A stretch of DNA of 64,000 bases from NCBI GenBank assembly GCA_963765495.1, contig CAVXWP010000009.1:480001-544000 (forward strand), written 5' to 3'. A program made the translations under genes and the position numbers. The notes beneath the pieces were generated by a model. The model saw only the letters and a program-made list of their open reading frames with translations. It was not told where the DNA came from and searched no databases. The stretch comes from Blastocatellia bacterium. GTDB taxonomy: Bacteria > Acidobacteriota > Blastocatellia > UBA7656. Below are positions 1 through 64,000 of this stretch, in pieces. Position 1 is the first letter of the stretch. Each line of letters opens with the position of its first letter.

Positions 1-576
1 GTCTTCGGATGATTCCGAAAGGCGGCTGATAGCCTGATACTTGGTGTCGAGTATGCGTACGGTCTTTTCGGCGCGCTCCAGATGCTTGGCGAGTTGAATA
101 AACTGATACGCCTCGCCGTGTGTCATCGTCTCGTTTGTGATCCCCTGAAATGCGTGCGAACCGTCGCGAATCTCGCCAAAAAATTCGAGCGGCGCGCGCG
201 ATATGGCCGCGCGGTTGGCCTCTTTCGTCGCAAAATAGAGGCGGTTCAGGTACTCCCACATCTCCTTGCTGATCTGCTCGCGAACGCTGCGGGCGTTCTC
301 GCGCGCAAGCGTTATGCACCACACAACGGCATTCGGGTTGTGCTGATTCCAGAGTATGAAATCGATCACGTTTGCGGCGTTGTAGGCATCATAATGCTGA
401 TTGAACAAAGGCTCGTCGCCGGTAATCGCGATCAAGGGCCGCCAGCCCTGCTCGCTGTCCATCTGGCGGGCATCGAGCAGAGTGTAAAAGTTTACCGCCA
501 GCACCCGCGTCATGTCCTCTGCCCGCTCGATGTAGCGGGACATCCAGTAAAGCGAATTTGCAACACGTGAAAGCAT
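1..576 (-). CDS. Alpha-E domain protein (DUF403 family), 3'-truncated by the window edge
   Basis: Absent from the ORF track. The minus strand from ATG at 576 reads [24 protein letters not shown], the typical alpha-E N-terminus. It lies directly downstream of the cp-ATP-grasp gene. Confidence 0.9.
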
Positions 577-600
577 AGAAAATCCGATCAACGATTTAAC

Positions 601-2067
601 TTAATGGCTCAACACCCAGGTGTCTTTGCTGCCGCCGCCCTGCGAAGAATTGACTACGAGTGAGCCCGAGCGCAAGGCGACTCTCGTCAGCCCACCGGCT
701 ACGATTGTTATCTTCTCACCATTGAGTATGTAGGGGCGAAGATCAATGTGGCAGCCGCGCAATTCTCCTTCTATGTATGTCGGATGTCGGCTCAGGGAGA
801 TGGTCGGTTGCGCGATGAAATTTCGCGGATTGGCTCTGACCTTTTCAGCATACTCCTCGCGCTCGGCCTTACTCGAATGCGGGCCTACAAGCATGCCGTA
901 GCCGCCGCTTTCGTTCACCGCCTTCAAAACCAGCTTCTCCATATTGGCGAGCATATAGGCGCGCTGCTTGTCGTCGCTCGCAAGATAGGTAGGCACATTG
1001 TTTAGTATAGGCTCCTCGCCCAGATAGTAACGAATCATCTCCGGCACGTATGCGTAAACGGCCTTGTCGTCTGCCACGCCTGTGCCTATGGCGTTTGCGA
1101 GCGTGACCTTTCCCCGGCGATAGGCATTCAACAACCCGGCCACACCGAGCGCGCTGTCGCTGCGAAACGCCATAGGGTCGAGGAAGTCATCATCCACGCG
1201 GCGATAGATTACATCGACCCGCTTGAGCCCTCGGGTCGTGCGGGTGTAGACGTTATCGTTGTGGCAGATCAGGTCGCGGCCTTCGACTATTTCGATCCCC
1301 ATCTGCCGCGCCAAAAACGAATGCTCGAAGTAGGCCGAGTTATAGATGCCCGGCGTCAGCAACACTACGTTCGGATCATAGGCTTCGCGCGGCGCGACCG
1401 AGCAGAGCATGTTGAGCAATTCCTGCGGATAATGATCTATCGGCATCACGCCGTAGCGCTCGAACAGGCGCGGGAAACATCGCTTCATCGCCTGCCGGTT
1501 TTCCAGCATGTAGCTTACGCCCGAAGGCGAGCGAAGATTGTCTTCGAGGACGTAATAGTTGCCGTCGTGATCGCGAATCAAATCCGTGCCTATGATGTGG
1601 GCATAGACGTTGCGCGGCACATCAATGCCGATCATCTCGCGGCGGTAATGCTTTGCGCCAAAGACGAGTTCGGGCGGGATGCGACGGTCTTTTATTATGC
1701 GCTGGTCGTGATATACATCGTGCAGAAAATGGTTGAGCGCCGTTATGCGCTGGGTGAGCCCCCGCTCGAGCATCTCCCATTCATCGTGCGAGATGATGCG
1801 CGGAATCAGATCGAATGGAAAGATTCGCTCTATCCCCGCGTCTTCGTTGTAAACGGTGAAGGTGATCCCTTGATAGAGAAACGAAATATCGGCGGCGCGA
1901 CAGCGCTCATCCAGATCACTGGTGCTCAAGGAAGAGAGGCGATCATAAAGGACGCGGTAATGCGGGCGCGGCTCGCCTGAGTTTGAAAACATCTCATCGA
2001 AAAAATTGCCCAGGTTATAATTACGGCTCAGAACCGGTGTATCCGATTCCATCTTTGTGTCAGACAT
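601..2067 (-). CDS. Circularly permuted type 2 ATP-grasp protein (DUF404/DUF407)
   Basis: Motifs [54 protein letters not shown] and [16 protein letters not shown]. Confidence 0.93.
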
Positions 2068-2235
2068 GGCGATTGCTTGTGGAAAAAGGACCTGGCTGGT
2101 TCCTTCTCAAATCCCCTTAAGAAAATACCATTCCCTTATCGAAAGAGAATGGGAAGCATCCATAGCCTTGCTTCTGGTGTTCTAAATTCGGTTGAGAGCG
2201 ATTGAGCTAATGAAAAATCTACGCAAATCAGCGAC

Positions 2236-2264
2236 AGTATAAAGGCCCATCGGGAATGAGTCAA
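2236..2264 (-). promoter_or_regulatory. Sigma70-type promoter of the ATP-grasp/alpha-E operon
   Basis: Minus strand TTGACT-17 bp-TATACT, about 170 bp upstream of the start codon. Confidence 0.6.
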
Positions 2265-2284
2265 ACTTTTGTAGGAGATCAGAA

Positions 2285-2360
2285 ATAGCCACAGAGCCAC
2301 AGAGTCACAGAGAAAAGCTTACAAAAAATCTCTGTGGCTCTGTGGTCTGTGGCAAATTTT
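2285..2360. repeat. Hairpin element of (GCCACAGA)n arms, copy 1
   Basis: gccacagagccacagagtcacagag...ctctgtggctctgtggtctgtggc. A similar copy lies in the opposite orientation at about 17285-17353. Confidence 0.8.
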
Positions 2361-2372
2361 TTCCTTCCGATT

Positions 2373-3473
2373 TCACTGGCGGCGGGCGGGAACCCAGTCG
2401 GGTTCAAAGCGCGTTCCCAGCACCAGTCGCACAAACAGGCCATAACTGGCAATGCCCGCCTGCACGCGATTGGCCTTGAGAAAACGGTCATACATCTCCG
2501 ATTGCATGCGGCTCGCCTGTTGGTTCAGCCCCCTGCTCACCCGCTCGCTTATAGCGCGAAGATCGGCTATGACCTGAGGCGCGAGTTGGAGAGGCGCATC
2601 AGTCGTATTTTCCTCCTCGCTCCGGCGCGGCAGATACATATAAAGCGCCAGCCATCCCGAATACCTCACCGCCGCCGATTCGGATCGCAGACATGAGAGC
2701 AAGGCGACAAAATTGGCCTCGCCTTCATCGGCAAACCCCGCCAGATGCCCCCATTCGTGTGCCAGCGTGAACGGCTTTTCAATCGGCAACAACTCGGCGT
2801 TGAGTATGACCTCAAGCCCAAACGGATTGGTGAAGCCTTCGATTCCAGTAGTCTTGAAATAGGGGTTGAGAATCGAAGTCTTGGCAACCCCGGGAGTGAT
2901 GCCGCTTCTGTCTCCGAGATCGACGACTACCCTGTTGAACGACGCGGCAAGCATTCTCCGCATCTCTTCATCAGAGGGCCAGTCGCCTGCCCTTACCTCC
3001 CCCGAAATCGCGTTGAGATTTTCGATTGTCGTTCTTCTCAGCAGGCCCAGCGCTTCCACGCTCAGGCGCTGGTTGTCGTATTCGAGTTTTCCGACAAGCG
3101 GCTCGCGCAGATAATTGAGCCCCCACAGAATCTCAAAGAGCAGAAAGATTGCCGCCGTCAGCACGAGGGTGTGAAAAAAGAGCAGCGGCAGGGCTCTCAA
3201 GCGTCTCCCCTTCCCTGCTTTTCTGATGCGATATGACCACCAGACGGGCGCAGCAATCAACACGGCAACAAGCAGAACATCGCCCAGCGCAAACGGTAGC
3301 AGGTTTGTAAAAGACGTAAGCAAGGGCTGCAAAGTAAGATAAAAACCGTTTGTGTAAAAGCGCTCGACCCACGCCCGGGGAAGCGGGATAAAAGCCAGCA
3401 GCAGCGCGGCAATGATTGTGAAAAGACCGAGCCACACGCGAGCGGAAAGGTTTTGCCTCAAAAATAAACGCAT
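2373..3473 (-). CDS. DUF3810 family membrane protein (zincin-like HEXXH)
   Basis: N-terminal TM helices, VERFYTNGFY, GFTNPFGLE, and FTLAHEWGHLAGFADEGEANF. Start moved to ATG 3473 because the upstream part of the track ORF overlaps a terminator and a small gene. Confidence 0.82.
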   Translation of the reverse strand: MRLFLRQNLSARVWLGLFTIIAALLLAFIPLPRAWVERFYTNGFYLTLQPLLTSFTNLLPFALGDVLLVAVLIAAPVWWSYRIRKAGKGRRLRALPLLFFHTLVLTAAIFLLFEILWGLNYLREPLVGKLEYDNQRLSVEALGLLRRTTIENLNAISGEVRAGDWPSDEEMRRMLAASFNRVVVDLGDRSGITPGVAKTSILNPYFKTTGIEGFTNPFGLEVILNAELLPIEKPFTLAHEWGHLAGFADEGEANFVALLSCLRSESAAVRYSGWLALYMYLPRRSEEENTTDAPLQLAPQVIADLRAISERVSRGLNQQASRMQSEMYDRFLKANRVQAGIASYGLFVRLVLGTRFEPDWVPARRQ

Positions 3474-3530
3474 GATGAAATTGCGCTCTTTTGACAGGTT
3501 TGCAGGGTTATCATCTTTTGAAATTCTTTC

Positions 3531-3562
3531 AAAAAAAGGCAAGGAGCCTGCGCCCCTTGCCT
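3531..3562 (-). terminator. Rho-independent terminator of the metallothionein gene
   Basis: Minus strand AGGCAAGGGGC-GCAG-GCTCCTTGCCT followed by a T-run. Confidence 0.8.
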
Positions 3563-3586
3563 CATTTGCTCGCCTGAATCCAAAAC

Positions 3587-3742
3587 CTAGAGCTGGCTGG
3601 AACAGCCGGGATGACCGCAATCACAGGCAAGCTCTACCGAATCGCCCGCCGTTTCACAATAAGGGCTGCAATAGCTGCCGTCTTCGGGCTGCGCGCAATT
3701 ACAGCTTACGTGCGAGCAGTTTTCTCTCTCTTCGTCTGCCAT
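3587..3742 (-). CDS. Prokaryotic metallothionein (51 aa), absent from the ORF track
   Basis: MADEERENCSHVSCNCAQPEDGSYCSPYCETAGDSVELACDCGHPGCSSQL has 8 Cys and 2 His with CxC, YCSxxC and CxCGHxxC motifs. It has an AAGGAG RBS and its own terminator. Confidence 0.88.
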   Translation of the reverse strand: MADEERENCSHVSCNCAQPEDGSYCSPYCETAGDSVELACDCGHPGCSSQL

Positions 3743-3834
3743 CTGATACTCCTTACCAAAAAATAAGAGCGTCCGCAGATAAATCTATTCTATCAAGTTT
3801 CTCTCGATCTCGCTTCCCTCGTTGATTTGACGGA

Positions 3835-5277
3835 TCAAATATTTTCTTCCGTCAGATTGCCTGCGCGATGGAGTTTCATCGAAAGCGATATGATGGGATC
3901 GTCGAGCTTGCCCGCCATCACGACTACGCCTTCGCCACGCGCGGCAAGCCCCCGCTTGAGCAATATCTGATCGGCCTCTGCCAGAAGCGATTTTTTTTCA
4001 ACAGGGTTGGCCCGAAGCATGTATGGCTCGACACCCCAGGTTACGGCCAATTGCGCGTAGCTCTGTTTGCGAGTCGTAAAGGCGATGATTCGCTGGCGCG
4101 GACGGAGCGCAGCCATGCGGCGTGCCATGTGCCCGCTCTCAGATATGACTACGATCAGACGGCAATCAATCTCTTCGGCGGCAAAGGCGGCGGCCTTGGC
4201 AATGGCCCGGCCATAAGAGCCGTGTCGCAATTTAAAAATCGTCTGCCTTATAGCGGCGTTGTTTGTGAACCCTATCTCCTCGGTAGTGCAAATGATCTCG
4301 TCCATTATCCGAATCGTCTCAACCGGGAACCGACCTACAGCAGTTTCGCCCGACAGCATCACCGCGTCCGACCCGTCGAGCACAGCATTCGACACATCGG
4401 AGGCTTCGGCGCGAGTCGGCCTCGGATTTTCGATCATCGACTGTAGCATCTGAGTCGCGGTGATAATGGTCTTTTCGGCAAGCAGCGCATCGGAGATTAT
4501 CTTTTTTTGCAGAACGGGCACGCGGGCGGTCGAAGTCTCTACGGCCAGGTCGCCACGCGCTACCATCACGCCGTCGGCAACATCGAGGATATTTTGGAGG
4601 TCATCGACGGCTTCGGGTTTTTCTATCTTCGCTATCAGCCGAGCCGAACCGCCAAACTCCTTTATCAATTCGCGCGTGCGGCGGCAATCTTCGGCTCGCC
4701 GGACAAAGGATTGAGCCACTATGTCTATGCCGCGCTCGATTCCGAATTTCAAATCGACGATATCTTTTTCAGTGGTGGAAGGGATCGAGATTTGAGCGCC
4801 GGGCAGATTTATACCCTTGCGCTCGCCGAGCACTCCGCCGTGAATGACTCTGGCTCGGACGTCGGTGTCGGTGGTGTCGATAACCTTAAGCTCAAGTTCG
4901 CCGTCGCTGATGAGTATTCGGTCGCCGGGTTTGACTTCGCTTGCAAGCAACGGATAGTTGGCAGAAAAGCGGGCCGCATCGCCTTCGATATCTTCGCTTG
5001 TGATTGATACCTGAGCGCCTTCTTTGAGCACCACTTCTGTATTTCGCAGACGCCCGGTACGAATCTTCGGGCCTGAAAGGTCCAGCATTACAGCCACGTC
5101 TTTATCGAGTTCGGCTGCAACTTTGCGGATGCGATCTATGACAAGGCCGTGATGCTCGCGCTCTCCGTGCGACATATTGATGCGCGCCACATCCATCCCC
5201 GTCGTCATGAGCGCACGCAACAACTCTTCGGATTCCGACGCCGGACCAATAGTTGCAACTATCTTCGCTTTTCGCAT
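3835..5277 (-). CDS. pyk: Pyruvate kinase
   Basis: KIVATIGPAS, RINMSHG, IAKIEKPEA, MVARGDLAVE, ATQMLQSM and PTRAEASDV. Confidence 0.97.
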   Translation of the reverse strand: MRKAKIVATIGPASESEELLRALMTTGMDVARINMSHGEREHHGLVIDRIRKVAAELDKDVAVMLDLSGPKIRTGRLRNTEVVLKEGAQVSITSEDIEGDAARFSANYPLLASEVKPGDRILISDGELELKVIDTTDTDVRARVIHGGVLGERKGINLPGAQISIPSTTEKDIVDLKFGIERGIDIVAQSFVRRAEDCRRTRELIKEFGGSARLIAKIEKPEAVDDLQNILDVADGVMVARGDLAVETSTARVPVLQKKIISDALLAEKTIITATQMLQSMIENPRPTRAEASDVSNAVLDGSDAVMLSGETAVGRFPVETIRIMDEIICTTEEIGFTNNAAIRQTIFKLRHGSYGRAIAKAAAFAAEEIDCRLIVVISESGHMARRMAALRPRQRIIAFTTRKQSYAQLAVTWGVEPYMLRANPVEKKSLLAEADQILLKRGLAARGEGVVVMAGKLDDPIISLSMKLHRAGNLTEENI

Positions 5278-5294
5278 AAACCTCCCACACTTTC

Positions 5295-5403
5295 AAGTTT
5301 TGAGTTTTGAGTTTTGAGTTTTGAATTGAGGGAGAGTTTTGAAAATGCCGGTACCGTGCTCAGGTCTCAGGATTCAAAACTCAAAACTCAAAACTCAAAA
5401 CTT
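5295..5403. repeat. Hairpin element with (TTTTGAG)n/(CTCAAAA)n arms
   Basis: Perfect 32-bp inverted repeat at 5295-5326 and 5372-5403, made of heptamer tandems. Confidence 0.9.
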
Positions 5404-5405
5404 AT

Positions 5406-6023
5406 TCAGGGTTGGGCGAGCGCGCTGTTGACTGCCTCATCGAGCACGCGGGCATGCGAATCCGTGTAGCCGATCAGGTGTTTTACGAGTTTTCCGTCGC
5501 GCCCGAAAACGAGCGTTTGCGGGATAGTGTCGTCTTCGCGACCGAGATAATCGAGAAACATTTGATCTGAGGCCATGCCGATTGTGTAATCGATATTGTA
5601 CCGGTCCCTGAAGCGGCGAATGGCATCGGGCGTGGACCTTCCCCGGTCGTCTATATGCAGACCGACCACTTCGAGCCCGCGAGCGCGATTCTGGTCGGCG
5701 ATTCTTACGAGTTGAGGGATTTCTTCTCTACAGGGCGGGCACCACGTAGCCCAGAAGTCGAGCACTACAACCTTGCCGCGATAATTCGACAGATTTATCG
5801 TCGCGCCGTCCATCGTCGGTATGCTGAAATCGCTAACGACGGTCGTAGTCGTATCTGACACGGGCGTGCCCGGCAGCGCAACTCTCGAATCCGTCTTCAC
5901 ATCCACGTGACCGAAAAAAAACACATAGCCTATCGTTGCAACAAGCACGGCGACCACGGCGGTTGCAAGTATGCGACCCGGCGTCCACATCGTCTCATCA
6001 GAGGTGGCATTATCGTCTGCCAT
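5406..6023 (-). CDS. TlpA-family membrane-anchored thiol-disulfide oxidoreductase
   Basis: N-terminal TM helix and GKVVVLDFWATWCPPCREEIP. Confidence 0.9.
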   Translation of the reverse strand: MADDNATSDETMWTPGRILATAVVAVLVATIGYVFFFGHVDVKTDSRVALPGTPVSDTTTTVVSDFSIPTMDGATINLSNYRGKVVVLDFWATWCPPCREEIPQLVRIADQNRARGLEVVGLHIDDRGRSTPDAIRRFRDRYNIDYTIGMASDQMFLDYLGREDDTIPQTLVFGRDGKLVKHLIGYTDSHARVLDEAVNSALAQP

Positions 6024-6064
6024 CTATTACCTCCATCCTAATGCTCTTTCAAGCCAATGCTCTT

Positions 6065-6238
6065 TCAAGTTTCGGGCTGATTCTCTGCAATCTCATCAAC
6101 ATCGGTCAAAGGTAACGAGACATGATAGTCTTCCGATGCCCAGTTGCCGAGATCAATGATGCGACATCTTTCAGAGCAAAACGGGCGATCAGGGTTGTCT
6201 TTCCACTCAGTCGCTTTTCCGCATATAGGGCACTTCAT
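6065..6238 (-). CDS. yacG: DNA gyrase inhibitor YacG (57 aa), absent from the ORF track
   Basis: MKCPICGKATEWKDNPDRPFCSERCRIIDLGNWASEDYHV, the CxxC...PFCSxRC...DLGxW signature. A GAGG RBS lies upstream. Confidence 0.9.
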   Translation of the reverse strand: MKCPICGKATEWKDNPDRPFCSERCRIIDLGNWASEDYHVSLPLTDVDEIAENQPET

Positions 6239-6403
6239 TAGATTTAATACCTCTCTGTTTTCTTTGTCGCTGTTAAGATCAATGATACTACGAATGAAGG
6301 CGAGTCCGCACCAGCCGAGGGCTCAAGAGAGCGGAATGGCGAAAGTCGCCTGATTCATTTCTGAGGCGCGTTGACGTATAATGCAGCGTGGCCGGTTGGT
6401 ATC

Positions 6404-6490
6404 TGGACTCCCGAAGTTCTGGTCTCTGATATAGAAATGCCCGGCGAAGATGGCTATGGCTTTATCAGTCGATTGCGGGCCTCGCGCTCA
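6404..6490 (+). pseudogene. Response-regulator receiver domain remnant
   Basis: WTPEVLVSDIEMPGEDGYGFISRLRA matches the receiver phospho-Asp region, but no N- or C-terminal parts of the domain surround it. Confidence 0.55.
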
Positions 6491-6513
6491 CTTGAACCTG
6501 CGGCCAGTCTAAA

Positions 6514-6548
6514 AATCACGAATCACGAATCACGAATCACGAATCACG
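6514..6548. repeat. (AATCACG)x5 tandem array, single arm
   Basis: Five perfect heptamer copies, 3 bp beyond the stop codon of the S9 peptidase gene. Confidence 0.9.
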
Positions 6549-6551
6549 CCT

Positions 6552-9143
6552 TCATTCCAGATTCTTTTCAAACAATTTGTAGATGCGTTTGTATTCGTCG
6601 GCCCAGCTTGTCGGCTCGATGAAGCCATGATCTTCCACCGGGTAGACGGCCAGTTCCCAGTTCTCCTTGCGAAGCTCGATCAACCTCTGCGCGAGGCGCA
6701 CGCTGTCCTGGAAATGAACGTTTGTGTCTACCATGCCGTGACAGATCAGAAGCGCCCCCTTCAACCCTTCGGCAAAATATATCGGCGAGGATTGTTTGTA
6801 GGCTTCGGGGTCTTCCTGCGGCTCATTGAGTATATTTGTCGTGTATGGGTGATTATAGTGCGCCCAATCGGTAACGGGTCTGAGCGCCGCACCTGCGGCA
6901 AAGACATCGGGGGTCGTAAACATCGCCATCAGGGTAATGAATCCGCCGTAGCTGCCGCCATAGATTCCTATCCGTTTCGAATCGACACCGTACTCGCTCA
7001 CAAGCCATCGAGCCGCGTCTACCTGGTCGTCCAGGTCTTTGCCGCCCATGTGACGATAGATGCCCGTTCGCCAGTCGCGCCCGTACCCGGCAGATGCCCG
7101 GTAATCGGCATCCAGCACAAGATAGCCATGCTCCATCAGGTAATGATGAAACATATATTCGCGCGAGTAGCTTGACCACCAGCGATGGACGTTTTGCAGA
7201 TAGCCCGCGCCGTGCACGAAGATCACGGCCGGGCCTCCGCGTTTGAAATTCTTTGGCTTGTAGAGGCGGGCATAAACCGTGGCCCCGTCGCGCGCGGCGA
7301 ATGTAACTATGGGAGGGTCTATCCAATCATAGTTCCAGAAATCGGGCGCGGGTGATGAGGTCACTTTTATGCGGTCGGCCCCCGGGCGGTTATCCTGAAT
7401 AAAGAGTTCGGGCGGGCGGTTGCTGTATGAATAAATGACCGCAAGGCTGTGTTCGTCGGGCGAGACAAATGCGCGGTTGTTGCCGGGATTGGATGTGATT
7501 TTTACGGGCGTGCCGCCTTCGGCGGGCATCACGTAAAAGTGTCGCTCGCCGGGCGAGACTTCGCTCGTTGTGAGAAAGAATTTTGTCTTGTCATCCGACA
7601 GATCCGCGTCTGTGACCTCCCACCTGCCCGATGTGAGCGGTTGGGAATCGCCTCCGTCAAAGGCTACGGTGTAGAGGTGCGAATAGCCCGTGCGTTCGGA
7701 TTGAAAATATATATGGCGGTCGTCTTTCATCCATCCGAGGGTGAACGAACCGGGGCCGTCTATCCACGCGTCGTCGTGATCGCTTGCGATGACGCGAGTC
7801 TTGCCCGTTTCAGGGTCGAGCGCGAGTATCCAGCGGTCCTTGTTGTCGGCAGAGCGTGCAAGTAAGACCGCTTTCGTTCCATCTTCGGACCAGAGAGGTC
7901 GGAACAATCTCACATCACGCTCGCGCTGCTCGGCCTTGCGCGCCGCCTGATTCGTCTCTTCCTCGCTCTGTTTTTCCTCGGCCTGACTGGTTGTTTGACT
8001 CTGAGTCTGTTCACCCTCGTTCCTCTCGACACGCTCGGCAGTAGCCTTCTCGGTCCTGGCCAGCGTACGGGGAGCAACCTCTTTCTGGCCGTGATCCACC
8101 CATTTGACTTCGCCCGTCTGAACGCTGATGATCGCAAGGCGGCTGCGCGATTGTCTTTCGCCCGCGTTGGTCCGGCCCGGAATCTCTTCGGTGTAGGCCG
8201 ACTCTGTAACGTAATTTGGGACCTCGGTATTTTTCGCGCCTTCGGGCCGTTCGATCACAGTTGCGATGACGCGATTCTGACCGGGCGCGAGTTGCAGGCT
8301 GACGACCTGCTGACGCGACTGGAGTTGAAAGGGCTTGCGCGGGTTTTCGAGTTTGCGCTTCTCTTCGTCCTGCTCGCGTTTTTCGGCTCGGCGTTTGACC
8401 GCATCAATCAGTTCGCGCTCTTCCTTCTTAAGGTATTCCTGACTCTCGGTGCCGCGCTTTTCTTTAGAGCCGCCCGCTTCCTGTTGAGCGGGCGAACCCG
8501 CCGCGCGAATGTCGGTCATCTGAACGAGCGACCCCGTATCGAGCGACATCACAAAAAGATTATTCGAACGAGTGAAATAGATATGGCGCTGGTCAGAGGT
8601 GAAATGCGCGTCGGATTCCACATCAGTCGTATCGGTGATCTGCCGTCGCTGCATAGCCTGATTGTCATAGACGAATACGTCTCCATCATCAACATAGACA
8701 GTCAGTCTCTTATCCCGCGACGGCTCGCCCGAGTTTGGAGGCGCATTTCTGGCCTCTTCCCGGGTGAGCTTTTTCAGATTCGTTCCGTCGCGGTTCACGA
8801 CATATGTGTCGAAATCCGCGCTCCTCGGATCGCCCGCCTGCTTCCATTCGAAATAGATGCGACTGCTATCGGGCGACCAGCGAACGGCGCGTGGTTCATA
8901 ACCCACGAGTTCCGGCCCTCGCATTATATTGTCGATGGTCAGATCGAATTGCTTGCCGGAAGAGTCCGCGCCCTTTTGCGCAGCTGTCTCCTTTTGCGCA
9001 GCTGCCTCCTTTTGCGCAGTTGCCGTCTTTTTCGCGGCTGTCGCTTTTTGCGCGGCAAAGGCTGTCGGGATTTGTCCCACTGCCAAAACGGCAATAAATA
9101 GAAGCAGGACCGGGTGTCTGGTTGAAGACGTGCGATCTTTCAT
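6552..9143 (-). CDS. Secreted S9 family (DPP IV-like) peptidase
   Basis: Signal peptide, beta-propeller region, GIYGGSYGG nucleophile motif, HGMVDTNVHFQ and EDHGF. Confidence 0.92.
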   Translation of the reverse strand: MKDRTSSTRHPVLLLFIAVLAVGQIPTAFAAQKATAAKKTATAQKEAAAQKETAAQKGADSSGKQFDLTIDNIMRGPELVGYEPRAVRWSPDSSRIYFEWKQAGDPRSADFDTYVVNRDGTNLKKLTREEARNAPPNSGEPSRDKRLTVYVDDGDVFVYDNQAMQRRQITDTTDVESDAHFTSDQRHIYFTRSNNLFVMSLDTGSLVQMTDIRAAGSPAQQEAGGSKEKRGTESQEYLKKEERELIDAVKRRAEKREQDEEKRKLENPRKPFQLQSRQQVVSLQLAPGQNRVIATVIERPEGAKNTEVPNYVTESAYTEEIPGRTNAGERQSRSRLAIISVQTGEVKWVDHGQKEVAPRTLARTEKATAERVERNEGEQTQSQTTSQAEEKQSEEETNQAARKAEQRERDVRLFRPLWSEDGTKAVLLARSADNKDRWILALDPETGKTRVIASDHDDAWIDGPGSFTLGWMKDDRHIYFQSERTGYSHLYTVAFDGGDSQPLTSGRWEVTDADLSDDKTKFFLTTSEVSPGERHFYVMPAEGGTPVKITSNPGNNRAFVSPDEHSLAVIYSYSNRPPELFIQDNRPGADRIKVTSSPAPDFWNYDWIDPPIVTFAARDGATVYARLYKPKNFKRGGPAVIFVHGAGYLQNVHRWWSSYSREYMFHHYLMEHGYLVLDADYRASAGYGRDWRTGIYRHMGGKDLDDQVDAARWLVSEYGVDSKRIGIYGGSYGGFITLMAMFTTPDVFAAGAALRPVTDWAHYNHPYTTNILNEPQEDPEAYKQSSPIYFAEGLKGALLICHGMVDTNVHFQDSVRLAQRLIELRKENWELAVYPVEDHGFIEPTSWADEYKRIYKLFEKNLE
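8973..9056. repeat. 18-bp coding tandem repeat encoding AAQKxx units
   Basis: cttttgcgcagctgtctc / cttttgcgcagctgcctc / cttttgcgcagttgccgt and further degenerate copies. Confidence 0.7.
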
Positions 9144-9178
9144 CGATCCTCCGAATTGGGTTGTCGGATAAAAAGATA

Positions 9179-9228
9179 AACGCCGAATGACAGGTACGGT
9201 ATAATATCCGTTTTTATCATTCGGCGTT
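9179..9228 (-). terminator. Inverted repeat after the peptide transporter, possible terminator or stabiliser
   Basis: AACGCCGAATGA...TCATTCGGCGTT 12-bp inverted repeat followed by a T-rich stretch on the minus strand. The loop is long. Confidence 0.45.
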
Positions 9229-9263
9229 CACGGGTCAATTCATGCAAATAAGAGTTCTTGAGG

Positions 9264-10670
9264 TCAAACCCCCGGCATAGCCTTCTTGAGCGGTTTCAAT
9301 AAGAAGAACAAGACCACTGCCATAAAGAGCGCGCAAAGACCGAGAATGGCGAAGAAGCTCGAATGCAGCCATCGGTCCCAGTATATGCCGATCATAGTGA
9401 GCTTGTTGCCGAGGGCAGTTGCTACGAACCAGCCTCCCATCAGCAGGCCGCGCATACGCAGAGGGGCTACTTTTGAAACCAGCGAAAGCCCCATCGGAGA
9501 CAGCATCAACTCTCCGAGAGTCACAACTGCGTATGAGGCAATAAGCCAGACAGGCGACACTTTGAAAGCATAAGGATCGGCCCCGGTAACGCTTGCCTCG
9601 CCAATCTTCGCAGCGAAATAGAGAATAAAGAAACTCAATCCCGTAAGCGTCATGCCCATGGCCATCTTGGTAGGAGTTGAGGGTTCAAGCCCTCGCTTGT
9701 CGAGCCATTTCCAGAACCACACCAATGGAAAAGTGAGAGTGACGACCCAGAAGGGATTGATCGCATTTGAGATAGTGCCCGACACACTCCATTCCGTGTT
9801 CTTATCGGCCCAATAAGTCAGCGTCGATCCGTTCTGGTGAAATACCATCCAGAAAACGATGACGATCAAAAATATCACACAAAGCGCGGCGATGCGTTTC
9901 CACTCGGGTACGGTCTCCATGAGGTTTTGCCGCGCCAGGGCTTCCTCCTGATGACGGCTTACGCCTTTTGGCGGCGCGTCGACGGCCACCGCAGCTTCGT
10001 CGGTTATTTGACCAGCAGGTTGCTGGTTGAGCGGCTTTTCGGTCGTATCTTCGACATACTTCTTAAATTTCCAGAGAATACCGACCGAAATCAACATTCC
10101 GAACGCGGCCACGGCGAATGCAGGATGGTTGCCCCACTTCTGCTTGATTATCTCCATTATGATGGGGGCAATAAACGCGCCTATGTTGATGCCCATGTAA
10201 AATATGTTGTAAGCGCGATCTTTCAGGTGGCTTCCTTCCGAATATAGATTGCCGACCATTGTGGAGACATTTGGCTTGAAGAGACCGTTTCCGATGACCA
10301 GGCAAGTCAAAGCCGCGTAAACTGCCGTCAGCGACCGGAAAGATAGCAAGAGATGCCCCGCCATAAAGAAAACTCCGCCTATCATCACAGCCCGGCGATA
10401 GCCCAGTTTTTTATCGGCCAGCCAGCCGCCTACCAGAGGGCTCGCGTAAACAAACATCAGGTAATTGGCATACAGGGCCGTTGCCTGTTCGGAAGTCCAT
10501 CCAAATCCCTCGCGGGGATCTTGCAGGTAGAGCGTAAATAGCGCCAGCATGGAATAAAAGCTGAAGCGCTCCCACATCTCTGTGGCGAAAAGGACGTAAA
10601 GCCCCTTGGGATGCTTTTGCTCTATCTGACTTCCAGAAACGACGTTTTTATCAACGGTTTTAGCTCCCAT
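9264..10670 (-). CDS. POT/PTR family proton-dependent oligopeptide transporter
   Basis: HPKGL...TEMWERFSFY, GNGLFKPN, FYMGINIGAF and GELMLSPMGLS. Confidence 0.95.
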   Translation of the reverse strand: MGAKTVDKNVVSGSQIEQKHPKGLYVLFATEMWERFSFYSMLALFTLYLQDPREGFGWTSEQATALYANYLMFVYASPLVGGWLADKKLGYRRAVMIGGVFFMAGHLLLSFRSLTAVYAALTCLVIGNGLFKPNVSTMVGNLYSEGSHLKDRAYNIFYMGINIGAFIAPIIMEIIKQKWGNHPAFAVAAFGMLISVGILWKFKKYVEDTTEKPLNQQPAGQITDEAAVAVDAPPKGVSRHQEEALARQNLMETVPEWKRIAALCVIFLIVIVFWMVFHQNGSTLTYWADKNTEWSVSGTISNAINPFWVVTLTFPLVWFWKWLDKRGLEPSTPTKMAMGMTLTGLSFFILYFAAKIGEASVTGADPYAFKVSPVWLIASYAVVTLGELMLSPMGLSLVSKVAPLRMRGLLMGGWFVATALGNKLTMIGIYWDRWLHSSFFAILGLCALFMAVVLFFLLKPLKKAMPGV

Positions 10671-10928
10671 AATCTTAGCTGGTCCTCAATTTGAATTTAG
10701 CTGCGGAAAGGCGAACTGACTCCACTGGCACGGGTCGCGGCAGACACATCCCTGGAAAAAATTCCTTGCCGCGTAGCTTCTAAAGGCAGTTCGAGAAACT
10801 TGATTGTAACCTCTCAATCGGGCGAGCAGCAACCGATTCAAAGACAATTAGATAAACAACCCGATTGAAGACCGCTTGGCAAGCCTCGCCTCTGAGGATA
10901 GACTGAGCGCATCAGTCTTGATAACACT

Positions 10929-11801
10929 ATGGTTGAGTGGGATACAAACGGAAGACATTTTTATATACGCGAGGTCGAAGGAGAGGCCGAATTTCACGCC
11001 GTTGAAGAGCTTCAAAAAGAGGTGTGGAGCTTTAGCGATCTCGACATAGTACCTATGGCCACGATGATTGCGACACAGTGGGCCGGCGGCATGTTGCTGT
11101 GCGCCTTCGAAGGCGAAACGATGATAGGTTTTGTTTACGGTTTCCCGGCACACGAACACGGGCATCTCTCCATCCATTCGCATATGCTCGCGGTCAAGCC
11201 TGATTATCGCAACCTGCAAGCAGGATTTAAGCTCAAACTAGCCCAGCGCGAGTACGCGATTGAAAAGGGTTTGAGCGAAATCACATGGACGTTCGACCCG
11301 CTTCAGAGCCTGAATGCGCATTTGAACTTTGGCAAGCTCGGCGTCATAGCTCGCCGCTATATAGTGAATTTTTACGGCGAGGCGACATCGAGCCCCTTAC
11401 ACCAGGACTTCGGCACAGACCGGCTCTGGGTGAACTGGCCGATTGCAGACGACCGCGTGCAAAAACGTGTAAGTTACTATGACCGTGGGGTGCAGGCGAA
11501 AAACCTCGACCCTCATATCAAGCCGCATGTAATCGACTCTGCGGTTTTGCTGTTGCGCTCCGAAGACGGGCAACCACACCTCGCTGACCTCAACTCCCCT
11601 CTATCCGGTAATCAATCTCTGATTGAAATCCCCCATCAGATCAATTCCCTCAAACAAACCGACCCTGATGCCGCAATCGAATGGCGTAAAGCGACCCGCG
11701 CTGCTTTTCTCGCAGCGCTCAACGCCGGTTTCTATGTCAAAGATTTCTTTCAGATAAATGAAAAGCCGACCTCACGATGGCTTTACTCCCTGATTCGTTG
11801 A
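10929..11801 (+). CDS. Predicted GNAT acyltransferase (COG3375-like)
   Basis: HSHMLAV...G.KLKLAQR, ITWTFDPLQSLNAHLNFGKLG and TDRLWVNW. Confidence 0.85.
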   Translation: MVEWDTNGRHFYIREVEGEAEFHAVEELQKEVWSFSDLDIVPMATMIATQWAGGMLLCAFEGETMIGFVYGFPAHEHGHLSIHSHMLAVKPDYRNLQAGFKLKLAQREYAIEKGLSEITWTFDPLQSLNAHLNFGKLGVIARRYIVNFYGEATSSPLHQDFGTDRLWVNWPIADDRVQKRVSYYDRGVQAKNLDPHIKPHVIDSAVLLLRSEDGQPHLADLNSPLSGNQSLIEIPHQINSLKQTDPDAAIEWRKATRAAFLAALNAGFYVKDFFQINEKPTSRWLYSLIR

Positions 11802-12233
11802 ATTTTAATCGCCCGGGAACTCATCTCTCACTTCCAAGATTTTCCATTCGGAACCTACAATCGCTTTAACAAAAATTACACTACAGGCTAACATTGAAGT
11901 TAATTTTCTTTTTGGATAATTTATGATATTTATGCACTTACAGACACAAAACGAAACGCATAGGATCTGCGAATGTCCATTTTCGCACATTTATAAAGAT
12001 ATGGGCAAACTGTTTTGTAACGATATTATTTCTAGTCTCTGACAAGTTTACGAAGCGTGGCATTCGCCTTGCGATTATATATACGGTTGCCTGTTTTTGT
12101 GCTTCCGAATGAATCGAAAGGAAGCACTCCAGGCAATAATTGGGAAGATGGCGCACTAAAAGACTACGCTATCTGGATTGAGAAAGCGGCTTATTGGAGC
12201 CAGAAGAGCATTTATTGAACTAGGAGAAAGCGA

Positions 12234-13022
12234 ATGAAAAGCACAGTAGGGATATTCGAATCGCGCTCGGATGCGCAACACGCGGTCGAGCAAATGAGGT
12301 CTATCGGCATAGCTCGGGACAGAATCGATCTTTTGACTCCCCAGGTTACCGAAAAGCAGGTCAGGGCTGTGCCAACTACTGAAACCGAGCAATCAGGAAT
12401 GGGAGCCGTTTTAGGCGGCGTTGTTGGCGGAGCAATAGGCGCGGCAGGAGGTCTAAGCCTGGGGGCGGCGGCAGCCAGCCTGTTTGTGCCGGGCGTTGGT
12501 CCTATCATAGCCACAGGACTTATTGGCGCTGCCTTATTTGGAACAGGTGGCGCAATCGGCGGCGCGGCGGCGGGCGCGGCCCTTGAAGATGATATGGCTA
12601 AAGGATTGCCGAAGGACGAGCTATACCTCTACGAGGATGCGCTCAGACAGGGGCATTCCGTTGTGATAGCGATTGCAGAGGATGAGGAACAGGCTGTGGC
12701 AGCGCGCAAAATCATGGAACAGGCTGGAGCCGAAAGCCTGGACGCGGCGCGCGAGGACTGGTGGCTTGGCCTCAGGGATGTCGAAAACGAGCACTATTCC
12801 GAGCAGGGAGGAGACTTCGCAACCGACGAGCCGCATTATCGTCGCGGATTCGAGGCATCCCTGCACCCGGAAAGGCGCGAGTTACCTTATGATGAGGCAG
12901 TTGGTTATCTGGTTGAGTGCTATGGAGATGAATGTCGAGAGAAAGCCTTTCGCATAGGATATGATCGCGGTCAGGCTTACAACAGGCAACTGAAAGAAAA
13001 GCACGATCAGAAGACTAAGTGA
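12234..13022 (+). CDS. General stress protein-like membrane protein with glycine zipper
   Basis: VGIFESRSDAQHAVEQM, Gly/Ala-rich helices, FVPGVGPIIATG and GLPKDELYLYEDALRQG. AGGAG RBS. Confidence 0.7.
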   Translation: MKSTVGIFESRSDAQHAVEQMRSIGIARDRIDLLTPQVTEKQVRAVPTTETEQSGMGAVLGGVVGGAIGAAGGLSLGAAAASLFVPGVGPIIATGLIGAALFGTGGAIGGAAAGAALEDDMAKGLPKDELYLYEDALRQGHSVVIAIAEDEEQAVAARKIMEQAGAESLDAAREDWWLGLRDVENEHYSEQGGDFATDEPHYRRGFEASLHPERRELPYDEAVGYLVECYGDECREKAFRIGYDRGQAYNRQLKEKHDQKTK

Positions 13023-13183
13023 AACAATCGCGCGCGAAACGCGAGTCAGCGCCGCTCTATGCCGATGAAGGCAAAGAATTAGAGACCGGCTGGGATGTCG
13101 CTTTATTGCGGTTTTCATCGGTGTAGACGGCATTGATTCGTCTTTGAATATGATCTTGCATTAATGTGCTCGGATTCTTCACT

Positions 13184-13213
13184 TTGACTGCAACCCGGTG
13201 CGCGCAATAAAAT
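13184..13213 (+). promoter_or_regulatory. Putative sigma70 promoter
   Basis: TTGACT-18 bp-TAAAAT, 40 bp upstream of ATG 13253. Confidence 0.4.
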
Positions 13214-13252
13214 ATCTTCCTGGAAATCGCTTGCCTCGGCGATGTTTAATTA

Positions 13253-14476
13253 ATGCGAATTTCTATTTTCATATTCATAACCTTCATGTTTGCGCCGATT
13301 GATATCTGTCTGGCGCAGACAACTACGCCATCTTCACCTCAGTCTGCGCAGGAAACCGCAAGCGCAAAACCCGCACAAAGCGGCATACAAAGGGAAGCTA
13401 CCCCTGCCGAAGCCGGCGCAACATCCAGTTCACCAATGGCGCTTCCATTCAAGAACTCATGGCACTATCTGACCGACAATGCGTCTATGCTTAAACCCAC
13501 ACTCGATGGTTCGAGCATATACCTTCCTCTCGCGGAGGGGCGCGTCATATGCCTTGATCGAAAATCGGGAGCGATGCTTTGGTCCAGCGAGCCTGGAGGA
13601 GAGATCTCTGCGCCGGTTGTTGCGGGTGAAAAGGTAATCTATGTAGCTACGAGCAAGACGGCTGAGGACGGGTCGGAAGCGGGCGCATCGTTGCGAGCTC
13701 TGGATAAGACAACCGGCCTGACCGTCTGGGCGCGCGATTATTCAAGACCCTACACATCGCCGCTTGAGATTGGCGCTGACAGGATTTATGCGGGTAGCGC
13801 GGACGGAGCCTTTTATGCTCTGAGCGCAGAAACCGGAGAGATAATCTGGAAAGTAGAGACACAGGATGTGGTGCGCGGGCGGGCGCTATTGACCGAGGGG
13901 GCTATCTATTTTGGCAGTGATGACGGGGCATTGCGCGGCGTGGATGCGAAAAGCGGGCGCGAGATATGGAAGTTTCAGACGGGAGGCAAGATCAGGGGAC
14001 GCCCTGCAATCGGCGAGAACGAAATATATTTCGGGTCAGGCGACGGCTATCTGTACGCGGTCGACCTGAATACTCGAAAGCTGCGATGGCGTTCGCGTAC
14101 AGGAGCAGCGATAGAGGCTTCGCCCGTGCTGACGGGCGACCGCGTGCTTGTGGCTTCGTTTGATAATTTCATTTACGCGCTCGCGCTATCGAGCGGGGAT
14201 CGAATATGGAAACGCAGACTCGATAATCGCATCACGGCCGACCCGATAGTCGAGGGCGATGCTACAATGATCGCTCCCTTGCGTGGAAATCATGTGGCCG
14301 TCTTTCTCACCTCCGACGGGCGGCGTGTGAATTATTATAAGCTGGATCGCGGGGCGGAAATCGTAGCCGATCCCATCTTTTCCGATGATACGCTTGTGCT
14401 TGCCACTGATAAGGGAATCGTTGTCGCAGTCTCTACTCAGCCCACTCAAAGCCCCGCAAACTCGATTGATAAATGA
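13253..14476 (+). CDS. PQQ-like beta-propeller repeat protein (BamB-like)
   Basis: Signal peptide and repeated YxGSxDGxxYAxDxxTGxxxW motifs. Confidence 0.88.
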   Translation: MRISIFIFITFMFAPIDICLAQTTTPSSPQSAQETASAKPAQSGIQREATPAEAGATSSSPMALPFKNSWHYLTDNASMLKPTLDGSSIYLPLAEGRVICLDRKSGAMLWSSEPGGEISAPVVAGEKVIYVATSKTAEDGSEAGASLRALDKTTGLTVWARDYSRPYTSPLEIGADRIYAGSADGAFYALSAETGEIIWKVETQDVVRGRALLTEGAIYFGSDDGALRGVDAKSGREIWKFQTGGKIRGRPAIGENEIYFGSGDGYLYAVDLNTRKLRWRSRTGAAIEASPVLTGDRVLVASFDNFIYALALSSGDRIWKRRLDNRITADPIVEGDATMIAPLRGNHVAVFLTSDGRRVNYYKLDRGAEIVADPIFSDDTLVLATDKGIVVAVSTQPTQSPANSIDK

Positions 14477-14961
14477 GAAGCGGGTTGCGCTGAAGGCAAA
14501 GCCGCCGCAGCGTAGAAGACACACTCCTGCCGTGTTTTTACAATCTTCCTTTGACGCTGCGGCGACGGTATCGGAACAAGCGGGGGGCTTTGTCCGATAG
14601 GGGCGGGGGGCAATACGGGGGGGGGGGCGAATTCAGTTAAAACTTGTATAGAATAAGGTTCAATTCACAGAGACTTATCAAATTCATTCTTAACGATCTT
14701 TACTATAACAATTGCCGTTCCATAACCAGGCTTGAACCTGTCAAAGTCAGTTCGGCCTTTACTGACAGCTTTTATCATTGCCATTCTGATGGAAAACGGT
14801 TTCAAGCGAAAGCGATTTCAATCACATTGAAAGAATTGTTGCGCCTGAAAAATGTTAGATTGACCGAATGTCGGCTTAACCGCGATCCGTTGTAGCTGGT
14901 AAGTCACTCTCTACCAATATCTCGTAGTAGTAAGAATCTGCGCTCATCTCTCCGGCTTTCA

Positions 14962-16188
14962 CTATTTGGCAGCAGCGCCTCTCACTATTTGGCACAATCG
15001 CTCAACACCTTCGATGATTTTTTCGGGCGATTCTTTTGAGAACGCCAGGCGCAGGGTGTTGGCTCCGCTCTCGTCAACGAAGAAGGGCTGGCCCGGCACA
15101 TATGCCACTCCGTGCTCGATAGCAGAAGGCAGCAGCCGGGTCGCATCCAGCCTTCCGGTCAATTTCATCAAGATGAAGAAACCTCCGAGAGGTTGGGTCC
15201 ATTTTGAATCTGTGGGGGCAAAGCGTTCGAGTGCGCCAAGCATAGCTCGGCAACGCGTCTGGTAAAATGCTCGCAACTCGGGCAATCGTCGTTCGACCAA
15301 TCCCGAACGCAGGGCTTCGATGACTATAGCCTGATCAAGCACACTCGAAGAAAGGTCGGCCCCTTCTTTGGCGAGTTCGACCTTGTCGGCAATTGGTTTT
15401 GGTGCTCGCAACCACGCGGTACGAAGGCCGGGAGCCAGCACTTTTGAAAAGCTGCTAAGGTAGACGACGCGCGATGGTCGCAGGGCGGCAAGCGGCTTGA
15501 AACGGTCAGCCTCCGGGGTAAAATAGAGCTCAAAGTAAGGATCATCTTCTATAATGAGAAGGTCATACTCGTCTGCTACTTCGATCAATTGCGCGCGTCG
15601 ATCTGAGGTGAGGGTCACGCCCGAGGGGTTTTGAAAATTCGGGATCGTATAGATGCACTTTATCCTGCGTCCGGCGGCGCGCAAGCGATCAATCTGCTCT
15701 TTGAGATCGCTTATGATTATCCCGCTTTCATCCTGGCGCACGCCTACGAGTTCAGCCTGTGCATTATGAAGAGCTACCGTCCCGCCTATGTAACTGGGAA
15801 GCTCTACAAGCGCCACATCGCCGGGATCAATGAGTACGCGAGAGATCAGGTCCAGCCCCTGCTGCGAGCCCGTAGTCATTACAACCTCTTCCGTGGTTAC
15901 TCCCTCAATCCCCCGCTCAAGCATAGTCTTTACGACCGCTTCGACCAGCTTGCTTTGTCCTCGCGTAGGCCCGTACTGAAGGGCGAACCTTCCGCGCTCG
16001 CTTATGACACGCGATGCAATTTCGGCCAGTTCTTCAACGGGAAAAGTCTCGGCGCTTGGCGCACCGGCCGCGAGCGAAATCACATCGCTACGGCCAAGCA
16101 ATTGAGTCAGCTTTCTGATGGCATTCGGACGCATGGTTCGTCCAGTGGTCGAGAATAGATTTTCGTATCCCGGTTCGGTTTCAATCAT
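14962..16188 (-). CDS. PLP-dependent class I aminotransferase (LysN/MocR-like)
   Basis: ISLAAGAP, TTGSQQGLD, IPNFQNPSG, EDDPY and SFSKVLAPGLR. Confidence 0.92.
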   Translation of the reverse strand: MIETEPGYENLFSTTGRTMRPNAIRKLTQLLGRSDVISLAAGAPSAETFPVEELAEIASRVISERGRFALQYGPTRGQSKLVEAVVKTMLERGIEGVTTEEVVMTTGSQQGLDLISRVLIDPGDVALVELPSYIGGTVALHNAQAELVGVRQDESGIIISDLKEQIDRLRAAGRRIKCIYTIPNFQNPSGVTLTSDRRAQLIEVADEYDLLIIEDDPYFELYFTPEADRFKPLAALRPSRVVYLSSFSKVLAPGLRTAWLRAPKPIADKVELAKEGADLSSSVLDQAIVIEALRSGLVERRLPELRAFYQTRCRAMLGALERFAPTDSKWTQPLGGFFILMKLTGRLDATRLLPSAIEHGVAYVPGQPFFVDESGANTLRLAFSKESPEKIIEGVERLCQIVRGAAAK

Positions 16189-16202
16189 AAGGAGGCCGCC
16201 AT

Positions 16203-16760
16203 TTATTTTTTATCCGAAGCAGTTGTAAATACCAGTTCCACATCAAGTTTAGGTTGAACCGGATCATTCGATTTAATAGTCACTTTCTTGGTGTGTTCTC
16301 CGGGAGCGATGCCCGTGTTGACCTTGACTTTGATTGTGCCCGCCTTACCAGGCGGGAGGACTTTCGGGAAGTCCACGGTGGTGCATCCTCAGCTAGGTTC
16401 GACGGCTTCTATCTTGAGTTTCTTAGTGCCGTTATTTTTCACCACGAACGTACGCGTAAGCTCCTTATTCTGCGGCTGTTTGCCAAATTCGAGCCGTTTG
16501 ACCGGGACTACCAGTTTAGGGCCATCTTTCTCGCCGGCCCCGGTCGATGTCGCAGCCTCCGGCTGAACTTCGGGCGCTGCCGCTTCGGATGAGCCTGTAT
16601 CTGATGTGGCCTGCGGCGTGCCGTTTTCCGTCACTATAGGCTGTGACGGCCCGGCATTGGTATTAGCCGTATCCGAGCCTTCGGGTGGTTTACTGCACGC
16701 AGCAGCCAGGGCTGCCGCCAAGATTAGCATCAGGTAAAAAGGTCTAATTCGTTTTATCAT
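16203..16760 (-). CDS. DUF1573 (Ig-like) lipoprotein with in-frame TGA at a conserved Cys: candidate selenoprotein (185 aa)
   Basis: Lipobox ALAAAC. The frame reads FVVKNNGTKKLKIEAVEPS-TGA-GCTTVDFPKVLPPGKAGTIKVKVNT...KKVTIKSNDPVQPKL to TAA at 16203-16205. The TGA (16389-16391) replaces the first Cys of the DUF1573 SCGCT motif. Confidence 0.75.
16339..16374 (-). promoter_or_regulatory. Candidate bacterial SECIS hairpins
   Basis: Downstream of the UGA: GGACUU-CCCGA-AAGUCC (stem begins after a 14-nt spacer) and CCCGCCU-GGUA-AGGCGGG (G-initiated loop after 39 nt). Confidence 0.45.
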
Positions 16761-16806
16761 CGCAGGAATAATTTAGCATGGAATAGCCGCGCAATAGAAC
16801 GGCGAA

Positions 16807-17184
16807 TCACTCGCTTTCAGAAAGCGTGACGACGGTGGCACCCCAGCCCCCTGCATCCACAGGCGCGTCGCGGAACTCGGCTACATAGGGAGTGCGCGCA
16901 AGAATAGAGCGCACGATTTCACGTTGGACGCCCACGCCCTTGCCATGAATTATTCGCACCCAGCGTATGCGGCGGCGGCGCGCTTCTTCCAGGTAATCTT
17001 CGACAACAGCGCGCACCTGTCGCGGCGGAATCGAGTGCAGATCAATTACGTCACGAAACTCAACGAGCACAGGATCGGGGAAAGGATTGAGCGGATCAAA
17101 CGCCTCGTCATCCTCCAACTCATTTCGCTGCTCGTTTTCGAACCGGTTTCTGCGCAGCGCCCTCAGCAAGCGACCAAAGATCAT
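16807..17184 (-). CDS. Smr domain protein
   Basis: IDLHS, VRIIHGKGVGVQR and GGWGATVV. Start moved to ATG 17184. Confidence 0.9.
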   Translation of the reverse strand: MIFGRLLRALRRNRFENEQRNELEDDEAFDPLNPFPDPVLVEFRDVIDLHSIPPRQVRAVVEDYLEEARRRRIRWVRIIHGKGVGVQREIVRSILARTPYVAEFRDAPVDAGGWGATVVTLSESE

Positions 17185-17284
17185 ATTGAGATCATATTTA
17201 TGTTCCTGAAATGATTCAACCGCGCGGTGGTTCCGGGTCGGGGAAGAGATTAGAGAGAGCAGAGAGTATCTGTTCAGAAAGGGA

Positions 17285-17353
17285 GAAAATTTGCCACAGA
17301 GACACAAAGACACAGAGAAATTTTATAATCTTTTCTCTGTGACTCTGTGGCTA
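17285..17353. repeat. Hairpin element of (GCCACAGA)-type arms, copy 2
   Basis: The reverse complement tagccacagagtcacagagaaaagattataaaatttctctgtg...ctgtggcaaatttt aligns with 2285-2360. Confidence 0.8.
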
Positions 17354-17426
17354 CTGCTGGACTCTTACCGCAGAGAAGCATTCTTGATACTGCTCGTTTT
17401 CGGTGTTCCACTGCGCCGGGATATTC

Positions 17427-17774
17427 TTATCTGGGTTTATTCTCTGCCGCCTGAAGCGTTCTCATATTTGAGTTCTCTTCTTCAGAATTCACCTTTATCA
17501 CGACATCGCCCGGGCGAACCAGCCCGAGGTTTTGTCTTGCGATTGATTCAATAAAGCGCGGGTTGGTCTTCAGTAATTTGACCTCGTTGGCCAACCTCTC
17601 GGTTTCGATCTTCAGGTCTTCGACCCGTTGCGCGGCAGCTTGATTCTTACTTATGGCCGCCTCGATCTCTTCGCCCGTGCGCCAGTAGGCGGATACGCAA
17701 AGAGCAGCGGCGCTCAGAATTATCATAGCAATCAAACCATCTATTAGACGGTGAGAATTGACTTTCTGTTTCAT
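17427..17774 (-). CDS. Septum formation initiator (FtsB/DivIC family)
   Basis: TM helix, coiled coil, and IESIARQNLGLVRPGDVVI. Confidence 0.82.
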   Translation of the reverse strand: MKQKVNSHRLIDGLIAMIILSAAALCVSAYWRTGEEIEAAISKNQAAAQRVEDLKIETERLANEVKLLKTNPRFIESIARQNLGLVRPGDVVIKVNSEEENSNMRTLQAAENKPR

Positions 17775-18363
17775 GATGTGGCTCACCCTTGTGGATGAGT
17801 TTAATTGATTGACCAGTAATGTATTAACCGCTTGACTCACCTGACACCTCCAAACTTGATCGCCAGCAACCACGGCCCTTATCCACACCCGGGTCCGCAG
17901 AGACAAGTGCGCTCATCAGCGAAATTTACCCGCTAATCTGTATGATGTTTTATTTCTTGATTAACTATTTAGCCTTTGAAGGCAAGAGCGATACTAAGTT
18001 TGTTTGAACCTGTTTTTCTCTTCTTAAGTGGACGTCAAGACTCCTGTGGGGGACAGGCTTGCTGACAGGTTGGGACTTTACCACCTTTCGCCTGGCAGTG
18101 CAACACTTTTTTTTTGAATATTTCAAAGCGGCAAGTTGACGTTCTACTTTAACAGTTTATTCACGCTCTCGATCTTCTGAAACTGCGAGGCCAGACGACC
18201 GATTGCAAATGAATGGTTGGGAACCGGCTCCGCTTTGGATCAGATATGATCTTGCGGATACGGTCTCTTATTGCGAGCCGACCTTAAAATCATTATGCTT
18301 TGTGACTGCCGAGCGATACGGCTCAAAATCGGATGGTTTAAAAACATTTGGAGGTACATACTT

Positions 18364-19317
18364 TTGCCTGATTATGTCAGTTCGACTGTCGAGCACATAA
18401 AGGGTGAGATAAGCAAGGCCATAGTCGGCCAGGACCAGGTAATAGAACAGGTTTTGATCGCGCTGTTGACCGAGGGACACGCCCTGATCGAAGGCGTACC
18501 GGGGACGGCCAAGACGCTGCTGGTAAAGGTGCTCGCCAGAGTGATTGGGGCGGATTTCGGGCGCATCCAGTTTACCCCTGATCTTATGCCCGCCGATGTG
18601 ACGGGGACAAATATATTCAACATGTCCACCTCGACCTTTACCTTGAGGCAGGGGCCCCTGTTTACCGACCTCTTGCTTGCCGACGAGATCAACCGCACTC
18701 CGCCAAAGACTCAGGCGGCGCTGCTCGAAGCCATGGAAGAACGGCAGGTCACAATTGACGGCGATCTGCACAAGCTGTCGCCGATGTTCACCGTGCTCGC
18801 CACTCAAAACCCGATTGAATATGAAGGCACTTATCCGCTGCCCGAGGCTCAGTTGGACCGATTCATTTTGAAGATACTGGTCAGCTATCCAAACGCCGAA
18901 GAGGAGTTGCGGGTGGTCTCGAACTGGAATCAGGGGTTTAATGCGCGCCGTCTGGAAGACCTCGACCTGCGCCCCCTGTCCGATCCAGCGGCCATTCTGG
19001 AATGCCGCTCGCTCGTGCGGCGCATTACGGTAGAGGAAGGCATCCAGCGATACATAGTCTCAATCGTTCGGGGCACTCGCGAAGCCATAAATATCTCGTG
19101 GGGCGCAAGCCCGCGCGCAGCCGTAGCCTTGCTGCTCTGTTCCAAGGCGCTTGCGGCCATTCGTGGCCGCGATTTCGTCACACCAGACGATGTGAAAGAG
19201 GTAACCCGTCCCGTGCTGCGCCACCGAATAATCCTGCGCTCAGAGGCTGAGATCGAAGGCACTTCGGCCGATCAGGTTCTCGACGAGGTGACGGCAGGGA
19301 TAGAGGTGCCGAGATGA
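18364..19317 (+). CDS. MoxR-family AAA+ ATPase
   Basis: [44 protein letters not shown] and [17 protein letters not shown] start after a GGAGGT RBS. Confidence 0.95.
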
Positions 19318-19410
19318 TTCGTGATGCGTGATGCGTGACTTTCAGGAAGTCCACAGGTTTAAGACAACTTGCAAGCCTGCTTGCGTCACGAATCACGAAT
19401 CACAAATCAC
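19313..19410. repeat. Hairpin element with (GTGATGC)n/(AATCACG)n arms
   Basis: gatgattcgtgatgcgtgatgcgtga...tcacgaatcacgaatcacaaatcac. The spacer is homologous to that of the 63538 copy. Confidence 0.85.
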
Positions 19411-19424
19411 TGAGCGCATCACGT

Positions 19425-19919
19425 ATGAACAAGGAACCGATTCCGGCGGCGGCTGTCGCATTTGTCAGAGACACGGAGCGCGGCATAGAAGTCTATCTGA
19501 GTCGCCGCCCGATGCATTTTCGATATTATCCCGGCGCATTCGTCTTTCCCGGCGGACGGCGCGATCTGGAGGACCGCGACCTGAAGGCCACGGCCTGCCG
19601 CGAAGTGAAAGAAGAGATCGGAATGGATATTGATCCCGAAAAGCTCGTGCCTCTAAGAGATATAAACACAAGCGCGCACGCCGGTCCCGTCTATCACATG
19701 CTGACTTTCGCATATCCGGTCGAGATGGAATTTAAAACCTCGATCAACCGCGACGAGATCGAAGAAGAGATATGGGCTACCCCTAAAGAGGCATTGACTC
19801 ACCTTGATCTGCCTTACCAGATTCGGGCCGCCGTCCACACGATTTCGAGCTTTCCGAGCGTAGCCGAGTTGTTAGAGGCTCTATCGTCGGGCAGCATTGA
19901 CGAGGATTACTGGTTTTGA
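19425..19919 (+). CDS. NUDIX hydrolase
   Basis: VFPGGRRD...[11 protein letters not shown] Nudix box. Start ATG 19425. Confidence 0.85.
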
Positions 19920-21235
19920 ATTTTGTCTTCACAACAAAGTTTTTCGTGCTGCTGGCTGTCGGGCTTGCTCTGCTCTCCGTCGGCTGGTTGAACCACGACG
20001 CGCTATATATAACGATCCTCTATGATCTGGCATTGATTGGGGTCACGGTCGCGGATTATCTGATTTCGGAAAAGGCGCGCGATTTCCGCGTCGAGCGGGA
20101 TATGGAAGAGCGATTTGCGATGGGCGCTGAAAATCAGGTATCGGTCAAGATCACAAATCGCGCGCGGCGGCGTGTCACTTTTATTATCAAGGATGAGTAC
20201 CCGTCTCAGATGGAGTTGACGGACCCACGCGAGGTGCGTTTGACCGTTCCACCGGGTCGGGCGCGCACGTGGCGCTACAATTTGCTTCCGACCGCGCGAG
20301 GCAGCTACGGTTTCGGCAAGACGGGGCTTCGGTTTCGCACGCGCATGGGGCTCTTGTGGCGGCAATTGAATTACGCTACCTCGCGGGAGGTAAAGGTCTA
20401 TCCCGACATCCGCGAAGCAAAAAAGAACGAGCTTTACGCGCACCGCAATCGCCAGATAAATCCGGGGCTTAGAAGAATGCGTCTGCGCGGGCAGGGGCGC
20501 GAGTTTGAGTCCCTGCGCGATTTCGTCATAGGCGATGAGATACGCCATATCTCCTGGGGGGCGACGGCTCGCCGGGGCAAGCTCATTACCCGGCAGTACA
20601 CCATCGAGCGCAGCCAGAACATAGTAGTGTTGCTCGACACAGGCCGATTGATGACGGCGCGTATAGGAAAGCTTTCAAAACTCGACCACGCCATCAACGC
20701 TACGCTCTCAATCGCCTACGTAGCGGCGACAGGAGGTGACAACATAGGGCTTGTAGCCTTTTCGCGGCGCGTCATCAGCTACCTGCCACCGCATCGCGGG
20801 CGAGATCAGGTCAATCGCTTGATGGAATCGCTTTACAACATCGAGCCTCAGATGATCGAGCCGAGTTATGCCCGCGCATTCAATTTTTTCAGCGCGAACT
20901 GGCACCGCCGCTCGCTGGTCATCATATTGACCGACCTCGTAGACCGAGATGCATCAGCCGAACTGCTCGCGCACACATCCAAGCTCGTACCCCGTCATCT
21001 TCCTCTGATCGTTACAATAGGCGATACGGATTTGCGAGAGATGGTCCGCTCTGCGCCCGCCAAGGCTGCCGATGTCTATCGCCAGAGCGTTGCCGAAGAG
21101 ATATTGCGTCAGCGCGAAGAGGCTCTTTCACGCATACGACGGGCGGGCGGACTTGCGCTCGACGTACCTGCGCACCATCTCTCGCTAGAACTGGTCAACA
21201 AGTATCTGGAAGTGAAAGAACGAGGACTGCTTTGA
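19916..21235 (+). CDS. DUF58 domain protein (VWA-like, MoxR partner)
   Basis: [26 protein letters not shown] and LLDTGRLM. Confidence 0.92.
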
Positions 21236-21364
21236 GGGATGAGGGATGAGGGATGAGGGATGAACCGGACTCTCAGGGATTGTCTTGATAACATGCGAAC
21301 TGCTTTTTACCGAATACTCGCACCACAGTCCGGTTCATCCCTCATCCCTCATCCCTCATCCCTC
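21234..21364. repeat. Hairpin element with (GAGGGAT)4 arms between convergent genes
   Basis: Perfect 38-bp inverted repeat at 21234-21271 and 21327-21364. Confidence 0.92.
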
Positions 21365-22299
21365 CGAAGGTCTGGTTTCAGGAAATAAGCTGTCAAGAAA
21401 ATCGCGCTAACAGCGGAGACAGAAAATTTATATACGGGCGAGATGTGAGCGGGCGAGATAAAGCCTTCTATCAATCCGGCGATCAGCAGCATAGGGATGC
21501 AGCCAAGTATCAGCTTTATCGCAAGGCTTCCGTTTGTGACCAGTGCGTCTATGCGCCGAAGATCGCCCGGCATGAGTAAGGCTTTGCCTATGAGCAGACC
21601 CGCGCCTCCCGCAATAAAGATGGCCGATAACTCGATGACGCCATGACCTGTGACGAAGATGGGAATCTCCCAGAAGCGGTACTTGAAACACAACCCCATA
21701 ATGAGTCCGAAAGACAAACCGTTAGAAGCCAACACCAGAACAGTTACAATCCCTACGAATATACCTCCGGCGAAAGCCAGGAAGGTGACATATATGTTGT
21801 TGGTTTGAATCACCGATGACGCGAGCGGGTTGGCCTTGTTGACCTCTTCGGTCCAGTTCTCGTGCGCGATGATGGCTTGCTTCTGCTGCGGAGCCACGCG
21901 GTCGGCGAAGTTTTCATCAAGGTAGCTTACGCCGAAACCGAACACCGCCGGAGCCAAAAAGATGAGAAACGATACGAGCGTATAGCGAAAGGTTTGCCTG
22001 AAAACGGCGGGCAATTCGTAACGGAAAAAAGAGAGAAACACGCCAAACCCCGAAGATTCGCTGCGATAGATCGCGCCGTGCGCTCGCGCTACGAGGTGGT
22101 TCAGATAGTTGACCAGTCGCTGATCGCGCACCTCTTCGCGGGCGATTGCCAGATCGGCCGCCGTGCGGCGATAGAGGCGGCCAAACTCGCGCACCTCTTC
22201 CCCGTTAAGATTTCTCAAGCGATAGCGGCTTGCGCGAGCCGTCAACTCTTCGAGCCGCTTCCACTTTTCCAGCCTCGATCCGAGAAAATCTTTTAGCAT
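21349..22299 (-). CDS. SpoIIM-like (DUF95) membrane protein
   Basis: W.RLEEL, LYRRTAADLA, TNNI, HGVIELSAI and LIAGLIEGFIS. Confidence 0.88.
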   Translation of the reverse strand: MLKDFLGSRLEKWKRLEELTARASRYRLRNLNGEEVREFGRLYRRTAADLAIAREEVRDQRLVNYLNHLVARAHGAIYRSESSGFGVFLSFFRYELPAVFRQTFRYTLVSFLIFLAPAVFGFGVSYLDENFADRVAPQQKQAIIAHENWTEEVNKANPLASSVIQTNNIYVTFLAFAGGIFVGIVTVLVLASNGLSFGLIMGLCFKYRFWEIPIFVTGHGVIELSAIFIAGGAGLLIGKALLMPGDLRRIDALVTNGSLAIKLILGCIPMLLIAGLIEGFISPAHISPVYKFSVSAVSAIFLTAYFLKPDLRRDEG

Positions 22300-22362
22300 C
22301 CTACCCCCGATGAGCTAGGTTAACACGGACGCGTCGAAACTGCTACAATTTGAAATCTCGAT

Positions 22363-23349
22363 ATGCCTTTTTCATCGCTGGTTGGAAACGAAAGAATAAA
22401 GAAGCTGCTTTGTCGCGCCGTGGCCGAGGGACGCACGACTCAGGGCTTGATTATGGCCGGGCCGCGCGGGGTGGGAAAATATCGCTTCGCTCTGGCGCTC
22501 GCGCAGGCGGTCAACTGCCTCCGTCCTGTCGAAGGTGATGCCTGCGGAAAGTGTCTGTCATGTATAAAGATGGCCGCAGGCGAACTGACAGATGTGCAAA
22601 CTATAAAACGCGACGAAAAAAGACAGGCCATCGTAGTCAAACAGATGCGCGAGATGTCGAGCGAGGTGCAGTTTCGCCCTTATGAGGCTCGTCGCCGCGT
22701 TTATATCATTGACGAAGCGGAGAGGTTAAATGATACTGCGGCCACCTCTATTCTCAAGACGCTCGAAGAACCTCCAGATACTTCGTTGATCATTCTGATC
22801 ACGTCGAAGCCCTACGCGCTGCTTGAAACCATAAGGTCACGCTGTCAGATGTTGAGCTTCGGCCCGCTCACATCATCTGAGCTTGAATCTTATTTGAAGG
22901 CAAATTTCAAACGGCCCGTCGAAGAGATTCGCCTGCTTGCCAGGCTTGCGCGTGGCAGCATCGGCCACGCTCTTGAAATAGACCTGGGCGAGTATCGCAA
23001 GAAACGCGGCTCGATGATGGAGATCATCGAAGCGCTGGCAATATCGCGCGATGCCATAAAACTTATGGATGCGGCAGAGCATCTGGGCCGCAAGCTGGAA
23101 CGCCCCGAGTTTGAAAATCACATCGATGTGCTGATGGTCCTGCTGACCGACCTCTTTCATTTGAAGCTTGGCGAGCCGATAGATTCACTCACCAACGCCG
23201 ATATGGGCTCCAGATTGGAACGGGCGGCGGAGGCGGCTACGCTAGATCAAATAATGGATTGGATCGGGCGAATCGAGGTGGTATTGCAGGGAATGAATCG
23301 CAACGTCAATCGCCAGCTTGCGATGGAGGCCGCCTTGATTGCCGTATAG
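22363..23349 (+). CDS. holB: DNA polymerase III delta' subunit
   Basis: GPRGVGK, Zn motif C...ACGKCLSC, IIDEAERL, LKTLEEPP and TIRSRCQ. Confidence 0.9.
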   Translation: MPFSSLVGNERIKKLLCRAVAEGRTTQGLIMAGPRGVGKYRFALALAQAVNCLRPVEGDACGKCLSCIKMAAGELTDVQTIKRDEKRQAIVVKQMREMSSEVQFRPYEARRRVYIIDEAERLNDTAATSILKTLEEPPDTSLIILITSKPYALLETIRSRCQMLSFGPLTSSELESYLKANFKRPVEEIRLLARLARGSIGHALEIDLGEYRKKRGSMMEIIEALAISRDAIKLMDAAEHLGRKLERPEFENHIDVLMVLLTDLFHLKLGEPIDSLTNADMGSRLERAAEAATLDQIMDWIGRIEVVLQGMNRNVNRQLAMEAALIAV

Positions 23350-23415
23350 ACTGTTTTTCCGCGTGGATGCAGGAGCGCTCCTACAGGCTGCATTCATTTG
23401 AGAACCGATATAACC

Positions 23416-24312
23416 CTATCCATTCAGACTCTCACGTTCTTTCATGAGAATCGCCGTCGGAGGCGCGTGATCGTGACGACTCCATCGCTCAAGCATGCCT
23501 CGTCTTAGAAATTCCGCCTTGGCTCTGAGCGTTATGTCGCTTTGCAGGCGCGGCTCAAACCGATGGTCATAAACATAGGCTTTCACGCGAACTACCATGA
23601 AAGGCCCGTCCTGAAAACGATCCTGCAACAGCACTACCACAGGCTTGGACAAAAGGATGTAAGGCGAGCTATAAGCCGCTTCATAGCCTATTTCCATCAC
23701 CTCATCGGGAGGCGTATCGTGCGGCAAAAACAGGTCGGTCACGACCTGACAATCGGGCACTCCGGAATTCGCGTTCCACGCCTTGCCGCTCAGTATGTCG
23801 CTGTTCGGGATCGTCACGCGAGTGTCGTCAGGCGTAGTCAGCTTGGTGCTTCGCAAACCGATGTGATCAATCTCGCCGTAAGCATCCCCGATCTTTACCC
23901 GGTCGCCAAGCTGATAGGGGCGGTCCACGAGGATGACAAGCCCGCCTATCAGATTCTTGATCAGGTCTTGCGCGCCCAGACCGAGTGCGATGCCTACGGA
24001 GGCCAGCACCGCGAGCAACGTATCGCGCGAAGGCGAGAATATCGAGAGGACTATCACGGTCCCGATTATCCACAGCAGAAATCTGAACGCGGGCATGAGA
24101 AGTTTGAAGAAGAACCGGGCGCGTGGAGCGCGTCGGCTCAGAGCCCCGAGCGTAGCATCGGTGAACCGCACAAGCAGGTATATGGCTGCCATCACAAGAA
24201 TGGAGTAAAAAATTCTTGCGGTTGAAAACCTCTCAAGTATCTGAATGGGCGATTCGATGTCGGGTTGAAAGGCGGGTAAGATTAAGAGAAATTTGATAGC
24301 TGTCATATTCAT
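23416..24312 (-). CDS. MscS family mechanosensitive channel
   Basis: [18 protein letters not shown]...[16 protein letters not shown] and VTIPNS. Confidence 0.92.
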
Positions 24313-24393
24313 CCTCGTGCGCCCGACAACAAGAGCCTAGCTCCCTGTTCTGCCGGTCAGCGCAAAACAACGGCGGAGTTCGTTCCCAACCAT

Positions 24394-27204
24394 TCACATC
24401 AAATTGCGACGATAGAGCGCCTCTTTGACGACCCGCATAGCCTCGGGGCGCACTCGAAAGCCGGGCCGTCCGGGATCATTTTCTATGATCTCGCGCGCCA
24501 GCAACTCATCGATCTGAGCACGGCTGGCGGCAACGCTCTTCTGAAATACGGTCGCGTGCTCTTCGGGCGTGAGACTGCCGTGTTGGAGTATCGCTACAAG
24601 AGCGAACAGATCCGACAGATCGAGTGCGGCTATAACGGACGCGAGGTCCGAGGCAATGAGCGGTTTCATGTAGAGCACGCCCGCCTCTACAGTTTCAATA
24701 TGGCTCAACCAGATGTTGAAGGCCGTTCGAAAGACGCCGGCCGACTCTTTCTCAAGGGTGTCGAAAAAGATCGCCTCCGAATCGGCCTGGCCACGAAGCC
24801 TCCCGTTGAGCCTGTTGAGCAGGTTGCGCGCCTCGGGCGGCGAGGAAAAATGCAGTCGCAAACCCGAAAGGTTATGACGCAGCAGGATTGCCTCGCGCAA
24901 AGCATCACGGCTGACCGTGGCAGCATTTATTCGATGTGAAAAACTGCCGCCTAAAGCAACCGCCGCGTTCAAAAATCTGAAAGCCACCTGATTGACGGCC
25001 AGAACCCAGAGCGTGGATGAACAGCTAGCCGTGATCAATCTCTGGAGTGATCGAATTGCCATGTAATGACCTACCTGACGCAGAAAAGTACGTTCAAGTT
25101 CTTCGAGTATTATCACGCGACGACGTTCTGAGAGAAAACCTTCCAGCCGCGCCGGGTCATCAAGGTTCATCAGATTGGCCAGAAAAACGCGCAGTTCCGA
25201 TTCGCCCGGGAGCCGATCATGAAACTCTCCCCGGATTACCTCCATGCCTTCCAGAGACCGCTTCAGCGCGCAATTTATAAGGCTGGTCTTTCCGCTCCCG
25301 CGCTCTCCCACGATGATGATACCGGCCGGGCGACCCGCTTCCCAAAATGAGCGCGCCTGCGCGATGGCATCCATTTCCTGCTCGCGTCCGATGAGAAATC
25401 GCGGGTCTTCGAGCGCCTCGAATCTGAACAGCCGGCGGTATATCGCGGGCAATTCTTTGGAAGCGAGATCGGCGGAAAATTCCTGCGGCAGAAACGGCCT
25501 GATTATTATCTCTACTTTGCCCGCGCGCGGAGCCGACCTCCAGCCAATGTAGACGAGGAAGTGAAGCATCATCTTTTCGACAGCGCCGGGCAGGTTTTCG
25601 AATAGCCTCGTCAACACGGAACGAGCGCGGCGGCTGACCAGCACGGAGGCCCTCCCCATTCCCTGTTGAGCAAGATGGGTGAAGACGCCCAATTTGTGAC
25701 GACCGAGGACGAGTCGATTTTCAAGAAAGACCGAGGCCAGCGCCCGGGTCATCCTCCGGTCTGCGACAGGCTGCCAGTCGCGCATTTCGCCCGTTTCAAA
25801 TTCCAGAAGCGACAGAGCGTTTTCAAGCGATTCCTGAACGACTCGCGGATCGAAATCCTCTTCGATTCCTGCGGCCTCCTGTCCAAACGCGACCACTTCG
25901 CGCGCCCGCTCTATCTGTTCGACTATCCTCCGATGCTCGGATTCGACTTTCTTGAGCGCATTTGTTATCTCCCTCTGTCCATCTCTCAGGTATGCATCGT
26001 GGAAGGTCACCTTCGGGTCAAGCATCCGCATCCCGGCGCGACGGCGAGGAAAAGAGGTGAGCCTCGCCGGTATCTCGTAGGATTGATGAAAAATTTCGAG
26101 TTGCTTCCTGAGCCGGGCTTCCATATCAGACATCCTGCTCGGCAGGGGGACGACATCTGTCCTCGGTGCCGGAGAACCTTCCTCTGCGTTGCCTTTGATG
26201 CGCCCGCGCAGCCAGGTGATCGCCTCATCGAGTTCTGAGAGCAAACTGCTGCGTTCCAGACTCAGGCTCTCAAGCCCGCGCCTGAATATCTCAAGGGTCT
26301 GGTTCTCGGCGCGTTCAAGCGATATTTCCAGCCGGAGTTCAGTCTCTATGGCTCTCAGTTGCTCGGCGCGGTGAGTGACGAAGGCGGCGCGTTTGCGTGC
26401 CGGGTCGGGAGTTGTTCTTCTACGACTCCATATCACGTCGGAGAGCAATCGTGTTGCCAGGCGCTCGATAATGCTTTCCTGCCATTTTCTCCATCCGGCC
26501 AGGGCGCTTGCGGTCTGCCTCTTCAACGATTGAATTAATGTTTTTGCCGCCTCCCTTCGCGCCTCTATATCCTGCTCCGACAGGGTGTAACCGTTGACGG
26601 ATGAATCCAGAATCTCGCGCTCCATCTCCCAGGGTGTCTTCAACTGGTGGATGGCCTGCGCGAGAGCCAGAAAATACTGCGCTTCCAAGTCCAATCGCAA
26701 TCGAGCGAGCCGCCGTAACTCGTCGGCTATGACGGACTGAAGCGCGAGGGCGCGACCCTTACGCCGAAAGCGCGCAACCCGTAGCCTAACCCCGCCTTCT
26801 ACATGTCCGCCCAGAAGTTCAAGCGCCTGAATCCCATCCGTCTCGACGGTCTCCGGCAGAGAATTGATCAGATCATCCAGGCTCCGATCATAGGTCTCTA
26901 TGGCTCTTAACGCCCCTTTGTAAGGCCGGGTGCGGTCCCATTGCCTGACAGGTTCGATGAGAAGAGTTGAAGCGAGTTGCTGGCGCGCACGCTGAAACTG
27001 GTCGAGTTCTTCCGGGCTCGTTTTTTCTGCCGCGAGTCTGTTTACCTGATCGAGATGGCCGTCAAGAATGGTCTCAAGATCGCGCCAGGAGGCCTCCAGT
27101 TCGGCAAACAAACGGTCGTTGGATAAGCCCAACCGCTCAAGAACCCTGGCCCAGTTGTTTGCAAACTCGGAGTCTATCCCTAAAATTGGAGCGTGTTTAA
27201 TCAT
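24394..27204 (-). CDS. Large protein with helical N-terminus and C-terminal P-loop ATPase domain
   Basis: FLIGREQE, Walker A GERGSGKTS and Walker B-like IILEELE. Start uncertain (27204 or 27219). Confidence 0.75.
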   Translation of the reverse strand: MIKHAPILGIDSEFANNWARVLERLGLSNDRLFAELEASWRDLETILDGHLDQVNRLAAEKTSPEELDQFQRARQQLASTLLIEPVRQWDRTRPYKGALRAIETYDRSLDDLINSLPETVETDGIQALELLGGHVEGGVRLRVARFRRKGRALALQSVIADELRRLARLRLDLEAQYFLALAQAIHQLKTPWEMEREILDSSVNGYTLSEQDIEARREAAKTLIQSLKRQTASALAGWRKWQESIIERLATRLLSDVIWSRRRTTPDPARKRAAFVTHRAEQLRAIETELRLEISLERAENQTLEIFRRGLESLSLERSSLLSELDEAITWLRGRIKGNAEEGSPAPRTDVVPLPSRMSDMEARLRKQLEIFHQSYEIPARLTSFPRRRAGMRMLDPKVTFHDAYLRDGQREITNALKKVESEHRRIVEQIERAREVVAFGQEAAGIEEDFDPRVVQESLENALSLLEFETGEMRDWQPVADRRMTRALASVFLENRLVLGRHKLGVFTHLAQQGMGRASVLVSRRARSVLTRLFENLPGAVEKMMLHFLVYIGWRSAPRAGKVEIIIRPFLPQEFSADLASKELPAIYRRLFRFEALEDPRFLIGREQEMDAIAQARSFWEAGRPAGIIIVGERGSGKTSLINCALKRSLEGMEVIRGEFHDRLPGESELRVFLANLMNLDDPARLEGFLSERRRVIILEELERTFLRQVGHYMAIRSLQRLITASCSSTLWVLAVNQVAFRFLNAAVALGGSFSHRINAATVSRDALREAILLRHNLSGLRLHFSSPPEARNLLNRLNGRLRGQADSEAIFFDTLEKESAGVFRTAFNIWLSHIETVEAGVLYMKPLIASDLASVIAALDLSDLFALVAILQHGSLTPEEHATVFQKSVAASRAQIDELLAREIIENDPGRPGFRVRPEAMRVVKEALYRRNLM

Positions 27205-27244
27205 ACTGGAAAGGCACAATGCCGCTTACGTTTATTAATCTTTA

Positions 27245-27628
27245 TTACATCACGCGGTCTGTTTGAGTTGCCGATTTATCGGATGTGTAAACCTGAGGAG
27301 GCTGCTGTTTTAATTTCCCTTCGATCAGCATCCTGCCCCAATCGCACATGGCATGTATGACGGGCTTCAGGCTTTCGCCTAAAGGTGTCAGCGAATACTC
27401 AACCCTCGGCGGCACCTCCGGGTAGACCTCGCGATGAACGAGGCCGTCTTTTTCCATCTCGCGCAACTGCTGGGTGAGCATCTTCTGTGTGATATCCTTC
27501 ATTGCGCGCTGCAACTCGGAGAAGCGTTTTATGTCGTCGGACAGGTGGTAAAGGATCAGTATTTTCCAGCGTCCTCCGATAAGATTCAGAGTCGCTTCGG
27601 CAGGACATCTCGATTCTCTGCGTTTCAT
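27245..27628 (-). CDS. HxlR-family winged-helix regulator
   Basis: [34 protein letters not shown] and [23 protein letters not shown]. Confidence 0.93.
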
Positions 27629-27662
27629 ATAAATCCTCCTCAGTATCCTGGAGGATACTATA

Positions 27663-27676
27663 GCACTCAAAAGTGC
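27663..27676. promoter_or_regulatory. Palindrome in the divergent promoter, possible HxlR operator
   Basis: GCACT-CAAA-AGTGC between the regulator and the oxidoreductase operon. Confidence 0.4.
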
Positions 27677-27763
27677 CTTCTTCCCACAGACTAAGCGCCG
27701 TGTTATACCAGATAACTGTGATGGAAAAAATATCAGTCTCGGACGCAAAGAAAGGATTATGAA

Positions 27764-28624
27764 ATGGCAGGTAAAATTTTAGTCACAGGCGCGACGGGCA
27801 AAGTCGGCAGCCAGGTAACAGAACAACTAGCCGCAAACAAGGCGCAGGTCCGCGCAACGGTTCGGCCCACAAGCAATCTTGATTCGCTCAGGCGAGTCGG
27901 GGCCGAGTCTATAGTCGTCGATCTGGCAAAGGCGGAGACGCTCGGCCCGGCTTTTGAGGGTGTAGAAAAGATATTTCTCGCCACGCCGGTCGTTCCAAAC
28001 GATGTAGAAATCACCGAAGGTTTGATAGCAGAAGCAAAGCGGGCGGGCGTCAAGCACGTAGTTCGGCTGTCGGTGACGGGTGTTGATGCGGAGCCGGGGA
28101 TGATTTTTACTCGAAAGCACCGTGAAATCGAAAAGATCATAAAAGAATCCGGCATCCCCTTCACTTTCGTGCGCCCAACTTTTTTCATGCAGAATTTTCT
28201 GGAGCTTCCCACGATCAAGAGCCAGGGTGCATTTTTTCAGCCGACGGGAGACGGCAAAGCGAGTTATGTCGATACGCGCGACATCGCAGCCGTGGCCACA
28301 GCCGCGCTCACCGAAGACGGGCACGAAGGCAAGTCTTATGAAGTTACCGGCCCCGAAGCGCTCTCGGCGTACGATGTGGCGGAGATTCTCTCATCGGTCA
28401 CGGGCAGGAAAATCACTTTCGTTGATGCTTCCGAAGAAGATACCCGCGCAGGTCTGAAAGCCGGAGGCGTGCCCGACTGGCTGGTCGAGGCATTGCTGGA
28501 ATTGAACCGATGGCAACGAGATGGTTTTGCAGAGGCCGTGTTGCCCGGAGTTGAGCAGGCGACCGGAAGAATGCCGATCTCGTTTGAGCAGTTTGTCAGA
28601 GACCATATCGAAGCTTTCAAATGA
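27764..28624 (+). CDS. NmrA-like atypical SDR oxidoreductase
   Basis: [20 protein letters not shown] and VDTRDIA. Confidence 0.88.
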
Positions 28625-28695
28625 AACTCGCCACACTCAGGCATAAAGCTGTAAGCTTGTCTTGAAGACTATTTTTTCTGAATGGAGAACAGGCG

Positions 28696-29706
28696 ATGAA
28701 AGCTATTGAAATTCGGGGCGGGTTCGGGCTGGAGAACCTGACGATCACCGAACGGCCTGAACCTGAGCCCGGCCCCGGGCAGGTGCTCATCAAGGTGCAG
28801 GCGACCTCGCTGAATTATCGAGACCTGATGACAGTCGAGGGCACATACAACCCAAAGCAGAAGCTCCCGCTCATCCCGCTTTCGGATGGAGCCGGCGAAG
28901 TAGTGGCCGTCGGAGAAGGCGTCACGCGAGTCAAAACGGGCGACCGGGTGGCAGGCATCTTCTCGCAGAAATGGCTTTCGGGCGAGCCTGCGCGCGATAA
29001 GCTGAGGTCTTCGCTTGGCGGCCCTTACGACGGCATGCTGGTCGAGTACAAAGTGCTGAACGAAGCGGGTGTTGTCCACATACCCGATCACCTGAGCTAT
29101 GAAGAAGCGGCCACTCTCCCCTGCGCAGGCGTGACGGCCTGGAACGCTATCATCACTCAAGGCGGAGTGAAGGCGGGCAGCACCGTACTCGTGCAGGGCA
29201 CGGGAGGCGTTTCGCTATTTGCTCTCCAATTTGCCTCGATGGTCGGGGCCAGGGTCATCGTTACTTCGAGCAGCGATGAAAAGCTTGAGCGCGCGCTAAG
29301 GCTTGGCGCAACCGACGGCATCAACTACAAAACCACGCCGGATTGGGATAAGCGGGCGCGGGAACTGACCGGCGGCACTGGCGTTGACCACATCGTTGAA
29401 GTAGGCGGCGCGGGGACGCTTGCCAGATCGCTGAACGCGGTTCGCATCGGAGGCCACATAAGCATGATCGGAGTGCTTGCGGGCACTACAACAGACCTGA
29501 GCGTAATACCCATCCTGATGTACAACATCCGTATTCAAGGCATTATGGTCGGTAACCGTGACATGTTTGAGGATATGAACCGCGCAATCGCGCTTCACCA
29601 GATGAAGCCTGTAGTCGATAAGGTCTTCCCGTTTGAGCAAACGCGCGAAGCCCTCGAATACATGGCCAGCGGCGCTCACTTCGGCAAAATCTGCATACGG
29701 CTTTGA
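28696..29706 (+). CDS. MDR-family NAD(P)-dependent alcohol dehydrogenase-like protein
   Basis: SLNYRD, PLSDGAGEV, LPCAGVTAW, QGTGGVS and GAHFGKI. Confidence 0.9.
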   Translation: MKAIEIRGGFGLENLTITERPEPEPGPGQVLIKVQATSLNYRDLMTVEGTYNPKQKLPLIPLSDGAGEVVAVGEGVTRVKTGDRVAGIFSQKWLSGEPARDKLRSSLGGPYDGMLVEYKVLNEAGVVHIPDHLSYEEAATLPCAGVTAWNAIITQGGVKAGSTVLVQGTGGVSLFALQFASMVGARVIVTSSSDEKLERALRLGATDGINYKTTPDWDKRARELTGGTGVDHIVEVGGAGTLARSLNAVRIGGHISMIGVLAGTTTDLSVIPILMYNIRIQGIMVGNRDMFEDMNRAIALHQMKPVVDKVFPFEQTREALEYMASGAHFGKICIRL

Positions 29707-29767
29707 CCAGGTTTGAGCTACACTATGTCGCCTCCCGTCCGGCGAGAGGCTACACAGGAGAAATGAC

Positions 29768-30736
29768 ATGAGAGCGATTCGAGTTCACGAGTTCGGCGAT
29801 GCGGACGTATTGCGATTGGAGGAGGTTCCTGACCCGCAGCCGGGCGAAAACCAGGTGGTATTGCGAGTCCACGCAATCGGAGTAAATCCGGTTGACACAT
29901 ATATTCGCGCAGGAAGACACGTCGTAAAACCTGCGCTGCCCTACACTCCCGGCATGGACGCGGCGGGCGTGGTCGAATCAATCGGCGAAGGCGTTACGCG
30001 CGTGAAGGTCGGCGACCGGGTCTATGTCGGAGGTACGATCAGCGGCGCTTATGCCGAAAAGGCATTGTGCAAAGGGTCGCAGGTACATCCGCTGCCGGAG
30101 CGGGTCTCTCTTACCGAAGGCGCAGGAATCAATGTGCCTTATGCAACGGCTTATCGCGCGCTCTTTTGTCGCGGGGAAGCCCGGCCCGGCGAGACCGTTC
30201 TGGTGCACGGAGCGAGCGGAGGCGTGGGCACAGCGTCGGTGCAACTGGCGCGAGCCCGGGGGATGAGGGTCATCGGAACCGGCGGCACAGATGAAGGGCG
30301 AAAGCTTGTGGCGGAACAGGGAGCCGATCACGTGCTCGATCATCACGCGCCTGATTTTACGGATCAGATCGTGGGGTTGACCGGCGGGCGCGGAGTAGAT
30401 TTGATCCTGGAGATGCTCGCCAACGTCAACCTCAACAAAGACCTGACGATGATCGTTCCAAAGGGGCGCGTGGTTGTGATAGGCAGTCGCGGCTCGATAG
30501 AAATAGACCCGCGATTTATGATGACCCGTGATAGCAGTATTCTTGGCATGTCGCTTATGAACGCCTCCGAGAGCGAGCTTGCGAGCATTCACGCGGCGCT
30601 CTTCGCCGGTCTGGAAAACGGCTCTTTGCGACCGATAGTCGGCAAAGAATTTCCTTTTGAAGAAGCACAGCAGGCGCATAAGGCCGTACTGGAGCCCGGC
30701 GCTTACGGCAAGATAGTTCTAAGAATTGATGCGTGA
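29768..30736 (+). CDS. NADPH:quinone reductase (zeta-crystallin-like)
   Basis: GVNPVDTYIRAG, PYTPGMDAAG and LVHGASGGVG. Confidence 0.9.
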   Translation: MRAIRVHEFGDADVLRLEEVPDPQPGENQVVLRVHAIGVNPVDTYIRAGRHVVKPALPYTPGMDAAGVVESIGEGVTRVKVGDRVYVGGTISGAYAEKALCKGSQVHPLPERVSLTEGAGINVPYATAYRALFCRGEARPGETVLVHGASGGVGTASVQLARARGMRVIGTGGTDEGRKLVAEQGADHVLDHHAPDFTDQIVGLTGGRGVDLILEMLANVNLNKDLTMIVPKGRVVVIGSRGSIEIDPRFMMTRDSSILGMSLMNASESELASIHAALFAGLENGSLRPIVGKEFPFEEAQQAHKAVLEPGAYGKIVLRIDA

Positions 30737-30837
30737 TGGCGTGAAGCGTGATGCGTGATTATCAGCTTGATGGCTGTCTATAGGTTCATTACTTATTTCA
30801 CGAATCACGCTTCACGCTTCACGTTTCACGCTTCACG
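30728..30837. repeat. Hairpin element with (GTGA[T/A]GC)n/(GCTTCAC)n arms
   Basis: gatgcgtgatggcgtgaagcgtgatgcgtga...tcacgaatcacgcttcacgcttcacgtttcacgcttcacg. Confidence 0.85.
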
Positions 30838-30861
30838 TGCTGTATTGAGGTGAGAGCGTAG

Positions 30862-31986
30862 ATGGCAAATTTGCTGATCATTACAGGGTTCGCCGCCATT
30901 CTCGTAGTCGTATGGGATGCCTTCGAGACCATAGTTCTGCCTCGGCGTGTGGCGCGCAGGTTCAGGTTGACGAGGGCATTCTACCGCGCCACGTGGGTTC
31001 CGGCCTCGGCAGTGGCGCGCCGAATGCCCGGAGGGAAACGCCGCGAAAGGTATCTCGGAGTATTTGGTCCTCTCTCGCTGATAATGCTGCTTGTATTCTG
31101 GGCGCTGGGGTTGATCTTCGGATTCACGCTCATCCACTGGGCATCGGGCACTCCGCTAAACATTGCCGATCATGATGCGACCTTTGGGACCTATTTCTAT
31201 CTGAGCGGGACGACATTTTTTACGCTCGGATTTGGCGACATAACCCCGGTAAACTCTTTTGGGCGGATGCTGGCTGTCTGTGAATCGGGGACGGGGTTCG
31301 GGCTATTGGCCATCGTAATCGGCTATCTGCCGGTAATGTATCAGGCTTTTTCGCGGCGCGAGGTCAACATCTCTATGCTGGATGCAAGGGCCGGTTCGCC
31401 GCCGAGCGCGTTTGAATTGCTGCGCAGGCACAATCACGACGGCGGGATGGAGGACCTCGATCTATTGTTGCGCGACTGGGAACGGTGGGCAGCCGAATTG
31501 CTTGAAAGCCATCTTTCATATCCGGTGCTCTGTTTTTTCCGCTCACAGCACGATAATCAATCGTGGCTCGCGGCCCTGACGACCATCCTCGACACAAGCG
31601 CGCTTGTCATTGCCGGAATTGACGGAAAATCGGCCCGGCAGGCGCAATTGACCTTTGCTATGGCGCGTCACGCCGTAGTCGATCTGGCCCAAATATTCAA
31701 CACGCCGCCGTGCGAGTATCCGTTTGATCGCCTGCCCGCGTCTGAGTTTAACAGCCTGCAAAGGAATATGCTTGCAAACAATATAGCGCTGGATGACGGC
31801 GATATGGTCGAAAAGAACCTGGCCGAGATTCGGAAAAAGTATGAGCCTTATGTAAAGGCGCTTGCCGATTACCTGCTTTTATCGCTCCCGCCCTGGAGCA
31901 CCGAAACAGAGGTAGACAACTGGCAAAAAAGCGCCTGGGATCGTATTACGGGAAGCCTCGCTTCTGCCGCCGGGTCGCGGGACTGA
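30862..31986 (+). CDS. Potassium channel family protein (Ion_trans_2)
   Basis: Pore signature YLSGTTFFTLGFGDITP, plus ESHLSYPVLCFFRS. Confidence 0.85.
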   Translation: MANLLIITGFAAILVVVWDAFETIVLPRRVARRFRLTRAFYRATWVPASAVARRMPGGKRRERYLGVFGPLSLIMLLVFWALGLIFGFTLIHWASGTPLNIADHDATFGTYFYLSGTTFFTLGFGDITPVNSFGRMLAVCESGTGFGLLAIVIGYLPVMYQAFSRREVNISMLDARAGSPPSAFELLRRHNHDGGMEDLDLLLRDWERWAAELLESHLSYPVLCFFRSQHDNQSWLAALTTILDTSALVIAGIDGKSARQAQLTFAMARHAVVDLAQIFNTPPCEYPFDRLPASEFNSLQRNMLANNIALDDGDMVEKNLAEIRKKYEPYVKALADYLLLSLPPWSTETEVDNWQKSAWDRITGSLASAAGSRD

Positions 31987-32034
31987 ATTCGGCAAGAGAT
32001 TGGTAAAAATGAGATTGAATGAAGGGCACCTGGT

Positions 32035-32109
32035 AATAGGCCACGGATTTGACCTTATTTGATCAGATCTGCGTTCATCCGTCCGATCCGCGTTCATCCG
32101 TGGCCTATT
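32035..32109. repeat. Hairpin element between convergent genes
   Basis: 14-bp perfect inverted repeat AATAGGCCACGGAT/ATCCGTGGCCTATT with internal (ATC[C/T]GCGTTC) repeats. Confidence 0.7.
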
Positions 32110-32135
32110 TCACCTGCCTCTCGATCAGCCGCGCA

Positions 32136-33197
32136 TCAAGGAACCCAATCTGCGATAAAGACATTTGTTTCGCCCTGTTGTTTCCCGTGTCTGTTTGAGG
32201 CAAAGACTATCTTCTTTCCGTCGGGGGTAAACATTGGAAATCCGTCGAAGGTATCGTTGAAGGTGATGCGTTCAAGCCCTGTGCCGTCCACGTTGATGGC
32301 ATAGAGATCAAAGTTTCTTCCCTTTGGATCATCCATATTCGAGGCGAAGATTATCCGCTTGCCATCAGGGAAAAAGAAGGGAGCGAAATTGGCTTTCCCG
32401 TTGCTTGTGACCTGTCGTTTGCCTGTGCCGTCAGCCTTCATCACCCAGATTTCAAGCGTGGTCGGGCGGATCAGATTCTCTTTTAGCAGAGCGCGATAAT
32501 CGGCAATATCCTTTTCCGATTTCGGATGATGGGCGCGAAAGACTATCCACTTGCTGTCATAAGAGAAGAACGGACCGCCGTCGTATCCGACTTCATTCGT
32601 CAACCGCTTCACGTTCCTGCCGTCGAGATCCATAGTGTAGATATCGAGGTCGCCATCGCGCAGCGAAGTGAAGACTATCTTCTTGCCGTTTGGAGCGATG
32701 GTGGCTTCGGCATCGTAACCCGGATTCCTGGTCAACTGCTTGAGGTCTGACCCGTCGGGCGCGGCGGTGAAAATGTCGAAACTGGGATATACGGCCCAGA
32801 CATAACCACGCGAAAAATCCGGTTTGGGCGGACAATCCGAACTGACAAGATGAGTCGAGGAATAAAGAATACGCCTGCCATTGGGAAAGATATAAGAACA
32901 GGTTGTGCGGCCCTTGCCCGTAGAGACCATGCGCACATCCGACCCGTCAATATTCATCTGATAAATCTGATCGCAATCGTGCCCTTCGCGGGTTGATTGA
33001 AAGGTCAGTCTCTTCCCATCGGCTGAAAAATAGGCCTCGGCGTTTTCGCCTCCAAACGTGAGCTGGCGGATATTTTTAAGGTGTTTTTCCTCGGGCAATC
33101 GGAGCGAATCCTCCGCATCCTGCCGAGTCAGAGGACGCGCAATCGAAACCAGAACGATGCCAATTGTCATCAAAACAACGAGAATAACTTTCATCAT
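32136..33197 (-). CDS. Secreted TolB-like PD40 beta-propeller protein
   Basis: QLTFGGENAEAYFS, GYDAEAT, GYDGGPFFS and FDGFPMF. Confidence 0.88.
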   Translation of the reverse strand: MMKVILVVLMTIGIVLVSIARPLTRQDAEDSLRLPEEKHLKNIRQLTFGGENAEAYFSADGKRLTFQSTREGHDCDQIYQMNIDGSDVRMVSTGKGRTTCSYIFPNGRRILYSSTHLVSSDCPPKPDFSRGYVWAVYPSFDIFTAAPDGSDLKQLTRNPGYDAEATIAPNGKKIVFTSLRDGDLDIYTMDLDGRNVKRLTNEVGYDGGPFFSYDSKWIVFRAHHPKSEKDIADYRALLKENLIRPTTLEIWVMKADGTGKRQVTSNGKANFAPFFFPDGKRIIFASNMDDPKGRNFDLYAINVDGTGLERITFNDTFDGFPMFTPDGKKIVFASNRHGKQQGETNVFIADWVP

Positions 33198-33210
33198 ACC
33201 TCCATCAATT

Positions 33211-33391
33211 CAGTATGCAGTAGGCAGTATGCAGTAAGCAGTTTGAGGTTTCAAGTTAGGAGTAGCCCGGCAAATTGCGCCAGAGCAAGCCAGCCAAAGC
33301 AGCAGGCCGGATATGGATTTGAACAGGTGGTACCCGCCTCCAATCACTGCCTACTGCCTACTGCTTGCTGCATACTGCCTACTGCTTACTG
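33211..33391. repeat. Hairpin element with (GCAGTA[G/T])n/(CTACTGC)n arms, copy 1
   Basis: cagtatgcagtaggcagtatgcagtaagcag...actgcctactgcctactgcttgctgcatactgcctactgcttactg. Confidence 0.88.
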
Positions 33392-34398
33392 TTTTTTGCG
33401 AGGCGTGCGGCAAGCTTTATAGCTTCGATCATGCTGCCGGGGTCGGCTATGCCGCGACCGGCTATGTCGAAAGCCGTTCCGTGATCCACGCTGGTTCGAA
33501 TGATCGGCAGGCCAAGCGTTACATTGACCGCCTCGCCAAAGGCAAGGCACTTGACTGCAATCAATCCTTGATCGTGATAACAGGCCATAACTGCGTCAAA
33601 CTCGCCGCGCGCTGCGCGCACAAAGAGAGTATCGGCGGGAAACGGCCCGTAAACATCTATCCCCTGCTCCTGTCTGCACCACTCGACGGCTGGAATGATC
33701 TCAAGTATCTCTTCCTGCCCAAACAGCCCGTGTTCGCCCGCGTGCGGATTAAGCCCGGCTACGGCTATACGGGGACGTGCAAGACCAAATCTTCGCAACT
33801 CCCGGTCTGCCAGCACGAGCGCGTCTCTGACGCGTTCTTTGGTTATAGCCTTTATAGCATCCGATAGGCTTGTGTGGATGGTCAAGAGGATGACTCTGAG
33901 GTCGCCCGCGAAAAAACACATAAGCGAATCGCTCACTCCACACAATGAGGCCAGCATTTCAGTGTGACCCGGAAAAACCGAACCGGCAAGCCTGAGCGAT
34001 TCTTTATTTATGGGTGCGGTTGCAAGCGCGTTCAATCGCCCTTCGAGACAAAGCCGCGCGCCCGCCTCTATAAACGAGATAGCGGCCCGGCCCGCGACGG
34101 CAGACAGTTGCCCCCATTGCGCCCCTTCGGCGTGACTTCCCGTATCGAAAACGGCTACGGGGTGATTCTCTTTCAAATCAAGCTCGGTTTCAATAACTAC
34201 GGGGTAGTCACAGGCGAGTCCGAGTCGGGCCGCCTGATTGGCGAGCGCGCCCGCATCAGCGATCAGTATGGGCCGACAGACTGCGCGCACTTCGAGATCA
34301 ACTACGGATTTAAGCGCTATTTCGGGTCCAATACCGGCAGGGTCACCTATGGTGATTCCAACCAACGGCTTGTCGGGACTATTTTGTGCTCGCGTCAC
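33379..34398 (-). CDS. pdxA: 4-hydroxythreonine-4-phosphate dehydrogenase
   Basis: GDPAGIGPE, TAPINK, FPGHTE, GLNPHAGE, YHDQG and RTSVDHGTAFDIAG. Confidence 0.95.
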   Translation of the reverse strand: MTRAQNSPDKPLVGITIGDPAGIGPEIALKSVVDLEVRAVCRPILIADAGALANQAARLGLACDYPVVIETELDLKENHPVAVFDTGSHAEGAQWGQLSAVAGRAAISFIEAGARLCLEGRLNALATAPINKESLRLAGSVFPGHTEMLASLCGVSDSLMCFFAGDLRVILLTIHTSLSDAIKAITKERVRDALVLADRELRRFGLARPRIAVAGLNPHAGEHGLFGQEEILEIIPAVEWCRQEQGIDVYGPFPADTLFVRAARGEFDAVMACYHDQGLIAVKCLAFGEAVNVTLGLPIIRTSVDHGTAFDIAGRGIADPGSMIEAIKLAARLAKNSKQ

Positions 34399-34448
34399 AA
34401 GGTTCAGTCAGAGAAAAGGAGAGGATATGGGGCTTTTACCTGCTGCAC

Positions 34449-34808
34449 TTATTCTTCAGACATCTCCTCATCAGGAGACTCATCCATATCTGCGCTGTCT
34501 TCCTTGTACAGGTATTTGATGTTGTGCTTGAGCACCAACAGATTAGGACCTTCATCGCGGTGCAGTTTGATGCAGCCTCGGTCGTACCATTCGATGTTTC
34601 CCCGCAACACTTCGCCATCCTGCAGCACCAGCACCATCGAAGTCTTATTATCCATCTGCTTCTTGTAATAGAAGCTCTCGGCGTGGGTCTGCTCGGGTGG
34701 GACGCGCTTGCGGTTGGCATCGGCATTGCCGCCCCGGCGCTCGGACGGGCCGCGATCCGCCCTCTCTCTCACTTCTGCAAGGGTTGTTCGTATCAGCTTT
34801 CTATTCAC
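34449..34808 (-). CDS. Hfq-like (Sm-fold) RNA chaperone
   Basis: [39 protein letters not shown]...[13 protein letters not shown] start after GGAGG. Confidence 0.7.
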
Positions 34809-35199
34809 TACACATCCTCCAAAAGGGAATTACTTTCCAAACAGTGGCCGAGTGCTTTTTGCGCTCTCTGCCCTCTTTAGGTTTCATTCGGAAATCAACG
34901 CCATGCGCACTGAGATCAACGACTGCCGGCGCTGATAAACCGTATTGTACTTCGCTAAATTAAGCGCGGGTTAACTGTCCACCGTTCAGAATGGCAAGAT
35001 AGTAGCTCAAGCGTATGCTTTTGGCAAGTGCAAACTTCCAAGACAGAGGACAAAACAAAACGATCCCAGCGCGGTGGCAAGTTTCCTTCGTGAGGCTCGG
35101 GCGACAGGGACTCGGGGTTGTTATTCGGCCAAAATAAGCGAAGTATATCTTGGGGCCGGGCGAGCCGTTTTTGATAGCTCTGCCCGGCGTGAAAACATC

Positions 35200-35682
35200 C
35201 TACTGAGCCAGCGGCGTGCCGTTTTTGGGTACGCGATCCTGGGCAGTGGCTGTCGGCGGCTGGTCGCCTTCGGTTTCATAAATCACCATTGTTTCATTGG
35301 AATAAAAAGAGCGATTGCCGGTTCCGAAAGCGCCTACGGAGGCGGGCTTGGCAGTCGTATCGAACATGCCCGGCGCTCCTTCACTCGTTATCGGGACAGA
35401 GGCAAAAAGATATCCGCCTTTTGTCCCCGTAGCTATAGTAGTATCAACCAGGCTCTGCGTGCCCAGCGTGGCAAGGTCCGCAAATTTACCGTGGCCCTTG
35501 GTGACCGAATATTGGAGTTGTGATGCGCCAATATTTTTCACTTCTTGAAAGGCAGCCGTCTCTCGCGCGGCCTGCTGAGACTTCAGCAGGTTCGGTATAG
35601 CGATGGCGGCTATGATGCCGATGATCGCCACGACGATAAGCAACTCGATCAGCGAGAAACCTCGCTGCTTTTTCCTATTCAT
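35200..35682 (-). CDS. Type IV pilin (pilin 1)
   Basis: Class III signal RG|FSLIELLIVVAIIGIIAAIAIPNLL and a GAGGAG RBS. Confidence 0.92.
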   Translation of the reverse strand: MNRKKQRGFSLIELLIVVAIIGIIAAIAIPNLLKSQQAARETAAFQEVKNIGASQLQYSVTKGHGKFADLATLGTQSLVDTTIATGTKGGYLFASVPITSEGAPGMFDTTAKPASVGAFGTGNRSFYSNETMVIYETEGDQPPTATAQDRVPKNGTPLAQ

Positions 35683-36057
35683 AATCTCTCCTCAGCCCTT
35701 AAGATGAAGTTTCCCTTTATGGGGAATAACTTTGCGCTCTCTTCGGAAATCGAACGCGACCTCAACAGGACGGTTCATTTATTTTTGAGCTGATGGAAGA
35801 AACTATACCATAGATGGGTAAGTCTCGAAAGTACCGCTTTGGGGAAGGCCCGGCTCGATAATTCGGCGGGCATCTATAATCTCTGGGCGTTGCGCATCAA
35901 AAACAGGACGGTCGAAATGCGTGTCTGCGAAACTGTTTGCGCCTCTATTTTCCGAAAACACGTTATTGCAGATTGAAATTTACCCTACGAACCGGCTCTT
36001 TAGCGTAATCGTACCCACCCGGCGATAGTCTTAGTAAAGAGAATGGCTGAGGGAGGG

Positions 36058-38103
36058 TCAATTTACCTTTTGTTGAACTCGCTTCAGGCAATCCGACATC
36101 GCCTCAACCAGCGAGTCAGACCCGGAAAGCGCGAGGCCGCGTTGAAGCACGGTGGCAGCATCAGCCGACCTCCCCGCCTTTTCGTACACAAGCCCCAGTT
36201 CATAATAGGTTTCGACATCTTTTGGAGCCAGATTGATGACCTGCTCCAATTCTTGCGCAGCTTCGCTATAATGACCCAGCCGAGAGTAGCACAGCCCCAG
36301 ATTAAACCGCGCAGCCGTCGCCTGCGGCTTTAACCGTAGAGCGGTTATGAATAACCCCGATGCGGTCTTGTAATCTTCGGCCTTGAAGTAGATCGTGCCT
36401 AAATTGTTGTAGGATTCGAACATCGTAGGGTCCACCCTGATTGCTCGCCTGAAGTACTCGACAGCTTTGTCAGTATTTCCCAAAGCATCATAGGTTCTGC
36501 CGAGAGAATCGAGGACACAGGGTTCGTCAGGAGCCAGTTCGTCTGATTGGATAAATGCAGCGAGCGCCTCCGTATACCGTTTCACTTTCAGCTGCTCGAG
36601 CCCGATATTATAGTAAGGCGACCAGGAGGTCGGACTGATGCGAGCGGCGTTCGACCAGAGCGAGTACTCATCGGCCCAGCTTCGATTTCCGACCCAGCAT
36701 CCCCCTATGAGGATTATCATTAACAGAGTGAGCATAAGCGGACTGAATCTTATAGCCCGTCGAGTAAATACCGCCTCCCGATTGCGCCCGGCCCAGACTC
36801 CACACATCCAGGCAAATCCCGAGGCGATGAGATAGCCAAACCCCATCACTGACAGATATAAGTATCGGTCAGCAAGCAAGTATTCTTCCGATAATTGAGT
36901 GATATTCAGCACGGGCAATATTGGAATCACTATCATGGCCAGAGCGTGCCAAACTTCCTTTCTCAACTTTTTGCGATAACCGACAATCAACCCGAATAAT
37001 AAAGTCAGGAGCACAGCCGGTATGAGAAATTTGGGAGACGCAGCGCTCGTTATGATACGCGTATGATAGACCACGCTCAGGTTGAACGGCCATATAAGGT
37101 GCTGGATATACGACCATAAAATCAATGGAAGGGTCAGCAAAACGTGCACTAAAGAGCCTTTGTGAGCGTTTGGGTTCTCCCAGGTCAGAGCGCCGAGTAC
37201 CGCGTAACGACAGGCCAGATAAAATAAGGCGACCGCCAGATGTGGCAGGGTCCAGGTTGCCGATTGAATAGCTCGGACGGTTATCGCGCGCCACCAGTTT
37301 TGACTCTTCTCTCCAGACCGCGCGACTGCCTTCCCGTTTGCGCCCGATTCGATATATTCATAAGCGAAGATGAGGATGATCAGGCTCAGAGCCGTCTCCT
37401 TCGAGAAGGCCGAAATGGCAAACATGATGAGCGAGACAGCTAAAGAAATCCTGCTTTTATTACTGCGAAATCTGAGATAAAAATAGTAGGATGCGAGAAA
37501 GAACAGGCTGAAGAGAGGGTCAGTCATCCCGCTTATCCAGCTCACCGATTCTGTATGTATCGGATGAATGGCAAAGATACTTGCCGCTATTGCTGCCATC
37601 CATTTTCGCTGAGATATCATCAGCAACACATAATAAACGCCTATCGCGCAAAGCAGGTGCATCAGCAGGCTTACAAGGTGCCAGCCCTGAGGCCACAACC
37701 CGAACAGTTTGTACTCTACCGTAAGCATCACCGTAAAAATCGGGCGATAGTAGGGCGGGGGGAACGGCACACGCAAGGTCGCAGCATGTTCTCTAAACTC
37801 CCAAACGTGCGTCGTGAATGCATGCCCGAGATTATCCCATGAACGTATAAGCGGATTTGTAACGATCTGCTCCGCGTCATCGAAGACAAAGTCCCCGCCG
37901 AGCATGTTTGCATAGGCAAGTGATGACAATAAGCATAAAAGCAGTATGATTCGGCTTGAACTGAGTTGCTCGATCCAACCAAATATAGTCATAGACTCAG
38001 CGTTTTCGGTTTTCGCTTTGCGCGAAGCGGTATCACGCAGGCTCTTGCTCATCTTGCTCGATTTAATTTTTGCTGCAACCATATGCGCTCCTGAATTTGG
38101 CAA
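36058..38103 (-). CDS. TMTC-like GT-C glycosyltransferase with C-terminal TPRs
   Basis: FVFDD, YYRP, HPIHTESVSWISG, SKETA, ADRYLYL, multiple TM helices and TPR repeats. Start may be 38082. Confidence 0.8.
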   Translation of the reverse strand: MPNSGAHMVAAKIKSSKMSKSLRDTASRKAKTENAESMTIFGWIEQLSSSRIILLLCLLSSLAYANMLGGDFVFDDAEQIVTNPLIRSWDNLGHAFTTHVWEFREHAATLRVPFPPPYYRPIFTVMLTVEYKLFGLWPQGWHLVSLLMHLLCAIGVYYVLLMISQRKWMAAIAASIFAIHPIHTESVSWISGMTDPLFSLFFLASYYFYLRFRSNKSRISLAVSLIMFAISAFSKETALSLIILIFAYEYIESGANGKAVARSGEKSQNWWRAITVRAIQSATWTLPHLAVALFYLACRYAVLGALTWENPNAHKGSLVHVLLTLPLILWSYIQHLIWPFNLSVVYHTRIITSAASPKFLIPAVLLTLLFGLIVGYRKKLRKEVWHALAMIVIPILPVLNITQLSEEYLLADRYLYLSVMGFGYLIASGFAWMCGVWAGRNREAVFTRRAIRFSPLMLTLLMIILIGGCWVGNRSWADEYSLWSNAARISPTSWSPYYNIGLEQLKVKRYTEALAAFIQSDELAPDEPCVLDSLGRTYDALGNTDKAVEYFRRAIRVDPTMFESYNNLGTIYFKAEDYKTASGLFITALRLKPQATAARFNLGLCYSRLGHYSEAAQELEQVINLAPKDVETYYELGLVYEKAGRSADAATVLQRGLALSGSDSLVEAMSDCLKRVQQKVN

Positions 38104-38226
38104 TCACTTATGCTTCCAAAACCATGCTTTGAAGAGTGTTCTCAGTATAGGGGCGACTCTGTTGCTTCGAGGCGTCAACGGAGGTACCTGCAATCGCGGC
38201 CTTCGGTTGCGCCCTTAGTGCCGCAA

Positions 38227-40089
38227 TCACATCGGCGCACGATTAACGGCAGATGCAGACATGGCCTGGATTTCGCCCATCTTTTTTCGTATCTCGTCGC
38301 GAGCGGGCTCGTCCTTTTCATACTTCAGGGCCTCGCCACACTCTTCAAGCGCGGCATCGAGCTTCCCCTGATCGCGCAACACAAGCGCCAACGAGAAGTG
38401 GTAGACCGGGTCGGTAGAGGACTTACTGATAGATATGCGAATATTCTCTTCCGCTTCCTGTAATCGCCCCTGCTCTTTGTAAGTCATTCCCAGATAGAGA
38501 TAGGCCTTTGGTGCGCGATCATCGAGCAGAATGGCCCGCTTCAAATATTTTTCCGCGTCATCAAGCCTGCCTACCGTAAAGGCCGCACAACCATAGTTGT
38601 ATTGTGCCACCCAGAGATCAGAATCAAGCTGGGCCGCTTCATGAAACAACTCTACAGCCTCGTTTGGATAGCCGCGCTCCAGAAGGCTTGCCCCCATATT
38701 ATTTTTTGCCAGCGCATTGTTTGGCGATATCTGTAACCCCCTGTGATAAAGCAAGACCTCGCTAGCCCAGTATGACTGTTGCATCGCCGTAAAAACGCCC
38801 AGAAACAGGATTACTCCCGTGGCCAGACTCACCTCAAGCGCGGGCTGTCCAAACAGCCGTACTCTTCCAAATCTGAATCGGCTTATTGCGAATGCCAGAA
38901 TGAGCGCAAACCCGACCGAAGGCAGATAAAGATATCGATCATGCACGATCTCTGACTTGGGCAACACGGGCAGGTTCATCAGCGGCAGTAAAGGCAGCAG
39001 CATAAAGAGGAGCGCAAATCGCGTCCAACCTGCCTGGCGGGTGATCCATATCAGGGCTGCTCCAAAAAGCAGAATTCCTGTTAGCGGCAAGATGACGCTG
39101 GCAAAGCCTAAGCTGTCCACGTAAGGAGCTTCGTAGAACGGGCCCAGGTTGACGGGCCATACAAGGAGGGTAAAATATGACCACAACACGGATGGCAGGG
39201 TCAGTATCACCGATAAAAGTGAAAGGTCAACTTGATTGTGGCTGAAAGCCTTCAAAACCATTACGCGCGCTGCTAAATAAAACAGTACAACTGCGAGGAA
39301 CGGAGTCGCTGCTTTGAATGCTGCCCGAGCCCTTGTGCGAAACGGGTCAGGCTCGCCATCCGCCGATTTCCGCATTAACCATTCATAGGCAAAGATGAGG
39401 CCGGGCAGGACAATGGCGCTCTCTTTTTCAAACATCGCAAGCAGGTAGCATAAAACGGCTGCGAGAATCCATATCCTGCGCCTGCCGACCGTCTCTCTTG
39501 CTTTGAGGTAGCACAGAAAAGCTCCCAGCAAAAATGCAGCCATCAGTGATTCGGTAGTGCCCGATACCCAGCTCGCGACCTCTATGTGAACAGGATGCAA
39601 ACCAAAGATGATGCCAGCCCATAAGGCAGTGGTTCTATCATTGCTGAGCTTTTTGGCGAGCAGGTAGACAAAAAGAGTAGTGGCCATGTGCAGGCTGAGA
39701 GTAACCAGATGCCACCAGAACGGCTTCAGACCAAACAACAGATAGTTTAATCCGAACCAGAGCATCAATACCGGGCGATAGTAATTTTCTCCTGTCTGTT
39801 GGACTGTAACCCACATATGTTCGGTCAAGTAGCTCAATACCCTCCAGGACCTTAATCTCGGATTCTGGACGATCAACATCTTATCGTCGAAGACGAACGG
39901 AAAACTGAGAGTCCCAACGTAGGCCAGCAGCGTGAGCACCACTGGGACGATAGGCGCTATCCACGTTCCGGCATTTCCTTTCTCTTTTTTGTCCGGTTCC
40001 GCTTTTGTCTCCTCGACATCGAATCGAGATATGCTGTCAAACGGAGAAGGGCTCAATTCAAGTCCTTCAATCACCTGATTTCCTTCCAT
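38227..40089 (-). CDS. TMTC-like GT-C glycosyltransferase with C-terminal TPRs (paralog)
   Basis: FVFDD, YYRP, HPVHIEVASWVSG, EKESA, HDRYLYLP and TPR repeats. Confidence 0.8.
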   Translation of the reverse strand: MEGNQVIEGLELSPSPFDSISRFDVEETKAEPDKKEKGNAGTWIAPIVPVVLTLLAYVGTLSFPFVFDDKMLIVQNPRLRSWRVLSYLTEHMWVTVQQTGENYYRPVLMLWFGLNYLLFGLKPFWWHLVTLSLHMATTLFVYLLAKKLSNDRTTALWAGIIFGLHPVHIEVASWVSGTTESLMAAFLLGAFLCYLKARETVGRRRIWILAAVLCYLLAMFEKESAIVLPGLIFAYEWLMRKSADGEPDPFRTRARAAFKAATPFLAVVLFYLAARVMVLKAFSHNQVDLSLLSVILTLPSVLWSYFTLLVWPVNLGPFYEAPYVDSLGFASVILPLTGILLFGAALIWITRQAGWTRFALLFMLLPLLPLMNLPVLPKSEIVHDRYLYLPSVGFALILAFAISRFRFGRVRLFGQPALEVSLATGVILFLGVFTAMQQSYWASEVLLYHRGLQISPNNALAKNNMGASLLERGYPNEAVELFHEAAQLDSDLWVAQYNYGCAAFTVGRLDDAEKYLKRAILLDDRAPKAYLYLGMTYKEQGRLQEAEENIRISISKSSTDPVYHFSLALVLRDQGKLDAALEECGEALKYEKDEPARDEIRKKMGEIQAMSASAVNRAPM

Positions 40090-40349
40090 AAAAGCTGCTC
40101 CAGATTTGCTTTGTGGATCATGGCGCTCCTGGCGTTGAATAGGGCTATATCAGGATTGCGCGCTTCGATTGCAGGGGCCGAGCAACGGATTGGGGACAAA
40201 GTCGAATGCGTTTCTGGAGGCGACCGGGAGGCTTGATTCAACCGACACAGAGATTACCACAGCAATCTTCTTATGCGAAGAGTTTTTACCTGTTCAGGGT
40301 AGGGATACTCTCGATTTTTCAAAGGTGGTTTCTCAGTCTCGCACCTCGA

Positions 40350-41087
40350 TCAAAGTTTTAACTTCTTAAAGAGGAATTCGGGCACGCTCTTTACAGCCGC
40401 CATGATCGGACGCCAGAACCACGGAACATAAACTTCGGATTTTCCAGCAAGCATCGCTCTGTGTATCGAGACGCCCACACGCTGCGGGGTTGCGAAAAGC
40501 GCGTTCTTTTCTATCGCGGACGTCATCGGAGTGTCTACAAATCCCGGCTTTATCGTAACCACTTTGACGCCGGATGGGTACAGACGATTGCGCAAGCCTT
40601 GCAGGAATATGCTCACCGCGCCTTTTGCGGCCCCGTAAACGTAATTGCTCTGGCGGCCACGGTCGCCCGCCACGGATGTTATGACGGCGATAGTTCCCTG
40701 TTTGCGCCGTTGGAAATAATTGGCCAGCATAGTAAGCAGGGCGATCACGCTCGTGCAGTTTATGGCGAATTCTTTCAGGGTTTCAGCCGGGTCGAGAGCG
40801 CATTCCTGCTGATTTGCGAGTGTGCCGTAGGCGATCAAAACGGCGTCGAGGTCCCCGATAGATTTTACAGCCTTATCAAGCATCTCTCGATGCCTCGCGG
40901 TTTCGGTTAAATCCAGAACGTAACTTTCGGCCCGGCTCGCCCCGCGCACTTCAAGATCATCTCGAACGGAACCGAGCTTTTGCGCGTCGCGCCCCACAAG
41001 AAAAAGTTCGGCTCCGGTCGCGGCAAAACATTTGCCGACCTCGTGCGCCATCGCCGAGGTCGCTCCGACGATCATTATCTTCTTCAT
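40350..41087 (-). CDS. DprE2-like SDR (prenylphospho-2-keto-pentofuranose reductase)
   Basis: IVGATSAMA, SVAGDRGRQSNYVYGAAK and KPGFVDTPMT. ATGA overlap with the DprE1-like gene. Confidence 0.82.
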   Translation of the reverse strand: MKKIMIVGATSAMAHEVGKCFAATGAELFLVGRDAQKLGSVRDDLEVRGASRAESYVLDLTETARHREMLDKAVKSIGDLDAVLIAYGTLANQQECALDPAETLKEFAINCTSVIALLTMLANYFQRRKQGTIAVITSVAGDRGRQSNYVYGAAKGAVSIFLQGLRNRLYPSGVKVVTIKPGFVDTPMTSAIEKNALFATPQRVGVSIHRAMLAGKSEVYVPWFWRPIMAAVKSVPEFLFKKLKL

Positions 41088-42421
41088 CCCCTCATGCCGC
41101 CTGATTGCGCGGTGACGCGCCGCCAAAAACCGGAAGAGAATCTCGGATCGACATACCGGGCGAACTCCTTCCAGTTCGGGAAATAGGATTGAAAACTCTC
41201 GGCGCTCATCCTGGCATCCTTGGCCGGATAAACGGCTCCCCCACTTTCTCGCACGATCCTGTCTAGAGAGTCAAGCAGGTTCAAAGTCCTCTCTTCGCGA
41301 TAGGCAAAATCGAGGCAAAGCGTCGAGCCAGGTTTCGGGAAAGAGATCAGGCCGGGCGAGGCAATGTCTCCAAACCGCTTTAAAACAGCCAGAAATGACC
41401 CTTCGCCTGCGCGCGCGGTCCGGGTCAGTATCTCGCTAACGGCCTCGCGTTCGACCGAGGGAGGTACAACGCATTGATATTGCAGAAAGCCACGTCGTCC
41501 ATACATGCGATTCCAGTCGGTTATCGAATCGAGCGGATAAAAGAACGGGTCGTAATGCACTACCTTATTCGTGCCCCTTTCCATACGGTAATAGGTCTCG
41601 TTGAACATTTTCATAGTGAGGCTGTTCAAACAGACCGAAGGAAAATCAAACGGAACGCGAATATTTCTTTGGGTCTTCTTAATTTGAGCCTTCTTAAACT
41701 GTTCCGGCGCGGCTTCATCATGATTTCCACGTATAAAGATGCCCCGCCCTACGCTTGCGCCTCGCGCCAGACAATCCACCCATGCAACGGTGTATTCATA
41801 ATCTCTGTCGGATTCGGCGGAGAGAGTAAAGAATTCGTCCAGGGATTCAAATCTCCTCCTCTCCATTGAGATGAAGGGTCCGCGTATGGGTTTCAGTTGA
41901 AACTCTGCCCACACTATGAGGCCGGTGAGCCCAAGCCCTCCGATGGTTGCTCGGAACAATTCCGTATTTCGATCCGGCGAGCAGAGCAGGCGCTCGCCCG
42001 TTGATCGCAGCAATTCAAAGGATTTCACGTGGAGACCGAATGTACCGGCCCGGTGGTGATTCTTTCCATGCACGTCGTTGGCTATGGCCCCACCCACGGA
42101 AACATACTTGGTTCCCGGGGTCACCGGCAGAAACCAGCCACCAGGAACTATGGTCTTTAGAATCTCGTCAAGCGTGACTCCGGCTTCCGAGCGAAGAACC
42201 CCGGTTTTCCGGTCAAACGAGATAAACCGTCTCAGCTTGGATGTGTCAATCACGACGCCGCCATCATTCAGACAGGCATCGCCGTAACTGCGACCCTGGC
42301 CATAAGCGAGCACGGGTCTGTCAAAGGCTGCGAAGTCCGGCGAATCGCTTCGCCAGTTGAGCCAGGTGATCTCGTCGGGTTGAGCTTCAGGGTAGCGGCC
42401 CCAGGAATGATATTGCTTCAT
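41084..42421 (-). CDS. DprE1-like FAD oxidoreductase (prenylphosphoryl-ribose 2'-oxidase)
   Basis: SWGR, GQGRSYGD, LPVTPGTKYVSVGGAIANDVHGKNHH, FYPLD, WNRMYGRRGFLQYQ, FLAVLKRFG and YPAKDARM. Confidence 0.88.
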   Translation of the reverse strand: MKQYHSWGRYPEAQPDEITWLNWRSDSPDFAAFDRPVLAYGQGRSYGDACLNDGGVVIDTSKLRRFISFDRKTGVLRSEAGVTLDEILKTIVPGGWFLPVTPGTKYVSVGGAIANDVHGKNHHRAGTFGLHVKSFELLRSTGERLLCSPDRNTELFRATIGGLGLTGLIVWAEFQLKPIRGPFISMERRRFESLDEFFTLSAESDRDYEYTVAWVDCLARGASVGRGIFIRGNHDEAAPEQFKKAQIKKTQRNIRVPFDFPSVCLNSLTMKMFNETYYRMERGTNKVVHYDPFFYPLDSITDWNRMYGRRGFLQYQCVVPPSVEREAVSEILTRTARAGEGSFLAVLKRFGDIASPGLISFPKPGSTLCLDFAYREERTLNLLDSLDRIVRESGGAVYPAKDARMSAESFQSYFPNWKEFARYVDPRFSSGFWRRVTAQSGGMRG

Positions 42422-42431
42422 AACTCAGACC

Positions 42432-44141
42432 TCACTGTGTCACAGGCTTAATTACGGAGGATATATCCGAGGTCGAGCCTTCGCTTGCCTGCGCGGGACC
42501 TGAAAGATATATCCCCATCTGCTCAATATCTTTCGGAAGACGCGGCGAAAACTCTCTCAGGTGCTCGGCCAGATTGCCTGCCTCCGAAGGCGCGACCGCG
42601 TAAAATGCAATCTTGTCATCTTTGCATACCACGTTGTCGGGAATATGCCATTCTCCTACTTTTACCCACTGCGACGGAACGCCCCCAAATATCGCAAACC
42701 ATCGGTCATAGACCACCGCTATCTTTACATTATTTGCGTTTGCAAGACCGGCAATCTGCTGAGGCTCAAATCTGTTTTCGAGTATGGCGTTCGCCACATC
42801 GAGGCTTGAGCCTCCAAGGAGATCGAGGCACTTGATATCGGCGAAATAGTTTATGGCCCCGATGTCTGTACCGGCGACACTTTCATGCCTATAAAACTCG
42901 TTGAGAAACAGGGCCGTCTGATACTGATGTTCGTAAATATTTTTCGAAGCCCGCGCGGTTATCTCCAAAGAATCCAACGCCTGCTGCATGGGCCTTGTGG
43001 CGAGAAACAGGAGGAAAGGAGCGGCGAGGATCGTAAACAGCGCCGCCACAGCCTGCCAAAGATGAAGTTCTCGACCCGGCTTGAGCGTAAAGAGAGCGGG
43101 CAGAAACTCGCTCATAGATGCGCTCACGACGAATATGGCCATAGCGATCAGATACGCCTCGTATCTGAAAAACCAGCCTGTCCTTGCAAACTCCACGTGC
43201 AGCAGGACTCCCGCGAGGAAGAGCAAGTTCATTATGGTCGAGACCTGCCAGACCCGCTTTCTCTTCAACTGAAAATGAAGAAGGATCACGCCGGCTACAA
43301 GCATTACAAGAATCTGCGGGTTGGTTACAAGTATGGCAAATTGCTGATGGCCGAGACCTATGAATGATTCTATGGAGTTAATAGTCGGCTTATTGCCTTT
43401 GAGAAGGACCGGGTTTGGCAACAGGTGGGACCCAAGCAGGACTGAGATAAGCCCGAATATGATCACCGGCAATACGGCCAGCGCGCCCATCAAAAGAGAG
43501 TATCGGATACGCCTTCGCAGCAAGAGCATTATGCACCCGACCAGCAGCAGGAATAATCCTTCATAGCGGGTCATAACCATCAACGGGGCGATGACAAGCA
43601 ACATCTTTTTATCGAACTGGACGTTCTGTTCGCTCTCCGCATCGCTCGCAAGCACCCTCGCGCACAGATATACAAATGCGATAGAAAGAAGAGTGTGCAG
43701 CACGTGTTCTTGCCCCGAAAATATTAGCGAAGGCAGAGGGGTAAGATAGATCAAGGCAAGCAAGGCTATTGCAATAAATCGCGAATACAAGCCCGACTGT
43801 CTTAAGACGCGATAGACCAGCAGCACCAGAGCGGTCGCGGCAATAAGATTCAGGATAAACAGGGCGCTTTCGATGCTCCCGAATATCAGATATACAAAGG
43901 CAAGCAACAGAGGCCAAAGGATCGAAGCCGATGCCGACGAAAATCCGTACGGCGTGATTCCCCATACGCCATGTCGAACAAGGTTCTTCGCTATGGCCAT
44001 GTGTATATAAGGATCATCAAGCGCATAGATAAAGTGCCCGTCATTGTAATTGACTGCGATGGTCACCAATACGGCCATCGTGCCCCAGAGTGCAAGCACC
44101 GCTATAAAGGCGGGCCAGTGCGATTTAAAGAACTTCAACAC
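42432..44141 (-). CDS. GT-C family polytopic glycosyltransferase (arabinofuranosyltransferase-like)
   Basis: ALDDPYIH after the first TM helix, SGQEH, TRYEG, many TM helices, and DIGAINY in the C-terminal domain. Confidence 0.7.
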   Translation of the reverse strand: MLKFFKSHWPAFIAVLALWGTMAVLVTIAVNYNDGHFIYALDDPYIHMAIAKNLVRHGVWGITPYGFSSASASILWPLLLAFVYLIFGSIESALFILNLIAATALVLLVYRVLRQSGLYSRFIAIALLALIYLTPLPSLIFSGQEHVLHTLLSIAFVYLCARVLASDAESEQNVQFDKKMLLVIAPLMVMTRYEGLFLLLVGCIMLLLRRRIRYSLLMGALAVLPVIIFGLISVLLGSHLLPNPVLLKGNKPTINSIESFIGLGHQQFAILVTNPQILVMLVAGVILLHFQLKRKRVWQVSTIMNLLFLAGVLLHVEFARTGWFFRYEAYLIAMAIFVVSASMSEFLPALFTLKPGRELHLWQAVAALFTILAAPFLLFLATRPMQQALDSLEITARASKNIYEHQYQTALFLNEFYRHESVAGTDIGAINYFADIKCLDLLGGSSLDVANAILENRFEPQQIAGLANANNVKIAVVYDRWFAIFGGVPSQWVKVGEWHIPDNVVCKDDKIAFYAVAPSEAGNLAEHLREFSPRLPKDIEQMGIYLSGPAQASEGSTSDISSVIKPVTQ

Positions 44142-44178
44142 AGGTGATGCTCCTTGAGCGGGGCCGGTACTTTGAGGC

Positions 44179-45645
44179 TTAAAGAGCCGCGAGCATTATG
44201 GCAGCCATCGCGATACACACACCATAACTGACTCTATCTTTGACTGTGAATACGATGGGGTCGTCATTCATTTTTCCGCGATGGGCCAGGAACCACATCC
44301 GAGTAATCCAGTAAAGCAGCAGGGGACCTATCAACCACAGGACTGTCGGGTGGCTGTAAAGAGGTAGCACTTCCTTGCTATTGATATAGAGCGCAAGTAC
44401 AAGCGCCGACATATATCCACTTGTGGAACCCACGCTTCTGAGCAGTTCTATATCTTCTACGCCGTAGCTGCGACCGCTGGCGTGCGTCAGATTGCGTTCC
44501 TGCATGATGCGCAGTTCGGAATATCGTTTGACAAAGGCAAGGCAAAGAAAGAAGAACATCGAAAAGGCAAGCAGCCACGGCGAGATGATTATATTTACGG
44601 CCATCGCGCCTGCCAGAACTCGAAATGTATAGAGCCCGGCCAGCACCAGCACATCCCCGATCAAGACCCGCTTGAGATAAAAGGAGTATCCGGTCGTCAA
44701 TGCCAGATACAAAGCAAGCCCCAGAGCGAACATCGCCGGGAGAAAAAGCAGCGCTATCAGGAAACTGCTCGCAAGCAATACGGGGATCACCAGCACGCCA
44801 GTTCTTATCGGCAGATGACCCGAAGCAAAGGGGCGCTGCCGCTTGTGAGGATGCAGCCTGTCGGATTCAAGGTCGAGCAGATCATTCATTATGTAAACGC
44901 TCGAAGCGCACAGGCTGAATGCCGCAAATGAGAGCGCAGCGGGAACGAACAATGTAAAATCGAATATCTTGTGGGCCATCAGCAAAGGGAGGAAGAGTAA
45001 TATGTTCTTTACCCACTGATGCACACGAAGTGCTCTTAAAAAGGCGAGCGGGCGATTCCTCTCGATGGAAAAGACCTGTTGAATGGGCGCAAGGCGCGCC
45101 GCCCTGCCAAGCAATCGCTTCGACGGCTCAACCAGGATAGCGGCGTTTGCCGACTTCCATAGATGAAGATCGACGACGCTGTCGCCCGCGTAATCGAACT
45201 GTTTCGAGCCAAAACGTTCCTCAAGAGCCTTGCACTTATTGCGGCCCGAAAGGTTTACTTCGCCGTCGCTTGCCATGACAGAGGAAAAGATTCCCAGATA
45301 CTCTGCTATCGGTCGCACGGCCTCGGCATCAGAAGCGGTGGCAAGAACTATCTCGCGGCCCTCTTCTTTTTGCCGACACAAGAATTCAAGCACTTCTTCG
45401 TTATATGGCAGGCTGGCGGCGTTGAGTTGAACTCTTTGAGCAACCTGGCGCTTGAAATAAGCCTTGCCCTTGAGCAGCCACAAAGGCAGGGCAAATAATG
45501 AGAGCGGGTTTTTCTTTATGAGTAGAAGGACTGATTCCCACAAGAGGTCTGTGAGAAGAAGCGTGCCGTCGAGGTCCACGCAAAGCGTCGGCACGAAGCT
45601 CCGCTCACCGATGATCTGCGATTTTATGTTCTGGTGTGCGATCAT
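44179..45645 (-). CDS. HAD-phosphatase / UbiA fusion (prenyl-phosphate phosphoribosyltransferase-like)
   Basis: N-terminal VDLDGTL and YAGDS; C-terminal RVHQWVKN, YIMNDLLDLESDRLHPHKRQRPFASG, KRYSEL and DDPIVF. Confidence 0.88.
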   Translation of the reverse strand: MIAHQNIKSQIIGERSFVPTLCVDLDGTLLLTDLLWESVLLLIKKNPLSLFALPLWLLKGKAYFKRQVAQRVQLNAASLPYNEEVLEFLCRQKEEGREIVLATASDAEAVRPIAEYLGIFSSVMASDGEVNLSGRNKCKALEERFGSKQFDYAGDSVVDLHLWKSANAAILVEPSKRLLGRAARLAPIQQVFSIERNRPLAFLRALRVHQWVKNILLFLPLLMAHKIFDFTLFVPAALSFAAFSLCASSVYIMNDLLDLESDRLHPHKRQRPFASGHLPIRTGVLVIPVLLASSFLIALLFLPAMFALGLALYLALTTGYSFYLKRVLIGDVLVLAGLYTFRVLAGAMAVNIIISPWLLAFSMFFFLCLAFVKRYSELRIMQERNLTHASGRSYGVEDIELLRSVGSTSGYMSALVLALYINSKEVLPLYSHPTVLWLIGPLLLYWITRMWFLAHRGKMNDDPIVFTVKDRVSYGVCIAMAAIMLAAL

Positions 45646-45761
45646 TAGCCTCTGGTCCGATGCTGCAATCAGGGAACTTGAGAACTTTCAGGCGATGGTT
45701 AAAGGGCGGAGCAATCGCTCGCTCCGCCCCACGTACTTGCCACTTTCGAACGAGCGACAAT

Positions 45762-46247
45762 TTATTCGATCGGCGTGCCGCTAGTGGGTACGCGGTTGCT
45801 TGCAGAAGCAGTCGGTGCCGTTCCGCCTGACAACTGATAGATCACAAACGTCTCGTTGGAGTAGAACGAACGGTTGCCCGAGCCGAATGTCCCGCTCGAC
45901 TGCGGCTGAGCCGTTGTGTCGAACTGGGCAGCAGTCGTAGAACTGGCTGCCGTGCCGGTGCAGGCGAAGTTGTAACCGCTCTTGCCGTTCGCGCTTGCAA
46001 GCGCCGAGTCAACAAGGTTTGACCCATTCAATGTGCCAAGGCTGTCGGCAAAATCTTTGCCTCTACCTTCGGTTGACTGATAGGTGGCCTGCGCCGTTCC
46101 GATGGTGCGGACAGAACCGATGGCTGACGCCTCATTGGCCGCCTGTCGGGACTTCAAAAGGTTGGGTATCGCGATAGCGGCAATAATCCCGATGATTGCT
46201 ACCACTATCAGTAGCTCGATCAGTGAAAATCCATTCTCTTTCTTCAT
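45762..46247 (-). CDS. Type IV pilin (pilin 2, Ser/Thr-rich, probable major pilin)
   Basis: MKKENG|FSLIELLIVVAIIGIIAAIAIPNLL with an AAGGAG RBS. Close paralog of pilin 1. Confidence 0.92.
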   Translation of the reverse strand: MKKENGFSLIELLIVVAIIGIIAAIAIPNLLKSRQAANEASAIGSVRTIGTAQATYQSTEGRGKDFADSLGTLNGSNLVDSALASANGKSGYNFACTGTAASSTTAAQFDTTAQPQSSGTFGSGNRSFYSNETFVIYQLSGGTAPTASASNRVPTSGTPIE

Positions 46248-46333
46248 ACAATCCATGCTCCTTCTTTTTATATTATTGCCGTAGGTCAGTGTCCCTAGCG
46301 GCCGAACTACGACAGATCGCAGCCACACTAATC

Positions 46334-46348
46334 GCAAAGCCCGTGCCG
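46334..46348 (-). promoter_or_regulatory. Sigma54 (-24/-12) promoter of pilin 2
   Basis: Minus strand CGGCACGGGCTTTGC matches YGGCAC-N5-TTGC. Confidence 0.7.
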
Positions 46349-46496
46349 TTGCCCTGTGCCACAGGAATATTCTTCGAATTGACTGTAAACAAAGGGTTGT
46401 TTTCGCTTCGGAGAATTTCGCAGGTAGATTTAGGAAGGGAGTTTTGACAAAAAGCGGCAAACTGCGTTTGCCACTTTTTGTCAGAAAAAGGATTGA

Positions 46497-46919
46497 TCAA
46501 GGGATGGGAGTGCTTGATCCATCGGCGGGTGCTCCGAGGTTGGTACGGATCACGCCCGTATCATCAACAAAGAAATATGGCGACGAGCCCGGTTCTTCTT
46601 CGGGCGTTGCTGTACAGGTAAAATTCTTATTGCTGTTCAGGAGTTCGAGGGTGAATGTATAACCGCTCTTCGATCCTGCGCTGACGGTCGGGTCCAATGT
46701 CCCTTCCGGGTTGAGACCGGCTAAGGTAGTGTATTCTTTATACTTAATGTTATACATATTCTCTGCGGTAACGACCATTCTCAGAGTTTGAATAGCCGAC
46801 CCCGCTTGAGCCTTTTGTCTGGCCTTTCTCAATCCAGGCACAGCGATGGCTGAAATAACGCCTATTATGGCTACTACTACAAGCAATTCGATAAGTGAGA
46901 ATCCTCTCTCGCTCTTCAT
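46497..46919 (-). CDS. Type IV pilin (pilin 3)
   Basis: ERG|FSLIELLVVVAIIGVISAIAVP, KSGYTF and FFVDDTGVIR. AGGAGG RBS. Confidence 0.9.
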   Translation of the reverse strand: MKSERGFSLIELLVVVAIIGVISAIAVPGLRKARQKAQAGSAIQTLRMVVTAENMYNIKYKEYTTLAGLNPEGTLDPTVSAGSKSGYTFTLELLNSNKNFTCTATPEEEPGSSPYFFVDDTGVIRTNLGAPADGSSTPIP

Positions 46920-46985
46920 ATTCCACCTCCTCTATAAGACCTGATCTGCGGTCTGCGCCAACGAACAAAGATTTGACCCTTTCCA

Positions 46986-47000
46986 GCAATGACTATGCCA
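46986..47000 (-). promoter_or_regulatory. Sigma54 (-24/-12) promoter of pilin 3
   Basis: Minus strand TGGCATAGTCATTGC. Confidence 0.75.
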
Positions 47001-47217
47001 TGCCCTTAAATCAGTCCTTACTGTAGAGAAATGACCTTTGCCCGAATTTCCTGAAACGAGTCGGATCAAATTCAATCCGACCGCATAGAGGAAGGCGATT
47101 GAACCAGGGGGCAGCTCACCGGGTTGAATCACAGAGTCCTCCGTGTCAACATGGCGGTCGGAGGCTTTAAATCCGGGACCATTTCTCCGGGTTGAGACGG
47201 ATATCCTGACGCTTCCC

Positions 47218-47259
47218 GTGACATCTGTCACTGCCCGACAAGCCATTCACCCTTAAACT
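47218..47259 (+). promoter_or_regulatory. Crp/Fnr-family class II promoter of the Mo-oxidoreductase operon
   Basis: Palindrome GTGAC-ATCT-GTCAC (47218-47231) centred 29.5 bp before TAAACT (47254-47259), which places it at -41.5. Confidence 0.65.
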
Positions 47260-47298
47260 GGATTCTCTTTTGAGGCATTCGGCATTAGAGGGGACGTA

Positions 47299-48453
47299 TT
47301 GAACAAAGAAATTGTAAAAGCAACTGCCTGGGGAATACTGATTACTCTTATGCTGTCTGCGATGGTCCTGCTCGGTTCGCGCAATCTGTCGCATTTCGAT
47401 GCCGCGCTTGTGGGATATACCTTCGCCGTGCTCTTTGCCGCTTTCGCCATCACCTATCGTTATGCGATGTGGTTGCAGCGTCCGCCCACGACCCTGTACT
47501 GGAGGCGAGGCTGGCAGGTATTCTTTCGTCCGCGCCACCTGAGGGCGAATCTCGGCAACTGGTTCAAGCGCGTCATCTCCGAACTCGCGTTGAATATATT
47601 CATCTTCAAACGCGCGCGTCTTCGCGGAGTAGCCCACTGGCTGATAATGTGGGGATGCCTTCTGGCCGTAGCGATCACTTTTCCGCTCGTCTTCGGCTGG
47701 CTCCACTTCGAGACGCTGCCCGAAGACCTGACCCGGTATCGCGCCTATGTTTTCGGCTTTCCCGCCTTCTCGTTCCCGATTGAATCGCTGCCCGCATTTC
47801 TGATCTTTCACGGACTCGTGTGGGCATCAATACTTGTTGTGGTAGGAGTGATGCTTGCCATGCGAAGACGCATGCGCGATCACGGGGCTGCCGCGCTGCA
47901 ACAGTTCGGGGAAGACTTTCTGCCGCTCATCCTCCTTTTTGCGGTAAGCGTGACCGGGTTGATGCTGACGGCAAGCTACACCTGGATGAAGGGATATGCA
48001 TATGATTTCCTCGCCATCCTGCACGCCTTCACAGTTATCTTCACTCTGCTGTGGCTGCCGTTTGGAAAATTTTTTCATATCTTTCAAAGGCCCGCGCAAC
48101 TCGGCGTGAGCTTTTACAAAGACGCAGGCATTCGTCAGGAGGCGGCCAACTGCCGCCGATGCGGCGAGCCTTTTACATCAAGGCAGCACGTAGAGGATTT
48201 GATAGAAGTTGAGCGCAAGCTCGGCTACAGCTACGAAATGAAGCATCCCGAGGCCGGGCACTATCAATGGATTTGCCCGCGCTGTCGCCGGGCGATGCTG
48301 GTTCTCGCGCAGGGGCGTCTCTCGGAAGACTCGCAGGGCGGCGAGCCCGCTATCACGGGCCTCGCGCCTCTTATGCCTCAATCCACGCTCGGCAATCCTC
48401 AAATAGGCTTCGGCCCTTTGAGCGAAGAGGATCGCAAGAACTTTCATCCGTAG
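47299..48453 (+). CDS. NarI-like (cytochrome b-type) membrane subunit with C-terminal CxxC...CxxC
   Basis: TM helices with His residues ([28 protein letters not shown]), plus CRRC...CPRC. Confidence 0.65.
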
Positions 48454-48507
48454 GCGCGAGCGGAGAAATCTGTAGAACGGGGAAACCTGTAGAAGGAGTC
48501 ATCGCCG

Positions 48508-50715
48508 ATGGCCACAATACCTGAGGAGACAAGAAAGATCATAGAAGAGTTCGGGCCTCACCTGGCCTACTCTACGGGAGCGCGGCTGGAAACCGGCATC
48601 GAACCGGACCAGATGGTTGATACGCATTGCTGTTTCTGCGGGCAACAATGCGGCATAACGCTAAAGGTCAAAGACAATCAGGTGATCGGATTCGAGCCCA
48701 GAGAAGCGTTCCCTTTCAATCAAGGCATGCTCTGCCCCAAGGGTGTAAAGCGATACCTTCAAGGCTCGCATCCCGACCGCCTGCTTTCGGCATACGAACG
48801 CGACGCCTCGGGGTTTCGCCCCCTTCCCTACGAAAAGGCCATCGACCGGGTAGCCGGTGAGATACAGCGCATTCAAAGTCAGTACGGGCCAGACGCATTC
48901 GCTGTCCTTACAGGCGCGAGCCTGACTACTGAAAAGGCGTATCTGATGGGCAAATTCGCTCGCGTATGTTTGAAGACCGCCAACATCGATTATAACGGAC
49001 GGCTCTGCATGGTGAGTGCCGCGGCCGGAAACAAGAAGGCTTTTGGCATAGACCGGGCCGCCAATCCCTGGTCGGACATACCCGGAGCAGAAGTCGTCTG
49101 GATAAGCGGAGCCAACGTAGCCGAATGCGCTCCGATCACGACCAACTATGTCTGGCAGGCGCGAGAGCACGGAGCAAAGATCATAGTGGTTGACCCGCGC
49201 ATCACACCCATTGCGCGAACCTGCGATCTCTTCCTGCCGATCAAACCCGGACGCGATATAGCTCTGTTCAACGGTATTCTCTTCCTGATGATCGAGAATG
49301 ACTGGCTCGATCACGACTTCATCGAAAAGCATACGGCAGGGTTTGAAGCAGTCGCCGAACACGTGAGAGAGTGGACCCCGGCGCGCACGGCCGAAGTCAC
49401 AGGGATTGCCGAGCGCGCCGTGCGTAAGGCGGCCGAGTGGTGGGGCGAGGCCCGGACCAGTTTCCTGCTCCACGCGCGCGGCATCGAGCATCACAGCCAC
49501 GGGGTTCAAAACGTGCTTGGCGCGATAAATATGGTTCTGGCTTCCGGTCGCATAGGCCGCGCGCATTGCGGATATGCCACGATAACAGGCCAGGGCAACG
49601 GGCAGGGAGGGCGCGAACACGGGCAGAAATGCGATCAGCTTCCGGGCGCTCGCGATATAAGCAATCCCGAACATCGCGCTTACATCGCCGAAGTCTGGGG
49701 CGTAGCACCCGAAGAACTTCCCGGGGCCGGCGTTGATGCCTACGAGATATTTCGAAAGATTGACCGGGGCGAAATCCGTGGACTCCTGAGCATATGTTTC
49801 AACCCCAAGGTCTCGCTGCCCGACAACAACTTCATAGCGCGGGCGCTTGATAAACTCGAATTCTATGTAGCGATTGATTTCTTCCTGAACGAAACGGCGC
49901 ATCACGCCGATGTAGTCCTGCCCGGATCGCTCCACGAAGAGGATGAGGGCGTGGTCACTCAGGTCGAGGGCCGCGTCATCAAGATCAACAAAGCGATTGA
50001 CCCGCCGGGCGAGGCCCGTCAGGACTGGCGAATAATTCAAGACATAGCGCGCCGCCTGAAACGCGAACGAGGATTCACCTTCGCAAGCCCGCGAGAAATC
50101 TTCGACGAGCTTCGCCGGGCATCTCGCGGCGGGATCGCCGATTATTCAGGCATAACTTATGAAAAGATCGAACGGCAGGACGGGGTCTTCTGGCCGTGCC
50201 CGAGCGAAGACCATCCGGGGACGCCTCGCCTGTTCGAAGCAGGATCGTGGAACCCTGTGGCCAAAGGCACAGGCCCGTTTTATTTCCCTGACGGGCGAGC
50301 GCGCTTCAACGTAGCCGCCTACACACCGCCCGCCGAAGACGTAGATGATGAGTACCCTGTCATCCTGACCACGGGCCGCGTGGTGAGTCAGTTTCTGTCG
50401 GGCACTCAAACGCGCAGGATCGGCCCCCTCGTAGACCAGTATCCCGAGCCTCGCGTCGAACTTCATCCGCGACTTGCGGAACGGCTCGGCCTGACCGATG
50501 GTGACTGGACAAGGGTTGAGTCGCGTCGAGGCGATTGCACATTGCGCGCGATGGTTGTGAGCACCATCCGGCCAGACACGGTCTTTATTCCTTATCACTG
50601 GGCGGGGCGAAAGAGCGCGAACCAGTTGACCGTTTCGGCGCAGGACCCTATATCGAAGATACCCGAATATAAGGTCTGCGCCGTTCGACTGAAGAAAGTG
50701 ACAGGCGATACGTGA
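48508..50715 (+). CDS. Mo/W-bis-PGD oxidoreductase catalytic subunit (Nas/NarB-like nitrate reductase group)
   Basis: [11 protein letters not shown]...[14 protein letters not shown] (Cys ligand), [18 protein letters not shown] and [10 protein letters not shown]. No Tat signal. Confidence 0.88.
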
Positions 50716-50741
50716 TTCGCGATACGTGATTCGCGAATCAT
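50706..50741. repeat. Short degenerate heptamer array at the stop of the Mo subunit gene
   Basis: cgatacgtgattcgcgatacgtgattcgcgaatca. Confidence 0.65.
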
Positions 50742-50765
50742 TGCGCGTATTGCGCGGGAGGCCAT

Positions 50766-51410
50766 ATGTCTGTTCCTGAAAACATGGAATTTTTTATAGA
50801 CCCGGCGCGCTGCATAGGCTGTCAGGCCTGCATGCAGGCTTGCAGCGAGTGCGACACGCATAAGGGACATTCGATGATTCACCTTGAGTATGTGGACCGA
50901 GCGCATTCGGTGCAGACGGCTCCCGTCGTCTGCATGCATTGTTATTCGCCCACGTGCGCCGAAGTCTGCCCGGCAGACGCAATCAAGCGCACGGATGACG
51001 GTGTCGTGCAGACCGCTCGCAAGCCCAGATGCATAGCCTGCAACAACTGTGTGCTGGCCTGCCCCTTCGGCGTGCCAAAGATGAAGACCGACTTCAAGCT
51101 GATGATGAAATGCGATATGTGCTATGACCGGACCTCGGTGGGCAAAAAACCGATGTGCGCTACGGTCTGTCCGAGCCAGGCGCTCTTTTTCGGCACTCGC
51201 GAGCAGATAGAAAAATTGCGGCCTCGCTCCATGCCTAACAACCGCTTCCGATTTGGAGCGCAGACAGTAACGACAAAGGTCAATATGATGATGCCGCGTG
51301 CGGCGCGAGTCGAATATCTTGATGTCACCTCGGCTATGAACGAGCGCGCCATAGGCAAGAACATCACCTTCAACATTCTGACCGATGCTCTGCACGCAGG
51401 CGAGGAGTAA
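50766..51410 (+). CDS. 4Fe-4S dicluster electron-transfer subunit (DmsB/NrfC-like)
   Basis: [37 protein letters not shown] and KCDMC...CATVCP. Confidence 0.92.
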
Positions 51411-51413
51411 GAG

Positions 51414-51962
51414 ATGAACCAGCAAGATCGAGAGAGCAAAACCGTTGCGCCCGATGGTCGGCCCGATGCGGATCAACCGCGCTGGCGCAGGGATTTCCCC
51501 ATAGACTGGCCCGAGGATCATTACATCGCCCGGCGAGACTTCACAAAATTTATGGTGCTGACCAGTCTGGCATTCGTGGTGGGGCAGTTCTGTATAGCGT
51601 TTCAGAATATCTTTCGCAAGCGACGCGGGGAGCCCGCCATTCGCCGGATCGCAGACGCCAAACAGATAGCCACAGGCGAAGCGGTCAGCTTCGCCTATCC
51701 CGAAGAGCACAACAGATGCCTGCTCGTGCGAACGGGTGAAAACACCTTTGTGGCCTACAGCCAGGAATGCACTCATCTGTCGTGCGCCGTAGTGCCGGAA
51801 GTGGAACGGGGCCATTTCAAATGCCCGTGTCACGAGGGCTATTTCGACCTGGCGACGGGGCGGCCCCTGGCAGGGCCTCCGCGAAGACCGCTCAAACGAA
51901 TCACACTCGAAATCAACGGGAATACGATTTACGCCACGGGAGTCGAAACGAGAACGTTATGA
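51414..51962 (+). CDS. Membrane-anchored Rieske 2Fe-2S protein
   Basis: CTHLSC and CPCHEG boxes, GPPRRPL, and RRDF before a hydrophobic helix. Confidence 0.9.
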
Positions 51963-52183
51963 AAAAACGGTTCACACGCGAGCAACGGACTACGATAGTC
52001 TACGGCATCCTGTGCATTGTCCTGATAATAGTCCTGCTCCAGTTGTGGTTGCTTGCGGCCACGATGAACGCGTATCTGGGCGGGGACGAGTCGGTTATCT
52101 GGCCCGCGGCGTTTGCGAGCCTCATCTGCCTGGGATTGAATCTGGGGTTGCTTAAATACCTTTATAATATGGAGAAATCATAA
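51959..52183 (+). CDS. Small 2-TM membrane protein (DUF6755-like)
   Basis: [46 protein letters not shown] and TAATG coupling to its neighbours. Confidence 0.75.
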
Positions 52184-53373
52184 TGCAGGAGAATATGAGC
52201 GAGTATGCCCCCTCGGGCAATACTCTACAATTGATGCTGGCAACGGGAGCCTTCGCGGTCTGCTTTGCCATATTTGGCTCGGTTTCGGCGATGATGCCGA
52301 TACTTCGCAAAAACCTCTCGCTCTCTCCAATCGAAGTAAGCATAGCAATAGCGCTTCCGGTCCTGCTCGGCAGCCTGGGGCGAATCCCGCTTGGGATGCT
52401 GACGGATCGTTACGGAGGACGCGTGATCTTTTCTATAGTGATGATCCTGTCGGTCATACCGGCGATGTTGATGGGATGGGTCTCGAATTACTGGCAGCTT
52501 TTGACATGCGGATTGTTTATAGGCATTGCGCTTGCCAGCTTCGCAGTCGGGGTCGGTTTTACATCGGGCTGGTACCCCCCCGAAAGGCAGGGCATGGCAC
52601 TGGGCGTTTACGGCGCAGGCAATGCCGGGCAATCGCTTGCGGCATTCGGCTCGCCCGTTCTTGCTGCCGCGCTCGGTTACAGGTGGGGTTTTTGGACTTT
52701 CGGAATACTTACAATGATCTGGCTGATACTGTTCTGGCTCAAGGCACGAAACGCGCCGCGCAAAGGCCCGCCCAAGACGCTCTCCGATTTGATAAAGCCC
52801 TTGCGCGAGCGGATGAGCTGGGTACTGAGCCTCTATTATTTTTTGACCTTCGGCGGGTTTGTCGCCATGAGCATATACCTGCCGACATTCCTGACTGAGA
52901 TGTTCAACCTTTCACCGCAAGACGCGGGTTTCCGCACTGCCGGTTTTGTGGTGCTTGCGACCGCGATGAGGCCCGCAGGCGGTCTGCTCGCAGATCGCGT
53001 AGGCGGTCGCACAATCCTGCTGTGGGTTTTTCCTTTGACGGCAATGATGGCAGTCTTTATGGCCTGTCCGTTGATGTCTACCTTCACAATCGGCGCTCTG
53101 GGGATGGCGGCGGCAATCGGGCTGGGAAACGGCGCGGTCTTCAAGCTGGTTCCCGAATACTTCCCGCATTCGGTAGGCAGCGTAACAGGGCTTGTGGGGG
53201 CATCAGGCGGGCTGGGAGGCTTCTTCCCTCCCCTCGTAGTCGGCAGCGTTCGACAGGTCACAGGAGAGTTCACCTGGGGATTTATACTCCTGGCACTGTT
53301 TGCCTCCATCTGCTGGGTCATAGCTCAAAAGATCACCTCCCCCCCGGCGAGTTATACGGTCGCGGCTGTTTAG
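52183..53373 (+). CDS. NarK/NasA family nitrate/nitrite MFS transporter
   Basis: [49 protein letters not shown] and GGLGGFFPP. Confidence 0.9.
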
Positions 53374-53404
53374 AAGACCCGAGAAATCAGGACAGGGGAT
53401 CGAT

Positions 53405-53902
53405 ATGAAATCGTCCAGACGCCACGATAGCTTGATTCCTCTTTCACGCGAGCATCAATACGCGCTGCTCTTATGCCTGCGGATTCATCGTGGTATCCCC
53501 GCCCATCGAAACGATCCCGACTGGCTCGGAAGGAAGGCCTCGGACGCAATACGGTTTTTCGAGAGCGACCTCACGCCTCATTTCAAGGCAGAAGAAGAGA
53601 TACTGTTTCCGGTCATGCGAAGACTCACAAACACCAGGGGAATCATAGAAGAGCTACTCGCCGAGCATCGAAAGATCGAATGCCTGATTGACAGACTGCG
53701 CCACGCCGATGCTGAATCGATTCCTCTCGCGCTCAAAGAATTCGCCGACACGCTTGAGGCGCACGCCAGGAAAGAGGAGCGGCAACTTTTTCCAATCTAC
53801 GAAGAGCAAGCGACCCTGGAAATCACCACCAGTGTCGAGCGCCAAATCCTGAATGCGATTGGAGACGCGCGCAAACCTCGCCACCCGGAATTGCTGGAAT
53901 AG
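53405..53902 (+). CDS. Hemerythrin-like domain protein
   Basis: LSREH, HFKAEEEILFP, EH and HARKEERQLFP. Confidence 0.85.
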   Translation: MKSSRRHDSLIPLSREHQYALLLCLRIHRGIPAHRNDPDWLGRKASDAIRFFESDLTPHFKAEEEILFPVMRRLTNTRGIIEELLAEHRKIECLIDRLRHADAESIPLALKEFADTLEAHARKEERQLFPIYEEQATLEITTSVERQILNAIGDARKPRHPELLE

Positions 53903-53911
53903 ACAATGCGC

Positions 53912-54631
53912 CTATTCGCCTGCGTAAATCTCAAGAGCTTCTTCGTCCGAGATGGTTATACGGCGGCCGTCTGCGCGGATAAGCTCGTTTTGCTGTAAGC
54001 GCCCGAACGCGCGCGAAACGACTTCTCGCACCGAGCCGATGCGCGAAGCTATCTGCTGGTGAGTCAGGACCATATCCACTGCGAGGCCGTCGGGTGTGAG
54101 CGAACCCCGCTGTCGCGCTTCCGAAAGGATCAATCGCGCCAGACGCTGATCAACCTCGTGGAGCGATAATGCTTCGATGAGCGCAGCCGAACGCCGCAAT
54201 CGTCCCGCGAGCACCTTGAGCGCGGCAAGCGCTATCTGCGGGCGTTCCAGACAGAGCCGCCGCACGTCGCGCTTATCTATATAAAGCAGAGTGGAATCCT
54301 CCTCGGCTGCAACCGTAGAAGGATAAGTGCCGTCATCAAAGACAGGCACTTCGGCTATGGTTGCCCCGGCGCGTTCGACGTGGATGACCTGCTCGCGCCC
54401 TTCGAGGCTCTCGCGGAAGGCCCGCACCGCGCCCGATACAACCACGTATAATCCGCGTGCCTCTTCGCCTGCTAAAAACAGTATCTCTCCGCGAGACAGG
54501 GTGTGCTCGACAGCACGGTCGGCAAGCACCCGAACCTCCCCCTCTTCAAGAGCGCCAAAAAGAGTCGTGGCCTTGAGCGCAGCAATTTTATTCGCAGCAA
54601 TGTTATTCGCAGCAATTTTATCTGTTGCCAT
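53912..54631 (-). CDS. Crp/Fnr family regulator (no Fe-S Cys cluster; Dnr/HcpR-like)
   Basis: cNMP-binding domain and HTH LTHQQIASRIGSVREVVSR. Confidence 0.9.
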   Translation of the reverse strand: MATDKIAANNIAANKIAALKATTLFGALEEGEVRVLADRAVEHTLSRGEILFLAGEEARGLYVVVSGAVRAFRESLEGREQVIHVERAGATIAEVPVFDDGTYPSTVAAEEDSTLLYIDKRDVRRLCLERPQIALAALKVLAGRLRRSAALIEALSLHEVDQRLARLILSEARQRGSLTPDGLAVDMVLTHQQIASRIGSVREVVSRAFGRLQQNELIRADGRRITISDEEALEIYAGE

Positions 54632-54692
54632 ACTCAGGTATGATCGCGCTTGATTGGGTTTCCTTCAAGCTCGCGGAGAATTTGCAACTGTA

Positions 54693-54733
54693 TGACTTAA
54701 GTCACCGCCTGCTCCGGCAATCGAGGCTAAACT
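54693..54733 (+). promoter_or_regulatory. Crp/Fnr-family class II promoter of ric
   Basis: TGAC-TTAA-GTCA (54693-54704) centred 29.5 bp before TAAACT (54728-54733). Confidence 0.7.
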
Positions 54734-54773
54734 CAGAAATCGAGAGAAGGTCAAATTGATCGGAGGAATTTAT

Positions 54774-55499
54774 ATGTCTATCATTGCAACAAGAACCGTA
54801 GGCGATCTGGCAGTCGAGATGCCGAGCGCGGCCCGTGTATTTGAAAAGGTGGGAATAGACTATTGCTGCGGCGGCGGCAAGTCTCTTGCAGAAGCATGCC
54901 TCGGCGCCGGCATTTCCCTGGAGGATATCACTCGCTCGCTTGAGCAGACCGGCGATGCAGAAGCCGATACGAACGTGTCTGTCAGGTGGCAGACAGAACC
55001 GCTCAGCCAGCTGACATCCTTCATCGTAAACAAACACCATGTTTTCACAAGAGAAGAACTGGATCGTCTCGAAAATTTGTTAAGCAAAGTCTGCTCGGTT
55101 CACAGCCGGAACCACCCTGAACTGCTGCGCGTGCAGGCATTCTTCCGCGAGCTGAAGCAGGATTTGCTTCCGCATATGCTAAAAGAAGAGCAGGTGCTCT
55201 TTCCCTATATCGAGCAGATGGAAGCAGCCCGGGCCAGCCACACGCCCGCTCCGACTCCTTTTTTTGGAACCGTGCAAAACCCTGTTCGAATGATGATGAC
55301 CGAGCACGACAGCGCAGGAGAGATACTCAGACAACTCCGTGAAATAAGCGAGAATTTCACCGCGCCGGTGGATGCCTGTATAAGCTATAAGACACTCTAT
55401 AATGCGCTCGAAGAACTGGAGCGGGACCTGCACCAACATATTCACCTGGAAAATAACATCCTGTTTCCTCGCGCTATAGAGATGGAAAAGGATGTATAG
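54774..55499 (+). CDS. ric: Iron-sulfur cluster repair di-iron protein (Ric/YtfE/ScdA)
   Basis: GIDYCCGG, KHH, HMLKEEQVLFP, MMMTEHD and HIHLENNILFP. Confidence 0.95.
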   Translation: MSIIATRTVGDLAVEMPSAARVFEKVGIDYCCGGGKSLAEACLGAGISLEDITRSLEQTGDAEADTNVSVRWQTEPLSQLTSFIVNKHHVFTREELDRLENLLSKVCSVHSRNHPELLRVQAFFRELKQDLLPHMLKEEQVLFPYIEQMEAARASHTPAPTPFFGTVQNPVRMMMTEHDSAGEILRQLREISENFTAPVDACISYKTLYNALEELERDLHQHIHLENNILFPRAIEMEKDV

Positions 55500-55722
55500 C
55501 CGGGCAAAGACAGCCAGAGGGCCTGCCAATCAATAGATGAGCGAGGCAAGATAGGCAAAGCTTTTTCACTAGTCAATCAGCGGTTTTCTTTGATCTCGCA
55601 GGTCAATTTAAGAATCAAATCACCCTGGCGCGGCCTATCCGGGTGGTACTATCTATGCTGTCCATGTTTTCAGATTCGATTCTACTCAGTTATACTCAAT
55701 CAAGAAGTTGAGTATCTGAATT

Positions 55723-56784
55723 ATGGTCAAAGCAAAAGAATTTACGCTCAGATTTGCTTGCGCGACTGTCGTAGCGCTTTTTGTAATTGGTGCCGCCGAG
55801 GCGCAGAGCGGGCGCAGGTTGCCTACTACCTCGCCGCAGGATCAGGACAAACCTCTCAGGCTGCGTGCCGAAGAGGTTCTGTTGAACGTGACCGTCACAG
55901 ACCCTTATGGCCGCCAGGCTACCGACCTCGGCAAAGACGAGTTCATCATAGCCGAAGACGGAAAACGACAGGACATGTCCAGCTTCGCATTGAGCAGTGT
56001 GCCGATAAACGTAGTCCTCCTGCTCGATGCTTCCGGGTCGGTCGTGGGCGAAATCTCATCGCTCAGAAACGCGGCCATGAAATTCGTGGAAAAACTCGGA
56101 CCCGAAGATAAGGTATCCGTCATCGAATTTCATACCAAAGTGGAGTTGATACAGGACTGGACTTCGAGCGCCGACGATCTGCGCCACGCCATCACATGGC
56201 GATTCAGACCCGGCACTACGCGCACACAGGAGGGCACACTGCTTCCCGGCACCACCTCTTTATATGATGCCCTCTATCTGGCAACCAACGATCAGCTTTC
56301 AAAGGTCGAGGGCCGCAAGGCGATCATAATGCTCACGGATGGCGACGACACTTCGAGCAAGGTGACATACAATCAGGCACTCTCGTCCATCGTAAAATCG
56401 GGGGCTACGGTTTATGTAGTCAGCAAGGCCCGCGCATTTCTCGCTCAGATTGACAGGTATCGCGGCAGGCTTGGGCGAGTGCTTGGCGGTGGAACCGCGC
56501 AACAGGCGGACATCATCGCGGCAAGACTTGAGAACGCCGAGCGACTGATGACCGACATCGCAAAGCGCACAGGCGGTCGCATCTTCTCACCACTCGAAGA
56601 CAAGGATATGGAAGACGTATACACAGACGTGGCCCGCGAGTTGAAGAATCAATACATCATCACCTACATCCCCACAAACGAGGATCGCAACGGGGCGCTG
56701 CGCCACATCAACCTCTACCTTACACGACCGGGCTACTCCGCTCGCACACGCGATAGCTACTACGCGCCAAGAGAGGAAAATTAG
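55723..56784 (+). CDS. Secreted VWA domain protein (acidobacterial VWFA-related type)
   Basis: Signal peptide, VTVTD, LLDASGS MIDAS, TSLYDA, LTDGDD, TGGR and ELKNQY. Confidence 0.88.
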   Translation: MVKAKEFTLRFACATVVALFVIGAAEAQSGRRLPTTSPQDQDKPLRLRAEEVLLNVTVTDPYGRQATDLGKDEFIIAEDGKRQDMSSFALSSVPINVVLLLDASGSVVGEISSLRNAAMKFVEKLGPEDKVSVIEFHTKVELIQDWTSSADDLRHAITWRFRPGTTRTQEGTLLPGTTSLYDALYLATNDQLSKVEGRKAIIMLTDGDDTSSKVTYNQALSSIVKSGATVYVVSKARAFLAQIDRYRGRLGRVLGGGTAQQADIIAARLENAERLMTDIAKRTGGRIFSPLEDKDMEDVYTDVARELKNQYIITYIPTNEDRNGALRHINLYLTRPGYSARTRDSYYAPREEN

Positions 56785-56902
56785 TATGCAGTAGGCAGTA
56801 GGCAGTTGATACTGAACTGACGACCACCGCTAAAGAGAACACGGCGTATGCATATGAATAGGTGGCACCCAACTCCGTTACTGCATACTGCATACTGCCT
56901 AC
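56783..56902. repeat. Hairpin element with (GCAGTAG)n/(ATACTGC)n arms, copy 2
   Basis: agtatgcagtaggcagtaggcag...tactgcatactgcatactgcctac. The spacer is similar to that of the 33211 copy. Confidence 0.85.
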
Positions 56903-57594
56903 TTCTTCTTTTTCGGCTTATCTTCGTCGGATTTCTTTGATGGAGCCTTTCTGGTGGCCGGCTTTTTTGCCGTTACTTCTTTAGCGGAATCCTCTTTCGC
57001 GGTCGCGGTTTTCTTTGTCGATTTTCTGGTTGTGGCCTTCTTAGGCTCGGAATCTTTCACCTCAACTCTGGGTTTGCGCGCAGCGGTCTTCCTGGCGGCC
57101 TTTTTTTCCTTTGGCGCTTCCGGCGAAATATCCGGCGCGCGTTCGGCGCTTTCAGGCTCCGTGGCAGACCACGCCCCCAGTTCCGATTGCGACCGGGCGC
57201 GCTCGGCAGCCGTGAGCGCGCCCGAAGCTTCGGGGCGCTCGGCAATCTCGGGCGTCGTGCGAGGCTCGAAGGAACGAGGCCCTTCGCCCTGTTCGTCTAT
57301 GCTTACCGAGCCCGTCGGTGGAGCCTCTTCGCGTGATGAAGGCCGAGACTCTTTTTTCAGGGCAGCTTCGCTTGCTTGATGAGCCTGACGCGCCTCTTCT
57401 TCGGCGCGGCGAGACTCCTCCACGATCAGGAAGCTCAGGATTTCATGTTCGGCGCGAAACCAGTCTTCGGCTTCGCTGCCCGGCTCGCCGCCGCGCCTCT
57501 GGTAAATTTCGTAGGCACGCATCGCTATCATGTCTCGCACCTGTGAATCGGCGAGCAATCTCTGGCGCAGTTCTTCTATGCTTTCTCTATTCAT
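56899..57594 (-). CDS. DUF2934 domain protein with Lys/Ala-rich (histone H1-like) tail
   Basis: IAMRAYEIYQRRGGEPGSEAEDWFRAE, plus C-terminal KKAARKTAARK...KKATTRKSTKK. Confidence 0.78.
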   Translation of the reverse strand: MNRESIEELRQRLLADSQVRDMIAMRAYEIYQRRGGEPGSEAEDWFRAEHEILSFLIVEESRRAEEEARQAHQASEAALKKESRPSSREEAPPTGSVSIDEQGEGPRSFEPRTTPEIAERPEASGALTAAERARSQSELGAWSATEPESAERAPDISPEAPKEKKAARKTAARKPRVEVKDSEPKKATTRKSTKKTATAKEDSAKEVTAKKPATRKAPSKKSDEDKPKKKK

Positions 57595-57667
57595 TGTTTT
57601 TTCCTCATATAATGAAAAGGTGTCCAGCCGATCAAACCAACCGGCTCGCTATAAAATGGATATGTAT

Positions 57668-59194
57668 TTACTCACGCTCTCCCGGCCTTTGAGCGTCGTC
57701 GCCGGTCTTCGGTCTCCACCTGAGAACGGGCTTGCGCGCAGCGGCGACCTCGTCGAGCCTTCCTACTTTCGTAGTGTGCGGAGCATGCTTGAGTAATTCG
57801 GCATCCTCTCGAGCTTCGTCATTTATAGACCGCATCGCATCTATAAACAGATCGAGTTCCTCGCGGCTTTCTGTTTCGGTAGGTTCAACCATGATAGCTC
57901 CCTGAATGATCAGAGGAAACGACATGGTCGGCGGGTAAAATCCGTAATCAATCAAACGCTTGGCTATGTCGGCATTTCTTACATTGAACTTTGCCTGCTT
58001 CTTGTCGGAAAAGACAACTTCGTGCATGACGCGGCCCGGATACGGGATGTCGTAAACCTCTTTCAGATGATGCGCGATGTAATTGGCATTGAGCACAGCC
58101 GTCTCGGTCGCTTCGCGCAATCCATTGTCCCCGTGGGTCAGGATGTAGCCGAGCGCGCGGACCAGCACTCCAAAGTTTCCGAAGTAGGCCCTCACACGCC
58201 CGATTGATTTCGGGCGGTCGAAATCGAGCGTGAGCCCTTCGTCTGTGCGCGCCAGCCTCGGATAAGGCAGATACGGTTCAAGTTCTTCACACACCCCAAC
58301 GGGACCGGCTCCGGGTCCGCCGCCGCCGTGCGGGGTCGAAAACGTCTTGTGCAGATTCAGGTGCATTACATCCACGCCGAAATCGCCGGGCCGCGCTACG
58401 CCTACGAGCGCGTTCATGTTTGCGCCGTCCATGTAGACCATTCCGCCGCGCTCGTGAACGATGCGGCAGACATCCACTATATTGCGCTCGAATTTGCCGA
58501 GCGTGTTCGGGTTTGTAAGCATCAAGGCGGCCACATCTTCGGTCATCACTTCCTTGAGCGCGTTGACAGAGATTTCGCCCTGCGGGTTTGAGCGAACCGT
58601 CTCAACAGTGTAGCCGCATACGATGGCAGAGGCCGGGTTTGTGCCGTGAGCCGAATCCGGTATCAACACCTTTTTGCGCGCATCGCCCCGCGCAGCAAGA
58701 GCGGCGCGTATCATCATGATTCCGCTCATCTCGCCCTGAGCGCCCGCCGCCGGTTGAAGCGTCACGGCGTGAAGGCCGGTGATTTGAACCAGGCACTCTT
58801 CGAGATGGCGGATTATTTCGAGCGCGCCCTGCGCGAGGGGGGCGGGCGTCAGCGGATGCAAATTGGCAAAGCCTTCGATGCGGGCGAGCCGCTCGTTTAA
58901 GCGCGGGTTGTACTTCATCGTGCACGAACCGAGCGGGTACATTCCGGTATCTACACCGTAATTCCACGTAGAGATTCGCGTGAAGTGGCGAATCACGTCT
59001 ACTTCCGACAATTCCGGCATGCCTTCCAGATCGTCGTCGCGAAGCAGGCGCTCATCTATCATCCCGGTTGTCTGCTCGGGCACATCGAGTGTGGGAAGCG
59101 AATAGCCGATACGCCCGGGACGCGATATTTCAAACAGAAGGTCTTCGTTCTGGACCGTGTGTGTTGTTGCTTTTTTAATCCTGCTTTTTTCCAT
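57668..59194 (-). CDS. gcvPB: Glycine dehydrogenase subunit 2
   Basis: YPLGSCTMKYNP, QPAAGAQGE, SAHGTNPAS and HLNLHKTFSTPHGGGGPG. Confidence 0.95.
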   Translation of the reverse strand: MEKSRIKKATTHTVQNEDLLFEISRPGRIGYSLPTLDVPEQTTGMIDERLLRDDDLEGMPELSEVDVIRHFTRISTWNYGVDTGMYPLGSCTMKYNPRLNERLARIEGFANLHPLTPAPLAQGALEIIRHLEECLVQITGLHAVTLQPAAGAQGEMSGIMMIRAALAARGDARKKVLIPDSAHGTNPASAIVCGYTVETVRSNPQGEISVNALKEVMTEDVAALMLTNPNTLGKFERNIVDVCRIVHERGGMVYMDGANMNALVGVARPGDFGVDVMHLNLHKTFSTPHGGGGPGAGPVGVCEELEPYLPYPRLARTDEGLTLDFDRPKSIGRVRAYFGNFGVLVRALGYILTHGDNGLREATETAVLNANYIAHHLKEVYDIPYPGRVMHEVVFSDKKQAKFNVRNADIAKRLIDYGFYPPTMSFPLIIQGAIMVEPTETESREELDLFIDAMRSINDEAREDAELLKHAPHTTKVGRLDEVAAARKPVLRWRPKTGDDAQRPGERE

Positions 59195-59230
59195 TTGTGA
59201 TTTTCAGAGTCGAGTTTTGAAACCGGCTTT

Positions 59231-60562
59231 TCAGATCTCGGAAAGGGCGGATACCAGATTATCAATAGCCTGTTTCTTTGTGGTTTCCGTGACGCAGACA
59301 AGGAGTGAATCTTTTAGCTCCGGGTAGTAGCATTCGAGCGCGACCCCGCCTATTATCTGCCTGTCAAGCAAAGCCCGTGTCACTTCGACGGCAGGTTTAG
59401 GCATCCTTATCACGAACTCGTTGAAGAACTGCCCGGTATAGCGGAGTTCGAAACCACCTATCTTTATGATTTCGCGTGCGGCGTAATGCGCCTTTTGCAT
59501 ATTCTGGCGAGCGGTTTCCTGAATGCCGCGACGGCCCATCGTGGCCAGATATATCGTAGCCATCAGCGCGAATAATCCCTGATTTGTACAGATGTTGGAA
59601 GTGGCTTTCTCGCGCCGGATGTGCTGCTCGCGGGTCGAAAGCGTCAGAACATATCCGCGACGGCCGTTGTGGTCGTATGCTTCGCCGACGAGGCGACCGG
59701 GAACCTGGCGAATATACTTTTCCAGAGTGGCAAAGAGCCCCAGATACGGGCCTCCGTAACTGAGAGGTATCCCGAAAGACTGGCCTTCGGCTACGACTAT
59801 GTCTGCTCCGCAAGCGCCGGGAGATTTCAAAACGCCGAGGCTCACGGGTTCGCTCATCGAGACAATCAGGAGCGCGCCCGCGCTGTGCGCGGCATCGGCG
59901 AGCGCGGACAGGTCTTCTATACAGCCAAAGAAATTCGGCGATTGCACGACGACTGCGGCGGTCTTGTCGTCTATCTGAAGCGCATTGACATCGAGCGTTC
60001 CGGCCTCCGTGTGACCGGCATAACCAACCTCGATGCCGAGGTGTTTGGTGTAGGCCGCGACGACTTCCCGGTACTGCGGGTGGACCGTATCGGCTATGAT
60101 GAATTTGTCGCGGCGCGTCACGCGATGAGCCATCAGGACGGCCTCGCCCACAGCGGTCGAGCCGTCATAAAGCGAAGCATTTGCTACTTCCATGCCGGTC
60201 AACTGGCAGATCATGGTCTGAAACTCAAATATGTATTGCAGCGTGCCCTGACTCAGTTCCGGCTGATAAGGCGTATAGGCCGTGAAGAACTCCGACCGCG
60301 AAATCAACGAGTCGATGACCACGGGGATGAAATGCGAATACGCGCCCGCGCCAAGAAACGATTGATAATCGGTGCGGTTACGAGCGGCAAGCTGGCGGAA
60401 GTAGGCAAGCAAGTCCGACTCGCTTATGGCCGGACCTACGCCGAGCGGTTCTGCCAGCCTTAGATTTTCGGGGATTTGCTCGAAAAGGTCTTCTATTCGC
60501 TCACAGCCCATCTCTTCGAGCATAGAACGGCGCTCATCGGGCGAGTTGGGAATGTATCTCAT
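59231..60562 (-). CDS. gcvPA: Glycine dehydrogenase subunit 1
   Basis: TAYTPYQPELSQGTLQ, NASLYDG and TREQHIRREKATSNICTNQ. Confidence 0.95.
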   Translation of the reverse strand: MRYIPNSPDERRSMLEEMGCERIEDLFEQIPENLRLAEPLGVGPAISESDLLAYFRQLAARNRTDYQSFLGAGAYSHFIPVVIDSLISRSEFFTAYTPYQPELSQGTLQYIFEFQTMICQLTGMEVANASLYDGSTAVGEAVLMAHRVTRRDKFIIADTVHPQYREVVAAYTKHLGIEVGYAGHTEAGTLDVNALQIDDKTAAVVVQSPNFFGCIEDLSALADAAHSAGALLIVSMSEPVSLGVLKSPGACGADIVVAEGQSFGIPLSYGGPYLGLFATLEKYIRQVPGRLVGEAYDHNGRRGYVLTLSTREQHIRREKATSNICTNQGLFALMATIYLATMGRRGIQETARQNMQKAHYAAREIIKIGGFELRYTGQFFNEFVIRMPKPAVEVTRALLDRQIIGGVALECYYPELKDSLLVCVTETTKKQAIDNLVSALSEI

Positions 60563-60568
60563 CGACCC

Positions 60569-60964
60569 TTACTCCGAGGCTTCTTCTTTGATGTAATCCT
60601 CATACTCGGCGGCGCTCAATAAACCATCCACCTGCGAAGGATTCTCCATCTTAATGGCGATCATCCAGCCTTCGCCGTAAGGGTCTTCGTTGACCCGTTC
60701 GGGCGAATCATTAAGACTTTCATTGACCTCGGTAACAGACCCGCCCAGCGGCATATAAATCTCGCTGACGGCCTTGACGCTCTCAACAGAGCCGAAAGGC
60801 TCGGCGATCTCGAAGCTATCGCCTATCTTTGGCAATTCCACGTAAACCACATCGCCCAACTGGTTCTGAGCGTGATCGGTGATGCCGATTGTAGCCGTGT
60901 CGCCTTTGATGCGAACCCATTCGTGATCCTTTGTATAGCTCAAATCTTCCGGGGTAGTTGCCAT
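60569..60964 (-). CDS. gcvH: Glycine cleavage H protein
   Basis: YTKDHEW, GITDHAQ, ESVKAVS (lipoyl Lys) and DPYGEGW. Confidence 0.96.
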   Translation of the reverse strand: MATTPEDLSYTKDHEWVRIKGDTATIGITDHAQNQLGDVVYVELPKIGDSFEIAEPFGSVESVKAVSEIYMPLGGSVTEVNESLNDSPERVNEDPYGEGWMIAIKMENPSQVDGLLSAAEYEDYIKEEASE

Positions 60965-60984
60965 CTTTACTTACTCTCCATTTT

Positions 60985-62088
60985 TTAGTCGAAAGTTCTC
61001 TCTCTTTTGTAAAAGGGCGTCTGTACGATGCGAGCCGCCACCAGCCGTCCGCGCACGATTACGGAAAACTCCGTGCCCACAGCCGCGTGCTCGACGGGCA
61101 GATAGACAAGACCTATGTTCTTCTTCAGGAACGGCGCGGGGCTGCCCGATGCAACCTGGCCGATCTCGCGTCCGTCCACAACGACCGCGTAACCGTCTCT
61201 TACGGGCACTCTGTCGAGCACCTCAAAACCCACGAGTTTGCGTTTTAGTCCCTCTTTTTTTTGCCGCTCAAGCGTCTCGCGTCCGGGAAAACGATTTTGC
61301 TTGCTGAGCTTTACCACCCAGCCAAGCCCCGCTTCAAGCGGGGTTGTAGTCTCGTCCATATCATTGCCGTAGAGCCTGTAGGCGGCTTCGAGTCTGAGCG
61401 TATTGCGCGCGGCCAACCCGCACGGAACAAGCCCCCGGTCGCGGCCCGTGATAAGCAATCGATTCCACAGATGAAGCGCGTGATCCGGGGGAACGAATAT
61501 TTCGAATCCGTCTTCGCCCGTGTAGCCGGTTCGCGACACGCGACAATCAATGCCGTCCACCTTCAGTCGCTGCGACCAGTAATACGGTATGCGGTCGAGC
61601 ATGTGATCGGTAAGATTCTGAAGTATTCGCTCGGCGCGAGGCCCCTGCAAGGCCAGCAACGCATAAGCGAAACTTGTGTCGTGAACCTCTGCCTTATAGG
61701 GCTCCGCGTGCCGCTTTATCCACGCGAAATCTTTTTCCGTGGTCCCCGCGTTGACCACCAGCAGAAAGTATTCGGCGTTTAGGCGATAGACCAGCAGATC
61801 ATCAATGACGCCCCCCTGATCGTTTGTCATCGTAGAGTATTGAACCTGATTGTCCTGGAGCCCCGAGACATCATTTGTTGTGATGCTCTGGACCAGATCG
61901 AGCGCATCGTGGCCTACGATTTCGACCTCGCCCATGTGTGAAACATCGAACAATCCGGCCGCCTCTCGCACAGCCATGTGCTCAGGGGCAGGGCCGGCAT
62001 ACTGGACCGGCATCTCCCATCCCGCATAATCGACCATTCGAGCGCCTATCGCGACGTGCGCGTCATATAGGGGGGTGCGCTTCAACAT
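60985..62088 (-). CDS. gcvT: Aminomethyltransferase (glycine cleavage T protein)
   Basis: LKRTPLY, GWEMPVQY, FDVSHMGE, SRTGYTGEDGFE and ARNTLRLEA. Confidence 0.95.
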   Translation of the reverse strand: MLKRTPLYDAHVAIGARMVDYAGWEMPVQYAGPAPEHMAVREAAGLFDVSHMGEVEIVGHDALDLVQSITTNDVSGLQDNQVQYSTMTNDQGGVIDDLLVYRLNAEYFLLVVNAGTTEKDFAWIKRHAEPYKAEVHDTSFAYALLALQGPRAERILQNLTDHMLDRIPYYWSQRLKVDGIDCRVSRTGYTGEDGFEIFVPPDHALHLWNRLLITGRDRGLVPCGLAARNTLRLEAAYRLYGNDMDETTTPLEAGLGWVVKLSKQNRFPGRETLERQKKEGLKRKLVGFEVLDRVPVRDGYAVVVDGREIGQVASGSPAPFLKKNIGLVYLPVEHAAVGTEFSVIVRGRLVAARIVQTPFYKRERTFD

Positions 62089-62223
62089 AAGTAATTCCTG
62101 TATCTCTTCAATGATGAACTGCTCTCTACTCTGCAATATCGAGATTAACTACCCGAAAGCGAACTGGCAAGCTAACACAGGCATTTTTGCGGCGTCAAGA
62201 CTTCACCGGGCAAGGTTAGCGGT

Positions 62224-62404
62224 GCGTAATGCGTGATTCGTGATTCGTGAAAAGATTTAGTACATTGGAAATCGAGTTTTTTGAGAAAAGATTTGTGCCG
62301 AATTGCCAGCAGGGCTGTTTGATTCCAATATATTTAGACAGGATTTACATGATTTTATAAAGACGAGTGGAAATCCTGTCTAAAATCCCGGTTCTTCATC
62401 ACGC
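62224..62404. repeat. Degenerate (GTGATTC)n element with a nested 14-bp inverted repeat
   Basis: gcgtaatgcgtgattcgtgattcgtga...catcacgca, enclosing TTTAGACAGGATTT (62333-62346) and AAATCCTGTCTAAA (62371-62384). Confidence 0.65.
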
Positions 62405-62512
62405 ATCTGAACAGATTCTTTGGAAACGGGCTGGCTGCCTTGCCTTGCATACGAGCTATCGTTATGTGAAACTTTCCGGCTTACGAGCAAACATCTGTCG
62501 GATTGATTTGCG

Positions 62513-63538
62513 ATGCATAACCTCGGACAGTTAGCGGGAATCATAAAAGCCGACTTGATAGGCGATCCTCAAGCCATCGTGCGGAGGGCCAGAGCATTCG
62601 AGATGGCCGAAGAGGGCGATGTCACGCTCGCTTCAAATGCCCGCTATCTTCGCCTTATGGCCGATTGCCCGGCCACGGCCATCATAGTCGCTTCTCCGAT
62701 TGCCGGATCAAATCATAACCTGCTCGTAGCCGCAAAACCCAAACTGGCATTTGCCCGCGCCATCGAGGCGCTCCACGCCAGAGCCTATCAACCAACCGGC
62801 GTGAGCGAAGACCTGATAAAGGGCGCGGGTACGGCTCTCGGAGACGCCCTGTCAATCCACCCGCGAGTCACAATCGGGCGCGACTCGATCATAGAAGACC
62901 GCGTAACGCTCCACCCGGGCGTGGTCATAGGGGATCGCTGTCGCATAGGCGCGGATACGGTTCTCTTCGCAAACGTCGCGGTCTATGACGATTGCGAAAT
63001 CGGCAGCCGGGTAATTATTCACGCCGGAACCGTGATCGGCGCTGACGGGTTCGGGTTTGTGCCGGATGAGGAAGGTCGACAGGTCAAGCTGCTTCAGCTT
63101 GGCCGGGTTATCATCGATAATGATTGCGAAATCGGAGCCAATTGCGCCATTGATCGCGGAGGCTCAACCGATACGATTCTAAGTCGAGGCGTAAAGCTGG
63201 ACAATTTCATACAGGTGGGCCACGGCACACAGATAGGCGAAAACACCGTCATAGCCGCGCTCACAGGTTTTTCCGGCGGCACAATAATTGGACGCAACTG
63301 CGTTATAGCAGGCCAGGTCGGAACCGTTCAGCATATCACCATAGGCGATAATGCTACGATCACAGGAAAAGCCGTTTTGACCAAAAACGTGCGACCGGGC
63401 GCGATAATGGGCGGCATGATACCGGCTCAGGACTACAATGCATGGCGGCGATCGCACGTGTTATACTCACGACTGCCTGAACTGGCAAACCGCTTGAAGC
63501 AACTGGAAAAGATCGTTCTTAAAAAGAGTGAAGAGTAA
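62513..63538 (+). CDS. lpxD: UDP-3-O-acylglucosamine N-acyltransferase
   Basis: Hexapeptide repeats, IGADGFGF, EIGANCAIDRG and KLDNFIQVGH. Confidence 0.93.
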   Translation: MHNLGQLAGIIKADLIGDPQAIVRRARAFEMAEEGDVTLASNARYLRLMADCPATAIIVASPIAGSNHNLLVAAKPKLAFARAIEALHARAYQPTGVSEDLIKGAGTALGDALSIHPRVTIGRDSIIEDRVTLHPGVVIGDRCRIGADTVLFANVAVYDDCEIGSRVIIHAGTVIGADGFGFVPDEEGRQVKLLQLGRVIIDNDCEIGANCAIDRGGSTDTILSRGVKLDNFIQVGHGTQIGENTVIAALTGFSGGTIIGRNCVIAGQVGTVQHITIGDNATITGKAVLTKNVRPGAIMGGMIPAQDYNAWRRSHVLYSRLPELANRLKQLEKIVLKKSEE

Positions 63539-63665
63539 TCGTGATACGTGATGCGTGAAGAGTGATGCGTGATGCGTGACTTTCAGGCAGATCGCCCGTT
63601 AAAGAGAATTTGCAAGACGGGTAAATCACGAATCACTCTTCACGCTATCACGCGAGCGTATCACG
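63538..63665. repeat. Hairpin element with (GTGATGC)n/(AATCACG)n arms
   Basis: cgtgatacgtgatgcgtgaagagtgatgcgtgatgcgtga...aatcacgaatcactcttcacgctatcacg. Confidence 0.85.
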
Positions 63666-63675
63666 TAAGGGGGTT

Positions 63676-64000
63676 ATGGAGACACTACTTGACATAACGC
63701 AGATTCAGGCGATCCTGCCGCATCGCTATCCGTTCCTGCTCGTAGATCGCATCATCGAGTACGAGATGAACAAGCGCGTAGTCGGGATAAAAAACGTGAC
63801 CATAAACGAACCGTTCTTTGCGGGTCATTTTCCGGGAGCGCCCGTCATGCCGGGGGTTCTCATTGTGGAAGCGATGGCGCAGACGGCGGGCGTGATGATG
63901 CTTGCAAGTCTGCCCGACCGTCAATCGAAACTTGTCTTTTTCACCGGGATTGACGGCGCGAAATTCAGAAGACCGGTCGTGCCCGGCGATCAACTCAGGC
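63676..64000 (+). CDS. fabZ: 3-hydroxyacyl-ACP dehydratase, 3'-truncated by the window edge
   Basis: [25 protein letters not shown]...[31 protein letters not shown]. Confidence 0.95.

Follow-up and report, generated by a model that had tools for sequence, protein, structure and literature searches.

The window analysed here, a stretch of 64,000 nucleotides from contig CAVXWP010000009.1 of a Blastocatellia bacterium, carries on its minus strand a DUF1573 lipoprotein gene that runs from position 16760 to 16203 and comprises 185 codons and a TAA. Its start codon, ATG, lies at 16760-16758 and the TAA at 16205-16203. Translation table 11 breaks this frame into ORFs of 123 and 57 amino acids, the first of which (16389..16760) is halted by a TGA at 16391-16389. 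This is the lone in-frame TGA of the 185 codons, and it takes the place of the first Cys of the DUF1573 CGC motif. When TGA is translated as selenocysteine (Sec, U) the product is 185 amino acids long and reads ...EAVEPS-U-GCTTVDFPKVLPPGKAGTIKV...KKVTIKSNDP..., with 61 residues beyond U. The preliminary description, made from the sequence alone, had reported that the frame stays open past the TGA almost to the next gene, and that the TGA sits on the first Cys of the motif. We found both as described: 14 nt separate the TAA from the next ATG (16188), and the read-through translation contains U124-G-C126, with the Cys126 codon at 16385-16383. The features of the locus are listed below.

14962..16188, minus strand: class I/II aminotransferase gene (PF00155, 1.3e-32), 14 nt downstream of the lipoprotein gene
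16203..16760, minus strand: full predicted selenoprotein gene, 185 codons and TAA, UGA at codon 124 read as Sec (translation with TGA as U)
16221..16520, minus strand: DUF1573 Ig-like beta-sandwich domain, residues 81-180 (PF07610, 2.8e-20; PF22544, 1.7e-12)
16339..16356, minus strand: putative SECIS hairpin 2, stem of 6-7 bp, loop UGGUAA (16350-16345) at 38-39 nt from the UGA, -13.7 kcal/mol
16358..16374, minus strand: putative SECIS hairpin 1, 6-bp stem and 5-nt loop, beginning 14 nt after the UGA, -5.4 kcal/mol
16389..16391, minus strand: UGA, predicted Sec codon for residue 124, where the U-G-C motif begins; 28 of the 30 orthologous loci have TGA and two have TGC
16521..16694, minus strand: low-complexity linker rich in P/A/S/T/N/Q, residues 23-80, variable in length and sequence among orthologues
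16695..16760, minus strand: signal peptide and lipobox, residues 1-22 (...LAAAC), Cys22 codon at 16697-16695, read by eye
16807..17313, minus strand: Smr-domain gene, upstream (PF01713, 1.9e-21)

The protein begins with MIKRIRPFYLMLILAAALAAAC-S, a signal peptide that, as judged by eye, closes in a lipobox. Cys22 is at least 90% conserved in the orthologue alignment (A2), and the pattern [A/G/S]-C-[S/A] was seen by eye in each of the 27 orthologues, out of 30, for which the contig includes the N-terminus. The lipid anchor proposed earlier fits these data, as every orthologue with a complete N-terminus has both signal peptide and lipobox, and the DUF1573 selenoprotein is probably exported and lipidated. 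The linker that follows is modelled by AlphaFold with low confidence (pLDDT 51-61 for residues 1-80), and residues 81-180 form a domain of seven strands with pLDDT 88-97. It had also been claimed that the continuation past the TGA completes the Ig-like domain, and the PF07610 match of the read-through protein bears this out: it crosses the TGA, covers residues 88-170 and profile positions 6-89 of 98, and scores 72.6 bits, above the gathering threshold of 26.1. In the orthologue alignment His156 is nearly invariant and Asp130 and Asp166 are invariant or nearly so, beside U124 and C126.

Foldseek searches with the modelled domain gave as best matches the PapD-like/ASH domains of HYDIN, VesC and 2qsv. 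The fold is shared with Ig-like domains of the HYDIN, ASH and PapD-like (MSP-type) group (E 1.5e-6 to 1e-4, probability 1.00, 100-130 aligned columns); the group takes in 2qsv, which is from Porphyromonas gingivalis and of unknown function, as well as Ig-like domains from the Vibrio cholerae proteases VesB and VesC. The HYDIN/ASH/PapD-like domains are just 10-19% identical to the DUF1573 lipoprotein and serve as scaffolds or binding modules. No catalytic role follows from the Ig-like fold. We know of none among them with a Sec/Cys pair. A sequence search of the PDB with the lipoprotein returned two weak matches (E 0.51 and 0.87), neither of them meaningful, and no solved relative.

Orthologues were found in 31 of the 36 genomes of the same family that were searched. 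In all 30 loci compared the aminotransferase gene lies directly downstream on the same strand, and this synteny backs their orthology; the aminotransferase gene is probably co-transcribed with the lipoprotein gene. The Smr-domain gene is found in 22 of these loci, in 20 of them with the same position and orientation. Homologues with TGA or TGC at the codon in question and with coding conserved beyond it, as had been anticipated, were indeed found (28 and two of the 30 loci, respectively). The conserved coding sequence extends for 57-62 codons past the UGA, where change falls mainly at third positions. The mean pairwise differences at codon positions 1/2/3 were 0.224/0.179/0.606 in codons 18-47 after U and 0.329/0.256/0.565 in the 30 codons before it, indicating purifying selection as strong downstream of the UGA as upstream. 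In 18 of the 30 orthologues the gene closes at an ordinary terminal TGA at the expected length, and thus TGA acts as a stop where the SECIS is absent. Both orthologues with Cys (TGC) have degraded copies of hairpins 1 and 2, hairpin 2 being lost or weakened in each, yet selA and selB are kept in those genomes. As such Cys orthologues exist, Sec is not indispensable to the protein. On these comparative grounds we take the in-frame TGA to be a real Sec codon.

The Sec machinery named in the preliminary description is present in full. The genome encodes selB (374 bits, cut-off 242), selA (566 bits, cut-off 268) and selD (386 bits, cut-off 125), all open under table 11, as well as a tRNA-Sec that scores 71 bits, above the gathering cut-off, and is called by ARAGORN as tRNA-SeC(tca). 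Hence all four components, with the UCA anticodon on the tRNA, occur in one genome above curated or gathering cut-offs.

Two hairpins had likewise been noted past the TGA; they are present at 16374-16358 and 16356-16339 and they covary between orthologues. Hairpin 2 begins 32 nt after the UGA and can be drawn with 6 bp and a 6-nt loop (38 nt from the UGA) or with 7 bp and a 4-nt loop (39 nt); the two hairpins together reach -20.4 kcal/mol. On an alignment of 28 sequences 97.0% of the cells of the two-hairpin model are paired, and none of 500 shuffles matched that value or the covariation score, while slid controls of the model gave 19.6-57.1%. With 21 long-form paralogues included (n = 49) the paired fraction is 93.7%, five pairs are changed on both sides (59 cells), and again none of 500 shuffles was equal. 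In hairpin 1, where 98.8% of cells are paired in the 28 sequences, there is one compensatory change of G-C to A-U, and pair 24:40 is divided between GC (28) and CG (21) in the 49 sequences. In hairpin 2, pair 45:56 is GC in 24 and UA in 21 of the 49-sequence set, and pair 44:57 occurs as CG (13), GC (9) and AU (5). The loop of hairpin 2 is UGGUAA or UGGUCA, with G49 and G50 invariant and U51 at least 90% conserved (n = 49); that of hairpin 1 is CCCGA, UCCAA or UCCUA, with no conserved G. Little or no variation is seen at fourfold-degenerate third positions in the stems or at the U of the GGU loop; third positions are free to vary in loop 1 and ahead of the hairpins.

A single-sequence fold of the 91 nt past the UGA is no better than that of shuffled sequences (z = -0.42, 62 of 200 at least equal), so it is the comparison between genomes, and not folding energy, that supports the structure. 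We also considered the long irregular stem of minimum energy. It has 81.8% of its cells paired on the alignment, a percentage reached by 416 of 500 shuffles, and no compensatory change, and the two-hairpin model was preferred. A scan of positions 16150-16800 against Rfam at E values up to 10 returned three chance-level matches (SNORD29, M23 and HOXA11-AS1_3) and no SECIS family.

The GGUC loop of the SECIS of Escherichia coli fdhF reportedly lies about 20 nt after the UGA. The consensus bacterial SECIS (bSECIS), as given in section 5 and the legend of Figure 2 of a recent review, is a stem-loop in the coding region just past the UGA (PMC13188914), and the signal seen here is placed likewise. 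The criteria stated there are a loop of 3-9 nt, an upper stem of 4-16 bp, a G at the first or second loop position, with G or U usually coming next, a distance of 16-37 nt from the UGA to the apical loop, and an energy of -7.5 kcal/mol or lower (PMC13188914). Both hairpins have the prescribed loop and stem sizes. Hairpin 2 has the loop G and hairpin 1 lacks it; the loop of hairpin 1 falls within the spacing (20 nt) and that of hairpin 2 outside it (38-39 nt); and the energy is low enough for hairpin 2 (-13.7) and for the pair (-20.4) but not for hairpin 1 alone (-5.4). Neither hairpin singly satisfies all four constraints. Unlike in the bSECIS model, the gap between the UGA and the GGU loop is here occupied by a second, covarying hairpin. 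Hairpin 1 is probably a spacer or lower element and hairpin 2 the probable SelB-binding apical element. A GGU-loop hairpin at 38-39 nt from the UGA, just beyond the published 16-37 nt, is new, and such a two-hairpin signal offers a test case for SECIS-based predictors.

The locus does not represent a new kind of system, as publications of 2007-2008 already describe the DUF1573 family with its UGC motif. The selenoprotein family OS_HP2 was first defined by Zhang and Gladyshev, 2007 (PMC1976440), it is entered as pfam07610 with the motif UxC in a selenoprotein listing of 2008 (PMC2398784), and the lists of 2022 and 2026 contain PF07610, UGC, as 'DUF1573 domain-containing protein' (PMC9312934, PMC13188914). 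DUF1573/OS_HP2 is thus already catalogued as a selenoprotein family. Our lipoprotein has the same Pfam domain with Sec at the first Cys of CGC, and it has Cys homologues, as the published description of the family has it. The best NCBIfam match is NF041425, 'OS_HP2 family (seleno)protein' (3.3e-23), at 81.9 bits by hmmscan and 76.5 bits in a six-frame search of the genome, below the cut-off of 100 bits. In the phylum-wide sample of 121 genomes no NF041425 match rose above that cut-off. These scores set the lipoprotein and its relatives apart as a separate subfamily. As far as the published descriptions go, OS_HP2 comes from marine worm symbionts and ocean samples, whereas the protein reported here, a single-domain lipoprotein on a long tether, belongs to a Blastocatellia-like lineage. 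This unannotated lipoprotein subfamily of DUF1573 selenoproteins is new.

Our literature search on DUF1573 found selenoprotein reviews and mentions in tables, and no functional study; in PMC10434189 the domain appears as a table entry. For Acidobacteria, one survey reports three selenoprotein families and four selenoproteins (PMC1794560). The string 'Acidobacteri' has no occurrence in the texts of PMC9312934 and PMC13188914, the supplementary accession lists of which might already include the lineage.

Three Sec-containing DUF1573 paralogue families coexist in this genome, along with a Cys paralogue (HPSCGCT). TGA stands at the same position in all 20 long-form paralogues that were fetched, and also in all 18 matches of the third paralogue. 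The two-hairpin signal is in the same register in the second family and has 3 nt more spacing in the third (41 nt). Across the phylum, DUF1573 matches that contain a stop were found in 22 of the 121 genomes sampled. We tentatively suggest, rating it slightly below an even chance, that the DUF1573 selenoproteins of this acidobacterial lineage use a distinct composite SECIS. In it an obligatory spacer hairpin would occupy the ribosome mouth, and the second hairpin would offer its GGU loop to SelB at 38-39 nt (41 nt in the third paralogue), beyond 16-37 nt; this arrangement would have been retained, with compensatory changes, in the three paralogous families of the genome. If so, it would account for such genes being missed by gene callers and SECIS-based searches, and a Sec-bearing Ig-like module would be a standing part of the acidobacterial cell envelope. 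A genome-wide script that looked for in-frame TGA codons with a GG-loop hairpin after them gave 104 candidates, nearly all noise. It recovered the lipoprotein gene and one new DUF1573-like gene and missed the paralogue C8, which has a stem mismatch. Separately, scripted translation with TGA as U revealed a minus-strand frame of 365 codons at L023.

Taken together, we consider it highly probable that the locus encodes a 185-residue envelope lipoprotein in which the UGA at codon 124 is read as Sec by means of a two-hairpin in-frame SECIS. In this product a signal peptide with lipobox Cys22 would be followed by a flexible tether of low complexity and then by a single DUF1573 Ig-like domain. Two adjacent hairpins in the frame would direct SelB and tRNA-Sec to decode codon 124 as selenocysteine, and the stronger second hairpin, with its GGU-containing loop 38-39 nt after the UGA, is the one that most likely binds SelB. 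In the modelled domain the U-G-C motif would lie at an edge of the sandwich, in the loop that joins two of its beta strands. The Sec/Cys pair points to the likely active site of DUF1573 and offers a handle for experiments. We propose with moderate confidence, at about even chances, that the pair is a redox centre that may form a selenenylsulfide and act on substrates in the envelope.

The main alternative, which we rate as less likely, is that Sec is inserted and the U-G-C site serves to bind a soft metal or a metalloid such as Cu(I), Hg(II), Ag(I) or As(III), so that the protein would be an envelope chaperone, trap or sensor and not a redox catalyst. CXC motifs bind Cu(I) in some copper chaperones, and the nearly invariant His156 and the invariant or nearly invariant Asp130 and Asp166 that accompany U124 and C126 are consistent with a metal site. 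Several of the families that published selenoprotein tables list beside OS_HP2 are metal-related, namely MerP, MerT, a cation-transporting ATPase and CopZ-like and CobW-like proteins. A metal-binding role is weakened by the redox function that reviews presume for most selenoproteins (PMC9312934) and by the genomic context, as no metal-resistance or transport genes adjoin any of the three paralogues. The lipoprotein gene is surrounded by genes for Smr, aminotransferase, DivIC and a MoxR ATPase, and the other two paralogues by glycosyltransferases, an ABC transporter, an SDR, a beta-lactamase-type protein, sigma factors and others. These are unrelated housekeeping genes. Since no redox or metal theme was seen among the neighbours of any of the three, we dropped the gene context as a clue to function.

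We regard as improbable that the UGA mostly terminates translation, with a 123-residue lipoprotein as the main product and read-through minor or selenium-dependent, an arrangement that would act mainly as a selenium-responsive switch and affect the aminotransferase through translational coupling. Bacterial Sec insertion is generally inefficient and competes with RF2, and the close spacing of the aminotransferase, which starts 14 nt past the stop here and follows directly in every locus compared, would suit such coupling. The 123-residue product would, according to the model, lack four of the seven strands of the domain and is unlikely to fold; the codons past the UGA are under selection as strong as those before it; and the Cys orthologues make the full-length protein constitutively.

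That the TGA is a nonsense mutation, a sequencing error or the mark of a decaying pseudogene would agree with the gene calls, which stop at the TGA and leave the two table 11 ORFs and a single truncated copy of the lipoprotein in a large protein collection (P0003, 113 amino acids, without a Pfam domain on record), and is refuted by the same TGA in 28 of 30 independent assemblies from different genera and in both sets of paralogues, together with the coding selection downstream of it. An alternative genetic code in which every TGA is sense would account for the open frame and for nothing beyond it, and is refuted in turn by the terminal TGA of the 18 orthologues, by the selA, selB and selD frames, by the fusion of frames with many internal U that such a reading produces, and by the dedicated tRNA-Sec and selB.

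Correcting the truncated gene call restores a complete, conserved envelope protein. The orthologues and the two other Sec paralogues are very likely truncated in the same way in dozens of related genomes, and three or more DUF1573 selenoproteins have been retained throughout a single family of soil-type Acidobacteriota. Among the sequencing runs listed for this stretch there was no RNA run; the two found are DNA metagenomes, in which its share is small (0.09 and 0.06).

Reading the TGA of the lipoprotein gene as selenocysteine (Sec, U) extends the frame by 61 residues to a TAA at 16205-16203, for a total of 185 aa:

Window 16760-16203, minus strand: lipoprotein gene, ATG at 16760; table 11 closes the frame at TGA 16391-16389, after 123 aa
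Window 16188 (start), same strand: class I/II aminotransferase gene (PF00155), beginning 14 nt past the stop of the lipoprotein gene

The preliminary description had followed this frame past the TGA, through 61 further residues and a 14-nt gap to the next ATG, and its coordinates and counts are all correct. It had also placed the TGA on the first Cys of the DUF1573 motif, which is borne out: the codon is the first Cys of the CGC motif, giving U124-G-C126, and the PF07610 match crosses it (residues 88-170, 72.6 bits against a cut-off of 26.1). The read-through protein starts with a signal peptide that ends in a lipobox (LAAAC-S); a P/A/S/T/N/Q-rich tether of about 58 residues then leads to a single DUF1573 domain. 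A large protein collection has this protein only as a truncated form of 113 aa, and the nearest named record, from a Blastocatellia MAG, is 49% identical, which probably places the lineage in Blastocatellia, Acidobacteriota. Just upstream are a DivIC/septum-formation-initiator gene (17427-17906, minus strand) and a gene for a MoxR-type AAA ATPase (AAA_3, 1.7e-63; 18271-19317, plus strand), with no apparent link to the selenoprotein gene.

The window's own genome (G000; 7.3 Mb in 17 contigs, 97.9% complete) was checked for Sec machinery, and all of it is present: selB (374 bits), selA (566 bits) and selD (386 bits), each above its curated cut-off, and a tRNA-Sec (71 bits), which ARAGORN called as tRNA-SeC with anticodon tca. 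We searched 60 relatives in six frames, 36 of them genomes of the same family. The lipoprotein gene was matched at some level in all 36 and at orthologue level (E of 5e-26 or better) in 31; among the 33 orthologue-level rows, own genome included, the match contains a single TGA in 31 and no TGA in two. Thirty orthologous loci were fetched, and these are true orthologues, as the aminotransferase lies directly downstream on the same strand in 30/30 and an Smr gene lies upstream in the same arrangement in 20/30. Opposite U124, 28 of the 30 have TGA and two have TGC, always within P-[S/G]-U/C-G-C-T, and 57-62 more codons follow. Substitutions downstream are those of coding sequence: over codons 18-47 after U, pairwise differences at codon positions 1/2/3 average 0.224/0.179/0.606, and over the 30 codons before it 0.329/0.256/0.565. 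The third-position bias is at least as strong after U as before, that is, there is coding selection downstream. Conservation of TGA in 28/30 loci together with this selection dismisses both a nonsense mutation and a sequencing error at codon 124. An alternative genetic code is dismissed as well, since 18/30 orthologues use TGA as their ordinary terminator, at the length expected, so that TGA is a stop in these organisms unless a two-hairpin signal follows. Both genomes with Cys orthologues (locus L028 in G001 and locus L037 in G010) retain selA and selB, so the Sec/Cys switch concerns the lipoprotein gene specifically. With the Sec machinery, the conserved TGA, and a signal peptide with a lipobox in the sequence, the reading as a candidate exported selenoprotein is right.

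The two hairpins noticed shortly after the UGA are present and covary across orthologues:

Window 16374-16358, minus strand: hairpin 1, GGACUU / CCCGA / AAGUCC, beginning 14 nt past the UGA, -5.4 kcal/mol
Window 16356-16339, minus strand: hairpin 2, CCCGCC / UGGUAA / GGCGGG, 1 nt past hairpin 1, -13.7 kcal/mol

Their combined energy is -20.4 kcal/mol. Standard pairs fill 97.0% of cells in the alignment of the 28 Sec orthologues, and 0/500 shuffles matched either this percentage or the score for covariation; in controls with the 3′ partners shifted by 1-3 columns, 19.6-57.1% stayed paired. The pair at alignment columns 44:57 is C-G in 13 sequences, G-C in nine and A-U in five; one half of the pair thereby changes the encoded residue (Pro, Arg or Gln), matched in the other half by the wobble base of an Ala codon. 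RNAalifold independently recovered both helices, with an extra U-A pair closing a GGUA/GGUC tetraloop. Third codon positions in the stems (GUG, GAC, GUC) and the U of the GGU loop are invariant or nearly so, and those in loop 1 and ahead of the hairpins vary freely. The two Cys orthologues have both hairpins disrupted or weakened, with 4 bp of hairpin 2 left over in L037, which suggests a recent Sec-to-Cys switch. A long stem from the single-sequence fold was rejected (81.8% paired, no compensatory change, paired percentage reached by 416/500 shuffles). The bSECIS consensus, as described in PMC13188914, has a loop of 3-9 nt with a G in its first two positions, a stem of 4-16 bp, a spacing of 16-37 nt and an energy of -7.5 kcal/mol or lower. 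Hairpin 2 departs from it in spacing only (38-39 nt), whereas hairpin 1 fits in spacing (20 nt) but has no conserved G in its loop and does not reach the energy limit, from which we infer that hairpin 2 is the putative SelB-binding element and hairpin 1 a conserved spacer.

The genome encodes further DUF1573 proteins:

G000:C8:516382-515285, minus strand: long-form paralogue, 365 codons, TGA at 516157-516155
G000:C2:535683-534460, minus strand: third paralogue (L025/L113), 407 codons, TGA at 535320-535318
L022 1375-1797 (G000:C2, about 185.8 kb): Cys paralogue, 140 aa, HPSCGCT, signal peptide

The long form has a signal peptide without a lipobox, the motif …VKPG-U-GCT… and about 290 codons past the TGA. 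Twenty relatives of it, each flagged with one TGA in the six-frame search, were fetched, and in all 20 the TGA stands for the first Cys of the motif (18 U-G-C-T/S, one U-G-C-A and one U-A-C) and both hairpins keep their register, with stem sequences of their own. The U-A-C relative (L110, G016:C90:49571-50279, minus strand) carries the same two hairpins, and the middle residue of the motif is thus not fixed. When the sequences were pooled (49 in total), 93.7% of cells were paired, with two-sided changes in five pairs and 0/500 shuffles equal; pair 24:40 is G-C in 28 sequences and C-G in 21, and pair 45:56 is G-C in 24 and U-A in 21. The third paralogue, located by a crude hairpin scan, is DUF1573-like, with U-C-S, preceded by an insertion, in place of U-G-C. 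Both hairpins recur in it, the GGU loop lying 41 nt past the UGA, and 18/18 matches carry one TGA (17 of 18 same-family genomes searched, and G000).

AlphaFold, given the 30-sequence alignment, modelled residues 81-180 confidently as a seven-strand sandwich (block pLDDT 88-97), with the signal peptide and tether disordered (pLDDT 51-61) and U-G-C in the loop joining strands 115-122 and 128-130. In the orthologue alignment G125, C126, T127 and P137-G138 are invariant beside U/C124, and H156 nearly so. Foldseek relatives of the domain are HYDIN/ASH/PapD-like Ig domains, the Ig-like domains of VesB/VesC, and 2qsv, a P. gingivalis protein of unknown function; they name the fold and give no activity. 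The neighbourhoods of the lipoprotein gene and of the two other Sec paralogues yielded no functional hint. Where Sec takes the place of Cys, the site is almost always a reactive one, and the ring that a C-x-C pair can close is strained and easily reduced. On this general reasoning, the likeliest function, for which we would claim about even confidence, is a putative envelope-tethered selenenylsulfide redox module. Soft-metal binding at U-G-C ranks second and seems to us rather doubtful.

The selenoprotein family is already catalogued, and both the observation and the interpretation in the preliminary description were right. OS_HP2 dates from 2007, when it was defined from the Olavius symbiont metagenome as a new selenoprotein family (PMC1976440), and a 2008 ocean survey equated it with pfam07610, of UxC type, with two Sec sequences and 354 Cys homologues (PMC2398784); for Acidobacteria, Sec use was already recorded in 2006 (PMC1794560). 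The NCBIfam model of OS_HP2, NF041425, is the nearest relative of the lipoprotein, but the score is 81.9 against a 100-bit cut-off. Because it matches PF07610 and has the motif but misses that threshold, the lipoprotein is a DUF1573/UGC selenoprotein and not an NF041425 member by NCBI's threshold. Added here are a corrected gene model, a conserved lipoprotein subfamily, three coexisting Sec DUF1573 paralogues in one genome and a two-hairpin SECIS slightly beyond the consensus spacing; published supplementary lists may already include these genes. No NF041425 match exceeded the cut-off in 121 sampled genomes of the phylum; 59 of them have matches at E of 1e-15 or better, and 32/95 match rows, spread over 22 genomes, have one TGA, its position established for five only (G000, G009). 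One unpublished genome, G083, is counted in these tallies; it contributes a single row, free of stops. The best NF041425 match in the window's own genome is the Cys paralogue, at 87.3 bits still under the cut-off.

What the first reader, a model, noticed from the sequence alone, without database searches (positions are those of the whole stretch)
35200..47000. Self-contained type IV pilin arabinofuranosylation island
Seen: co-oriented genes pilin3, pilin2, HAD/UbiA, GT-C, DprE1-like, DprE2-like, TMTC-like, TMTC-like, pilin1. Established: a UbiA-type phosphoribosyltransferase, a phosphatase and DprE1/DprE2 make the prenyl-phospho-D-arabinofuranose donor in mycobacteria. Pseudomonas aeruginosa group IV pilins carry D-Araf added by the GT-C enzyme TfpW, and pilin glycosylation there blocks pilus-specific phages. 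Inference: donor synthesis, three lipid-donor transferases and the Ser/Thr-rich acceptors sit in one locus, so this is a candidate pilin O-arabinosylation system (possibly phage shielding) in a probable acidobacterium. I know of no description of this arrangement. No flippase gene (GtrA/SMR type) is visible in the island.
Basis: partly seen in the sequence, partly recalled or inferred. Interest (0 to 1): 0.85.

Follow-up and report, generated by a model that had tools for sequence, protein, structure and literature searches.

The report
Pilin glycosylation island with arabinofuranose cassette
A soil acidobacterium keeps its three pilus-subunit genes beside membrane sugar-transferases, as its relatives do, but only this genome has gained genes for a mycobacterium-type arabinose donor there, so its pili are probably coated with that sugar.

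Summary
Nine co-oriented minus-strand genes (35200-46919) encode three PilA-like pilins, a HAD-UbiA fusion, DprE1- and DprE2-like enzymes, one GT-C enzyme of an unnamed family (GTC569) and two GT-C+TPR enzymes. No flippase gene lies in the island; the only GtrA gene is about 98 kb away.

The pilin to GT-C+TPR pairing is conserved: at least 29 of 52 genomes of the same family (probably Blastocatellia) have a pilin-A orthologue within 3.2 kb of such an enzyme. Ten fetched loci read pilins then GT-C+TPR genes, with pilS-pilR identified upstream in one. The donor genes are not conserved: DprE1 was found in 0 of 52 family genomes. Elsewhere the HAD-UbiA/DprE1/DprE2 cassette almost never sits near pilins (2 of 60 and 1 of 80 loci).

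So this looks like a conserved pilin-glycosylation locus that captured an arabinofuranose donor cassette plus an extra GT-C enzyme. pilA, tfpW and D-Araf genes in one cluster are already reported for two proteobacteria (bioRxiv 10.1101/2020.04.19.049825). I rate it a new variant of a known kind. Direct homology to TfpW, expression and the sugar itself are untested.

The parts
46497..46919 (-). Pilin C (140 aa), PilA-like type IV prepilin
   Evidence: PF07963 at E 4.5e-9. 59% identical to the pilin C of relative locus L096.
46985..47000 (-). Possible sigma-54 -24/-12 element, 66 nt upstream of the pilin C start codon
   Evidence: One mismatch to the recalled consensus. The window holds 3 such matches against 2.0 expected by chance, so only its position is suggestive.
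46442..46486 (-). Hairpin followed by a T run after pilin C (terminator-like)
   Evidence: 21-nt arms, 90% complementary (I4); sequence read.
45762..46247 (-). Pilin B (161 aa from the ATG before the prepilin motif)
   Evidence: PF07963 at E 3.5e-9. 67% identical to L096 pilin B and 58-59% to pilin A.
45700..45740 (-). GC-rich hairpin plus TTT between pilin B and HAD-UbiA
   Evidence: Read directly from the sequence. The consensus scan did not list it.
44179..45645 (-). HAD phosphatase fused to a UbiA-type polyprenyl-phosphate phosphoribosyltransferase (488 aa)
   Evidence: PRK08238 at 649 bits; decaprenyl-phosphate phosphoribosyltransferase models at 119-158 bits, below their cut-offs. Motifs DLDGT and NDLLDLESD present.
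42432..44141 (-). GTC569: GT-C fold glycosyltransferase of an unnamed family, with a C-terminal alpha/beta domain
   Evidence: AF2 pLDDT 88.3. VIA Z-scores: AglB 20.6, Pmt4 20.1, ArnT 19.2, AftA 17.8, AftB 16.3. D42, D43 and Y45 are invariant in 38 homologues.
41084..42421 (-). DprE1-like FAD oxidase (445 aa)
   Evidence: NF053785 at E 6e-117, 391 bits, below its cut-off of 500. Single copy in the genome.
40350..41087 (-). DprE2-like SDR reductase; its start overlaps the DprE1 stop codon (ATGA)
   Evidence: NF053786 at 165 bits, PRK07102 at 306 bits; overlap seen.
38227..40089 (-). TPR-GTC2 (620 aa): GT-C membrane domain plus C-terminal TPR
   Evidence: AF2 pLDDT 89.9. VIA: AglB Z 20.2 (residues 44-468), ArnT 18.9, Pmt1/2 17.9; TPR over residues 440-620. 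D68, D69 and Y305-X6-P312 are invariant or near-invariant in 37 homologues.
36058..38103 (-). TPR-GTC1 (up to 681 aa; the true start may be the Met at residue 38)
   Evidence: TPR families. 29-30% identical to TPR-GTC2 over about 600 aa. 50% identical to the pilin-adjacent enzyme of L096. DD at residues 75-76 and YX6P at 332.
35200..35682 (-). Pilin A (160 aa)
   Evidence: PF07963 at E 6.7e-11. 74% identical to L096 pilin A. Orthologues found in 48 of 52 family genomes.

Best explanation
This is the major-pilin locus of a soil acidobacterium, probably of class Blastocatellia.

Its conserved core is three PilA-like pilins (A, B, C) and two periplasm-facing GT-C+TPR enzymes built like TfpW or the eukaryotic TMTCs. 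I infer that these enzymes O-glycosylate Ser/Thr of the pilins after export, using a polyprenyl-phosphate sugar.

A four-gene block has been inserted into this core, between pilin B and the GT-C+TPR genes, and only in this lineage. In that block:
- HAD-UbiA would make polyprenyl-P-ribose from PRPP and remove the 5-phosphate.
- DprE1 and DprE2 would epimerise C2 to give polyprenyl-P-D-arabinofuranose.
- GTC569 sits inside the cassette, 37 nt and 10 nt from its neighbours. I infer that it is the arabinofuranosyltransferase, adding Araf to the pilin or to a glycan that the GT-C+TPR enzymes start. Alternatively, the GT-C+TPR enzymes use the new donor themselves.

Flipping of the donor would need a gene outside the island.

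Shown: gene content, folds, motifs, synteny and distribution. Inferred: the acceptor, the sugar, the division of labour among the three GT-C enzymes, and any role against phages.
For: Donor enzymes. DprE1 and DprE2 overlap by 4 nt, and the gaps inside the cassette are 37 and 10 nt.

GT-C folds. Both modelled enzymes have a GT-C fold with an invariant DD in the first external loop. TPR-GTC2 also has a C-terminal TPR domain. This matches the TfpW features as published.

Conserved pilin pairing:
- The best class-wide matches to TPR-GTC2 (44-49% identity, E 1e-98 to 1e-106) are tandem copies in family genomes.
- Of 20 such loci fetched, 10 carry pilin A/B/C orthologues directly beside 1-3 GT-C+TPR genes. 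In 8 of the 10 an ABC-2 membrane gene of 280-286 aa lies among them. pilS-pilR lie upstream in L084, and a pilR-like gene in L083.
- Crossing the coordinates places a pilin A orthologue 236-3161 nt from a GT-C+TPR match in 29 of 52 family genomes. This is a lower bound, because one search listed only 150 of 314 matches.

Persistence after rearrangement. In G000 the ancestral locus is scattered: pilS-pilR on C1, the ABC-2 and 300-aa TPR genes on C7, and DUF3108-PEMT-GT9 at C9:810-813 kb. The pilins and GT-C+TPR genes nevertheless stayed together.

Lateral origin of the cassette. DprE1 was found in 0 of 52 family genomes. The closest DprE1 proteins are 55-58% identical in another class of the phylum and 65% in a metagenome contig. 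HAD-UbiA hits lie directly upstream of DprE1 in 57 of 80 metagenome loci, most followed by DprE2, so the cassette is a common module.

Precedent. Pseudomonas group IV pilins carry D-Araf added by TfpW, using the products of PsPA7_6245-6251.
Against: - There are no expression data and no glycan data.
- No flippase gene lies in the island; the single GtrA gene is about 98 kb away.
- A hairpin followed by T residues separates pilin B from HAD-UbiA, so co-transcription with the pilins is not assured.
- The Araf-pilin link is seen in this one genome only: a pilin motif near DprE1 in 2 of 60 and 1 of 80 other loci, a GT-C+TPR gene in 0 of 60 and 1 of 80, and GTC569 in 0 of 60 and 0 of 80.
- The GTC569 family is not usually tied to pentofuranose donors or pilins. 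Among 80 loci from many phyla, UbiA lay within 10 kb in 3, DprE1 in 1 and a pilin motif in 1. Among 21 phylum genomes carrying the family, none had it beside DprE1.
- Family relatives glycosylate, if they do, without DprE1, so the GT-C+TPR enzymes ancestrally use another donor.
- Sequence homology to TfpW could not be tested.
- The DprE1 and DprE2 scores are below NCBIfam's equivalog cut-offs.
Confidence: 0.5

Rival explanations
1. The cassette (HAD-UbiA, GTC569, DprE1, DprE2) is a self-sufficient pentofuranose side-chain system in the sense of Kelly et al. 2024. It would decorate a non-pilin glycan such as LPS, a capsule or an exopolysaccharide, and it merely landed in the pilin locus. The GT-C+TPR enzymes would keep glycosylating the pilins with their ancestral sugar.
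For: - In other genomes the cassette sits among polysaccharide-type genes (GT2, GT4, WbsX/RgpF, epimerases, ABC-2 transporters, GtrA) and not near pilins.
- GTC569 relatives occur in varied, non-pilin contexts.
- A hairpin followed by T residues lies between pilin B and the cassette.
- Kelly et al. describe donor synthase + flippase + GT-C as a widespread module for polysaccharides (Discussion read).
Against: - The insertion lies exactly between partners that are contiguous in at least 10 relatives, co-oriented and with short gaps.
- No polysaccharide genes flank the island.
- Pilins and GT-C+TPR genes stayed with the cassette while the rest of the ancestral locus scattered.
Confidence: 0.25
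2. The GT-C+TPR proteins are not pilin glycosyltransferases. They would glycosylate other envelope proteins or lipids, or act through their TPR domains in pilus assembly, and their linkage to pilins would reflect co-regulation only.
For: - The genome has three further paralogues away from pilins, and the family is very large in Acidobacteriota (581 hits).
- Some close homologues have no pilin motif within +-10 kb: 8 of the 10 fetched loci without one, including L095 and L101. The other 2, L086 and L087, are short contigs made up only of GT-C+TPR genes.
- TPR proteins such as PilF/PilW and Tgl act in pilus biogenesis (recalled; NCBIfam TPR hits).
Against: - The DD motif and other GT-C catalytic-loop residues are invariant in 37 homologues.
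- Adjacency to pilin A is seen across 11 genera of the family.
- The only characterised enzyme of this architecture encoded next to a pilin gene, TfpW, glycosylates that pilin.
Confidence: 0.1
3. The lipid-linked sugar made here is not D-arabinofuranose. It would be ribofuranose or another epimer, and the DprE1/DprE2-like pair would have a different specificity.
For: - Both enzymes score below the NCBIfam equivalog cut-offs, 391 against 500 bits and 165 against 250.
- Kelly et al. show that the same donor route also yields Ribf and Xylf with other epimerases.
Against: - The match to DprE1 covers profile positions 37-440 of 449 at E 6e-117.
- The paired, overlapping DprE1-DprE2 arrangement is that of the known Araf systems.
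- Kelly et al. report DprE1/E2 homologues specifically in Araf-containing glycan producers.
Confidence: 0.1

Closest known systems
Pseudomonas (para)aeruginosa group IV pilin arabinosylation: PilA-TfpW(-TfpX) plus PsPA7_6245-6251
   Same: - Pilin genes sit next to a GT-C enzyme with a C-terminal TPR domain and a DDX motif in the first periplasmic loop.
- The donor is made by a UbiA-type synthase, a phosphatase, DprE1 and DprE2.
- The donor genes there lie on a genomic island, RGP80.
   Different: - There is one pilin and one GT-C enzyme there; here three pilins and three GT-C enzymes, one from an unrelated unnamed family.
- The phosphatase there is a separate, different protein; here it is a HAD domain fused to UbiA.
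- A GtrA-like gene (6247) belongs to that cluster; none lies in this island.
- In PA7 the donor genes are unlinked to pilA; here they lie inside the pilin locus.
- Sequence homology to TfpW was not tested.
Pseudomonas indica and Kingella denitrificans loci with pilA, tfpW and D-Araf genes clustered (Villela et al. 2020 preprint, Fig. 1 text)
   Same: Acceptor, transferase and donor-synthesis genes lie in one locus.
   Different: - Those are Proteobacteria; this is Acidobacteriota.
- I could not see those loci (figures are not held), so gene-by-gene comparison is open.
- The extra GT-C enzyme and the pilin triplet are not mentioned there.
Three-component pentofuranose systems (PPPRS-PRP fusion, MATE flippase, GT136 GT-C; Kelly et al. 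PNAS 2024)
   Same: - A fused UbiA-type synthase and HAD-type phosphatase.
- An optional DprE1/E2 pair for Araf.
- A dedicated GT-C enzyme with a C-terminal extracytoplasmic domain.
   Different: - The acceptors there are polysaccharides.
- The flippase is encoded in those clusters.
- The P. syringae example has the phosphatase domain at the C terminus; here HAD is N-terminal.
- Membership of GTC569 in GT136 was not tested.
Mycobacterial DPA pathway with Aft/Emb arabinosyltransferases
   Same: The UbiA (Rv3806c-type), DprE1 and DprE2 chemistry, and GT-C enzymes that use a polyprenyl-P-Araf donor.
   Different: - GTC569 resembles AftA/AftB/Emb (Z 14-18) no more than it resembles OST, PMT or ArnT (Z 18-21).
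- The acceptor there is cell-wall arabinan.
Eukaryotic TMTC1-4 / TMEM260 / PMT protein O-mannosyltransferases
   Same: GT-C membrane domain; in TMTC and TMEM260 also a TPR domain; protein Ser/Thr acceptors (search listing and abstracts). Pmt1/2 and Pmt4 are among the fold matches.
   Different: Those use a Dol-P-Man donor and ER substrates. No orthology is claimed.

Membership tests
TfpW-type pilin glycosyltransferase | Polytopic GT-C membrane domain | tested here: met
   TPR-GTC2 model: AglB Z 20.2 (329 aligned residues), ArnT Z 18.9 (339), Pmt1/2 Z 17.9 (354). The preprint's best template for TfpW was ArnT.
TfpW-type pilin glycosylatransferase | Large C-terminal periplasmic TPR domain | tested here: met
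   TPR Pfam families over residues 443-604 and 461-676. The PDB profile search and Foldseek are led by TPR and OGT chains.
TfpW-type pilin glycosyltransferase | DDX motif in periplasmic loop 1 and a Y-X6-P proline motif in a late loop | tested here: met
   D68 and D69 invariant; Y305 near-invariant and P312 invariant in 37 homologues. TPR-GTC1 has DD at 75-76 and YX6PF at 332. The spacing to the second proline differs from the published YX6PFX7P.
TfpW-type pilin glycosyltransferase | Encoded adjacent to the major pilin gene | tested here: met
   375 nt from pilin A in the window. Adjacency seen in at least 29 of 52 family genomes.
TfpW-type pilin glycosylatransferase | Sequence homology to TfpW itself | not testable with these tools
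   No TfpW sequence could be fetched. NCBIfam holds no hit named TfpW. The plasmid search gave one unrelated hit.
Polyprenyl-P-D-Araf (DPA-type) donor pathway | UbiA-type phosphoribosyltransferase, 5-phosphatase, DprE1 oxidase and DprE2 reductase all present | tested here: met
   The DprE1 and DprE2 scores are below the actinobacterial equivalog cut-offs.
Polyprenyl-P-D-Araf (DPA-type) donor pathway | Flippase (GtrA, SMR or MATE) encoded with the pathway | tested here: not met
   No such ORF in the island. The single GtrA gene is about 98 kb away. SMR and MATE genes were not searched genome-wide.
Three-component pentofuranose system / GT136 | GT-C enzyme homologous to Citrobacter ORF12 (GT136) | not tested
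   No ORF12 sequence was available. GTC569 has no Pfam family. Its nearest Atlas clusters are unnamed or tagged PMT_2 in 36-38% of members.
GT-C fold glycosyltransferase (GTC569) | GT-C fold with an acidic motif after TM1 | tested here: met
   Foldseek ArnT E 1.4e-5; VIA Z 16-21 to AglB, Pmt4, STT3, ArnT, AftA and AftB. D42 and D43 invariant.
Aft/Emb arabinofuranosyltransferases | Closer to Aft/Emb than to other GT-C families | tested here: inconclusive
   AftA Z 17.8, AftB 16.3 and Emb 11.7-16.0, against AglB 20.6, Pmt4 20.1 and ArnT 19.2. There was no sequence hit in the PDB.
Type IVa major pilin (PilA) | Prepilin leader with G|F, a conserved hydrophobic N-terminal helix, and a PilS-PilR-linked locus | tested here: met
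   N_methyl domain. In relative L084 the orthologous pilins follow pilS-pilR. In G000 pilS-pilR lie on C1, next to PilB/PilT-type ATPases.

The most novel reading that the evidence does not exclude
A whole acidobacterial family, probably in Blastocatellia, glycosylates its pili with arrays of one to four TMTC/TfpW-like GT-C+TPR enzymes encoded beside a conserved pilin triplet, and the sugar is set by exchangeable lipid-donor modules. This genome would show such an exchange caught in place: a mobile HAD-UbiA/DprE1/DprE2 cassette carrying a GT-C enzyme of an unnamed family. That family spans many bacterial phyla, and archaeal MAGs titled Thorarchaeota, Hermodarchaeota, Promethearchaeota and Methanoperedens. 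The case would give the family its first assignable activity: an arabinofuranosyltransferase acting on a pilin glycan.
Probability: 0.3. Interest if true: 0.7.

Novelty: new variant of a known kind. Interest (0 to 1): 0.5.

Why it matters
Pilin arabinofuranosylation is known experimentally only from Pseudomonas, where it blocks pilus-specific phages (abstracts and passages).

If the reading holds, it would matter in four ways:
- It extends the modification to a dominant soil phylum.
- It suggests that the donor pathway moves as a three-gene cassette that can be plugged into an existing pilin-glycosylation locus.
- It offers a compact gene set (three pilins, three GT-C enzymes, three donor enzymes) for asking how GT-C+TPR enzymes choose protein acceptors and how priming and elongation are divided.
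- It gives a first functional handle on GTC569, a large unnamed GT-C family.

If the rival reading is right, the island is only a chance juxtaposition, and what remains is the conserved pilin/GT-C+TPR pairing.

Tried and rejected
- **Fetching a TfpW sequence for direct comparison.** No tool returns a protein by accession. tblastn of the TPR-GTC2 membrane domain against plasmids gave one unrelated archaeal hit.
- **Reaching Gammaproteobacteria through a locus titled Nevskia soli**. The 'class' of that genome returned matches at the same contigs, coordinates and E-values as acidobacterial genomes (for example C9:49825-51120 at 1.6e-156).
- **RNA evidence.** No RNA holder is listed for the island. 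Only low-depth DNA contigs of one soil run could be laid on it.
- **Sigma-54 promoters.** One good match lies upstream of pilin C, but the count in the window is not above chance: 3 against 2.0 expected, and 31 of 100 shuffles reach 3.
- **Insertion scars.** No direct or inverted repeats flank the cassette beyond the pilin N-terminal repeat. Cassette GC is 52.7%, against 53.9% for the window.
- **Relatedness of the two GT-C families.** Profile-profile comparison gave probability 8%.
- **Sequence search of GTC569 against PDB chains.** No hit at E<=10.
- **Foldseek on the whole TPR-GTC2 model.** It listed only TPR proteins; the GT-C match needed the wide VIA search.
- **Literature.** Searches for pilin glycosylation in Acidobacteria and for pilin + GT-C + tetratricopeptide found no paper describing this arrangement in the phylum. 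Supplements and figures were not seen.
- **Complex prediction** was not run, because an enzyme-substrate pair is a poor case for it.
- **Limits of the pilin screen.** The pilin counts rest on my own regular expression for the prepilin motif, so divergent pilins can be missed.

Full report
**What is there.** The window is G000:C9:480001-544000 of a 7.3-Mb, 17-contig genome. Between pdxA (33379-34398) and a TcuB/QmoC-like membrane gene followed by a molybdopterin oxidoreductase (47299-50715) lie nine co-oriented minus-strand genes. In transcription order they are:
- pilin C (46497-46919)
- pilin B (45762-46247)
- HAD-UbiA (44179-45645)
- GTC569 (42432-44141)
- DprE1-like (41084-42421)
- DprE2-like (40350-41087)
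- TPR-GTC2 (38227-40089)
- TPR-GTC1 (36058-38103)
- pilin A (35200-35682)

Gaps run from -4 to 375 nt. The DprE2 ATG overlaps the DprE1 stop codon. No pilus-machinery genes are adjacent. PilB/PilT-type ATPases and pilS-pilR lie on contig C1.

**The parts.**
- *Pilins.* All three carry the prepilin N-methylation domain. Pilins A and B are 58-59% identical to each other. Mature forms are 18-25% Ser+Thr.
- *HAD-UbiA.* It matches PRK08238 at 649 bits, and decaprenyl-phosphate phosphoribosyltransferase models at up to 158 bits. It has the DLDGT and NDLLDLESD motifs.
- *DprE1 and DprE2.* The DprE1-like protein matches NF053785 over profile positions 37-440 of 449 (E 6e-117, below the equivalog cut-off). 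The DprE2-like protein matches NF053786 at 165 bits.
- *GTC569.* It has no Pfam family. With 38 homologues it folds at pLDDT 88.3. It matches GT-C enzymes broadly: AglB Z 20.6, Pmt4 20.1, ArnT 19.2, AftA 17.8, AftB 16.3, Emb 11.7-16.0. It is therefore a generic GT-C(A) enzyme, not specifically Aft/Emb-like. D42, D43 and Y45 are invariant.
- *TPR-GTC2.* It folds at pLDDT 89.9. Residues 35-470 match AglB, ArnT, ALG12, Pmt1/2, Pmt4, STT3 and PglB at Z 16-20, and residues 440-620 are TPR. D68 and D69 are invariant and a Y-X6-P motif is conserved in 37 homologues.
- The two GT-C families are not detectably related (hhalign probability 8%).

**The pairing of pilins with GT-C+TPR enzymes is conserved.**
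- A search of 300 genomes of the class with the TPR-GTC2 membrane domain found the best matches (44-49% identity) as tandem copies in genomes of the same family.
- I fetched 20 of those places. Ten (L083, L084, L085, L088, L091, L093, L094, L096, L097, L102) carry orthologues of pilins C, B and/or A directly beside one to three GT-C+TPR genes. In 8 of the 10 an ABC-2 membrane gene of 280-286 aa lies among them, and in 7 a roughly 300-aa TPR gene follows. Pfam confirmed both gene types in L083, L096 and L102. Upstream, L084 has pilS-pilR and L083 has a sigma-54 activator.
- Of the other ten, two are short contigs made only of three or four tandem GT-C+TPR genes. Eight have a single homologue and no pilin motif within the stretch held.
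- Pilins A, B and C of the window are 74, 67 and 59% identical to their counterparts in L096.
- A family-wide search with pilin A found orthologues in 48 of 52 other genomes. Crossing those coordinates with the listed rows places pilin A 236-3161 nt from a GT-C+TPR match in 29 of the 52 genomes, across 11 genera. This is a lower bound, since one search listed 150 of 314 matches and many assemblies are fragmented.
- One family member, G419, has a contig of exactly the length recorded for a protein that NCBI labels Blastocatellia bacterium. The family is therefore probably in Blastocatellia.

**The arabinofuranose cassette is not conserved.**
- DprE1 was found in 0 of 52 other family genomes. 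Only UbiA-domain matches to HAD-UbiA were found, in 4 of 52.
- Across the phylum, 76 of 400 other genomes have a DprE1 match at E<=1e-40 (this tally includes the unpublished G049).
- In 60 such loci fetched with +-10 kb, DprE2 is adjacent in nearly all. A prepilin motif occurs in 2 (L034, L056), and no GT-C+TPR or GTC569 homologue in any.
- In the 80 best metagenome loci (50-65% identity), a HAD-UbiA homologue lies directly upstream of DprE1 in 57 and DprE2 is present in 70. A pilin motif occurs in 1 (5 kb away on the opposite strand), a GT-C+TPR gene in 1 (L178, directly after DprE2) and GTC569 in 0. Neighbours of those cassettes are polysaccharide-type genes, with GtrA in one locus.
- The closest DprE1 proteins in reference genomes (55-58%) belong to another class of the phylum.

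The cassette is thus a common mobile module, and here it has been inserted between partners that are contiguous in relatives.

**GTC569 is the odd one out.** Its family is large and unnamed (798 hits at E<=0.001, all labelled hypothetical).
- It occurs in 21 of 400 other phylum genomes and never beside DprE1.
- It also occurs in many phyla, including records titled Zixibacteria, Planctomycetota, Ignavibacteria, Chloroflexota, Thorarchaeota and Methanoperedens.
- Among those 80 loci, UbiA lies within 10 kb in 3, DprE1 in 1 and a pilin motif in 1.
- Of 18 phylum loci, one (L066) has a pilin, a YfhO-like GT-C enzyme, the GTC569 homologue and a UbiA gene together.
- In the window GTC569 splits the otherwise contiguous HAD-UbiA/DprE1 pair, with gaps of 37 and 10 nt. 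That is the main reason to think it uses the cassette's product.

**History of the locus.** In G000 the ancestral neighbourhood is scattered: pilS-pilR at C1:1148205-1151402, the ABC-2 and 300-aa TPR genes at C7:122288-123979, and DUF3108-PEMT-GT9 at C9:810733-813320. The pilins and GT-C+TPR genes remained together, now with the cassette. No repeats or GC shift mark the insertion.

**Comparison with what is known.**
- TfpW of Pseudomonas group IV strains is a GT-C enzyme with a C-terminal TPR domain, encoded after pilA. It adds alpha-1,5-D-Araf oligomers to pilin Ser/Thr. The donor comes from PsPA7_6245-6251, which includes a GtrA-like protein (Introduction and Results read). Those genes lie on genomic island RGP80 (passages).
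[quoted passage not shown] A single-locus arrangement is therefore already on record for Proteobacteria.
- Kelly et al. 2024 describe fused synthase-phosphatase enzymes, DprE1/E2 for Araf, a flippase and a dedicated GT-C enzyme as a general module for polysaccharide side chains (abstract, section 9 and Discussion part 1 read).
- Literature searches found nothing on pilin glycosylation of this kind in Acidobacteria.
- Earlier notes of this scan report pilin genes embedded among GT-C genes in another acidobacterial class, and DprE cassettes in non-pilin glycan loci. I did not check those notes.

**Verdict.** The best reading (confidence 0.5) is a conserved pilin O-glycosylation locus that captured a polyprenyl-P-Araf cassette together with an extra GT-C enzyme. 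The main rival (0.25) is that the cassette serves another glycan. Still untested are homology to TfpW, expression, the flippase, the sugar and the acceptor.

Noticed in passing
L087 (G567:C152:1-8346) and L086 (G513:C109:1-6117): Short contigs consisting only of four and three tandem GT-C+TPR genes (38-41% identical to TPR-GTC2). The arrays can therefore be larger than the pair in the window.
   Followed up: partly
L066 (G133:C5), about 6600-15500: Another acidobacterial genome has a 185-aa prepilin, a YfhO-like GT-C enzyme, a GTC569 homologue (37%), DUF362, a UbiA-only gene, an aminotransferase and a GT2 together, without DprE1/2. This may be a ribofuranose-type counterpart.
   Followed up: partly
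L178 (metagenome contig), 2031-7517: HAD-UbiA, DprE1 and DprE2 are followed directly by a 664-aa PMT_2+TPR GT-C enzyme. It is the only one of 80 cassette loci with such a neighbour; no pilin motif was seen on the 9.5-kb contig.
   Followed up: no
G000:C1:1148205-1151402; C7:122288-123979; C9:810733-813320: Genes that flank the pilin locus in relatives (pilS-pilR; ABC-2 and a 300-aa TPR protein; DUF3108-PEMT-GT9) are scattered over three places in this genome.
   Followed up: partly
L183-L262: The unnamed GTC569 family occurs in records titled Thorarchaeota, Hermodarchaeota, Promethearchaeota and Methanoperedens as well as in many bacterial phyla, at 30-45% identity.
   Followed up: no
L247 / G664: A record titled Nevskia soli (a gammaproteobacterial name) is placed by the genome collection in a class whose sampled members match, in contig, coordinates and E-values, acidobacterial genomes. 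The bin is probably mislabelled.
   Followed up: partly
window 45700-45740 and 46442-46486: Hairpins followed by T runs lie after pilins B and C. A 2025 J Bacteriol paper (passage) notes a feature downstream of major pilin genes in several organisms with accessory genes, and calls it a likely conserved means of setting accessory-gene expression.
   Followed up: no
window 18271-21235: A MoxR-type AAA ATPase and a DUF58/VWA protein lie close together. They appear unrelated to the island.
   Followed up: no
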